Virus record (IMG/VR): IMGVR_UViG_3300034102_002845
Reading direction: 5' to 3' (one strand)
Source: a virus
Lineage: Duplodnaviria; Heunggongvirae; Uroviricota; Caudoviricetes
Length of the DNA stretch: 33,146 nucleotides
Below the pieces are notes generated by a model. That model ran no database searches. It saw nothing but the letters and a program-made list of their open reading frames with translations, and was not told the DNA's origin. Shown in pieces: positions 1-33,146 of the stretch. Each line of letters begins with the position of its first letter. Within the stretch, counting starts at the first letter, position 1. A program made the translations under genes and the position numbers.

Positions 1-1
1 A

Positions 2-118
2 AACCAAGGAGAATACCTGCGGGCTGTGGGCGCGAGCCTGGTCGAACGACTCCAGTTACTGGTGGCGGGTGTCCAAGTCGACCTCGACGAGATCCTATCG
101 CCGGACGAGTCCGACTAG
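2..118 (+). CDS. 3' end of a PrlF/SohA-antitoxin-like protein (partial, 5' end outside window)
   Basis: Manual translation NQGEYLRAVGASLVERLQLLVAGVQVDLDEILSPDESD* resembles the PrlF-family C-terminus (..L.++..LV.G++VDLD..L..DE). Recognised from memory, no search run. Confidence 0.5.
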   Translation, partial: NQGEYLRAVGASLVERLQLLVAGVQVDLDEILSPDESD

Positions 119-191
119 GGGGACCTCGCCAGGGAACCTTTACCTCGACTCCGGTCCAGCATACTAATTCACACCCCTAAACCACTGAAAA

Positions 192-785
192 ATGAGAAAC
201 GCCACAATATACACTCTAACTAAAACGGTCGTACCCGTTTATGACAATGACAAATACGTCAGGTACGCTCCACTCTTAGACCCTGACGAGCTATTCCGCA
301 TACCTACAGATGACCCGGATAACAAGGTTTTACTCACGAGGAAGAATCACGTAGAAAGTCTCCCACTACACGAGGTTGGTTTCTGCTCAAGTTTACCTCT
401 TCATGATCTTCCTGAGGTTGAACGTTTATACTTGGAGAGTTACGACGGGGGCCGGAAGTCCGGGAACTACGACCCCTCCTACCTTCACTTATTTGCGATT
501 GAGCCTCAGACCGAGAAGATTTTATCCACCTACATTAACTCCAAACTCCGTAATAAGGTGGTCAAGCTTGAGAACACAGTACAAGACCAAGGGCAGAAAC
601 TTTGGACGCTAGGGCGAAACCTTGAGAAGTCCCAGAATGATGCTCGTGCCTTAGCAAACTCCCTTAAGGTTACTGAAGGGAGGTTAGAACGGTACAGAAA
701 AGAACCGCTGCTCAAGAGACTATGGATTGCCCTTCGACTCCGGCAAGACGGTTCTAACTGTGCGACCTTGATGCCACACTTTTAA
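192..785 (+). CDS. hypothetical protein with C-terminal coiled coil
   Basis: 197-aa ORF; heptad-like segment KVVKLENTVQDQGQKLWTLGRNLEKSQNDARALANSLKVTEGRLERY. Confidence 0.7.
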   Translation: MRNATIYTLTKTVVPVYDNDKYVRYAPLLDPDELFRIPTDDPDNKVLLTRKNHVESLPLHEVGFCSSLPLHDLPEVERLYLESYDGGRKSGNYDPSYLHLFAIEPQTEKILSTYINSKLRNKVVKLENTVQDQGQKLWTLGRNLEKSQNDARALANSLKVTEGRLERYRKEPLLKRLWIALRLRQDGSNCATLMPHF

Positions 786-815
786 CTCATTTAAGCCAAC
801 ACCGAAGGTTCTAGT

Positions 816-1007
816 ATGGAAGAAACTGACTACAAAACGGAGTATATGAGAATTTCAACCCTTATCGGGTCGCAATTCCCAGAATGCGAAGTTACTACGC
901 CAGATATGGTAATACTTTTGATACACGAAAACGACACGTTGCGTATGGCACTAAATTTACCCACGAGACGTGAGGTTCTTTCCAAACTTGACAAGTTTTA
1001 CGAATGA
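816..1007 (+). CDS. hypothetical protein
   Basis: 63-aa ORF tiling between neighbours on the coding strand. Confidence 0.6.
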   Translation: MEETDYKTEYMRISTLIGSQFPECEVTTPDMVILLIHENDTLRMALNLPTRREVLSKLDKFYE

Positions 1008-1022
1008 TTTCCACACAACAAT

Positions 1023-1778
1023 ATGACCGATAAACTGCTAGATGGCCAGGACCCAGTGAAAGAAGTACGGAACTACACGTTTTCTAGAGACTACGATACT
1101 CTGTACGACTTGAGCATGAACCAGTCGGTAGTGTGTGAAGTTGATTTTCATACAATTCAGAGTGATGGCAGGAAACGAAAGGGCAGAGAAATCTGCTCGA
1201 CTAAATACCACCCTTTCACGGGAAGTCACTGCGTAGGGGGCCGAGGAAAAGGTTACATCGACGCCGATAGCCTGGACGACTTTGTGAGCCAGTGTAGAAC
1301 CTGCAACTTGATTTGGTTCGTTCCTGACCGCTGGGGGGACTCCCACCTACAAGAGTCAGTCGGCCAGACCCGGCCAGACCTTGCCGAACAAACTTATAAC
1401 ACAATGACTCAGCACAATTCGATTGAAGTCCCCGACGAACTAGTTCATAGTTGGTGGCCTAGCGAGGGGTATTATGAGCGAGATGGTGATCTAAACATCC
1501 TCGCCGACAAGGCCGCACAATGGGGCGCCGACCAGGAGCTTGCTGCTTGCTGCGACTGGTTGAGAGAAAACGCCGACGAATCTGACAAGGAACTTTGGGA
1601 CTCACTCGCAGTTGAACTTCGTGAGGCCCGTAGGCCGAAAGCCCCTACACTTAATGAAATCGCCCTGCAATTCATGGGGACCATCGAGAAAGACGGAAGG
1701 TACCTACCCGAGATCACAAGCACCATTGTAAAAGCTTTGACAGAAGGTGGAAAAGCTCTAAAAGAGCTCAATGGCTGA
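1023..1778 (+). CDS. phage hypothetical protein (C-terminal AAQWGADQELxACCxWL...ARRPK motif)
   Basis: 251-aa ORF; motif recalled from small cyanophage/uncultured phage hypothetical proteins. Confidence 0.7.
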   Translation: MTDKLLDGQDPVKEVRNYTFSRDYDTLYDLSMNQSVVCEVDFHTIQSDGRKRKGREICSTKYHPFTGSHCVGGRGKGYIDADSLDDFVSQCRTCNLIWFVPDRWGDSHLQESVGQTRPDLAEQTYNTMTQHNSIEVPDELVHSWWPSEGYYERDGDLNILADKAAQWGADQELAACCDWLRENADESDKELWDSLAVELREARRPKAPTLNEIALQFMGTIEKDGRYLPEITSTIVKALTEGGKALKELNG

Positions 1779-2007
1779 TACATTGTACAAACATGGGTGC
1801 CCGTGCCTTTATTGTGTCAAGGAAAGGGCAAACGCCACAGCGCAACCTTTGGTTCACCCTATGGCCGTTTGTCCAACTTGCGGCAACAAAAGGTGTCCAA
1901 AAGGAACTCACCACTCGTTCAACTGCAGCGGAAGCAACGAAGCAGGGCAATTGGGAAGCCGCTACACCTTACCTGGCATTACACACACTGACCTTTCTCC
2001 ATCATGA
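1771..2007 (+). CDS. small Cys-rich putative Zn-binding phage protein
   Basis: CPCLYC and CPTCGNKRCPKGTHH...CSGSNEAGQ; overlaps neighbours by a few nt (translational coupling). Confidence 0.65.
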   Translation: MADTLYKHGCPCLYCVKERANATAQPLVHPMAVCPTCGNKRCPKGTHHSFNCSGSNEAGQLGSRYTLPGITHTDLSPS

Positions 2008-2213
2008 CAATGCAAGTACCCGTACCCTTCACCGAGCGGTACCCTGGACCGGAAGACTGTAGTACCAACGCAGAGTTTTGGGTGTTTTGCCCAGGAATCG
2101 GTTGTAGCGACTGTTGGGAACTTATGAGGTACGACAGCCAGAACTTAGAGTCTCGGGAAGAATACGGTCTCACTCATTGGTTGTCATACAACTCAATTCC
2201 CTGCCCCGTTTAA
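2004..2213 (+). CDS. DUF551-like phage protein
   Basis: PFTERYPGPEDC...W...THWL pattern; ATGA overlap with upstream ORF. Confidence 0.55.
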   Translation: MTMQVPVPFTERYPGPEDCSTNAEFWVFCPGIGCSDCWELMRYDSQNLESREEYGLTHWLSYNSIPCPV

Positions 2214-2214
2214 A

Positions 2215-2580
2215 ATGAACTTGCGCGAAGCACAAGAGAAAGCCTTGCAGATTTCTGCTAAAACTGAGCATGGCTTGGTGAAAGATAGAGAAGCAGAGAG
2301 TAAGCTCTACAGAGCGGTTCAGGGTGAAGCCATTGAGCCCGTAAGTGTTGTTGACCGTCTACCTACGCTCTCCGATTCTGACGTCGAAGAACTTTGTTGG
2401 TGGTGGAGAACCGACGCCGACGGGTCAGCAGTTGAGGGTATGTGGGAAATGCTACAATTTGACTGGCCAGTTAGAAAATATAACCTCTCAGGGAGCGGTT
2501 ACAACTACACACACTGGCTGCCACACTGGGCCATTGTAAATCCTAATGCCTCCTTAGTTAAAGAACATGGCAAACAATAG
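2215..2580 (+). CDS. DUF551-like phage protein
   Basis: PVSVVDRLP...CWWW...THWLPHWA pattern. Confidence 0.6.
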   Translation: MNLREAQEKALQISAKTEHGLVKDREAESKLYRAVQGEAIEPVSVVDRLPTLSDSDVEELCWWWRTDADGSAVEGMWEMLQFDWPVRKYNLSGSGYNYTHWLPHWAIVNPNASLVKEHGKQ

Positions 2581-2773
2581 ACAATGCTCAACTTGCTTTT
2601 ACTCGGTCTCAACTCCAGTTGTAGACCCTATAATAGCCTCGCTTACTGATCCCAGTAACTACGGCTTAGGAGCGTGGCGAGTTTCCACAAAGTGCCACAT
2701 ACAAGGTCCACCGAAGGAAGTCAATGCCGACAAAGATTGGTGCTACCAGTGGCGATCCAGAGACCGCATATGA
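2567..2773 (+). CDS. small Cys-containing hypothetical protein
   Basis: CSTCFY...C...DWCYQW; overlaps previous ORF end. Confidence 0.55.
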   Translation: MANNRQCSTCFYSVSTPVVDPIIASLTDPSNYGLGAWRVSTKCHIQGPPKEVNADKDWCYQWRSRDRI

Positions 2774-2840
2774 AAAAGGCGACGAACTTTACCGGAAAAA
2801 TCCCAAGCTATACTACCGGCATAGTTAACCGTAGACCCCC

Positions 2841-3020
2841 ATGCTCGCCCTACTTGCCGTAACTTACCTGCTTGTGGGCTTTGCAAGGCTCCTTTCTGCA
2901 CTCCCAGACTACGATCTACCGGTTATCGGGCACAGAGTAAGAATTTTGGACGTCTGTGGTCACGTTTTACTCTGGCCCTGCCCAGCAACCGCAAAGTTTC
3001 TAAGGAAGCTACGCCGTTGA
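2841..3020 (+). CDS. small putative membrane protein (59 aa, not in ORF track)
   Basis: Manual translation MLALLAVTYLLVGFARLLSALPDY...KFLRKLRR*; hydrophobic N-terminus, fills the gap. Confidence 0.5.
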   Translation: MLALLAVTYLLVGFARLLSALPDYDLPVIGHRVRILDVCGHVLLWPCPATAKFLRKLRR

Positions 3021-3078
3021 CCCGCTGATCCGGAACCTGGCTCCGCTCATTTAAACTTGAACACCACTAGACCCTAAG

Positions 3079-3462
3079 ATGAACGAAAAAACACCTCTAC
3101 AGCAACTCCAAGAATGGCAAGAGCTTTCTGACCACTTTCGAACCTTGCACACGAAAGGTGTTGTTTCTCCTGAAAACTCACTGAGTGTTGGAGTTGGGGG
3201 GTACTTAGATCCTCTTTCCAGGGAAACCACCCTAGAAGCAGGGTGGACCCTAAATGGAAAGAGATTCACACAATCTACAACTTTCTCAACCATTTTATCG
3301 GAGTACAAAAACGGGCGGTGTGAGGAGAGTGCAGAAGCCGTTTCAAGACTCGCTGGGCTAATTGCTAAAGATGTCACAAGGGGGCTCGAAGAAGAAATGT
3401 ACCGTCTTTTGCTGTCTTCCTCTAATTCAGTCCTGCCTCGAAACTTTGCGCCACCCGAATAA
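3079..3462 (+). CDS. hypothetical protein
   Basis: 127-aa ORF on the main coding strand. Confidence 0.65.
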   Translation: MNEKTPLQQLQEWQELSDHFRTLHTKGVVSPENSLSVGVGGYLDPLSRETTLEAGWTLNGKRFTQSTTFSTILSEYKNGRCEESAEAVSRLAGLIAKDVTRGLEEEMYRLLLSSSNSVLPRNFAPPE

Positions 3463-3510
3463 CCCTATGTCACCGTCCAGGTGTAAAGTACGGTTAACCT
3501 AATGCTCCGG

Positions 3511-3554
3511 GGGCGGTTTCCCACCTTTACCTCTCTGGAGGTAACCAGCATACT
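3511..3554 (+). promoter_or_regulatory. putative early promoter (GGGCGGTTT-N6-TTTACC-N17-CATACT)
   Basis: Same layout as copies at 6401, 8695, 10507 and 10794; intergenic. Confidence 0.55.
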
Positions 3555-3591
3555 TAGTGTAAGATTGCCTAACACGTAGGGAGACGAAGCA

Positions 3592-3819
3592 ATGAGCAAA
3601 AACTGTGGATCCTGTGCCTGCTACACCAAGTGGAAAAAAGATCCCCTTGTGGCAGAAAACGGCGGTAAAGGAGGTGAATTAGCCTCAGGACTGTGTGAGT
3701 TTCTCGACACACGCACAAAGCCCGACTGGGGTCACAGCTGCCCGCACTGGGTTGGTAAACGATACGACCGGAACTCCTTGAAAAGGCAAACACTGAGCGA
3801 AATCAACGAGAATGATTAA
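3592..3819 (+). CDS. Cys-rich hypothetical protein
   Basis: CGSCAC...GLCEF...CPHW; GGAGA SD-like sequence upstream. Confidence 0.6.
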   Translation: MSKNCGSCACYTKWKKDPLVAENGGKGGELASGLCEFLDTRTKPDWGHSCPHWVGKRYDRNSLKRQTLSEINEND

Positions 3820-4252
3820 CCGAACTTTGATAGCGAGAATCCAGAGCTACAAACCGAACTGGTTCCAGGACACGAATTGGAGTGACGAGGACGTTCTTGA
3901 GGCCATCGCCATAGCAGAGCGTGTTGAGTCCGGCGACGAAAGAACATACTCCTTTGCAGAAGCAATGGAAGATCTCGAACTCACCGGGGAACTTGGGTTG
4001 GTGACCCGCACCGAGAGGGGATTTGAGGTCGTTGACTTTCAAGATCTACACAACAAGGAGTGCAGCCTGCAACAAAGCTCCCTTGCCGTTTATTGGGAGC
4101 CAGGGACGTCTGCGGTGTGGTTGGGCCAAGGGGAAGATAGAATGCACCTTGGGGAAGAACAGGTTCAGTCCCTGGTTACTGTTTTGCAAAGGTGGCTGGA
4201 CACAGGACCGGTGTCTTCAAAAACTCCGATGCGGTCTGCAACGTCGCAGTAG
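3812..4252 (+). CDS. phage hypothetical protein (C-terminal TERGF..FQD..CSLQQSSLA..WLG..RMHL domain)
   Basis: 146-aa ORF; C-terminal motif recalled from widespread phage hypotheticals; N-terminal part resembles a RelB-like antitoxin tail. Confidence 0.65.
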   Translation: MINRTLIARIQSYKPNWFQDTNWSDEDVLEAIAIAERVESGDERTYSFAEAMEDLELTGELGLVTRTERGFEVVDFQDLHNKECSLQQSSLAVYWEPGTSAVWLGQGEDRMHLGEEQVQSLVTVLQRWLDTGPVSSKTPMRSATSQ

Positions 4253-4376
4253 GCGTTCCATGCGGCTTCGGCTTCAGGGCTGAGTGTATGCTTAGTCATT
4301 CATCCCCAGAAAGGTGATAATTAGAATGGACAGCAAGAAACAACCGGCGATAGTACCGAGGGTTGAGTACAAAATT

Positions 4377-4736
4377 TCAAACATTGTTGCCTGGCAGTTG
4401 TTTCATGGCCCTCTCAGTAGAAAAATTGTGTAAGGCCCTTGACACCTCGTCTCCAATGGTGTCCGTCACACCGTTAAAGCAAACACCAGCGTAGTCCGTC
4501 CAAGACAAAAGATTATCGTCAAAGTTTTCCAACAGATACTCCACGATTGTACGGTACGGCTCGTAAATGGCAAGGATCGTGTCAAATTGCGCCTGGGACA
4601 AGCTCACCCGATATGTGTTAATCCCGAGTGCTTCAGCAATCTGAAAAGATGTGTTTGCACTGAGATACCTAATAACGACAAGGTTATGGTTCCACATTAC
4701 GTAGGACTCAAGGGTGAGACCAGGGATGCTACTCAT
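4377..4736 (-). CDS. hypothetical protein
   Basis: 119-aa ORF, part of a tiled minus-strand block. Confidence 0.6.
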   Translation of the reverse strand: MSSIPGLTLESYVMWNHNLVVIRYLSANTSFQIAEALGINTYRVSLSQAQFDTILAIYEPYRTIVEYLLENFDDNLLSWTDYAGVCFNGVTDTIGDEVSRALHNFSTERAMKQLPGNNV

Positions 4737-4824
4737 TTACTTCACCATTCATCAACAGGAATGTCATCGACGGGTAATATGCGTAAGTGACGCACGGTTG
4801 GATATCTTTCAGTAAGCCCCACAG

Positions 4825-5064
4825 TTACTTCGCTGAACTAAATGAATTAAGGTAGTCAATCACTTTGTTGGTGACGATTACCCGAGCAAGCTCGTCGCTT
4901 GCCTTGGTGTCGGCATCACGTTCGTGATACCGTTGTAACTCTTCGACCGTAGTCAAAAATAAAGACTGTAAAGTCTCTTCTAGTTCGTTAAGCCAGACCT
5001 CAGGTACTCCTGTTTGTTCAATTTCTTGAACCAGTGAAAACATAGAGATTTGAGTTTTAATCAT
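4825..5064 (-). CDS. hypothetical protein
   Basis: 79-aa helical ORF in the minus-strand block. Confidence 0.6.
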   Translation of the reverse strand: MIKTQISMFSLVQEIEQTGVPEVWLNELEETLQSLFLTTVEELQRYHERDADTKASDELARVIVTNKVIDYLNSFSSAK

Positions 5065-5067
5065 TGT

Positions 5068-5340
5068 TTAAAGGTGTAATGAGAGACGTTGACCCTCAAG
5101 CTCGTAGGCTAGGTTCATAAGAACTTGTCTTGTCATTTGAGTTTGCGTGGTCATTCCCCAGGCCATAGCATCTCTTCTACTTTCCAGGTTCTCTTGTGGT
5201 CTAATTTCAATCCAGGGAATAGTCAGATCTGTAACTGCACGGATCACGGCGGCAACGCACTGCGGCGGGCATTCTGCCCCGGCGGCGGACCGGACTGCCT
5301 GAGCAACCGGGCTTAAATTCTCTGGGAACTCAGAAGGCAT
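5068..5340 (-). CDS. hypothetical protein
   Basis: 90-aa ORF; LSPVAQAV..A......AAVIRAV pattern seen in cyanophage hypotheticals. Confidence 0.6.
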   Translation of the reverse strand: MPSEFPENLSPVAQAVRSAAGAECPPQCVAAVIRAVTDLTIPWIEIRPQENLESRRDAMAWGMTTQTQMTRQVLMNLAYELEGQRLSLHL

Positions 5341-5617
5341 TCTCGTCTCCGATTAGATTTGCAAGTTCCTGAATAGTCATTTTGCGAAGGTCTTCGATCA
5401 TGATCGTGGCTTCTGTTGCCATCTTCAGTCCAAAGGAGTAACCTTGCTCATAACCTTCTCTTCCTGCTTCGTTATACGCCCCGTTCCACTCTAAGTTTTT
5501 CTTTCTTAAGTGTCTGTGACTCTCAATTAGTGATGCAACAGTAAGTGGTTCCAGGAGTGTATATTCTCCGTGAATTTCGGAGTCGTAGTCAGCAAGGAGC
5601 TTGTCGTCGTCAGTCAT
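5330..5617 (-). CDS. hypothetical protein
   Basis: 95-aa ORF with overlapping start/stop junctions. Confidence 0.6.
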   Translation of the reverse strand: MTDDDKLLADYDSEIHGEYTLLEPLTVASLIESHRHLRKKNLEWNGAYNEAGREGYEQGYSFGLKMATEATIMIEDLRKMTIQELANLIGDENAF

Positions 5618-5811
5618 TTTTTTTCGTGCCTATAAGAGTCTTCTTGGTCCAGCCTCGCCTCTAGCTTAGCGATCTTGTCGTAAAGGTCTACAATGGTGTC
5701 AATTAGGTCTTCGTAACACAGAGTCGGAGACTCTCCGTCTTCTGAATGCTTAGCGTAACACGTTTGCCATTCTTCGGGCTTTGTGTAATAGCTGTAAGGG
5801 TGTAGTGTCAT
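5614..5811 (-). CDS. hypothetical protein
   Basis: 65-aa ORF with a 4-nt overlap to the next gene. Confidence 0.6.
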   Translation of the reverse strand: MTLHPYSYYTKPEEWQTCYAKHSEDGESPTLCYEDLIDTIVDLYDKIAKLEARLDQEDSYRHEKK

Positions 5812-5877
5812 TAAGCTTTCCTTTGGCTTTAAGCTAGTCTAGGGTCGTTAAAAGATCCAGTGAGGGTAAAACAACTA

Positions 5878-6120
5878 CTAAGGCTCTTTTGTCGCCAATA
5901 CAGTTTCCTTAATTAAATTAGCCAGTTGGTCCCGAGTTAAGCCGGGTGGTGAGAACCTTATCATTTGAGCTGCAAGGGCTAATCCCTCGTCCAAAGCTGC
6001 TAAGGTTCCCTGTTTCAGGATGGCCCTTAAAAAGCTCTCTTGCTCAGGGGTGAATTCCTGAACTAACCTAAGATCAACCTTCTCCCCAATCTCTTTAATA
6101 CACTGAAGGGTCTTTTTCAT
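5878..6120 (-). CDS. hypothetical protein
   Basis: 80-aa ORF, first gene of the minus-strand block. Confidence 0.55.
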   Translation of the reverse strand: MKKTLQCIKEIGEKVDLRLVQEFTPEQESFLRAILKQGTLAALDEGLALAAQMIRFSPPGLTRDQLANLIKETVLATKEP

Positions 6121-6238
6121 CGTAAGTCACTGGTTTCGGTTTGTAAGTGATTTGAGTGGTCTTAGGGCAAGCCCAAAAATGTTCTTAAGGCGCCCAGCAA
6201 ATTTTGAGAGGGGTGATACTTCTGTAGTAGGGTAGGGA

Positions 6239-6388
6239 ATGAAAGAAGAAGCACTAGCTGCTTTTCTTCGAGAACTGATAACGCAGATTGAATTTAGAGG
6301 TGAACTCGGACTAACACCGCTTGGCGCACACGGGCACTACCAAGAGAAGTTGTACGCGATTGCAACTGAGTTGGATGGGCACGGTTAA
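6239..6388 (+). CDS. small hypothetical protein (49 aa, not in ORF track)
   Basis: Manual translation MKEEALAAFLRELITQIEFRGELGLTPLGAHGHYQEKLYAIATELDGHG*; purine-rich SD-like sequence upstream. Confidence 0.5.
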   Translation: MKEEALAAFLRELITQIEFRGELGLTPLGAHGHYQEKLYAIATELDGHG

Positions 6389-6400
6389 CCGGCTGCTCTG

Positions 6401-6444
6401 GGGCGGTTTACCGCCTTGCCTTTCCGCAAGGAAAGCGGTATAGT
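6401..6444 (+). promoter_or_regulatory. putative early promoter (GGGCGGTTT-N6-TTGCCT-N17-TATAGT)
   Basis: Near-consensus sigma70 -35/-10 with 17-nt spacer; upstream of ORF 6481. Confidence 0.65.
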
Positions 6445-6480
6445 TACCTTATACATACTCGCGCAGACTCAACTTTCATT

Positions 6481-7257
6481 ATGCAACCGGCAGACTTTTA
6501 CGTTAGAAGTCCAAAGTCCGTGGAGTGGCTCGGGTCTATTTCCTCCGACGGTGGTGTTCTTGAAACTATTTGTCCGGAAATCACGTTCGTCACCTCCGCG
6601 CACGAGTTCCGGTCCGGAATCAGGCGCATAGCCAAACGGGACGACTTTCACTCTCCTGAAGAGGGTTGGCCCTGGAAATGGGAAACCAGCGCATCTACCG
6701 ACTTTTGCTATGTCTTTACGAAGGACCAAGTGGAGGTCTACAAGTTTGGCCGAAAGAGGTCTTTCACCGAAGACGACACCGCCGTATACTCTAGCCGAAA
6801 AGACACTTGGTTCCCGGACATGTCGAGTGCTAAGAGCACGGTTAGCCTCTCCGGCACTAAGACTCCAAAACTAGAGTTTCTTGAGATATCGGCAGAAGTG
6901 AGGTACTGGGAAGACGCGACAGTCAATGAGACGATTGACAAAGAGGGGACACTCATCCCTCTCCGAACCGGGAAATGCTGGACTCCAACCATTCGCCTGA
7001 AAGACGGTCAGGTGATGGAGTGGCCCTACGGAGTCACAGCCGAAATTTACTACAAAGTGTGCGACCAAGGTGAGTACTGGCTCAGAGACTCGGAGCACCG
7101 CTTATTTAAGTACCGTGGGGATTACGTTCCTGACGAGTATTTGTGCAAAGGTGACGCGGGGTTCGGCGACTACATTATCTTGTCTATCGACAAAGCCGGT
7201 AAAGTTCGAAACTGGTGGCGACCGAAATTCAAGGCGAATGAGTGGGAGGCTGTATGA
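6481..7257 (+). CDS. two-domain phage hypothetical protein
   Basis: N-terminal ADFYV....EWLGSI..DG domain and C-terminal AEVRYWEDATVN...YKVCDQGEYWL...GFGDYIIL domain. Confidence 0.7.
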   Translation: MQPADFYVRSPKSVEWLGSISSDGGVLETICPEITFVTSAHEFRSGIRRIAKRDDFHSPEEGWPWKWETSASTDFCYVFTKDQVEVYKFGRKRSFTEDDTAVYSSRKDTWFPDMSSAKSTVSLSGTKTPKLEFLEISAEVRYWEDATVNETIDKEGTLIPLRTGKCWTPTIRLKDGQVMEWPYGVTAEIYYKVCDQGEYWLRDSEHRLFKYRGDYVPDEYLCKGDAGFGDYIILSIDKAGKVRNWWRPKFKANEWEAV

Positions 7258-7335
7258 GCGATCCCCCCCGGTATTAAGGAAGATTGTCCCATAAAATTTC
7301 GCCTAGCATTTTCTAGGTAACACTACTGCAACACA

Positions 7336-8443
7336 ATGAAAACAAAAACCGCAGCAACCGCAGCAACTGTCTTGGCTTTGACTTTCGCCTTAGCAACCCT
7401 GCTCTCGGCAACACCGGCACTCGCAGCGTCAGCCGGACGAATAAGCGGACGGAGCTTTCGCAGTTCGTCTAGCTATAACCGACCATCTCGGTCCCCAAGT
7501 TATAAGAGTAGCCGCTCCAGCTCTCCAAGCTATAGGGCCTCTCCCTCACCGGTGCTAAGAAGCATCCCTGCACCGGGGCTGAGTAGAAGTTCAAGCTACT
7601 ACGGTGGCGGCCCTTCGAGAGCGTACCGAAAAACACTACCCTATAGCAACCCCGGAAACAACAGAACGAACATTATTGTCATGCCGGACATGACACCGAA
7701 CGTTTATCCGATTGCTCCTCCACTTTATTCGTCGCAAGTGGCACCAGTGCCGCAAACACCTGTGAGCCCTGCGTTCTTTTTCGTACTCCTTGCTGTGTTG
7801 GGGGCTGGGGGCTTGGCTATCTTTCTGCTGGCTGGGGGTTGGGACGACTTTGTGAGCCCATGGGTGAGTACTCAGCGGGACAAGCTTAGAAAGACGACCG
7901 TGGTGAGGCAGCGAGTGGCCTTGCTCGCCTCTGCAAAGGACCTACAAACAGACCTAATACGACTCGCTCGGCGAGGGGACACGGACAGTGCTGAGGGTCT
8001 CTCGAAGATCCTGCAAGAAACTTCCCTCGCCCTTCTTCGCCACCCCCGACAAAGTTGTTTACGCGTGGAGCAGTACTGAGCAGGTGGCGTCAGGAGAGGC
8101 AGAAAGCCGATTCGACCAACTTTCCATGGAAGAACGCTCGAAGGCATCAGAGGAAGTTCTCACGAATGTGGGCGGGAGCGTCACAGAGCGTAAGGTCAAA
8201 CCCCAAAGGGACGCCAAGGAGAACGAATATATCCTTGTGAGCGTGCTTGTGGCATCGGACCGAAAGCTGGATCTCAAACTGTCGGACTCGCACGAGAGCT
8301 TAAACGCCAATCTTGTAACCCTTGGTTCAGTCTCTCCTGAGGATCTGATGGCACTGGAAGTTATTTGGCAACCCGAAGACGAGTTTGATGTTCTGTCAAA
8401 GGATGAACTTTTGAGCCTGTATCCTGACTTAAACGTTCTGTAG
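7336..8443 (+). pseudogene. DUF1517 (FLAP1-like) membrane protein, split by a 1-nt insertion at 8043-8047
   Basis: Signal peptide, SAGRISGRSF, Ser/Gly-rich region, TM helix, then LLASAKDLQTDL..LA..GDT...GL.KILQET.LALLRHP|DKVVYA..AESRFDQLSMEERSK; removing one C from CACCCCCGAC gives a single 368-aa ORF. Could be a sequencing error rather than a true pseudogene. Confidence 0.8.
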
Positions 8444-8518
8444 AAATAAAGTGCAAAAGAAGTGTCGTACAGGCACTTCCTTAGTCACTTTAAGAACCCT
8501 TATTGTTCACATGTTATA

Positions 8519-8737
8519 ATGACTAACCAAAGAGAACCCACCCAAGAACAAGCGGCTAAATGGCAGTGGGGTGACGAGTTGCTGGAACGAAAGCTGCCGT
8601 CGCCTGAGGAACAAGCCGTAGCTGACGCCGAGCACTCACTGCGAATGGTAGCGGCAGGCCTACAGCTAGAAAAAGCGGATAACCGCCCTGAGCGGGGCGG
8701 TTTAGGCCCTTGCCTTATAGCGACAAAAACGCTATAG
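8519..8737 (+). CDS. hypothetical protein
   Basis: Internal ATG of track ORF 8462..8737; start uncertain. Confidence 0.4.
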   Translation: MTNQREPTQEQAAKWQWGDELLERKLPSPEEQAVADAEHSLRMVAAGLQLEKADNRPERGGLGPCLIATKTL

Positions 8738-8738
8738 T
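8695..8738 (+). promoter_or_regulatory. putative early promoter (GGGCGGTTT-N6-TTGCCT-N17-TATAGT)
   Basis: Identical -35/-10 boxes to the 6401 copy; ATG follows at 8745 (possibly near-leaderless). Confidence 0.6.
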
Positions 8739-8744
8739 AAGTGT

Positions 8745-8978
8745 ATGAAAAACTTTCGCGCCATTTGCGCTGCCCTACTCGACGAGATACCCTACGAGTC
8801 CGCTACAACATGCCTCGCACTTGCAGCGTTGAAAGAGTCGCAGGTAAAGGGACCGACTGAAAAAGACATCTTCAATCTCATTTCTTGGATGGTTGACCAG
8901 AGAGTTATTGATAACGACTCCGGTGAAATATCTGAGGCGATACAGAGAGTGATTGACTTGTTTAGGGGAACACTGTGA
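8745..8978 (+). CDS. hypothetical protein
   Basis: 77-aa ORF; FRAICAALLD motif; GTGA overlap with next gene. Confidence 0.6.
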   Translation: MKNFRAICAALLDEIPYESATTCLALAALKESQVKGPTEKDIFNLISWMVDQRVIDNDSGEISEAIQRVIDLFRGTL

Positions 8979-9610
8979 AAATCAGATTTATTGGTGATGT
9001 ACATGGCAAATGGTCAAAGTATGAGAAGCTAATCAGAGAATGCAACCGCTCAGTCCAAGTGGGAGACTTCGGTGTGGGTTTCATTGACCCGAAGACCGAA
9101 AAGCCATACAGCAGCCCACCCTACGACGCGATGTCAAAGGGTGAGCACTTTTTCATACGGGGAAACCACGACAGTCCCGGTGCCTGCAAAAGACACCCCT
9201 ACTGGGTGAAAGACGGGGGGTCGGTGTTCGGTCGCGGCGACATTTTTTGTGTGGGTGGAGCTTACTCCATCGACAGGGACCGACGTACCGAGCGCTACGA
9301 CTGGTGGCCTGACGAAGAGCTTTCTTACGGAGAGCTTTCCAACATTATGGACGCGTATGAGCTTGTGAAACCCAAGATCGTTGTCACACATGAGTGTCCT
9401 GACTCCGTAATTTCGTTAGTGTGTCACAAAATAGGAAAGCAAAAATTTGACATCCCTTCGGTAACACGAAGGTGTTTCGACAACATGCTCGAGATTCATA
9501 AACCGGACCTTTGGATTCATGGCCATTGGCATTTAAATCATCATACGGTGTACAAAGGTGTGGAATTTATTGGTCTTGGTGAGCTATCCTTCCTCGACAT
9601 GGACGTTTAA
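8975..9610 (+). CDS. calcineurin-like metallophosphoesterase
   Basis: Motifs GDVHG, QVGDFG, RGNHD, VTHECP, HGHWH. Confidence 0.9.
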   Translation: MKIRFIGDVHGKWSKYEKLIRECNRSVQVGDFGVGFIDPKTEKPYSSPPYDAMSKGEHFFIRGNHDSPGACKRHPYWVKDGGSVFGRGDIFCVGGAYSIDRDRRTERYDWWPDEELSYGELSNIMDAYELVKPKIVVTHECPDSVISLVCHKIGKQKFDIPSVTRRCFDNMLEIHKPDLWIHGHWHLNHHTVYKGVEFIGLGELSFLDMDV

Positions 9611-9742
9611 TCAAGCCCCCACTCATAGGGAACGTCGTACGAAGGTCAATTACAAGGAATCTACACCGCTATACTAAGTTTGTGGCCCCCCCCCCCTTCT
9701 TTCTACCTATAAGCCTTAAATCAAAACCACCATTAAAGCAAA

Positions 9743-10312
9743 ATGACAACAGTAATTAACCTCTTCGGCGGGTCCGGTTGCGGAAAATCAACCACAGCTG
9801 CGCTCCTCTTCGCCAGAATGAAGCTGGCCGGCATTCACGTTGAACTTGTAAGAGAGTATGTGAAGTACTGGGCGTGGAACGACCGCAAAGTGCGTGAGTG
9901 GGACCAACTCTACCTCCTCGGTAAGCAAAGCGCCTACGAGAGCATGCTGTACGGCAAAGTTGACTACATTGTTACCGACAGCCCTATACTTCTGGCAGGA
10001 ATCTACCAAGACTACCGGTCTCAAGGCAAAGACACGTACGTAAGTTCCGCCGCTCAATCCTTCATGGCTCACGCAGAGGAAAGGGGTGTAACGTACAAGA
10101 ATTTCTTCCTAAATCGCATCAAGCCCTTCGACCCTCGCGGACGTTACGAAACCGAAGACCAAGCCAAAAGAGTTGACGAGTTTGTCTACGACTATCTGTG
10201 CAAGTACAGTGGGTTCCGTCCAATCTCAATATCTGGACCGGACGAACGCAGGGACACAGAGATTTTGAGCTATCTTGGTGAGCTACATTTTAAGGAGGCT
10301 CCCTCGCTGTGA
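9743..10312 (+). CDS. NadR/AAA_28-like P-loop ATPase or nucleotide kinase
   Basis: Walker A GGSGCGKST, VREYVK, Walker-B-like IVTDSPILL. Confidence 0.8.
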   Translation: MTTVINLFGGSGCGKSTTAALLFARMKLAGIHVELVREYVKYWAWNDRKVREWDQLYLLGKQSAYESMLYGKVDYIVTDSPILLAGIYQDYRSQGKDTYVSSAAQSFMAHAEERGVTYKNFFLNRIKPFDPRGRYETEDQAKRVDEFVYDYLCKYSGFRPISISGPDERRDTEILSYLGELHFKEAPSL

Positions 10313-10494
10313 CACTAACTTTCCGAGAACTTTTAGAAAGTTTGCAGACTTTTTCTAACGATGACCTGGACAAGGACGCTACTGTGGAGGTAGACGGGGA
10401 ATTTTTTGGAGTGTCGCACTTTGGAGTGTCTACCTGTTTGGATGACACACCGCTTGATGAAGGGCACCCCTTTCTTTCAACTGCAACAAGGTAA
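10309..10494 (+). CDS. small acidic hypothetical protein
   Basis: 61-aa ORF with GTGA overlap. Confidence 0.6.
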   Translation: MTLTFRELLESLQTFSNDDLDKDATVEVDGEFFGVSHFGVSTCLDDTPLDEGHPFLSTATR

Positions 10495-10506
10495 AGTGTT
10501 GCCTTA

Positions 10507-10550
10507 GGATGGTTCCCCGGCTTGCTTTGCTGGGGCAAAACAGCTATAAT
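10507..10550 (+). promoter_or_regulatory. putative early promoter (GGATGGTTC-N6-TTGCTT-N17-TATAAT)
   Basis: Perfect -10, 17-nt spacer, variant upstream element. Confidence 0.65.
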
Positions 10551-10573
10551 ACGCTCATAAATCCTGAAAACCA

Positions 10574-10750
10574 ATGTCATACAACCCGGACTCAGATACC
10601 TACCCCTTCAACGACAGCGAGACTCTGTTAAACTTCCTGGACCGTCTTCTACTGGAGTCCGTGTCGTGCGAAGGAGGCCTTGTGCCCCTCACTTCTTCTC
10701 GGTTTCAACGCCTTTCCAGGCTTGTTGAAGGTGTCTCAATTGACGATTGA
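10574..10750 (+). CDS. PrlF-antitoxin C-terminal-like small protein (58 aa, not in ORF track)
   Basis: Manual translation MSYNPDSDTYPFNDSETLLNFLDRLLLESVSCEGGLVPLTSSRFQRLSRLVEGVSIDD*; FL..L......P+....+.R+..LV.GV.+D pattern of the PrlF C-terminus; no AbrB domain. Confidence 0.5.
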   Translation: MSYNPDSDTYPFNDSETLLNFLDRLLLESVSCEGGLVPLTSSRFQRLSRLVEGVSIDD

Positions 10751-10793
10751 CCTTGACCCCCGTTGGGCGGTGAGCGGTTAGCCCCCTTGCCTT

Positions 10794-10836
10794 GGGCGGT
10801 TTCCCCGTTTGTTTTCCAGAAGGAAAACGCTATAGT
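10794..10836 (+). promoter_or_regulatory. putative early promoter (GGGCGGTTT-N6-TTTGTT-N17-TATAGT)
   Basis: Same layout; preceded by a degenerate second copy (GAGCGGTTA-N6-TTGCCT at 10772) lacking a -10. Confidence 0.55.
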
Positions 10837-10860
10837 ATTTACGTGACCTTCGAAGAACCA

Positions 10861-11127
10861 ATGTCATTCAACCCAGACTGGGCTTCACCTCCAGGGTCTA
10901 TCGTAAGGGAGTTACGTCTGGAGCGTAGAATTTCTCTTCACGACTTTGCGGGAGAAACAGGGTTAACCGTACCCGAAGTTCTTGAACTTGAGGAAGGGAA
11001 CCTTCGCATCGACCCTCATCTAGCGGAGCGCCTTGAGTACGTGTTCGGACAACCAACTGAAAAGTTTTGGCTCACCCTTCAACTAAACTACGACAATGAC
11101 CTTAAAAGAGGAAGAAAGCATGATTGA
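10861..11127 (+). CDS. higA: HigA-family (HTH_XRE) antitoxin-like protein, no adjacent toxin
   Basis: FNPDWASPPG...HTH...I+..LAE+LE.VFG....FWL.LQ..YD signature; true start probably ATG 10861, not the track's TTG at 10792. Confidence 0.75.
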   Translation: MSFNPDWASPPGSIVRELRLERRISLHDFAGETGLTVPEVLELEEGNLRIDPHLAERLEYVFGQPTEKFWLTLQLNYDNDLKRGRKHD

Positions 11128-11395
11128 GCTACTTGTAACGGAGAACAAAAGTATTGATCCCGCACGATTTTACCGAAACCGAGTTCGTGTCTTTCTCGAT
11201 AGAAACTACAACTATGGTATGTGGGTAGACGAAGACAAATTGTTTGACCTTTTGTCGCTGGAGCAGAAAAAACAGTACCTTGTTGACAGATCCCCTAGTG
11301 GATGCAAGTACAATGTTACACGAGAGGTAGCACAGAGGGTTCTTGCAGTGGGGCACACTCACCTCAGTAAGCAGAAACTTCGCCCATGCTTGTGA
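11120..11395 (+). CDS. hypothetical protein
   Basis: ATG after GAGG SD; within track ORF 11096..11395. Confidence 0.6.
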   Translation: MIELLVTENKSIDPARFYRNRVRVFLDRNYNYGMWVDEDKLFDLLSLEQKKQYLVDRSPSGCKYNVTREVAQRVLAVGHTHLSKQKLRPCL

Positions 11396-11601
11396 CTCCT
11401 CGCAGGGTCGGTGACGCTGCTAGAAAAGTTATTGAGACACTTCGCGAGCTTGGTCTATCCCACTTGTACAAAGAGGACCAAGTTCTGAGAGAGATGCTGG
11501 AAAAGTTTAACAGCAAGGACTCATGGGGTTGGACCTCCCAGACTCTTGCCGATCACTGGCTGCAGAGCAATGGCTTGTGGGATTTGAACGACAATAATTA
11601 A
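11386..11601 (+). CDS. hypothetical protein
   Basis: 71-aa ORF overlapping previous stop. Confidence 0.55.
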   Translation: MLVTPRRVGDAARKVIETLRELGLSHLYKEDQVLREMLEKFNSKDSWGWTSQTLADHWLQSNGLWDLNDNN

Positions 11602-11647
11602 TACACCCTTCTTTAACAACCAAATTAGCTCAGCAATTACCCTTGAA

Positions 11648-13669
11648 ATGACAAACACTGTCAATGTAAACCTAGTCCAGCAAATTCAAGACGACTACCT
11701 TGCCTACTCGCTCAGTGTAATCGTGGGGCGAGCCTTCCCTCGGTACACGGACGGGTGCAAGAGTATCTCTCGGCGCATTGTAACAGCTATGAAGTGGCTC
11801 AACTTGAAGCCAGACGGTCGCTACATGAAAAGCGCCAGGGTAGAGGGGGAGGTTATGGGTAAATTGAGCCCCCACGGCGGAAGCTACAGCTCTATTGTCA
11901 CTTTGGCTGCCCCGTGGAATAATATGGCCCCGCTCGTAGACGGGCACGGGAATTGGGGGTCTTCGACAGACTCTGCGGCGTCGTCAAGGTACACTGAGTG
12001 CAAGCTCTCCCCTTTCGCCTGGGACTGCCTCCTCGACGACTCAGAAACCTGGGAGACGATGCCAAACTACGACGGTACGCTGCAGGAGCCAATCGAGTTA
12101 AACGCAAAGATTCCCTACGTTTTGCTCAATGGTCAAGAGGGCATTGGCGTGGGATACGCCTGTAAAATCGCCTCTCACAGTCTCCGTTCGATTGTTGAAG
12201 CAACCAAGCTGGTTTGCAAGGAAGCGATAACGTTTGAAGCACGCGCAGAAAACCTACGAAAAGCACGAGAGGTTCTCTTCCCTGACTTTCCAACTGGGAC
12301 CCTGATTGTAAAAGACGATCAGTTGGAGCAATACTCACTAACAGGCATTGGCAGCATTCGCTGCATGGCGAAGGTTGAGATTGGTACCCAGACCCGTAGT
12401 GGAAAGGCAAAGGACCGTCCGTCCTTAACCTTCACGAACTTACCGCCAGGAACCAATCCTGAGAAAATCGGTGAGCAAGTGAAAAATGAGGTTGAGCGAG
12501 GGAGGGTTGAGGGTGTCGCTGAGGTCAACGACCTGTCCGATCTTACGGGGGACTGCGTTCAAATTGTGGCCAAGCCCGGTGTGAGCCCGGAAAAGCTAAG
12601 AGATCAACTTTATGCCTACACCGACCTTGACTCCAAGTTCTCAGCGAGAACCTTAGTTATCGATGGCACGAAGCCCATAGAGCTCTCCCCGGTGGAAATT
12701 GTAGAGAAATGGGTGACATGGAGGTTGGGTAGATTACAAGTTAAATTCGAGAATGAGCTCACTCATCGAGAGGATCGCCTGGAAATTGTTCAGGGGTTGC
12801 TCAAAGCCATTGACAAGATGGACTTGATTATTAAGCGTATTCGTGCGGCAAAGGATAAATCTGAGGCGAAAGTTGCTCTAACGACCGCACCGCTGAAGTT
12901 CTCAGATAAGCAAGCTGAGGCCATTCTGGATATGCGCTTGCGTCAGCTTACGAACCTTGACCAAAACGACCTTATTGATGAGGATAACTACCTTCAAGGT
13001 CGGATTCAAGAGCTGGTAGAGCTGTCCAGCGACGAAACCAGAGGGACTACCGCGAGACAAGTGTATATGCTCAATGAGCTGACCGAGATAGGAAAACGCC
13101 ACGGAGAGGCTCGCCGAAGCCCCCTCATAGACCCCCCAACTGGCGGTGTGACCCGTGCTCCTGGGGAAAGCGTGAAGCGTCCTGCAGCCGCTCCAAAGCC
13201 ACGGTTCCTGAAGATTGACTCGAAGAAGGGCACTGTTGAGCAGGTGAAAGGGCCACGTGGAGCTCTTGTCGTAGACCCCAAAGACAAGGTTATTCTTATG
13301 ACTGAGGACGGGACACTGAAAAAGGTGTCAGCAACCTTCAAGGGAGTTATCTCAACAGCGTACTCCGCTGTTTGCTTGGCGAAGAAGGAGTCTGAGGTTT
13401 CCTTGAAAAAGTACCTAGTTGTGCTCGAACTCGACGGGCAGCTCAAAGCACTGACCCTGAGCGGAGAAGACCTTTGCAAGGTAACGAGCAAGGGCAAAAG
13501 GTGGCTGCCCGAAGGCGCCACACTCAGGCACTTTGGGGAGGGGAGTTTCACCCTGGACTGGGTTTCCACTCGAAAGAAGGCAACGAAACTCGACCTGTCA
13601 GTAAAGCTCGGGAAGCCGGGGGGCAAAGGAATTAAAGTCGCAAATATAGATGAGGTGAAACTACCTTAG
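11648..13669 (+). CDS. gyrA: type IIA DNA topoisomerase subunit A (GyrA/ParC family)
   Basis: GRAFP..DG.K...RR, KSARV.GEVMGK..PHG, G.GNWGS, catalytic SRYTE, LLNG..GIGVG, Q.EAILDMRLRQLT.L; short degenerate C-terminal domain. Gyrase vs topo IV not resolved. Confidence 0.93.
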   Translation: MTNTVNVNLVQQIQDDYLAYSLSVIVGRAFPRYTDGCKSISRRIVTAMKWLNLKPDGRYMKSARVEGEVMGKLSPHGGSYSSIVTLAAPWNNMAPLVDGHGNWGSSTDSAASSRYTECKLSPFAWDCLLDDSETWETMPNYDGTLQEPIELNAKIPYVLLNGQEGIGVGYACKIASHSLRSIVEATKLVCKEAITFEARAENLRKAREVLFPDFPTGTLIVKDDQLEQYSLTGIGSIRCMAKVEIGTQTRSGKAKDRPSLTFTNLPPGTNPEKIGEQVKNEVERGRVEGVAEVNDLSDLTGDCVQIVAKPGVSPEKLRDQLYAYTDLDSKFSARTLVIDGTKPIELSPVEIVEKWVTWRLGRLQVKFENELTHREDRLEIVQGLLKAIDKMDLIIKRIRAAKDKSEAKVALTTAPLKFSDKQAEAILDMRLRQLTNLDQNDLIDEDNYLQGRIQELVELSSDETRGTTARQVYMLNELTEIGKRHGEARRSPLIDPPTGGVTRAPGESVKRPAAAPKPRFLKIDSKKGTVEQVKGPRGALVVDPKDKVILMTEDGTLKKVSATFKGVISTAYSAVCLAKKESEVSLKKYLVVLELDGQLKALTLSGEDLCKVTSKGKRWLPEGATLRHFGEGSFTLDWVSTRKKATKLDLSVKLGKPGGKGIKVANIDEVKLP

Positions 13670-13690
13670 GACGAAAAACGGAGTGAAACC

Positions 13691-13699
13691 GGGTAAAAT
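13691..13699 (+). promoter_or_regulatory. GGGTAAAA(T) motif, putative late promoter
   Basis: Intergenic; recurs before structural genes. Confidence 0.45.
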
Positions 13700-13759
13700 T
13701 GGGTACGGGACTTTACGTTGGACATTGCCCGGCTAAACTCTTAATAGTTGAACAGAACC

Positions 13760-14305
13760 ATGACTGTAGTCTATCCGGTTTCCAGGTTACTTTCAAACCC
13801 CCGAATTTTCCTAGCCATCTCAAATCATTTGGGAGGAGTTCTAGATGCAGAGGTACTGAGAGACGTTTTTTACGAACTCCTGGAAGTAGAAATTAACGGG
13901 TCTCCTGACGAAGAATGTGAGTTTTCCGCAGAAGAGGCGTGCTTTGAAGTTGAGGAGGACGGGCTTGTTTACCATATCTACTTTGACACGGGTGCGTCGT
14001 TCAAACTCGAAGTTACAGAAGACGGCTTTCACCCTCAAATTTCCACCGAGTTTGAGTTGGCGACAGCATCTGCAGTGAACAACCGGCTCATCTCAGCAAT
14101 CGAAGACTCCCACCCGGAGCTCAAAGACGATATTTCGTTCGAGCACCCCCCAACACCGGGAAACAGCTTCTTAAGCTCAAAAGACGGGGAAGGATTCTCC
14201 GGTAGTTTTCACCTTCGATCGGACCCCGACAAAAAGTTTTCCTTTACAATAACCTCAGTAGACCCTGAGTCTGACCACTTAGAAGCCAAAATCAAACCCA
14301 TTTAA
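13760..14305 (+). CDS. acidic hypothetical protein
   Basis: ATG 13760 within track ORF 13748..14305. Confidence 0.7.
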   Translation: MTVVYPVSRLLSNPRIFLAISNHLGGVLDAEVLRDVFYELLEVEINGSPDEECEFSAEEACFEVEEDGLVYHIYFDTGASFKLEVTEDGFHPQISTEFELATASAVNNRLISAIEDSHPELKDDISFEHPPTPGNSFLSSKDGEGFSGSFHLRSDPDKKFSFTITSVDPESDHLEAKIKPI

Positions 14306-14317
14306 AGCGAAACACCC

Positions 14318-15184
14318 ATGATGGATAACATAGTGTTTGCAACCGATAGCATGAGGTCTTCGGTTTCTTCACTTAAGAAAAAAATATCAAATTTCAAGAT
14401 CAGCATCGAACAACTCAGTTCGGAAGTAGAAAAAATTGATACAAAGTTTGACAAGCTTTTAACACAAACTGAGATATACAAGGCTAAGCTAGAACGGGAA
14501 ATGGGTCGCGAGGTGAGGCGTCTTGAGCTTGAACTTACCAAGCTTCGAAAACAAGTGAAAGAGTCACTCCCCCCTGAATCTCCTTTGGAGGACGAGACAG
14601 AGCTCGGAATAGCGTCAACACTTGCCGTTATCGAGTGCCTTCTGAGGCATATCTGCGAAGGAGCAGACGACTTCAGACTAATGAGCTACGCCTTCCTCTT
14701 TCCGGCTGTGATAGAAAGAGTTGCGTCGTTCGACGACCCCGCGTACTTGCTGGAAACTCTCCCAGAGTCCGCACAAGTTGTAATTGACCGGGGGAGGCAG
14801 TACGTCGCGTACTTGAGAGAAGACTGTAAAACTCACGTCACAGATCCCGACGCATGGGAGCAATACATAGACCAAGTTACAGACTGGTGGAGGAACGACG
14901 CTCTTCCTTTGCTTTACGGGCAACGAGACGAACAATGGGACACAGACGTCCCGCTCTCTCTTGTTGAGATTCTAATGTGGCGTGACGAACCGGGTGAGCG
15001 ACCCCTACACTTCTCACCGATTTTCGACGCCTACGAAACCTACAAGCTTCACAAAGACGCTGTTTACACAAGCAGCGGTGTTCGAGCTTTCGACCTAAAA
15101 ATGCACAAATTCGACTCCGGAGCCCCCGAGGAAGAAGTGAAGCCCCCAGTCATTCTGGCACGACCTGTTTACAGGAAGCCTTAA
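14318..15184 (+). CDS. hypothetical protein with N-terminal coiled coil
   Basis: 288-aa ORF; heptads over residues ~10-80. Confidence 0.75.
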   Translation: MMDNIVFATDSMRSSVSSLKKKISNFKISIEQLSSEVEKIDTKFDKLLTQTEIYKAKLEREMGREVRRLELELTKLRKQVKESLPPESPLEDETELGIASTLAVIECLLRHICEGADDFRLMSYAFLFPAVIERVASFDDPAYLLETLPESAQVVIDRGRQYVAYLREDCKTHVTDPDAWEQYIDQVTDWWRNDALPLLYGQRDEQWDTDVPLSLVEILMWRDEPGERPLHFSPIFDAYETYKLHKDAVYTSSGVRAFDLKMHKFDSGAPEEEVKPPVILARPVYRKP

Positions 15185-15238
15185 AGCTTCCGCTACGACA
15201 ACCCCCTAGGATAAACTAAACCATAACAATTCAACGAC

Positions 15239-18169
15239 ATGAGAACCAGCGAACTCGGCTACCCTGTCCTGTCTACTCCACTGCACAATAAGGTTTTCGG
15301 CAGACAAAAGGCAGCTTCAATGGGAGTTAAGGCACGTCAAAAGGCCGAACGACTCTTAAAGCAATTTGGTATATCTGTCCCTGTTGATCACCCAGACAAC
15401 CTGTACGATGGTCCCTTGCCCCTTCCAAGCTTAAGGGGTAGCAATTTACAGGAGCACTTTGAAAACATAGCAACAGAGCAGGTAGGGGTGTACAAAACCC
15501 TTGCGAATTCTCTAGCGGGGTGCAAACTCCCAAAACTCCCTGCAGTTTCCGATTTCGTATATCAGGCGGGATGGACACGCTATGAGTTTGTGGACGGGAA
15601 GTTTATTGTCGAGTCCGTACCCTTCCCTCTCGAAGAGGCTTTCACGTACGACACTGAAACCTTTGTAAAAGCGGGTGCATTTCCAATTATTGGGACAGCA
15701 CTAAGCGAAAAAGCAACCTACATTTGGCTCGCGGCAGAGCTTATTGACCCAACCCTACCCGAGGAAGAGTGGGACCAACACGACCTTATTCCCATTGGGG
15801 AGAACCGGTTTGTAGCGGGCCACAACATTAGCTACGATCGTGTGAGAACACGAGAAGGATACTCACTTAGCCGTAACAAGCCTGAAAACTTTTACTTTGA
15901 CACCCTCTCCGCGCATATCGGAGTGTCGGGTTTGGCATCAGGACAACGGTGGTTGTACCTTCTTGCGGCAAAAGACCCAGAAAACCTGACTGAAGAGGAA
16001 AAGAGAAAGCTCAGGTACGCACCAAAGTGGCTAGATGAGGGCTCAACAAACAGCTTGGTCCAGTGTTACAACTTTCACGTTTATGAGGTTCGAAAGTATT
16101 TCGGCGATGAGACTGTCCGCCCGCTTAACCAAGGGGACAAGAAGATACGAGACATTTTCGTAGACGCTACGCACATCTCGCAAATCACAGCAGTTCTTGA
16201 GAAGGCCGTAGAGTACGCGGTAAGGGACGCATTTTACACGGCAGAGCTTTTTCAGGCTTTGTGGCCGAAGTATCTCGATAGCACTCCCTCAATGGTGGGC
16301 CTTTGCGGCCACTACCACTTAAACGGCTCGGTCGTACCACTGGTAGAAAACTGGGCTGAGTGGATTCAGAACACAGAAAGAGTGTTCCATGAGCACAGCC
16401 AGGAAATGACCGAGCTGTGCAGAGAACTTGTGTGGAAAACGTACAACGAGTGGAAGACTGTCCTTAATAGCGTGGAGGACCCGGAGGAGGGCATCACGAA
16501 GGCGCAGGAGTGGGCAGAGCAAGACCCTTGGGTGTCTCAGCTTAATTGGGAGCTTTGGAGTAGAAAAGGAAAGTACGCGTGGGTCCCTACTTGGGTGCAA
16601 CCCTTTGTGAAAGATCCGCAACAGCACATCGGAGTGAAGTCTCAATTGGCTCACTTGCTGTTGAAGCTCAAGTACGAGGGATCACACATTGTTCAAACCA
16701 AAACAGAGGGTTGGTGCTACTACGATGAAACAGGTAGCCTTGTAAAAGTTCCCCACCCTAAAGGGACCGGGGATAATACCGGAGTGTTACTCAGCAAGGA
16801 CTTTGTCCAAGATATGGAAACCGGGAGGCTAAGTAGCGATCTCCCTGAAGCTAAGAGAGCTCTGGAGATTTCAAACGCTATTTCTTACTGGACTTCTGTT
16901 CGTAAGCGGGTGATGGACCGGATCTTCCTCCGCGCTGAAAACCCGCATGGTTCGTCCGCTCTCGTGACTCTTCCCGAGATTCTCTGCCACGGGACGGTAA
17001 CTCGAAGAACCGTTGAAAGCTTGATGGCAACCATGTGCTCCACGAAAAACTGGAGAATTGGCACGGAGCTGAAAACACGAGTGCAGGCCCCCGAAGGCTG
17101 GAAAATTGTAAGCGCCGACTACGATGGTCAAGAGCTTCAGATCGCATCCATATACAGCGATACTTGGGAGGGTGGCTTTGTCGGATGCTCGCCGATGGGC
17201 TACAATGTCCTGTCAGGATCCAAGGAAAACGGCACTGATCCCCACACCGCTCTTGCTCGGGCCATTCTCCCTGAGATGTATAAGGGGCTTGTGTGGGACA
17301 GGAAGCTAGGAATTTGTTACAGTCATGAGAGTGAACCGTTGAATGTACCAAATTGTGTAAAGGCTGGAGAAAAATGGTTAAGCCCAATTGAACCCCAGTT
17401 GTACAAACTCCTGGCGAAAGCCAGAGACCTGAGTAAGATTGTCGGTTTTGCAACCTTGTACGGGGGGAGCGTAAGAGCATTGAGCACTCCAATTCGACGA
17501 ACTTTTCCTGAGAAAGGAGAGAGAGAAGTTAAGGATTTCGCACTGAAAGCACTGTCCTCGAAAAAAGGTGTTCTTGTGAACGGAGTGTATGAAGGTGGTT
17601 CTGACTCCGGCGCATTCAACTTGATGGAGCGAATCTCCATGAAGACAAAGGTTCCTCAGCTGCCTTGCCTTGGTACCAAAATTTCGACTGCAATGCGACC
17701 TGCGGCAGTTGGGACCGACTTTAGGACAGGACGCACAAACTGGGCCATCCAGGCATCGGGTGCCGAAATTCTATCCATAACGCTCACGGCTGTCGCGTGG
17801 CTAGCGGAAGAGTACAAAATTCCCTACCGCTTCATTATCAGCATTCATGACGAACTTCACTTCATGACTCCCGATCGGTACGCTACACAGTTTGCCGTTT
17901 TGTTTCAAATTGCCCATCTTTATACCTGGGCGAATTTCCATAGCGCAATGGATATACCGGAGCTTCCACTGAGTCGTGCGTTCTTCTCCTCAGTAGCAAT
18001 TGACTCTCGGATTCGTAAGTCCCCAAAAGAGTGCACGGTAACACCTTCAAACCCCCACGGTGCGAAAGAACCTAACGGAGTTGAGTACTCGATGACCGAA
18101 CTCGGTGAGATTGGGGCTGTAGACAAGCTAAAGACACGATACGAAGCTATTCAAAAAGGATTGATTTGA
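15239..18169 (+). CDS. family A DNA polymerase, mitochondrial Pol gamma-like, with 3'-5' exonuclease
   Basis: ExoI YDTET, ExoII GHNISYDRVR, DTLSAHIGVSGLAS.QR, SYW...RKR, GTVTRRTVE, motif A IGTELKTRVQAPEGWKIVSADYDGQEL, motif B R...K...F...YGG, NW.IQ.SG, motif C FIISIHDE, AFFSSV.ID..+RK; these blocks match Pol gamma-specific patterns. Confidence 0.93.
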   Translation: MRTSELGYPVLSTPLHNKVFGRQKAASMGVKARQKAERLLKQFGISVPVDHPDNLYDGPLPLPSLRGSNLQEHFENIATEQVGVYKTLANSLAGCKLPKLPAVSDFVYQAGWTRYEFVDGKFIVESVPFPLEEAFTYDTETFVKAGAFPIIGTALSEKATYIWLAAELIDPTLPEEEWDQHDLIPIGENRFVAGHNISYDRVRTREGYSLSRNKPENFYFDTLSAHIGVSGLASGQRWLYLLAAKDPENLTEEEKRKLRYAPKWLDEGSTNSLVQCYNFHVYEVRKYFGDETVRPLNQGDKKIRDIFVDATHISQITAVLEKAVEYAVRDAFYTAELFQALWPKYLDSTPSMVGLCGHYHLNGSVVPLVENWAEWIQNTERVFHEHSQEMTELCRELVWKTYNEWKTVLNSVEDPEEGITKAQEWAEQDPWVSQLNWELWSRKGKYAWVPTWVQPFVKDPQQHIGVKSQLAHLLLKLKYEGSHIVQTKTEGWCYYDETGSLVKVPHPKGTGDNTGVLLSKDFVQDMETGRLSSDLPEAKRALEISNAISYWTSVRKRVMDRIFLRAENPHGSSALVTLPEILCHGTVTRRTVESLMATMCSTKNWRIGTELKTRVQAPEGWKIVSADYDGQELQIASIYSDTWEGGFVGCSPMGYNVLSGSKENGTDPHTALARAILPEMYKGLVWDRKLGICYSHESEPLNVPNCVKAGEKWLSPIEPQLYKLLAKARDLSKIVGFATLYGGSVRALSTPIRRTFPEKGEREVKDFALKALSSKKGVLVNGVYEGGSDSGAFNLMERISMKTKVPQLPCLGTKISTAMRPAAVGTDFRTGRTNWAIQASGAEILSITLTAVAWLAEEYKIPYRFIISIHDELHFMTPDRYATQFAVLFQIAHLYTWANFHSAMDIPELPLSRAFFSSVAIDSRIRKSPKECTVTPSNPHGAKEPNGVEYSMTELGEIGAVDKLKTRYEAIQKGLI

Positions 18170-18375
18170 GACTAACTATGAAAACACCCATCAAGATCAA
18201 AAAGCCACGAGTTCAATCCGCAGACATATACCCATGCAGAACAAAAGTAGGCATGTACTGGTGGCCGATCCCGTTTGACAAGAACGGAAGATTCATCCCG
18301 TCGTCTGTGGACTGTTTGTACTCACAAGAGTACTTCTCCCAAGGTGATGCAATTCGCATGCTTCGTTCTCTATAA
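18166..18375 (+). CDS. hypothetical protein
   Basis: 69-aa ORF overlapping the polymerase stop; start uncertain. Confidence 0.55.
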   Translation: MRLTMKTPIKIKKPRVQSADIYPCRTKVGMYWWPIPFDKNGRFIPSSVDCLYSQEYFSQGDAIRMLRSL

Positions 18376-18392
18376 CTAACAAGAGCTTAATT

Positions 18393-19349
18393 GTGGGACA
18401 CTACTTAGAAAAGCTACTAAAGTGGTTGGGGTTTGGTTCCGAAGGGAAGCGACCAATTTGCGCAGACTCGTCTAACTCCACCGAGTTTCTAGAAAGCTGT
18501 GACGACTTTCTTGAGTGGGTGAATAACCCTACCACGTCTATCGCCGATCTTGAAAATTACGGAAAAGACAATCCCATAACATTTTTTGATAAAACCCTAA
18601 CTTTCCCACCAAACCCATCGAAAGGGCAAATACACCACTGTCCAGCCGAGGGTAGGAGGTATATTTGGATGGAGACCGCGAGTAGCTCAAACTGGGTGCC
18701 CTTGCTTGACCAAACTTGTGTCTCACCCTTGGGGAGTCTTGTGCAGGGGTCCGGTGGCGCTGGTGGAGCCGGTGGCGCGGCGGGTGCGGCGGGGGTAGAG
18801 CTCGCGTACACTCCGTGGAACCACCTACCCCCCACAAGAGCTGTTACAATTCTGGCGCACGAGAGCGGCGACAGAAACCACCCACCTTCAGGATCCTACA
18901 TAGATGGTTCCACATGGGTTCACCCGTTGTTAGAAGAATCCCACCGACTTGTACTTGTGGTGAGAGAGGGTAAATGGCGGCTCACTCATAAGTCAGCCGA
19001 AGAGTTAGAGACCTACTTGCGTTTGTACCCCAACACAAGATTCAACACTTACTTGACCGATGCGCAAATTAGAGATGCTGTAGAGATAATCATGCTTAAC
19101 ACTCTTGGAAGTTTGACTCACCCGTACCACAAAAGTTTAACTAAGCTGCTTGTATTTGGGAATGGGGGCAAAGCCTTGTGTATACCTAAGGAGAATTTGC
19201 ACGACATGACACCTTCTTTATTTGTTAAGCAGCTGCAAAAGCTGAAAAGAAGTAAGGGTGAAGACCCTGGTTATGAAAAAATGAGGTACATGTCTCAACC
19301 TTTGGACGACTTTCACACTCCCCCAACATGCCGTTCCCCCTTCCCCTAG
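18393..19349 (+). CDS. hypothetical protein with FPPNP..GQ...W motif and Gly/Ala linker
   Basis: 318-aa ORF; FPPNPSKGQ...YIW....W resembles short motifs of phage fibre/virion proteins; GGAGGAGGAAGAAG linker. Confidence 0.65.
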   Translation: MGHYLEKLLKWLGFGSEGKRPICADSSNSTEFLESCDDFLEWVNNPTTSIADLENYGKDNPITFFDKTLTFPPNPSKGQIHHCPAEGRRYIWMETASSSNWVPLLDQTCVSPLGSLVQGSGGAGGAGGAAGAAGVELAYTPWNHLPPTRAVTILAHESGDRNHPPSGSYIDGSTWVHPLLEESHRLVLVVREGKWRLTHKSAEELETYLRLYPNTRFNTYLTDAQIRDAVEIIMLNTLGSLTHPYHKSLTKLLVFGNGGKALCIPKENLHDMTPSLFVKQLQKLKRSKGEDPGYEKMRYMSQPLDDFHTPPTCRSPFP

Positions 19350-19543
19350 ACCCCGACTTTAGGAAAGAAGTCACAGAGAGTTGGATCGAGGACATTTACG
19401 ATCGCCTGGAACTAGGTGACAGGGAAAGTGCGAAGAAAAGTTGGGAAGTCGCAAATAAGCTTTATCTCTCCCTCCCCCCTGGGCAGGGGGATTTTTTCAT
19501 TGAGGAAAGGCTCTTAGAAGCTAGGGTAAAACTAGAGCGGTAA
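19328..19543 (+). CDS. hypothetical protein
   Basis: 71-aa helical ORF. Confidence 0.6.
   Translation: MPFPLPLDPDFRKEVTESWIEDIYDRLELGDRESAKKSWEVANKLYLSLPPGQGDFFIEERLLEARVKLER
19524..19532 (+). promoter_or_regulatory. GGGTAAAAC motif, putative late promoter
   Basis: 35 nt upstream of the first tail gene. Confidence 0.5.
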
Positions 19544-19558
19544 AGATACAACATCACC

Positions 19559-19882
19559 ATGCGAACTGTAGCTACAGAACCAAACCCACCCGCAGAACCA
19601 AACACCCGTCACGATCTTCTAACCTTTAGCGGAGCCTTGTCGGACGGAAGACAGATCACAGTTCGTGAAATGACTGGACGAGACCTGCTCTATATCGAGG
19701 ACGAATTGTCGGCACTCGGGGAGACACGGCAGAGCTTTCACCTTGTTGAACGACTAAACGTGGGGCCTGAAAAAGTGTCCTTTGACGAAGTTGCAGACAT
19801 GGGTGCTCGAGACCTGAAGGTTGTAGTCGGGTTGATTAAACAGGCTAACGGGTCCGAAGAAGGAAAGAAAGACCCAAAATAA
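19559..19882 (+). CDS. tail assembly chaperone (lambda gpG / Mu gp41-like)
   Basis: ITVREMTGRDLL pattern; ends at slippery heptamer C CCA AAA before TAA. Confidence 0.7.
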   Translation: MRTVATEPNPPAEPNTRHDLLTFSGALSDGRQITVREMTGRDLLYIEDELSALGETRQSFHLVERLNVGPEKVSFDEVADMGARDLKVVVGLIKQANGSEEGKKDPK

Positions 19883-20304
19883 CCGTTGAAGAACTCGAAG
19901 ACTTTTCCTTTTTAGTATCGGTAGGGCGAAACAAGGCAGTCCATGTTCGGGACATTGTCCCGAAAGACTTTATCTTCGCTAGAGTTCTACAAGATAAGGG
20001 TTTAAGTGCCATGGGACTACTTGTCAGGTTAATAAAGAACCCTGAAAGTCTTGAGACTTTATCCTCCACCAACTTTCGAGCCCTCTACAAGTGGGTCACT
20101 GATAATATTCTCAACGAGAGTATTCTCACTCCGGAAAGTTGGATGGAGATTTCGTTCCACCTGAACAAGCAACGCTGGGACAGCGGAATCGACTGGCTTG
20201 AAGCTCAACCGATGTCACGAATAAAGCGCATGATTGAAATAAATCAGAAAGTTGCTGAGCAGCAGCAAGACGAGATCAAAAAGTCAAGGAGAGCAGGCCG
20301 CTAA
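19559..20304 (+). CDS. tail assembly chaperone, -1 frameshift extension (GT-like, ~248 aa)
   Basis: X XXY YYZ heptamer CCCAAAA at 19873-19879; the -1 frame is open from 19849 to 20304 and includes track ORF 20011..20304. Confidence 0.7.
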
Positions 20305-20714
20305 TGTTCAAGTTTAACCTAAGAACACCTTTCAAGGGTGAGCCATTCAACCCAAATTGGTGGGAACCCACGAAGTTAGAGTGGGCCCCTGTACTCCTAA
20401 ACGAAAACAAACCGTACTGGAAAAACCAGACTGACACGAACGGTCGAGCCTGGCGCCCACTTACAACACAGTACCGTGCTTGGAAGAGAAAGCAGTACGG
20501 CGATCTCCCAATTCTCAGGGTAACAGGAAAGATGCAGGATACTGCAAAAGTCTTATCTTACCTTAAAAACGATCGCTTTGCGGTCCTTACGACTAGTGTA
20601 GGACCCTACCACCAGTTTGGTACAAAAAACATGGCTGCAAGGCCGTGGATGGGGGTGCCTAAGTCATCTCTCGAAAAACTTTCAGGAATCGCCTGGAAAC
20701 ACATTCTCAATTAA
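20304..20714 (+). CDS. phage virion morphogenesis protein (Mu gpG / P2 gpS-like)
   Basis: W.PL...Y...K....IL..TG.M.......YHQFGT..M.ARP++G. Confidence 0.8.
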   Translation: MFKFNLRTPFKGEPFNPNWWEPTKLEWAPVLLNENKPYWKNQTDTNGRAWRPLTTQYRAWKRKQYGDLPILRVTGKMQDTAKVLSYLKNDRFAVLTTSVGPYHQFGTKNMAARPWMGVPKSSLEKLSGIAWKHILN

Positions 20715-20723
20715 CTCATCACC

Positions 20724-21137
20724 ATGACAAAGACAAGAGCTAAGGACGACAAGGGACAATTTCTTGGAGACAACCCCGCAACGCCGGACGTAGACGAGGC
20801 GTGGGTCGAAGACAAGAGCGAAGTTGCACCTGCCGAGGGGAACAACGCCGATTCAACCGTTGAGGACAAGGTTGAGAAACCGTCGCAAGAGCCCGCCACG
20901 GTGGAGCTTAAGACATCTGAAACAACTGCGTTGAAAGAAAAGCAGAGCAAGGAGTCCATTGAAGCTTCCGTACAAGAAAAGCTCTCAAAAAGACTAGACG
21001 GTGAAGTAGACCCTTTCATCCCGTCGGCACAGCTTCAAAAGGAAGTTAAAGAGATTGCAAGTCAGGAGGGTTTCCAACTCACACGTGGAACCGAAGCTGG
21101 TGCGGCTCTCATGGCCCGCGCACGTAGGTCTGCTTAA
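20724..21137 (+). CDS. phage hypothetical protein (RAKDDKGQF..D.P.TP..DEAW motif)
   Basis: N-terminal motif common in phage hypotheticals; acidic low-complexity middle. Confidence 0.7.
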   Translation: MTKTRAKDDKGQFLGDNPATPDVDEAWVEDKSEVAPAEGNNADSTVEDKVEKPSQEPATVELKTSETTALKEKQSKESIEASVQEKLSKRLDGEVDPFIPSAQLQKEVKEIASQEGFQLTRGTEAGAALMARARRSA

Positions 21138-21139
21138 TC

Positions 21140-21502
21140 GTGAAATCATTTGTCTTCCAACCTGGAATGACCTGGAGAAAGCTAGGGTACGGGTTTCACT
21201 CGGACTCCTTGGCTTACCGAGAAGTTCTAAACTACAACCCCAAGTGGTCTGTCGTTGAGCTTCCCCCTCCAGGGACAGTTCTTCAAGAGGGGGCAAACAC
21301 AGCAGGGTCAGGGGCATCACAGCAGTCCCCAATATTCGGTAGAAGTTCAGGGCAGACATCCTTGGACTTCTACCCCTTTTCAAGCGAAGCAGAATACTTT
21401 TTGTCCTTGTCATCCTACAATCGGTCCGCCCTTCGTGAAGTGAGCAGGTTGAACGGGTGGTCACTCGATAGCTCCGAAGTTGTTACCGGACAGGTAGGGT
21501 AA
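21140..21502 (+). CDS. tail protein X / LysM-like baseplate protein (putative)
   Basis: FQPG.TW..L.......L.Y..+L..NP......PPGTVL pattern like P2 gpX; position in the tail cluster. Confidence 0.5.
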   Translation: MKSFVFQPGMTWRKLGYGFHSDSLAYREVLNYNPKWSVVELPPPGTVLQEGANTAGSGASQQSPIFGRSSGQTSLDFYPFSSEAEYFLSLSSYNRSALREVSRLNGWSLDSSEVVTGQVG

Positions 21503-21505
21503 AAC
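21497..21505 (+). promoter_or_regulatory. GGGTAAAAC motif, putative late promoter
   Basis: 104 nt upstream of the sheath ATG. Confidence 0.55.
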
Positions 21506-21600
21506 CTCTAGGTATACACCCTAAACCTTTGGCCTACGGGCACCACCGCCGGACTTATCCTCGCCGGCACAAAGGTAAGGAAAAGGAGGAATCTACCCAA

Positions 21601-24600
21601 ATGGCAACTTTTTCTTTCGGCACCGGTATCGTCCCCGGAGCACCAGGTACATATATCAACGAGCGTGTTGGAAATGTAGCTTCCACCGGTATTGCCTCGT
21701 TCAACACAACTTACATGTTGGTTGAAACTGAGGAAGACGTCACTGTCGCACGTTTCCCTTTCAACACACCAGTTCCAGTATCTTCACTAACCGACTACAA
21801 AGCCTTGGTAGGGAAAGTTCCCGAAACTCGTATTCCCCTCCTTAGCTACAACTGTGTGAATGCATTCTTTTTGAATGCGCAAGTTGGTGATCTTCGAGTC
21901 GTTCGTGTTGGAACTCCAAACCAGATTGTAGAAATAGAGATTCTTCCGTCGGGCTCCAAGATTAGTAGCACTGGCCTTCCATCTACCCTTAAAGCTGGCG
22001 ACGTAGTTTATGCACAGCTTATCTTAAACGGATTGAAGCTTGTTGCTGGAGACGGCTCAAACGGATACACATCCGAAGGGGAATGGCTCGGCGTGCCAAC
22101 AGTAATTCCTGTTGATTACATTTCCGGTGACAAGGTCAATAACCGCAAAATTTCTGCCGCAATTTCAAGCTCAATCGCCGCAGCTATTCAAAGTAACCCA
22201 AGTGTAAGCAGTGCCATATTCGTTCGTGACTCGGGCCTCGCAAACGATTTGCTCCCTTCCTCAAACTCGGAAAGCGGCTACGTAACAATTGCAGCAGCCA
22301 CCTACGACGGGAGTGTTTCCGTAGTAACCGAGCAACTGCCAGTTGGAGCGCAAAAGGTCTTAATGCAGACCGCGTACAGTATTCAAAATGTCGTTGGCCT
22401 TCAAAACAATCTTGAGCGAGTTCCTCAGGATTACGTTCAGTGTATTAACACTGCCTTTGACGGACAAGCAAACCAAGGGTACCTTGTAACTCCCACCGCG
22501 TACGCTCAATTCGACGCCGAAGGCCGGTCCCTAGTTGGAGCAGCAGCTGCCGCACACTGCCAGGACAACAACTTTAAGTGGATGGCCGCAGCAGACCCAG
22601 GCTCCTTCCTTGTTACCGACGTAAACAAGTACAAAGAATACACTCCGCATCAGCCCGCAGAAGACCTTGTAACCGACAACCTATACCTGGTTGATAACGC
22701 CATCTATCAGTGGAAGGGTGAAGAAGTAACATACGACCGTCTAAAACACCAGACCCTAGTTCCCGGCTACGACCCTAAGGTTGCTGTTCAGTCGTCAGTG
22801 GAGGGAGTAGCGGAGGGCGAAACTGTTGGCCTCCTGGACTTAGCCAAGTTCACAGTCACATCCTCTGCCTCTCTAGCCAACCGGGGAGTCTTCGCCCTGG
22901 GGTCAAGCACAGTTTGGCCGGTAGACTACCAGATTCAACGAGTAACATTGAGTGGCCTTGGCGCGGATTTTCTGCCCCTACTTCCACTTGGAGAAACCTC
23001 AACTGAGGTGTACTTCGTGGCACCCCCACTTTCCAGTGCCCAATACGGAACGTACCCATCAGACGGACAAGTACAATACGTTTATATCGCACAAACTTCT
23101 ACTCAAGCTGTGTCAATTCTGGCTGAAGTTACAGCCTTGGGGGGTACCAGTGCTGCATTAAACGCACCTCTAACTCCCTCCGGAGCATTCAGTGTTGCAT
23201 CCCCAACTTCAAGTACAGCTCAAGCGACTTATACCACACCCCAGTGGGATTTACCTGTAACTATTGAGGGTCAGACCTCAAACTTGATTCACAATCTGAC
23301 TGGTGCTCCTGCTTTTGTGAACACTCTCCACTTACCTGGAAGCTTACAGAACACCACCGATGACTACCGCCTATCCTTTGTAAGCCGCTCACTATTCAAC
23401 CCCTCAACTGTGCTTTCCTCAAGCACTGTCCCAGGATACACCGGTGCCGCTTCCTTCGGAGTAACATCTCACAAATTAGTTAACGGACAGAAACTTTTCT
23501 TTACTAAGCCCATTCTGGCAGGCACTGCAACCCTCTTTAAGGCAACAGTTAGAAACAATCTACAAGCTTATTATGTTAAGGTAATTGACCCCGATAAGTT
23601 TGTACTTGCAACTTCTAGCTCCAACTACCTTGCAGGTTCTTACGTTCCCTATCCTGTTGGGATGGTAAGCATTTCCACGAGTCCCACCATCCTGTACACT
23701 TCGGTCCTAGGCGGCGGGTTAACTACTGTAAACCTCTCGGAGTTGAGCGTTGTTCCGTTGGTTCGAGGGAGAAAGTACGGACTGGCTTCGGGTACAATCG
23801 CAGACCGTGCGTACGATCACAACTTGCTCACGGCGAACGACGATCCAACTGTATCCCTGTACCTGAACTCAAGTCCTTTAGTTATTGGGTCGGAGCACGT
23901 CTACCCGTACGGTGAAACTGCTAACGCGGGGTGGTTACCCTCTTTAGAACTTGTGGGGCCTGGGGAGACCTCAACGAGTGTTGAGAACTTTCTTTGCACC
24001 CCCACTGTGGACCAAAACTTCTCCTCGGAAGCACACATCGTCCCTGTGATCGATCCGATTTTCGGAGGAAACTTCAGCGCAAGTACCACTGTTGTCCTCG
24101 GAAAGCTTGTTTCTGTGACGCCATACGTCACCGCTTGTGGTCTCCTCGTTGACAGCACTGGAGTTGCAATTCAAGCAGCTCTCTCAAAATTGAGCGGAGT
24201 TTATTTTAACGTTACGGTTGCACCGGCGAACTCCGTTGCTCCTGACGGAGTTACACGAGTCGTTGTCGGGGACAGGTTGGCGGTTACATTTGACGGCTCA
24301 TCCTACAGTTGGGTTGTTGTGCCGGCGAACACCCTTGGCGGTGACTTGAGCACAGTTTCCACTGTTTGTTACGGTTCACAAGTTGAATTTGCTCTCACTC
24401 CTGAACAAACACCAAGCACAAATCTGTGGAGATTCGAGACCATCACGTCTACCGAAATTATCGACGAAGCACTTCGTGGTGTTGGATTTGCAGGCGAACC
24501 CCAAGCTGTGTTTGTGGAAGCGGGTGTTGACAATGTCAACAGACTATTCGAGGACAGCCAGCGCTACTTCAATGCCTTCGGCTTCATTGCTTTCTACGGC

Positions 24601-25254
24601 CCATACGTGGAGAACTCGGCAGGACAATTTGTTCCCCCCTCTCCGTATGTGACCGGGATCGCAGCTCGCCGTTACCGCTCCGAAGGGTTCCAGTTCCCCC
24701 CTGCAGGTACCAAGTACCAACTCGCAGACGCTGCTGGCGTTCAAATTTCTGTGAACTCGGCTCAGCAAAACTTGCTTAACCCAGATGGTTGTAACGTTCT
24801 TCGTTCCTTGCCAGGGTACCCCAACACTGCGGTGTTCGTCTGGGGCGGTCGCACTCGAATTAACAAAGCCGTCGCTGATCAGCGTAAGTTCCAATTTGTG
24901 AACACTCGTGTGATTCAGAACGTGGTTTATGGATCCCTTCGTAATGCTTTCGACAACCAGATCTTCTCGGTTGTTGACGGGTTTGGTATTGTGTTCAACC
25001 AAATTGTTTCCATTGGGAATAGTGTTCTGAGTCAGCTTTACCTTTCCGGTGCACTCTTCGGTGCGAGACCCTCGGACGCATTCCAAGTGATTTGTGACGA
25101 GCGCATTAACAGCGGGGGAAACCTCGAGAACGGTGTTGTGTTTGTGAAGGTGTTTGACACCCCCGTACCAACACTGGAAAGAATCGAGGTTGATCTTATT
25201 CGCGTCTCTGTTGGCCAAATGAACAGAGAACTTGATTCTCAGGGCCTAGGTTGA
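21601..25254 (+). CDS. contractile tail sheath protein (1217 aa, large insertion)
   Basis: N-terminal PGAPGTYINE; C-terminal PPSPYVTGIAAR..PPAG..GCNVLR..VWGGRT..FVNTRVI..F..V..+P.LERI; AAGGAGG SD before ATG 21601. Confidence 0.9.
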   Translation: MATFSFGTGIVPGAPGTYINERVGNVASTGIASFNTTYMLVETEEDVTVARFPFNTPVPVSSLTDYKALVGKVPETRIPLLSYNCVNAFFLNAQVGDLRVVRVGTPNQIVEIEILPSGSKISSTGLPSTLKAGDVVYAQLILNGLKLVAGDGSNGYTSEGEWLGVPTVIPVDYISGDKVNNRKISAAISSSIAAAIQSNPSVSSAIFVRDSGLANDLLPSSNSESGYVTIAAATYDGSVSVVTEQLPVGAQKVLMQTAYSIQNVVGLQNNLERVPQDYVQCINTAFDGQANQGYLVTPTAYAQFDAEGRSLVGAAAAAHCQDNNFKWMAAADPGSFLVTDVNKYKEYTPHQPAEDLVTDNLYLVDNAIYQWKGEEVTYDRLKHQTLVPGYDPKVAVQSSVEGVAEGETVGLLDLAKFTVTSSASLANRGVFALGSSTVWPVDYQIQRVTLSGLGADFLPLLPLGETSTEVYFVAPPLSSAQYGTYPSDGQVQYVYIAQTSTQAVSILAEVTALGGTSAALNAPLTPSGAFSVASPTSSTAQATYTTPQWDLPVTIEGQTSNLIHNLTGAPAFVNTLHLPGSLQNTTDDYRLSFVSRSLFNPSTVLSSSTVPGYTGAASFGVTSHKLVNGQKLFFTKPILAGTATLFKATVRNNLQAYYVKVIDPDKFVLATSSSNYLAGSYVPYPVGMVSISTSPTILYTSVLGGGLTTVNLSELSVVPLVRGRKYGLASGTIADRAYDHNLLTANDDPTVSLYLNSSPLVIGSEHVYPYGETANAGWLPSLELVGPGETSTSVENFLCTPTVDQNFSSEAHIVPVIDPIFGGNFSASTTVVLGKLVSVTPYVTACGLLVDSTGVAIQAALSKLSGVYFNVTVAPANSVAPDGVTRVVVGDRLAVTFDGSSYSWVVVPANTLGGDLSTVSTVCYGSQVEFALTPEQTPSTNLWRFETITSTEIIDEALRGVGFAGEPQAVFVEAGVDNVNRLFEDSQRYFNAFGFIAFYGPYVENSAGQFVPPSPYVTGIAARRYRSEGFQFPPAGTKYQLADAAGVQISVNSAQQNLLNPDGCNVLRSLPGYPNTAVFVWGGRTRINKAVADQRKFQFVNTRVIQNVVYGSLRNAFDNQIFSVVDGFGIVFNQIVSIGNSVLSQLYLSGALFGARPSDAFQVICDERINSGGNLENGVVFVKVFDTPVPTLERIEVDLIRVSVGQMNRELDSQGLG

Positions 25255-25257
25255 AAA

Positions 25258-25539
25258 ATGAGTGAGTTAACAGACAAGGAAGTAAATCTACAGATTCCTG
25301 ACTCACTCTTCTTCTCACTTACAAGAAAAGCAAAACAGCAGGGTGTCTCAATTGAGGCACTCTGTGTTTCTTTACTTAACGGAGAGCAAGTTTTCGTAGA
25401 GCCATCCCTGTACCCTTCGATGGGTAACGGGGACTTACGAGCAGAAATTCAAAAGCTTATGCAAAGCTCCCTACCGAAAGACGAGGTGAATAAGCGAGTG
25501 CGGAAGTTGGAAGCACAACTCTTGAGGCTAATACGATGA
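25258..25539 (+). CDS. ribbon-helix-helix-like DNA-binding protein (putative)
   Basis: VNLQIPDSLF..L..KAKQQGVSIEALC..LL. Confidence 0.55.
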   Translation: MSELTDKEVNLQIPDSLFFSLTRKAKQQGVSIEALCVSLLNGEQVFVEPSLYPSMGNGDLRAEIQKLMQSSLPKDEVNKRVRKLEAQLLRLIR

Positions 25540-25913
25540 CGGTACCACAAACTTTATCGACAACGGTGCGAGGTTTGTCTTACCCGCTAAGGGTGCTGAA
25601 TGGAAACTTAGCCACAAGTACGGACTATGACTTGAAGACGCAGGAAATTCGAAGTGTCGTTGAAACGAGGTTCTTTGAGCGAGTAATGAGGGCGGACTAC
25701 GGCGTCGGAGACCACACCCTCGACATAATCGACCCCGGACAAATTAACTCAGAGTTTCAAAATTCGATACAAACCCATGTGTCCGGGTTGTCGTCCCTCG
25801 TCGTGAAAGGGGACTGGATCACCTCGGGAGAGGACGGAATATACAAAGTGTACATAATTTATCAAGTCAACGGGATACCTCAACCGCCGCTTGAATTCTC
25901 CCTCGGAAACTAA
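25536..25913 (+). CDS. baseplate wedge protein, GPW/gp25 family
   Basis: GLSYPL....G.L....D.......IRSV+ETR..ERVMR.DYG. Confidence 0.85.
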   Translation: MTVPQTLSTTVRGLSYPLRVLNGNLATSTDYDLKTQEIRSVVETRFFERVMRADYGVGDHTLDIIDPGQINSEFQNSIQTHVSGLSSLVVKGDWITSGEDGIYKVYIIYQVNGIPQPPLEFSLGN

Positions 25914-25915
25914 GC

Positions 25916-25924
25916 GGGTAAAAC
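25916..25924 (+). promoter_or_regulatory. GGGTAAAAC motif, putative late promoter
   Basis: Intergenic, 59 nt upstream of the portal. Confidence 0.55.
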
Positions 25925-25974
25925 CTATACAGGAAATAAATGCCGAAACCAAACGCGTGTGAAAAGAGGTAACT

Positions 25975-27462
25975 TTGGCAAATAGGTTCAAGACAGCTCC
26001 GGTACCGAAGGGGGAGATCTCAAGTTATACGAGCGACCCTTATAACTTATCCAGTATTTACATGTTTGGGAGCTCTTCTCCCTTTACTGGATCCGGAAAT
26101 AGCATCGTTCGACCAAGTGACGACCTTCTCATCCAGAAGGGAGGGAACCGTGCGCTTTCCGTCTATCAGCGGCTTTTCTTTGACGAGCACGTACAAAGTT
26201 CGTTCTCAAAGTTAGTTCAAGAGGTTGTATCGAGACCGTGGTACGTTGAGGAATACAGCTCAAAGCCTGGCGATACTGCAGTAAGGGACTTCGTAGCAGA
26301 AATCCTCGAAGAATTACCCTTAGACGAGATATATAAGGGACTTGCTGAAGCCCTTATCGTGGGGTTTAGTGTTGGCGAAATAATGTGGAAGAAATCAAAA
26401 CGCGGGGTAATACCCTTTGACATAAGAATTAGAGACCAGCGCCGATTTGTTTTCCAAGAAGCGGAAGACTCACAAACGGGCTTCACAATGAGGTGCTTAA
26501 CCTTCAATCGTATGTTTGAGGGGGTTGAGCTCCCTGCTCGAAAATTCGTCGTAAATCGCTACTGGACTCAGCACAACGGGGACCCATACGGAACTTCGCT
26601 AGGGCGAGTTCTTTACCCCCTGGTGAAATTCCGAAGAAGAGCCCTTGAGTCCTACGTTCTTTACGGGGACCGGTATGCGACACCCACAGCTGTTGCGACT
26701 GCACCCTTGAGCGCGTCTTCTGCCGAAATTGACACGATCTATGACCACATCTCAAACTTATCTCAGGAAACTGCGCTAATTTTGCCGGAAGGGTACAAGC
26801 TTGAGTTTGTCAACCCGAGCGGAACTCCGGATGTGTTTAAGGGACTGATTGACTATATCGACAAGGAAATTAGCCTCATACTTTGCGGGGAAAACGAGGC
26901 TGGGCAAGCTGAGTCTGGATCCAGAGCTTCTTCACAGGTTGCAAACGTTGTTCGAGTTGTGAAGGCAGCGGAAATTTCCGAAGCGATCTCTCACACTTTA
27001 ACTCGCACTCTGGTACGATGGATTGTAGACCTTAACTTCGGTGTAGACGTTGCAGCGCCAAGCCTCACAAGGGAGTTTCGAATTGAGGAGTCTTCCCTCA
27101 ATGCCACCGACCTGGGAGCCCTTATCGACAAGGGGTACAAACCGCGTAGGGAGTGGGTTGGGAGGCATTTTCGTATTGAGCTTGAAGACGAAGCACCTGA
27201 GTTCACGACGAAAGAGGAAGAGGGGAATACCACGTTCAACCCAGACGAAGACGAGGATCTCTACGGGTCTATTTTTGGTGCTGACGGAGAGTACCCTGAA
27301 GAAATTTCAGAGGGTGACAACGAGCCAAAGCCGGAGGAAGAACCATCCGGTGAGCAAACCACGTACAACCCTGAAGAGGACGGAAACCTTTACGACTCAG
27401 TGTTCGGGAATGACTTAGAACCCGCTGAAGAAGGCGAAAAGAAGGGTAAAAAACGTGTATGA
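25975..27462 (+). CDS. portal protein, DUF935 / Mu gp29 family
   Basis: DEHV.S...K....V....W, GFSVGEI.W, RDQRRF.F, GDPYG..L...LY, RYA.P, I...+.GE; acidic C-terminal tail; TTG start after GAGG. Confidence 0.88.
   Translation: MANRFKTAPVPKGEISSYTSDPYNLSSIYMFGSSSPFTGSGNSIVRPSDDLLIQKGGNRALSVYQRLFFDEHVQSSFSKLVQEVVSRPWYVEEYSSKPGDTAVRDFVAEILEELPLDEIYKGLAEALIVGFSVGEIMWKKSKRGVIPFDIRIRDQRRFVFQEAEDSQTGFTMRCLTFNRMFEGVELPARKFVVNRYWTQHNGDPYGTSLGRVLYPLVKFRRRALESYVLYGDRYATPTAVATAPLSASSAEIDTIYDHISNLSQETALILPEGYKLEFVNPSGTPDVFKGLIDYIDKEISLILCGENEAGQAESGSRASSQVANVVRVVKAAEISEAISHTLTRTLVRWIVDLNFGVDVAAPSLTREFRIEESSLNATDLGALIDKGYKPRREWVGRHFRIELEDEAPEFTTKEEEGNTTFNPDEDEDLYGSIFGADGEYPEEISEGDNEPKPEEEPSGEQTTYNPEEDGNLYDSVFGNDLEPAEEGEKKGKKRV
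27229..27407 (+). repeat. two degenerate copies of TT(F/Y)NP(D/E)ED..LY.S(I/V)FG.D in the portal C-terminus
   Basis: Copies start at 27229 and 27358. Confidence 0.75.
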
Positions 27463-30038
27463 GTACAACGAGTAGCAAAGTGTTTTCAAAACGTGTTCAT
27501 GTTTTTACGGCGGGACCCCAGGTTTCTGCCCAGGGCGTAGAAAGGGACTTCACACCCCAAGACCTTCAGCAAGTTGTTGATTCCTACGACCCCCAAACAC
27601 ATGAGGCACCCCTTGTTATTGGTCATACTGGGGACAACGACAGTGTTCCTTCTTTCGGGTGGGTCAAAAAGTTGGTCAGGAGCGGAGAGAAGCTATACGC
27701 AGACGTCGACTTCACTGACACTGCTAAAGATTTGGTGAAAAAAGGGCATTACCGCAAAGTCTCCATATCCTTCTACTCTCCAAACTCTCCAATTAACCCC
27801 CATGAGGGACAGTGGAGCGTCCGGCACTTGGCACTTTTGGGGGCGTCGCCCCCTGCGGTTAAGGGCTTGGAGCCTTTCTCGTTCTCTGAGGAAGGTGACG
27901 GAGTGTTCAACTTCGCTTCAACCCTCTCTCCCGAAGAAATCTTTGACGATGAGCTCGGCCCCACACTTCTTGTTGAGCGAGGCCCGTTGGAAATCCTAAA
28001 GGAAAAGCTTGAGGAAATTCGTGGAGACATGAGTTCTTCTCTTCAAGAGCTACAAGAAAACCAAGACGATCAGACTGAAACAGACGTCGATTCGACACAA
28101 ACTACAAATTCGGCGGATGAAAGTACCGCCCCCGAAAACCCTAACCAGCAATTTTCCGAAATGAAAAAGAAAATGGGGCGTGAAGGAGCTGAAGTCTCCG
28201 AATCCGCTCAAAGTCTAGCAAACATGGAAGACAAATTTCCAGAAGAGAAGTTCGACGAAGGAGTCTCTCGCAAAGTTGCGAAGGGTGCTCACGGCCACCA
28301 TGTACAAGTTGTGGAAGAGGTTTTTGAAGAAGGCGACGAAGAACTCTCGGACGAACACCGCGAGATTCCCGCTGCTTTCAGGAAAAATATCGCTAAGATG
28401 AAGGCTAAGCACAAAGCCCACGATGAGGACGGGGAAGATGATGAAGACGAACTTTCCGAGGAACACCGAGAAGTTCCTGCGGCTTTCAAGAAAAATATCG
28501 CTAAGATGAAGGCCAAGACAGCGAAGGTGGAAGAATCCGACGAGGAAGATTCTGAGGGCGACTACGCTGAGGTAGGGTTTAAGAAAACTGCGAACAGACA
28601 GGCATCATTTGGAAAACGTGCTGAGAAGGATTCAGGGGATCCAGCTGGTCGTTCTAAAACAGCACGGTCATCCGACGATAGCTACGGGGACCGTCAGTCG
28701 GTTGGACAAGGGGATGAGGAAGACCGCGAAGGTTTGACTTCAGACGTGACGCAAGACACGGACCGTTTAAACACTGCTAAGGACGGTGACCAGGAGCAAG
28801 ACCGAGAAGAGCTGGCGAAAGCACTCGACGGTGAAGGGGACGAAGATTCCCGTTGGGCCGACCAACCTGAGGGTCGCCGCCGTTCAATGGAAGACGACCA
28901 GTACAACGACGGTGAGTACGGCCTCCCCGGAAGAAACAAGCCGGGAACCTCCGATGGAAACGACCCCCACGGTCGAGACGGCGGGCCAACAACCGTCTCT
29001 GAGGACTCTGAGGAAGAGCCCGACACCGAAGATATTGCTGTGCCGCTTCAGAGCACCAAAGGCAACAAAGTTTCTCGCGTTCTCCACCAAACCTCTGGAC
29101 AAAAGAGGGCGTCGGTCAAAGGTAAGGAAATTGCGGATCACAGCGAAGAGTCCGACGGTGTTACACGAACTGCAAAAAAGGCAGGTGTTTCTGCGGGGAA
29201 CGATCCCCACGGTCGCGAAGACGGACCCACAAACTTCCCAGACCGGTCCGAGGAAGAGCCGGACGACCTCGACATTGCTGTCGACCTAGAAAGTGTCGTT
29301 GGTAGTCGCAAAGTTCGTGTGCTGCGTCAGCGATCGGGTGAAAAGCCTTCGATCGACCACGCTGAAGACGACGATCTTGACATGGAAGAGTGTGGGACTT
29401 CCAGGAAAGTTTCTCGCAAGTTCGCAGAACGCGATCCAATGACTCGAACCGGAAAGGGCTCGACTTACGGGCAAAAGCGTCCCGCTATGGAAGAGGATCC
29501 GGACGAGGATGGCGACCGTGACGACAACGAATTCGCTGAAACTGACGACTTCTGCGGAATGGGGTCAATGGGACAGGCTAAGCCCATGGGATATCCGGTT
29601 CAAATGTTCGAGGAGTTCCAACGCGAGCTGGAAAATCTTAAGAATGAAAATTCTCGCCTGAAGAGAGAGTACCAGGAGCATCAGACCAAAACACGTAAGC
29701 AACGCATCGCCGACTTTGTTGACAGCCTCTACACCGAAGGAAAGATGACCGACGGAGTAATTCCTCAGAGAGAGCTTCAAAACTACTGCGAAGGTCTTGA
29801 GTTCGGTACACTTGACTTCGCAGAAGGAGAAACTCCAACGACCAAGTTGTTTGCGCTGCTTGAGCGTTTGCCCAACATGGTTCACTTCGGTGAAGTTGTC
29901 GCAGAGGGACGTTTCAGTGACCCTGAAGATGACGAAGATCTAGACCCCCATTCTCGTGCAATGAAGATGGTTCAGGCTGGAGAGTGCGATTACGTTGAGG
30001 CAATCAAGCGTTCCATTCCTTGGGGAGGTCGGGGCTGA
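27459..30038 (+). CDS. Mu gpI-like prohead protease fused to a long acidic scaffold region
   Basis: YDP..HEAPLVIGH, FGWV..L, YRKVSISFY.P, RHLALLGA.PPAVKGL; acidic repeats; C-terminal coiled coil. Confidence 0.85.
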   Translation: MSTTSSKVFSKRVHVFTAGPQVSAQGVERDFTPQDLQQVVDSYDPQTHEAPLVIGHTGDNDSVPSFGWVKKLVRSGEKLYADVDFTDTAKDLVKKGHYRKVSISFYSPNSPINPHEGQWSVRHLALLGASPPAVKGLEPFSFSEEGDGVFNFASTLSPEEIFDDELGPTLLVERGPLEILKEKLEEIRGDMSSSLQELQENQDDQTETDVDSTQTTNSADESTAPENPNQQFSEMKKKMGREGAEVSESAQSLANMEDKFPEEKFDEGVSRKVAKGAHGHHVQVVEEVFEEGDEELSDEHREIPAAFRKNIAKMKAKHKAHDEDGEDDEDELSEEHREVPAAFKKNIAKMKAKTAKVEESDEEDSEGDYAEVGFKKTANRQASFGKRAEKDSGDPAGRSKTARSSDDSYGDRQSVGQGDEEDREGLTSDVTQDTDRLNTAKDGDQEQDREELAKALDGEGDEDSRWADQPEGRRRSMEDDQYNDGEYGLPGRNKPGTSDGNDPHGRDGGPTTVSEDSEEEPDTEDIAVPLQSTKGNKVSRVLHQTSGQKRASVKGKEIADHSEESDGVTRTAKKAGVSAGNDPHGREDGPTNFPDRSEEEPDDLDIAVDLESVVGSRKVRVLRQRSGEKPSIDHAEDDDLDMEECGTSRKVSRKFAERDPMTRTGKGSTYGQKRPAMEEDPDEDGDRDDNEFAETDDFCGMGSMGQAKPMGYPVQMFEEFQRELENLKNENSRLKREYQEHQTKTRKQRIADFVDSLYTEGKMTDGVIPQRELQNYCEGLEFGTLDFAEGETPTTKLFALLERLPNMVHFGEVVAEGRFSDPEDDEDLDPHSRAMKMVQAGECDYVEAIKRSIPWGGRG
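28335..28517 (+). repeat. tandem duplication ELS(D/E)EHRE(I/V)PAAF(R/K)KNIAKMKAK
   Basis: Two copies about 108 nt apart in the scaffold region. Confidence 0.85.
28956..29343 (+). repeat. two copies (240-nt period) of GNDPHGR..GPT...(D/R)SEEEPD..DIAV.L.S..G..K..RVL.Q.SG.K
   Basis: Copies start at 28956 and 29196. Confidence 0.8.
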
Positions 30039-30070
30039 TAGCTCCGATACTGCTGCCCGGAGATTAAGCT

Positions 30071-30778
30071 ATGGACCTTCTAACTTTGGTCGGGCAGGTA
30101 ACGAAAAAGCGAGCGGACTACTTCTCTCAAGCAGAGGTCTTAGCTCGCAAAGCGAAAACACAAGAGAAGCTGGAAAGTCTCATGACAAACCAGTCGAAAG
30201 TTCTTGTGAAGGCTTTGCGAGACAAGGATATTCGCTGGGATGAGTATTCTCGAACTTTGATTGATAAAACGCTGTCGGCAGCCCTCGCTGCCGTTTACCT
30301 GGGGGCAGGGAAAGCCGCACCGAAAGCAAAAGTCGAACGGGCCTGGGGCACTGTGACCGGGCAAATGCTCCCACCTTTGTTGGAATTCTTGAGCCAAACT
30401 GAACTAGCCTTAAACGACGGGACTCTAATGCTCGGCGACGACCGCATAAATTTCTCGGAAATTGATCTTAAAGACATTTACGAAGGAGACGAAGAGGTGT
30501 TCCCACCGAAGCCGAAAATGTCCTGGCTGAGCCTTGTTACCAGAGTCGTTCGCTACCTTGCAAACCCTTCCTACTCATTTTTCAACCTTGGTGACTCCTA
30601 CGTCAAACAAGAGCAGGGTTACCGGGAGATGCGGCGAGTGCCAGTATTGGACAGGAGAACTTGCCCCGACTGCATAAAGTTTGGGGAGATGGGGTGGCAG
30701 CCCTTTGGAACCCTGCCGATGCCGGGGCAAGAGTGCCGGTGCTACGATCGCTGCCGCTGCCGAATCGACTACCGTTGA
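30071..30778 (+). CDS. head morphogenesis protein, Mu gpF / SPP1 gp7-like
   Basis: C-terminal D.RTCPDC....GW.P.G.LP.PG..C.C...CRC.+.Y. Confidence 0.75.
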   Translation: MDLLTLVGQVTKKRADYFSQAEVLARKAKTQEKLESLMTNQSKVLVKALRDKDIRWDEYSRTLIDKTLSAALAAVYLGAGKAAPKAKVERAWGTVTGQMLPPLLEFLSQTELALNDGTLMLGDDRINFSEIDLKDIYEGDEEVFPPKPKMSWLSLVTRVVRYLANPSYSFFNLGDSYVKQEQGYREMRRVPVLDRRTCPDCIKFGEMGWQPFGTLPMPGQECRCYDRCRCRIDYR

Positions 30779-30819
30779 CTTTTAAACGAACTCACCATGG
30801 TTCAAACTAAGGTGAAGCA

Positions 30820-30828
30820 GGGTAAAAC
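30820..30828 (+). promoter_or_regulatory. GGGTAAAAC motif, putative late promoter
   Basis: Intergenic, 83 nt upstream of the decoration gene. Confidence 0.55.
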
Positions 30829-30902
30829 CTGATTAACTAAGCTAGGTGAAAAACAAGTCCTAGAGAAACCAACAAAACCAATAACCCTTTGAAAATATCA
30901 AA

Positions 30903-31376
30903 ATGGCCTTTAACATTGCACCAGTTTACGGTAAGCAATTCATTCGTTACGCGGAGACTTTCACAGCTGCTACTGACAACCAAGGTGGAACGGCTGGAGT
31001 CGTTGAAATTCCTGAGTTCGCAGTTGTTGCTTACGCAACCTACGCCGGAGCTAACAAAGTTTGCGCCCCTGGAAACCTGACCGCTTTTGATGGGAAGATT
31101 GTAGGCGTGAATCAGTCCTACATTCCCACAGCCCTTTCCCAACCTCGCACCGCTCGTCAAGCTTCTGTGGCCACCAGTGGCTCCTTGCTTGTTGAAGTGA
31201 GTGCCAGCGCCGTGGCCCCCTTCGTACTCAACGCCCAGCTTTCAGTTGGTGCTGACGGCAAGGCGCTACCCACTGCGAATACCGGGACCAACGTCACTCT
31301 TGACGGTACTATCCCGCTCATTCGTGAAATCGTGCGAATCGGCGGTCGCACTGTCTTGCTGGTTTCATTCGCCTGA
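30903..31376 (+). CDS. head decoration / capsid cement protein (DUF2190-like)
   Basis: Ala/Gly/Val beta-rich 157 aa; G....SV..SG...VE.......GA.L..GADGKA; lies between the head morphogenesis and capsid genes. Confidence 0.65.
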   Translation: MAFNIAPVYGKQFIRYAETFTAATDNQGGTAGVVEIPEFAVVAYATYAGANKVCAPGNLTAFDGKIVGVNQSYIPTALSQPRTARQASVATSGSLLVEVSASAVAPFVLNAQLSVGADGKALPTANTGTNVTLDGTIPLIREIVRIGGRTVLLVSFA

Positions 31377-31384
31377 GAAAAGCT

Positions 31385-31405
31385 GACGCATTTCGGTGCG
31401 TTTTT
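31385..31405 (+). terminator. rho-independent terminator-like hairpin 1
   Basis: GACGCAT-TTCG-GTGCGTT followed by a T run. Confidence 0.6.
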
Positions 31406-31408
31406 ACT

Positions 31409-31441
31409 AAGAGCCTTCAACTTTCGAGTTGGGGGCTTTTT
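31409..31441 (+). terminator. rho-independent terminator-like hairpin 2
   Basis: AAGAGCCTTCAACT-TTCG-AGTTGGGGGCTTTT(T), ~14-bp stem with G-U pairs. Confidence 0.65.
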
Positions 31442-31453
31442 CGTGAAAAAGAA

Positions 31454-31462
31454 GGGTATAAC
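31454..31462 (+). promoter_or_regulatory. GGGTATAAC variant, putative late promoter of the capsid gene
   Basis: Just after two terminators, 96 nt upstream of ATG 31550. Confidence 0.5.
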
Positions 31463-31549
31463 TACAGTGACCCCAAAGTTTTCGGACTCGCGGGTCAGAT
31501 TGCTTCGGCAATCTTTGAAGTCAACTTTACACACAAGGAAACATCTATT

Positions 31550-31558
31550 ATGATGAAT
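31550..31558 (+). CDS. probable major capsid protein, exon 1 (MMN)
   Basis: AAGGA SD upstream; ends in T at a P1 U-G pair (GAAU/GUUC). Confidence 0.75.
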
Positions 31559-32453
31559 CATAAAGGTTCCACTCAGAGGTGACTCTGATTGAAAATCGGG
31601 TGAATTGCTGGGATACCTTAGTTTTGCTTTTGCAAAATAGGCAATCAGCAGCCAAGTTTACTTAGGGTCTCTACTAACTATAGTAGTGTTAAGTAAAAAG
31701 GTTCAACGACTAGAAAGTGATCAACCCTGAAATAATCTTTCCACGAGCGCCCGACTCTCGTAACAACCACTTCTTAAGAAGATACCTAAGAATGTGCTTT
31801 AGCATAAGATCCTTATCTCGCGTAAAATGCAAGAGGGATGGTTTAGAAAAGCACAGAATTCTACCTAAATGTATGGGTGGAACTTACAACCCCGAAAACG
31901 TAGTTTTAACTACAAGAAGAGAACATACAGTTCTTCATTTAGTACTTCATAAAGCTTTCCCCACTAATATAAAACTCGCTGAATGCGCCTCCTTAATGAA
32001 CGGATCCAAAGGGTCCAAGTTCTACAAGACTCTGGAGTATTGTCAGAAAAACGAGGAAAAGTCAAAACGGATAGCTGAGTCTAACAGAAGGAGAAAAGTT
32101 TCTTGGGGTCATAAAATTTCCAGCTCCCTAAAAGGTCGAACCAAAGACAAGGAGCACAGGGATAAGATAAGTAGCACTATGAAAGAAGTGTGGAAAAATA
32201 ATCCCACAATGATTGACAAGTGCTCCCGTAAAAACTCTATCCATAGCGATGAGTCAAAGCGAAAAATTTCCTGTGCGATATCAAAACAAAGATGGTACTG
32301 GAAAATCGAAGGTGCAGAAGTGATTAGAACTCGGTCAGAAAAACACCCCGGCGAGGGGTGGCAGCTGGGCCGTAATCCGAGATGATGATATAGTCTGAAC
32401 TTTACAGAAATGTAGAGAAGTAAAGGATAAAGAGCCTTTACGATAACAAGTTG
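31559..32453 (+). mobile_element. group I intron 1 (IA-like, 895 nt) with HNH ORF in L8
   Basis: P3 TCGGGTG/CGCCCGA(31748), P GAATTGCTGGGA, Q AATCAGCAG, P7 GACTA(31708)/TAGTC(32391), extra P7.1/7.2 region, P9 hairpins, P9.0 AAC/GTT, terminal G 32453. Confidence 0.9.
31717..32385 (+). CDS. intron-encoded HNH homing endonuclease with NUMOD3-like C-terminal repeats
   Basis: EKHRILPKCMGG...PENVVLTT.REH...HL.L (HNH); KISSSLKGR..EHRDKIS..MK and HSDESKRKIS (NUMOD3-like); start codon uncertain (GTG 31717 vs ATG 31792). Confidence 0.85.
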   Translation: MINPEIIFPRAPDSRNNHFLRRYLRMCFSIRSLSRVKCKRDGLEKHRILPKCMGGTYNPENVVLTTRREHTVLHLVLHKAFPTNIKLAECASLMNGSKGSKFYKTLEYCQKNEEKSKRIAESNRRRKVSWGHKISSSLKGRTKDKEHRDKISSTMKEVWKNNPTMIDKCSRKNSIHSDESKRKISCAISKQRWYWKIEGAEVIRTRSEKHPGEGWQLGRNPR

Positions 32454-32480
32454 CTACAACAAACTTATGCAGGTGTGGAT
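32454..32480 (+). CDS. probable major capsid protein, exon 2 (LQQTYAGVD)
   Basis: 27 nt between terminal G of intron 1 and P1 (GGAU/GUCC) of intron 2; in frame. Confidence 0.8.
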
Positions 32481-32741
32481 TAATTAGGGTCCCAACTTCC
32501 AAACAAAGTTGAAAATCGGGTGAATTGCTGGGATACCTTAGTTTTGCTTTTGCAAAATAGGCAATCAGCAGCCAAGGCCCCTAGGGATAGGGGCAAGGTT
32601 CAACGACTAGATTAAGTAGCCTAGAACAGGCGAACAATCCACGAGCGCCCGACTCTTTGCTCAAGCAAAGATGATGATATAGTCTGACCTGTATGGAAAC
32701 ATACAGAAGCAAAAGATAAAGAGCTTTTGCGATAACACTGG
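32481..32741 (+). mobile_element. group I intron 2 (IA-like, 261 nt, no ORF)
   Basis: P1 GGAT/GTCC, P10 ATTAGG with CCAAT, P3 TCGGGTG/CGCCCGA, P7 GACTA(32605)/TAGTC(32680), P8 TCTTTGC/GCAAAGA, terminal G. Confidence 0.9.
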
Positions 32742-32780
32742 CCAATCCTCACAACACTCGCACAAGGCTTCATGCTCCCT
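32742..32780 (+). CDS. probable major capsid protein, exon 3 (PILTTLAQGFMLP)
   Basis: 39 nt, in frame; spliced VDPILTTLAQGF resembles the (V)DP+LT.+A.GY N-terminus of Mu-like major capsid proteins. Confidence 0.8.
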
Positions 32781-32995
32781 TTGGTGTAGGGGAAAAGAAA
32801 TTGGGTGAACTGCGGGAAAGCCTACTTTTGCTTAGCAAAAGGGTCAATCCGCAGCCAAGCTTCCGGTACACCGGAAGAAGGTTCAGAGACTACCTGGGGG
32901 ATTTAGTTCCCTTAATAACAGGCTAGAGCGCCCAACGTTTTGTAAAGAAACGATAAGATAGTCCGACACTCTGTGTAAGCAGAGAAAACATACTG
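32781..32995 (+). mobile_element. group I intron 3 (IA-like, 215 nt, no ORF, divergent from 1/2/4)
   Basis: P1 TCCCT/GGGGA, P10 GGTGTA with TCCACC (5/6 pairs), P3 TTGGGTG/CGCCCAA, P GAACTGCGGGAA, Q AATCCGCAG, R GTTCAGAGACTA, S AAGATAGTCC, P8 CGTTT/AAACG. Confidence 0.9.
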
Positions 32996-33013
32996 TCCAC
33001 CAACATTGCGAAT
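32996..33013 (+). CDS. probable major capsid protein, exon 4 (STNIAN)
   Basis: 18 nt, in frame; ends GAAT like exon 1. Confidence 0.75.
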
Positions 33014-33146
33014 CGATAGGGTTCCACTCAGAGGTGACTCTGATTGAAAATCGGGTGAATTGCTGGGATACCTTAGTTTTGCTTTTGCAAAATAGGCAAT
33101 CAGCAGCCAAGTTTACTTAGGGTCTCTACTAACTATAGTAGTGTTA
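33014..33146 (+). mobile_element. group I intron 4 (5' part; runs off the window)
   Basis: 33020-33146 identical to intron 1 31565-31691; P1 GAAT/GTTC. Confidence 0.85.

Follow-up and report, generated by a model that had tools for sequence, protein, structure and literature searches.

Micro-exons and at least four group I introns at the 5′ end of a predicted major capsid gene in an uncultured lake-water myovirus

Group I introns in phages usually occur singly, and they are found mostly in nucleotide-metabolism or polymerase genes. The classical mobile examples, which carry homing endonucleases, are the introns of T4 td, nrdB and nrdD and that of the SPO1 DNA polymerase gene. Landthaler and Shub reportedly found, in 1999, three group I introns in one late gene, orf142, of Staphylococcus phage Twort (cited in PMC6669764); these introns are said to be mutually related. 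A preliminary description of the locus studied here named Twort as the closest precedent, but mycobacteriophage LittleE and lactococcal phage Tuc2009 were already known to have a single group I intron each in their capsid genes (PMC3706429). A genome of the Jug jumbo phages of the gut has about 18 introns, distributed over many genes, including terL (in 2–3 pieces), nrdD and DNA polymerase (PMC12880540). Our literature search, which covered few subscription journals, returned no description of introns in the phage group considered here.

We analyzed a 33,146-nt stretch of viral DNA, IMG/VR record IMGVR_UViG_3300034102_002845, referred to below as the window. Its source is an uncultured lake-water myovirus of approximately 280 kb. 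Synechococcus phage S-CBWM1 is its closest relative in culture, and freshwater picocyanobacteria are candidate hosts. The region from 31550 to 33146 consists of micro-exons of the 5′ end of a capsid gene, with four or more group I introns between them. The relevant features are given below; G001 is the nearest record, L014 is a contig from a near-identical strain, and X15, X16 and X18 are lake metatranscriptome runs.

25975-27462, plus strand: Mu-type portal gene (PF06074, E 3.7e-70)
27459-30038, plus strand: head maturation protease gene (phrog_976, E 1.3e-64)
31550..31558, plus strand: exon 1, ATGATGAAT, encoding MMN (G001 and intron-less relatives start identically; colinear with MMN of S-CBWM1; joint 31558->32454 in 3 RNA runs)
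31559..32453, plus strand: group I intron 1 of 895 nt, inserted at CDS position 9, with a homing-endonuclease ORF in the P8 loop (RF00028 60.8 bits, E 3e-13; exon T before it and terminal G; RNA contigs of X15, X16 and X18 skip it precisely, those of DNA run X1 do not)
31717..32385, plus strand: homing endonuclease ORF inside intron 1, 222 aa, HNH-like (phrog_655, E 4.9e-21; start codon uncertain because the first codons overlap the ribozyme core)
32454..32480, plus strand: exon 2, 27 nt, LQQTYAGVD (spliced alignment; equal in length to the S-CBWM1 segment LNETFVGVE; RNA joints on both sides)
32481..32741, plus strand: group I intron 2 of 261 nt, inserted at CDS position 36, without an ORF (RF00028 97.1 bits, E 4e-24; joint 32480->32742 in 3 RNA runs and 0 in the DNA run; fold z-score -5.0)
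32742..32780, plus strand: exon 3, 39 nt, PILTTLAQGFMLP (spliced alignment; 100% tblastn match to reference residues 13-25)
32781..32995, plus strand: group I intron 3 of 215 nt, inserted at CDS position 75, without an ORF and without P2 (RF00028 66.0 bits, E 8.6e-15; missing in G001; an RNA loose end at 32781 runs into exon 4)
32996..33013, plus strand: exon 4, 18 nt, STNIAN (spliced alignment; exon 3, exon 4 and the following exon uninterrupted in RNA contigs)
33014..33146, plus strand: beginning of group I intron 4, inserted at CDS position 93 and broken off where the contig stops (RF00028 31.9 bits, E 1e-6, flagged as 3′-truncated; identity of 97-98% to the 5′ part of intron 1 and of 100% to the start of an L014 intron)

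The four exons of 9, 27, 39 and 18 nt total 93 nt and, spliced in silico, encode the peptide MMN-LQQTYAGVD-PILTTLAQGFMLP-STNIAN, while the introns of 895, 261, 215 and 133 nt (the fourth cut by the window end) sum to about 1.5 kb. The preliminary description had placed every one of these boundaries, and its coordinates proved exact when compared with the Rfam matches, the spliced alignment and the RNA junctions. It had also noted that ORF callers would catch only the HNH gene, and the endonuclease at 31717-32385 is indeed the sole ORF that a gene caller is expected to report between 31550 and 33146.

Introns 1 to 3 all exceeded the RF00028 gathering score of 50, and the intron 4 match covers only model positions 1-136, where the window ends. 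An Infernal-type check thus recovered all four cores proposed earlier, three above the gathering score and the fourth at E 1e-6. The full-length twin of intron 4 in L014 and in genome G003 is covered by RF00028 matches above the cut-off. When 21 related introns were analyzed with RNAalifold, 28 of the 40 consensus pairs showed compensatory changes, and double changes that preserve pairing spanned P3, P4, P6, P9 and P9.1. The last base of the 5′ exon is T at all four introns and the last base of introns 1-3 is G. Inspection by eye allows a short P1 helix containing a U-G pair at each intron, as GAAU/GUUC in introns 1 and 4, GGAU/GUCC in intron 2 and UCCCU/GGGGA in intron 3, so that both boundary features claimed at the outset are present. 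One exception was seen in a relative, where the intron at L052:3292-3568 has A as its terminal base. In the cmscan alignments, P7 and P3′ are separated by an inserted segment of 30-45 nt that folds as a hairpin with covarying pairs. By this insert the predicted core is IA-like, and the introns appear to belong to one widespread phage family; a blastn comparison matched their 3′ part to intron regions in phages of Bacillus, Staphylococcus, Clostridium, Streptococcus and Lactobacillus.

The micro-exons are spliced in environmental RNA at exact junctions. The preliminary description had made spliced junctions decisive, and at the contig level they are present in three lake metatranscriptome runs (X15, X16, X18), as the joints 31558->32454 and 32480->32742; joined exons were looked for in DNA run X1 and none were found. 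The loose end in the RNA contigs reads exons 3, 4 and 5 joined, the last of these being TTTATCGCACCGG, which encodes FIAP. A variant with exon 1 joined to exon 5 would also be in frame and is plausible, as introns 1 and 4 have the same P1 helix. These contigs were assembled from environmental libraries that possibly contain DNA, and rare variants may escape them. Unspliced contigs that retain introns were found in RNA runs that also hold the spliced form.

A second case came from a relative with 11 introns, locus L052. Contig L019 equals this locus minus all of its introns, with flanks and exons 100% identical, and we accepted it as an RNA-derived contig. The joined form that it represents was present at 50% or more of its words in 10 runs, all of them RNA, and in DNA runs it reached at most 0.31 of words, where 0.335 would be expected from exon-internal words alone. 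One L052 junction that the aligner had placed at coding position 86, in compliance with the T/G boundary rule, was wrong; mRNA contig L019 puts the site at 93. We also considered whether all intron-less relatives are RNA-derived contigs and rejected this, as many lie on contigs of 30-114 kb at approximately 75-80% nucleotide identity. Chance resemblance to group I introns is ruled out by the Rfam E-values, the covariation and the RNA junctions.

In-silico splicing of G001 yielded an uninterrupted protein of 351 aa, to whose N-terminus the 31 residues of the window are identical. The last exon of G001 matched PF03864 (Phage_cap_E) at 37.8 bits (cut-off 22.9; E 1.5e-9) and phrog_1005 (major head protein) at E 4.6e-31, and its exon 3 matched phrog_1005 at E 3.4e-11. 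Alignment to intron-less relatives, a check that had been proposed at the start, showed that the spliced gene is colinear with the S-CBWM1 capsid protein and free of gaps at the junctions. It is colinear also with the annotated S-TIM5 protein, and the S-CBWM1 and S-TIM5 homologues are labelled major capsid or virion structural. An intron-less relative matched PDB entry 3bjq (‘phage-related protein’) by sequence at E 1.7e-29; a profile search of the PDB returned nothing past that entry. An AlphaFold2 model from an alignment of 22 close homologues had a mean pLDDT of 40.6, too poor for a fold search. Since portal and protease genes lie upstream, synteny fits a capsid gene. Of the upstream order first suggested (portal, protease, gpF, decoration), the portal and protease stood (PF06074, phrog_976), but gpF and decoration are at most putative labels, as the two ORFs between the protease and the capsid gene gave no informative family match in Pfam or NCBIfam. 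A promoter and terminator scan of 31300-31600 returned one promoter-like match over the start codon and a terminator call on the minus strand only. With the phrog_1005 and Phage_cap_E matches, the colinearity with S-CBWM1 and an intact spliced frame, the predicted product is the major capsid protein, of the lambda gpE / Phage_cap_E type, as the preliminary description had proposed.

Searches with the window endonuclease ORF did not reach HNH in Pfam, where NUMOD3 was sub-threshold at 13.6 bits, and neither Pfam nor NCBIfam offered a usable family. The pattern H..P..GG..N..REH..H was invariant in an alignment across the endonuclease site lineages. Endonucleases from the same site were 55-100% identical, versus 24-46% for different sites, and five site-specific lineages were found in the single capsid gene; as judged by these identities, each insertion site appears to have its own lineage. 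Most introns of the array have no endonuclease ORF. Within the window only intron 1 carries one, as presumably does intron 4, whose matching intron in L014 is 938 nt long and endonuclease-bearing.

Among 80 IMG/VR relatives, out of at least 299, the number of introns in the capsid gene ranges from 0 to 11; they occupy 13 or more sites, every one inside the first 356 of 1056 coding bases, and the shortest exons measure 8-10 nt. The codons to either side of window introns 3 and 4 adjoin one another in G001, and the second intron of G001 is placed 5 nt downstream of the window's. All RF00028 matches above the cut-off in G001 (190 kb) and in G002 (277 kb, 98% complete) fell in the capsid gene, and an RF00028 scan of the DNA polymerase and topoisomerase genes of the window found no group I intron. 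Contig L014, 99.67% identical to the window over 1514 nt, extends intron 4 exactly. The window ends inside that intron, and the gene beyond it was pieced together from other contigs; the whole gene of this genome probably has six introns, two of them downstream of the window at predicted coding positions 281 and 303. This total is not certain because L018, a 99.7% identical strain, has another downstream intron set.

We then compared intron load with sequence divergence. Relatives that share an identical N-terminal protein sequence carry 0, 1, 2, 3, 4, 5, 6 or 11 introns, and strains that are 98-100% identical over the 3′ 700 nt have different sites occupied. Strains 98-99% identical downstream are just 86% identical in the first 120 coding nt, with nearly no amino-acid change. 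Many of the close relatives share lake data sets.

These patterns are best explained, in our judgment with high confidence, by repeated colonization of the capsid gene by mobile group I introns that are dispensable passengers and not a required regulatory device. In the mechanism that we propose, the gene would have been invaded again and again, with four introns settling within the first 31 codons. Each intron would fold as a ribozyme and excise itself from late mRNA, probably without the help of proteins, the P1 U-G pair setting the 5′ splice site and the terminal G the 3′ splice site, and ligation of the micro-exons would give one reading frame of 351 codons. Spread would be by homing: during co-infection the endonuclease would cut an intron-less allele, and repair would then copy the intron together with adjacent exon sequence. 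The pile-up in the 5′ third may reflect that this is the most conserved part of the gene common to co-circulating strains. At codon positions 1 and 2, however, coding nt 901-960 are equally conserved, yet no intron was found there, so conservation alone fails to explain the 5′ clustering. The earlier suggestion of an intron-invasion hotspot agrees with the 13 or more sites, the presence/absence polymorphism and the site-specific endonucleases.

The same preliminary description had offered a timing or metabolic gate, in which four to six splicing events delay capsid synthesis or tie it to GTP and Mg2+. Because no late product is more abundant than the capsid protein, inefficient splicing would affect yield, and the unspliced contigs beside the spliced form in RNA runs may mean that splicing lags. 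Yet relatives with the same N-terminal protein sequence range from 0 to 11 introns, near-identical strains differ in the sites they occupy, and intron-less versions lie on contigs of 50-114 kb. An intron load so variable makes a conserved regulatory device unlikely, and we regard the gate as very improbable. Still harder to credit is an assembly artefact in which the assembler fused repeated introns of several strains or genes, such that no single genome is so built. Repeats do trouble this locus: introns 1 and 4 have 137 nt in common at 97% identity and the window contig ends in this repeat, contig L013 resembles a collapse between introns 1 and 4 with exons 2-4 deleted, and the repeated cores interrupt unitigs of DNA run X1. 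Against such fusion, the identical exon and intron order is found again in L014, L015 and L018, assembled independently from separate samples and years, 14 DNA runs contain 81-99% of the words, and the micro-exons are correctly ordered between distinct introns. Moreover, intron removal always yields a full in-frame capsid gene, and the exact junctions are found in RNA contigs.

Selection could also have driven the accumulation, if the endonucleases cut the intron-less capsid genes of co-infecting phages while occupied sites are immune. An intron-encoded endonuclease of PhiPA3 interferes with a co-infecting relative (PMC11620839), and the present locus has five site-specific endonuclease lineages within an essential gene, many close strains that co-occur in the same lake data sets, and exons beside introns that are mosaic between otherwise near-identical strains. 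The endonuclease ORF is nevertheless missing from most introns of the array, and selfish homing followed by endonuclease loss predicts the pattern equally well; we consider this reading unlikely. Equally tentative, and in our view doubtful, is its extension to the whole array, in which the 5′ third is a battleground of co-infecting lake strains, selection maintains the stacked introns as site-specific endonuclease weapons that also confer cut-site immunity, and the ribozymes have adapted to stand back-to-back over exons of 8-10 nt, one apparently without a terminal G. If this were true, intron number would track an arms race and not neutral parasitism.

Colonization by mobile introns, our preferred reading, would have placed 4-6 introns (11 in a relative) within 356 coding bases of one essential, very highly expressed structural gene, and environmental RNA indicates that the whole array is correctly removed. 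The locus offers a natural system for the limits of ribozyme packing with ordered folding and splicing, for the accumulation of homing elements with different targets in one gene, and for the cost or competitive benefit of intron load. It also carries warnings: gene callers miss the capsid gene in these ~280-kb phages, repeated introns break or collapse assemblies, and public catalogues include some ‘intron-less’ viral contigs that are in truth spliced mRNA.

Compared with known systems, the locus resembles Twort orf142 in having several related group I introns in one phage gene outside DNA metabolism. Unlike Twort with its three introns, it has four in the window and six predicted, relatives reach up to 11, exons shrink to 8-10 nt, and all introns of the genome are in one gene. 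With LittleE and Tuc2009 it shares the major capsid gene as host, the exon U and intron G ends and a homing endonuclease, as well as an intron that is missing from close relatives and spliced in late expression (PMC3706429). The LittleE ORF is LAGLIDADG-like and on the opposite strand, whereas the ORFs here are HNH-like and on the same strand; those phages have one intron per gene (PMC3706429), whereas here there is an array, with sites down to 5 nt apart between strains. The Jug and crAss-like phages are likewise large and uncultured. Their essential genes are split by numerous group I introns and HNH endonucleases, and their splicing is backed by metatranscriptome reads (PMC12880540) as it is here by RNA contigs; in contrast to the Jug phages, the introns here occupy just the first third of one gene. 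The introns of T4, SPO1 and PhiPA3 have the same ribozyme core with an endonuclease ORF in a peripheral loop, and the same presence/absence polymorphism and exon co-conversion signatures. In those phages there is one intron per gene, whereas here the introns are stacked in the capsid gene and the polymerase and topoisomerase genes of the window are intron-free.

Rfam was run on the whole 33-kb window at the gathering score, and positions 31000-33146 were also read directly. Three group I intron matches exceeded the gathering score, and a less stringent scan of the final 247 bases added a fourth (31.9 bits, E 1e-6; model positions 1-136, flagged as cut on its 3' side by the window end), in agreement with the four introns proposed in a preliminary description made from sequence alone. 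No other RNA family matched elsewhere in the 33 kb. Exact boundaries come from hand parsing and a custom spliced protein-to-DNA alignment.

Group I intron matches (Rfam) and capsid exons and introns (hand parsing and spliced alignment) in the window.
31545-32417, plus strand, group I intron match 1, 60.8 bits
32446-32706, plus strand, group I intron match 2, 97.1 bits
32760-32985, plus strand, group I intron match 3, 66.0 bits
31550-31558, plus strand, capsid exon 1
31559-32453, plus strand, intron 1
32454-32480, plus strand, capsid exon 2
32481-32741, plus strand, intron 2
32742-32780, plus strand, capsid exon 3
32781-32995, plus strand, intron 3
32996-33013, plus strand, capsid exon 4
33014 to window end, plus strand, intron 4

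All four 5' exons end in T and introns 1-3 end in G; translation of the 93 exon bases gave exactly the peptide predicted earlier. Introns 1 and 4 begin with a common 137-nt stretch (97% identity), and this repeat is the likely reason that the contig ends there. Two genes of the kind that classically carry phage introns, DNA topoisomerase II (11648-13669) and DNA polymerase (15239-18169), are uninterrupted in the window.

The proposed identity of the gene, major capsid protein, was upheld by a complete homologue in G001, a related virus record of 190 kb that has 61% of the window's words. Removal of its four introns leaves 1056 nt encoding an uninterrupted 351-aa protein, with residues 1-31 identical to those of the window; its exons match the phrog_1005 major head protein (E 4.6e-31 and 3.4e-11) and Pfam Phage_cap_E, and an intron-less relative matched PDB 3bjq. 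Among cultured phages the closest homologue belongs to Synechococcus phage S-CBWM1, in which the capsid gene is annotated and uninterrupted (61.6% identity in the last exon); its N-terminus aligns without gaps over the four window junctions. Genes for a tail sheath, a Mu-type portal and a head protease lie 5' of the capsid gene. An AlphaFold model of the capsid protein was of poor quality. The tail sheath gene (21529-25254, 1241 aa) and the head protease gene (27459-30038, 859 aa) are unusually long and have extra domains; in the latter the protease domain is confined to the first 400 residues.

In G001 no DNA separates the codons that border window introns 3 and 4, and its second intron is inserted 5 nt further downstream than intron 2 of the window; intron positions thus differ between genes for the same protein. 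About 65% of the words of the capsid stretch were present in lake metatranscriptome runs. When three RNA runs and one DNA run were compared with window 30900-33146 at contig level, each of the RNA runs had the predicted joints 31558 to 32454 and 32480 to 32742, and the DNA run had neither. All three RNA runs also have a loose end at 32781 that continues into exon 4 and then into the start of the next exon. Unspliced contigs occur in the RNA runs too. Since these contigs come from environmental libraries, the joints show presence, not quantity or strand. Between the upstream ORF and the capsid gene (31379-31480) are two hairpins with T-runs after them; RNA contigs of the upstream gene end at 31409-31474, and each of the three RNA runs has a new contig starting at 31479/31480. 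This hints weakly that a terminator lies here and that the capsid transcript starts separately.

A second, independent case of splicing came from two IMG/VR contigs, L019 and the relative L052. L019 (3300012770_000549) is 100% identical to L052 over 2.7 kb upstream, 1.2 kb downstream and all exons, and lacks all eleven L052 introns. Only ten metatranscriptome runs contained 50-100% of the words of the joined sequence, and DNA runs contained at most 0.31, in line with the 0.335 expected from words inside single exons; L019 is therefore spliced mRNA, the fully spliced transcript of the L052 type. Other RNA-derived contigs appear to be present in the viral catalogue as well. One L052 intron (3292-3568, coding position 93) ends in A, not G, and is without the family's usual 3' tail (P9.1 and a GATAACA motif), and in the L019 mRNA it is excised exactly between GCGAAT and TTCATA. 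Possible explanations are a natural group I intron able to splice with no terminal G, and an expressed strain that has another base here than the assembly does. L015 (3300012708_000148), 98% identical to the window, has introns 1-3 and lacks the downstream ones; partial splicing of a transcript could account for this, as could a strain that truly has three introns.

At least 299 IMG/VR relatives of the last exon were found, 80 of which were examined, with mapping by nhmmer and tblastn followed by spliced alignment. The majority are uninterrupted, including contigs of 50-114 kb at ~75-80% nucleotide identity. Intron-bearing relatives have 1 to 6 introns, except for L052 with 11, all eleven of which were confirmed by Rfam at the gathering score; the shortest exons are 8 nt. 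Insertions occupy at least 13 coding positions (9, 36, 41, 75, 93, 150, 160, 192, 273, 281, 303, 318 and 356), every one within the first third of the gene. In G002, another related virus record (277 kb, 98% complete), the only group I intron-like match outside the capsid gene (C1:248642-248804) scores 30.9 bits, which is under the cut-off, and could be either a degenerate intron or chance similarity.

Contig L014, 99.67% identical to the window over 1514 nt, continues intron 4 exactly. Its exons measure 27, 39, 18, 188, 22 and 750 nt and its 938-nt intron 4 encodes a 241-aa endonuclease, so six introns are predicted in the window's genome. The count is not certain, because in L018, which is as close to the window, intron 4 lacks an ORF and the downstream intron is another one. 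DNA run X1 has loose ends at window 32449 and 32454, and in a 6.5-kb X1 contig the 3' tail of an intron runs into the last exon (CTGCACAAGTAGATC...), which fits the predicted sixth intron. A low-depth X1 contig (14x) reads AATTGAAA and then unrelated sequence, and may mark another site, at about coding position 289, in a minor strain. L013 (3300044638_003508; locus at 766-1737) matches window 30900-31759 at 100% identity and then passes into the 3' half of intron 4, so that exon 1 leads into a hybrid intron and from there into exon 5, with exons 2-4 missing. Either the assembler collapsed the 137-nt repeat common to introns 1 and 4, or recombination really deleted the exons.

The P8 loop of intron 1 holds a 222-codon ORF (31717-32385) matching the phrog_655 homing endonuclease (E 4.9e-21). 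Sites 9, 41, 93, 281 and 303 have endonuclease ORFs, one lineage per site (55-100% identity within sites, 24-46% between), all with the motif H..P..GG..N..REH..H. Identity between strains can fall from 98-100% in the last 700 coding bases to 86% in the first 120, where the differences are almost all synonymous, as exon co-conversion during homing would be expected to leave them. The N-terminal 124 capsid residues are nearly invariant across the family and are therefore good targets; coding nt 901-960, also conserved, have no introns. The introns are members of a widespread phage family: alignments of their 3' part reach introns of Bacillus, Staphylococcus, Clostridium, Streptococcus and Lactobacillus phages, and a 23-nt tail motif recurs in >120 viral contigs. 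Among 21 related introns, 28 of 40 consensus pairs had compensatory changes. In the same alignment, introns at different sites combine a small set of alternative P5 and P6 hairpin sequences in various ways, which suggests that intron copies have undergone recombination or gene conversion, both inside one genome and from one genome to another.

Very probably, the capsid gene has accumulated selfish mobile ribozymes, which are accurately removed from its mRNA. The earlier suggestion of an intron-invasion hotspot agrees with the number of sites, their variable occupancy in relatives and the site-specific endonucleases. Its other suggestion, that splicing serves as a timing or metabolic gate, fared badly: genes for the same protein have anywhere from 0 to 11 introns, which fits poorly with a fixed regulatory gate, and we consider such a gate highly improbable. 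That the array is an assembly artefact is less probable still, since independent assemblies and RNA junctions agree in contradicting it. A role in competition between co-infecting strains, for which the PhiPA3 intron endonuclease is a precedent (PMC11620839), might make the introns adaptive, and we regard this as unlikely but worth more weight than either gate or artefact.

Single introns are known in the capsid genes of LittleE and Tuc2009 (PMC3706429), and three in Twort orf142, according to a title cited in PMC6669764. We found no report of comparable intron density in one phage gene in the literature searched, which included few subscription journals. In the Jug gut phages ~18 introns per genome are distributed among many genes (PMC12880540), whereas in G001 and G002 every match above the cut-off lies in the capsid gene.

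Follow-up and report, generated by a model that had tools for sequence, protein, structure and literature searches.

Two group I introns of a phage capsid gene with a common ribozyme block that probably arose by recombination between resident copies

The split capsid gene and its introns

The window, that is, the whole stretch of 33,146 nt that was analysed, ends in the start of a gene split by group I introns, which takes up its last 1.6 kb. The host gene is a major capsid gene (Phage_cap_E). A downstream exon in a related viral contig of 189.9 kb (G001, locus L007) matches Pfam Phage_cap_E, and the capsid gene is preceded by a gene for a Mu-like protease/scaffold protein (Pfam Mu-like_Pro) and by a small structural gene. 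When the G001 capsid exon was used as a query, 299 related viral contigs were found. Many related contigs carry an unbroken capsid gene of 351 codons, the product of which starts with MMNLQQTYAGVDPILTTLAQGFMLP[S/A]TNIANFIAPVV.

The intron-less capsid gene of L029 was used as the position ruler, and the intron positions of the key contigs were set by spliced global alignment. In the window, the insertion sites are found after coding nucleotides 9, 36, 75 and 93; the corresponding introns are called A, B, C and D, introns A and D being introns 1 and 4 of a preliminary description of this DNA. On the plus strand of the window, Rfam detected three complete group I introns (31545-32417, 32446-32706 and 32760-32985) and a fourth one that begins at 33014 and is cut. 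The boundaries of intron A given in Table 1 were drawn from intron-less homologues.

Table 1. Features of the capsid gene region, in window coordinates
Feature	Position	Strand	Description
Exon 1	31550-31558	+	ATGATGAAT, coding for MMN; ends with GAAU, the P1 5' strand for intron A; placed from intron-less relatives and spliced L008
Intron A (intron 1)	31559-32453	+	895 nt, after CDS nt 9; ends ...AACAAGUUG; RF00028, 60.8 bits
P1 loop of intron A	31559-31565	+	CAUAAAG
Repeat, copy 1	31565-31759	+	P1 3' strand, P2, P3-P5, long P6, P7/P3', first 14 ORF codons
Putative homing-endonuclease ORF of intron A	31717-32385	+	222 aa, HNH-type, PHROG 655; start within the ribozyme core
Exon 2	32454-32480	+	27 nt, CDS 10-36
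Intron B	32481-32741	+	261 nt, site 36; Rfam 97.1 bits; P3-P5 module that of A and D
Exon 3	32742-32780	+	39 nt, CDS 37-75
Intron C	32781-32995	+	215 nt, site 75; Rfam 66 bits; more diverged group I intron
Exon 4	32996-33013	+	18 nt, CDS 76-93; ends ...AUUGCGAAU
Intron D (intron 4), 5' 133 nt	33014-33146	+	loop CGAUAGG 33014-33020; P1 3' strand GUUC 33021-33024
Repeat, copy 2	from 33020	+	inside intron D, to the window end

Upon removal of the introns at the inferred sites in a complete relative, L008, the N-terminal protein sequence was recovered exactly. Furthermore, the spliced genes of L008 and L011 form an intact ORF of 1056 nt, encoding a capsid protein of 351 aa. The capsid gene of close relatives holds six introns, and that of contig L062 holds 11; over the whole phage group, at least 14 insertion sites were observed, with up to 11 introns within 356 coding nucleotides. 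Megablast of the region against an annotated phage collection returned one match only, of 67 nt, to the intron core of a Clostridium phage, and this match was uninformative. No description of the intron-rich capsid gene of this phage group was found in the literature searched.

Of its own intron D, the window shows 133 nt and no more. The complete intron, 938 nt long, is present in L016 (positions 1382-2319) and in nine other contigs. The full-length intron D of the relatives scores 71.9-74.1 bits with RF00028 (gathering score 50) over model positions 1-253; after the loop, the 133 nt of the window are the same sequence as in intron A, which scores 60.8 bits. In L016, intron D ends with ...AACAAGUG (...AAGUG, with a terminal G) and is followed by exon 5, UUUAUCGCACCG, which codes for FIAP. 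The core, the terminal G and an in-frame exon 5, two of which (core and exon) the preliminary description had proposed to look for in intron 4, are all present in the relatives, the window itself ending before the 3' end of the intron. Intron D is accordingly classed, from model score and boundaries, as a group I intron that is predicted to be self-splicing. Its long P6 in the window is of the type found together with an ORF in every close relative. In G001, site D is empty and GCGAAT-TTTATCGCACCGG is uninterrupted.

The preliminary description had also proposed a search for an HNH ORF in intron 4, and an ORF of this type is present in intron D of the relatives. In L016 it encodes 241 aa (positions 1540-2262) with a NUMOD3 motif. 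Both the A ORF (E = 4.9e-21) and the D ORF (E = 1.3e-22) match PHROG 655, annotated as 'homing endonuclease'. No Pfam HNH domain was detected above threshold in the intron ORFs, and a PDB sequence search with the D ORF gave no match. By family membership, both products are assigned to the HNH-type homing endonucleases, with cleavage and homing as putative activities. Occupation of the intron site is polymorphic, as G001 and many relatives have no intron there; this polymorphism is compatible with mobility and falls short of proving it.

Extent of the repeat and its effect on the assemblies

The preliminary description had reported that introns 1 and 4 are identical over 127 nt downstream of GAAT, and the sequences match exactly: positions 31565-31691 equal positions 33020-33146 without a mismatch. 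As the second copy is cut off at the window end, where the window's intron D stops, 127 nt is a lower bound on the length of the repeat. When intron A of the window was compared with intron D of L016, a 99.7% relative, the identity covered 195 nt, which corresponds to 194 nt after the loop plus the last G common to both loops. The 195-nt repeat, the D ORF and the 3' splice site attributed here to the window phage were read from such 99.7% relatives.

No contig of exactly the window's type spans both full copies, because the repeat breaks the assemblies of such genomes. The L016/L024 contig opens inside its own intron A, at a point from which exactly 127 nt are left up to the right end of the repeat; these 127 nt are found again, unchanged, in the intron D of the same contig, whereas a 128-mer is not. 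We infer that the contig ends correspond to a break of the assembly graph, at k = 127, in a repeat longer than k; the length of 127 nt would therefore be a minimum. The genomes that were assembled through this region are only those in which one of the two intron copies differs, either by an alternative P5 in intron A (L008 type), by an ORF-less intron A (L011, L019) or by an ORF-less intron D (L012, L018). Intron repeats of this kind break short-read assemblies at the capsid gene, so that metagenomic annotation will miss or truncate capsid genes.

A 31-mer placed over the junction between exon 4 and intron D was found, exact, in 12 other IMG/VR contigs, 8 of which hold both the A and the D junctions and run on downstream. 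A misassembly private to the window's contig is therefore excluded. The more general suspicion that the second copy is an artefact of a collapsed or chimeric contig end, which the preliminary description had itself raised, draws on the position of the window end, which leaves exactly 127 nt of the second copy, a length commonly used as the largest k-mer, and on L015, which likewise stops within intron D; however, most of the 12 junction contigs come from different metagenomes and many of them continue through the whole of intron D to exon 5 and the remainder of the gene, the contig end being a consequence of the repeat and not its cause, so that an artefact is extremely improbable.

P1 and P10 pairings at the two sites

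Exon sequence ending with GAAT precedes both introns (31555-31558 for A and 33010-33013 for D), and GTTC forms the 3' strand of P1 in both. For intron D, the exon end ...GCGAAU and the intron GUUC give a GAAU/GUUC helix of 4 bp, including a U.G pair. The common P1 of the preliminary description is confirmed by these sequences. The 7-nt loops enclosed by the two helices are unlike, with CATAAAG in intron A and CGATAGG in intron D.

This loop had been proposed to act as the P10 guide, with the prediction that exon 5 would start with YYUAUC. In the relatives, exon 5 was found to start with UUUAUC(G), and the intron D loop CGAUAGG pairs at 7 of 7 positions with UUUAUCG. Site-D introns were collected by a pattern search in which matches were kept only when they contained the intron core motif. 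Among the matches listed, the other loop/exon 5 pairs were CGAUAAG/UUUAUCG, CAAUAAG/UUUAUUG and CAAUGAG with UUCAUCG or UUCAUAG. A G-C pair is replaced by A-U in CAAUAAG/UUUAUUG, and an A-U pair by G-C with CAAUGAG; two base pairs are thus changed on both sides across at least five loop/exon haplotypes, and the changes in exon 5 are synonymous. By comparison across lineages, the covariation gives good support to the role of the intron D loop as a P10 guide. The locus offers a clean natural case of covariation between a P10 guide and the synonymous positions of codons in a protein-coding exon.

At site A, pairing between the loop CAUAAAG and exon 2 (CUACAAC) is limited to about 2 contiguous base pairs. 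Six loop variants were observed at this site, and none of them pairs well with exon 2, whether CUACAAC or CUCCAGC, with only 2-3 positions matching. The idea that the guide of intron 4 had been "retuned" from the loop of intron 1 is not supported by these poor pairings and was dropped.

Origin of the common block

Intron A of the window and intron D of L016 form a mosaic. The segments P1'-P2, P3-P5, P6 and P7-P3' are each 100% identical, the ORF bodies share about 51% of their nucleotides, and the 3' ends are 88% identical. Differences amount to 0/194 in the common block versus 9/72 in the 3' end (Fisher p = 5e-6), those in the 3' end being mostly compensatory pairs in P9 and P9.1. At the protein level, identity between the D and A ORFs is 39% in an alignment of 127 residues; their first 14 codons are the same because they lie inside the common ribozyme block. 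In the ORF tree, the site-9 ORFs, including that of the window's intron A, form one clade (support 100/99) and the site-93 ORFs another (95/96), and the D ORF groups with the D ORFs of other lineages.

The occupation of site D is old. Relatives with 84-88% capsid identity (L035, L040, L097, L114, L138, L152, L189 and the L062 type) have an intron there, and the distant D introns show the same insertion point and related ORFs, with different P2 and P5. Orthologous introns are less alike in their 5' segments than the A/D paralogues of one lineage: the four segments are 89/75/75/98% identical between the D introns of L016 and L035, and 81/70/68/85% between the A introns of the window and L046. 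In a tree of the ribozyme 5' half, the window's intron A, equal to L016 D, is nested among D introns (branch supports 97/99 and 95/93). When monophyly of the site-9 introns was examined by the AU test, the p value was marginal (0.043), with short segments. This tree hints at a transfer from D to A; yet G001, in which D is absent, has the same A sequence. Paralogues closer than orthologues, sharp tract ends and segment trees that are discordant, marginally so by the AU test, are the features by which concerted evolution is recognised, and all three are seen here.

A similar pattern extends to other introns of the gene. In the lineages of the window and G001, one P3-P5 module (at most 2 mismatches) is present at sites 9, 36, 41 and 93; L062 has another P3-P5 module at its sites 9, 41 and 356. 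At site 9, four P3-P5 modules are found in four lineages, with P1-P2 still recognisably orthologous. The A and D copies have polymorphisms in common. Moreover, the ORF-less and ORF-bearing forms at one site differ by a swapped P6-P8 module, not by simple deletion. This arrangement of modules appears to bear the marks of repeated homologous exchange among intron copies, that is, of concerted evolution. In L108, L114, L159 and L062, the similarity of intron A to intron D in the repeat region is no more than 60-64%; homogenisation would therefore be episodic and not constant.

In our opinion, the 195-nt block most probably results from recent homologous recombination (gene conversion) between introns A and D, both of which were already resident as old paralogues. 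Recombination as the mechanism that made the block identical is what we infer from the mosaic. Both introns would go back to a single intron with an endonuclease ORF, which would have become established at two GAAU sites; the intron-less coding sequence contains three GAAT sites (nt 9, 93 and 268), and two of the three hold this A/D subfamily. The original duplication would be ancient, because the ORFs are only 39% identical. It might have taken place by reverse splicing, or by illegitimate insertion at the DNA level followed by selection for a matching P1; that a second GAAU site was entered at such an early time is plausible. Later, in the lineage of the window, recombination between A and D would have overwritten one 5' half by the other, as part of a broader homogenisation of ribozyme modules across the introns of the capsid gene.

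A conversion tract is expected to need homology on both of its flanks. Because of this need, the left limit of the tract would be set by the 7-nt P1 loop, with the unrelated exons beyond it, and the right limit by the unrelated ORF bodies; the exact boundaries of the block would thereby be explained without any retuning of the guide. Selection on P10 would, in addition, preserve the fit between the D loop and exon 5.

The preliminary description had proposed instead that intron 4 is a recent copy of the ribozyme of intron 1, brought to a second GAAU site by ectopic transposition (for example, by reverse splicing), with the loop retuned. The identical 5' half and the GAAU/GUUC pairing common to both sites would fit such an event, for instance reverse splicing together with reverse transcription, as would the presence of the subfamily at two of the three GAAT sites, and a P1 complementarity of just 4-6 nt is enough for reverse splicing (PMC3984707). 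A matching P1 is nevertheless required for splicing whatever the route of insertion, so it does not point to reverse splicing in particular. A recent transposition should leave introns alike over their whole length, which the mosaic is not, and a new site that is vacant in near and distant relatives; site D is empty in G001, though it is occupied in the relatives listed above, distant ones included. Furthermore, the D ORF and the 3' end of intron D are orthologous to those of other D introns and not to those of A. The occupied site D, the diverged ORFs and the contrast between the 3' ends and the common block all speak against a recent copy, and we regard it as unlikely. The case suggests that reasoning from identity to a recent copy is unsafe.

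Still less credible is an ancient ectopic duplication in which purifying selection on the ribozyme alone, with no recombination, kept the two copies identical. Group I cores are conserved, and within P7-P3' all A and D introns that carry an ORF show 85-98% identity. However, the block also includes the peripheral hairpins P2, P5 and P6, which vary freely between lineages, as well as the synonymous positions of 14 codons; parts of the core in the 3' end differ by 12%, and orthologues are far less alike than the A/D paralogues. Such an origin is very improbable.

Recombination between resident copies, the reading retained here, may be set within a wider one, which we put forward tentatively and hold to be possible without being probable. 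The capsid gene could host a self-propagating family of group I introns that colonises new sites by guide matching (reverse splicing or an equivalent process), with the cores homogenised by recombination and the P1 loops co-evolving with synonymous sites of the downstream exon. Introns A and D, placed at two GAAU sites, would then be a preserved example, and this phage group would offer a natural system for studying the ectopic spread of group I introns. How group I introns arrive at new sites is still an open question in the field; the locus provides endonuclease-carrying paralogues at two sites that have just a 4-nt P1 target in common.

Bryk & Belfort (1990) and Hall et al. (1989) reportedly described domain shuffling between the td, nrdB and sunY introns of phage T4, and exon shuffling through intron cores. 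In T4, as proposed for the present locus, separate introns of a single phage genome recombine through their homologous core segments, and the chimeras keep site-specific ends. In contrast to the T4 events, which were selected in the laboratory and took place between genes, those proposed here would be natural and population-wide, between introns located 84 coding nucleotides apart in one gene, with at least four sites sharing a module. What the comparison of related genomes appears to show as new is that the ribozyme modules of many introns in a single phage capsid gene evolve in concert in nature and that guide and exon clearly covary. The comparison also provides population-level evidence for the exchange of ribozyme modules within one gene.

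Homing endonucleases of the HNH or nicking type are well known from group I introns in phage genes, such as those encoding I-HmuI (SPO1) and I-BasI (Bastille) and those in the multi-intron genes of Twort. I-PfoP3I of cyanophage Pf-WMP3 is an endonuclease of the same kind of phage group I intron (PMC3428280). What these introns and those described here have in common is an ORF of the HNH/NUMOD type in a peripheral loop of the group I ribozyme, together with insertion into a conserved phage gene. The present case differs by many more introns per gene, by the capsid gene as host and by modules that appear to be exchanged among the copies.

Reverse splicing as a means of intron spread has been argued, on circumstantial evidence, from related group I introns at different sites of nuclear rDNA (Bhattacharya et al. 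2005, PMC1299323); direct evidence for it is lacking according to a review (PMC3984707). As in nuclear rDNA, we observed paralogues at two sites where the upstream exon fits the same internal guide. Unlike the rDNA introns, those of this phage group are inserted in a protein-coding gene, and their near-identity would be an overlay of recombination and not the trace of a recent transposition, each copy having its own diverged homing endonuclease.

An intron-rich capsid gene

Spliced alignment of the Phage_cap_E major capsid gene (1056 nt) of the related virus L062 (IMGVR_UViG_3300027763_000031) revealed 11 group I introns, each of 259-280 nt and all devoid of an ORF. Some of the exons that separate them are extremely small, the shortest measuring 8, 10 and 15 nt, and the capsid ORF was intact in this alignment once the introns were spliced out. 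To our knowledge, no other phage gene carries as many group I introns. Loci L108, L153 and L159 were grouped with L062 on account of a many-intron capsid gene. Across the relatives, at least 14 distinct group I insertion sites were found in this gene.

The four introns of the window (sites 9, 36, 75 and 93, numbered by the preceding coding nucleotide; window 31550-33013) are all in phase 0. This rule fails for the wider intron family, since sites 41, 281, 356 and 893 of the relatives are in phase 2 and site 160 is in phase 1.

Probable module exchange and intron boundaries

The second capsid intron lies at different sites, 5 nt apart, in the window and in L007, a locus of the 189.9-kb viral contig G001. 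The introns at these two sites differ in P1/P2 and have the same P3-P5 module.

Sites A (nt 9) and D (nt 93) are both polymorphic across L007-L019, with ORF-bearing forms of about 895-938 nt and ORF-less forms of 263-266 nt. As the ORF-less forms at both sites contain the short P6-P8 module of the adjoining ORF-less introns, the loss of the ORF, judged from these sequences, looks like a module replacement and not a deletion.

The site-93 intron of L062 is present as identical copies in L108, L110, L146, L153 and L159. The apparent 3' end of this ORF-less type is ...GUUUUGUAUAUUA, directly followed by the conserved exon UUCAUAGCACC, so that the final nucleotide would be A, the canonical one being G. 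Ending the intron at the closest upstream G would add 7 nt and break the frame. The sequence points either to an unusual 3' splice site or to a boundary that is not yet understood.

Contig ends and repeats

Three independent contigs of the window's phage type break within the identical 5' block of introns A and D, and for two the break falls precisely at 127 nt. Assemblies are systematically fragmented at the capsid gene by this intron repeat.

The Mu-like protease/scaffold ORF (27459-30038; 859 aa) contains, within its acidic central part, a separate direct repeat of 84 nt that encodes a duplicated ...EHREIPAAFRKNIAKMKAK... segment.

Positions of introns, contig ends and repeats
Feature	Position	Remark
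Second intron, window lineage	after CDS nt 36 (GUGGAU|); window 32481	
Second intron, G001 and L062	after CDS nt 41 (CCCAU|); about 3612 in L007 (G001)	
L062 introns	after CDS nt 9, 41, 93, 150, 160, 192, 273, 281, 303, 318, 356	spliced alignment
Contig ends in A/D repeat	end of the window (33146); start of the L016/L024 contig; end of the L015 contig	
84-nt direct repeat	window 28326-28409 and 28434-28517	82% identical
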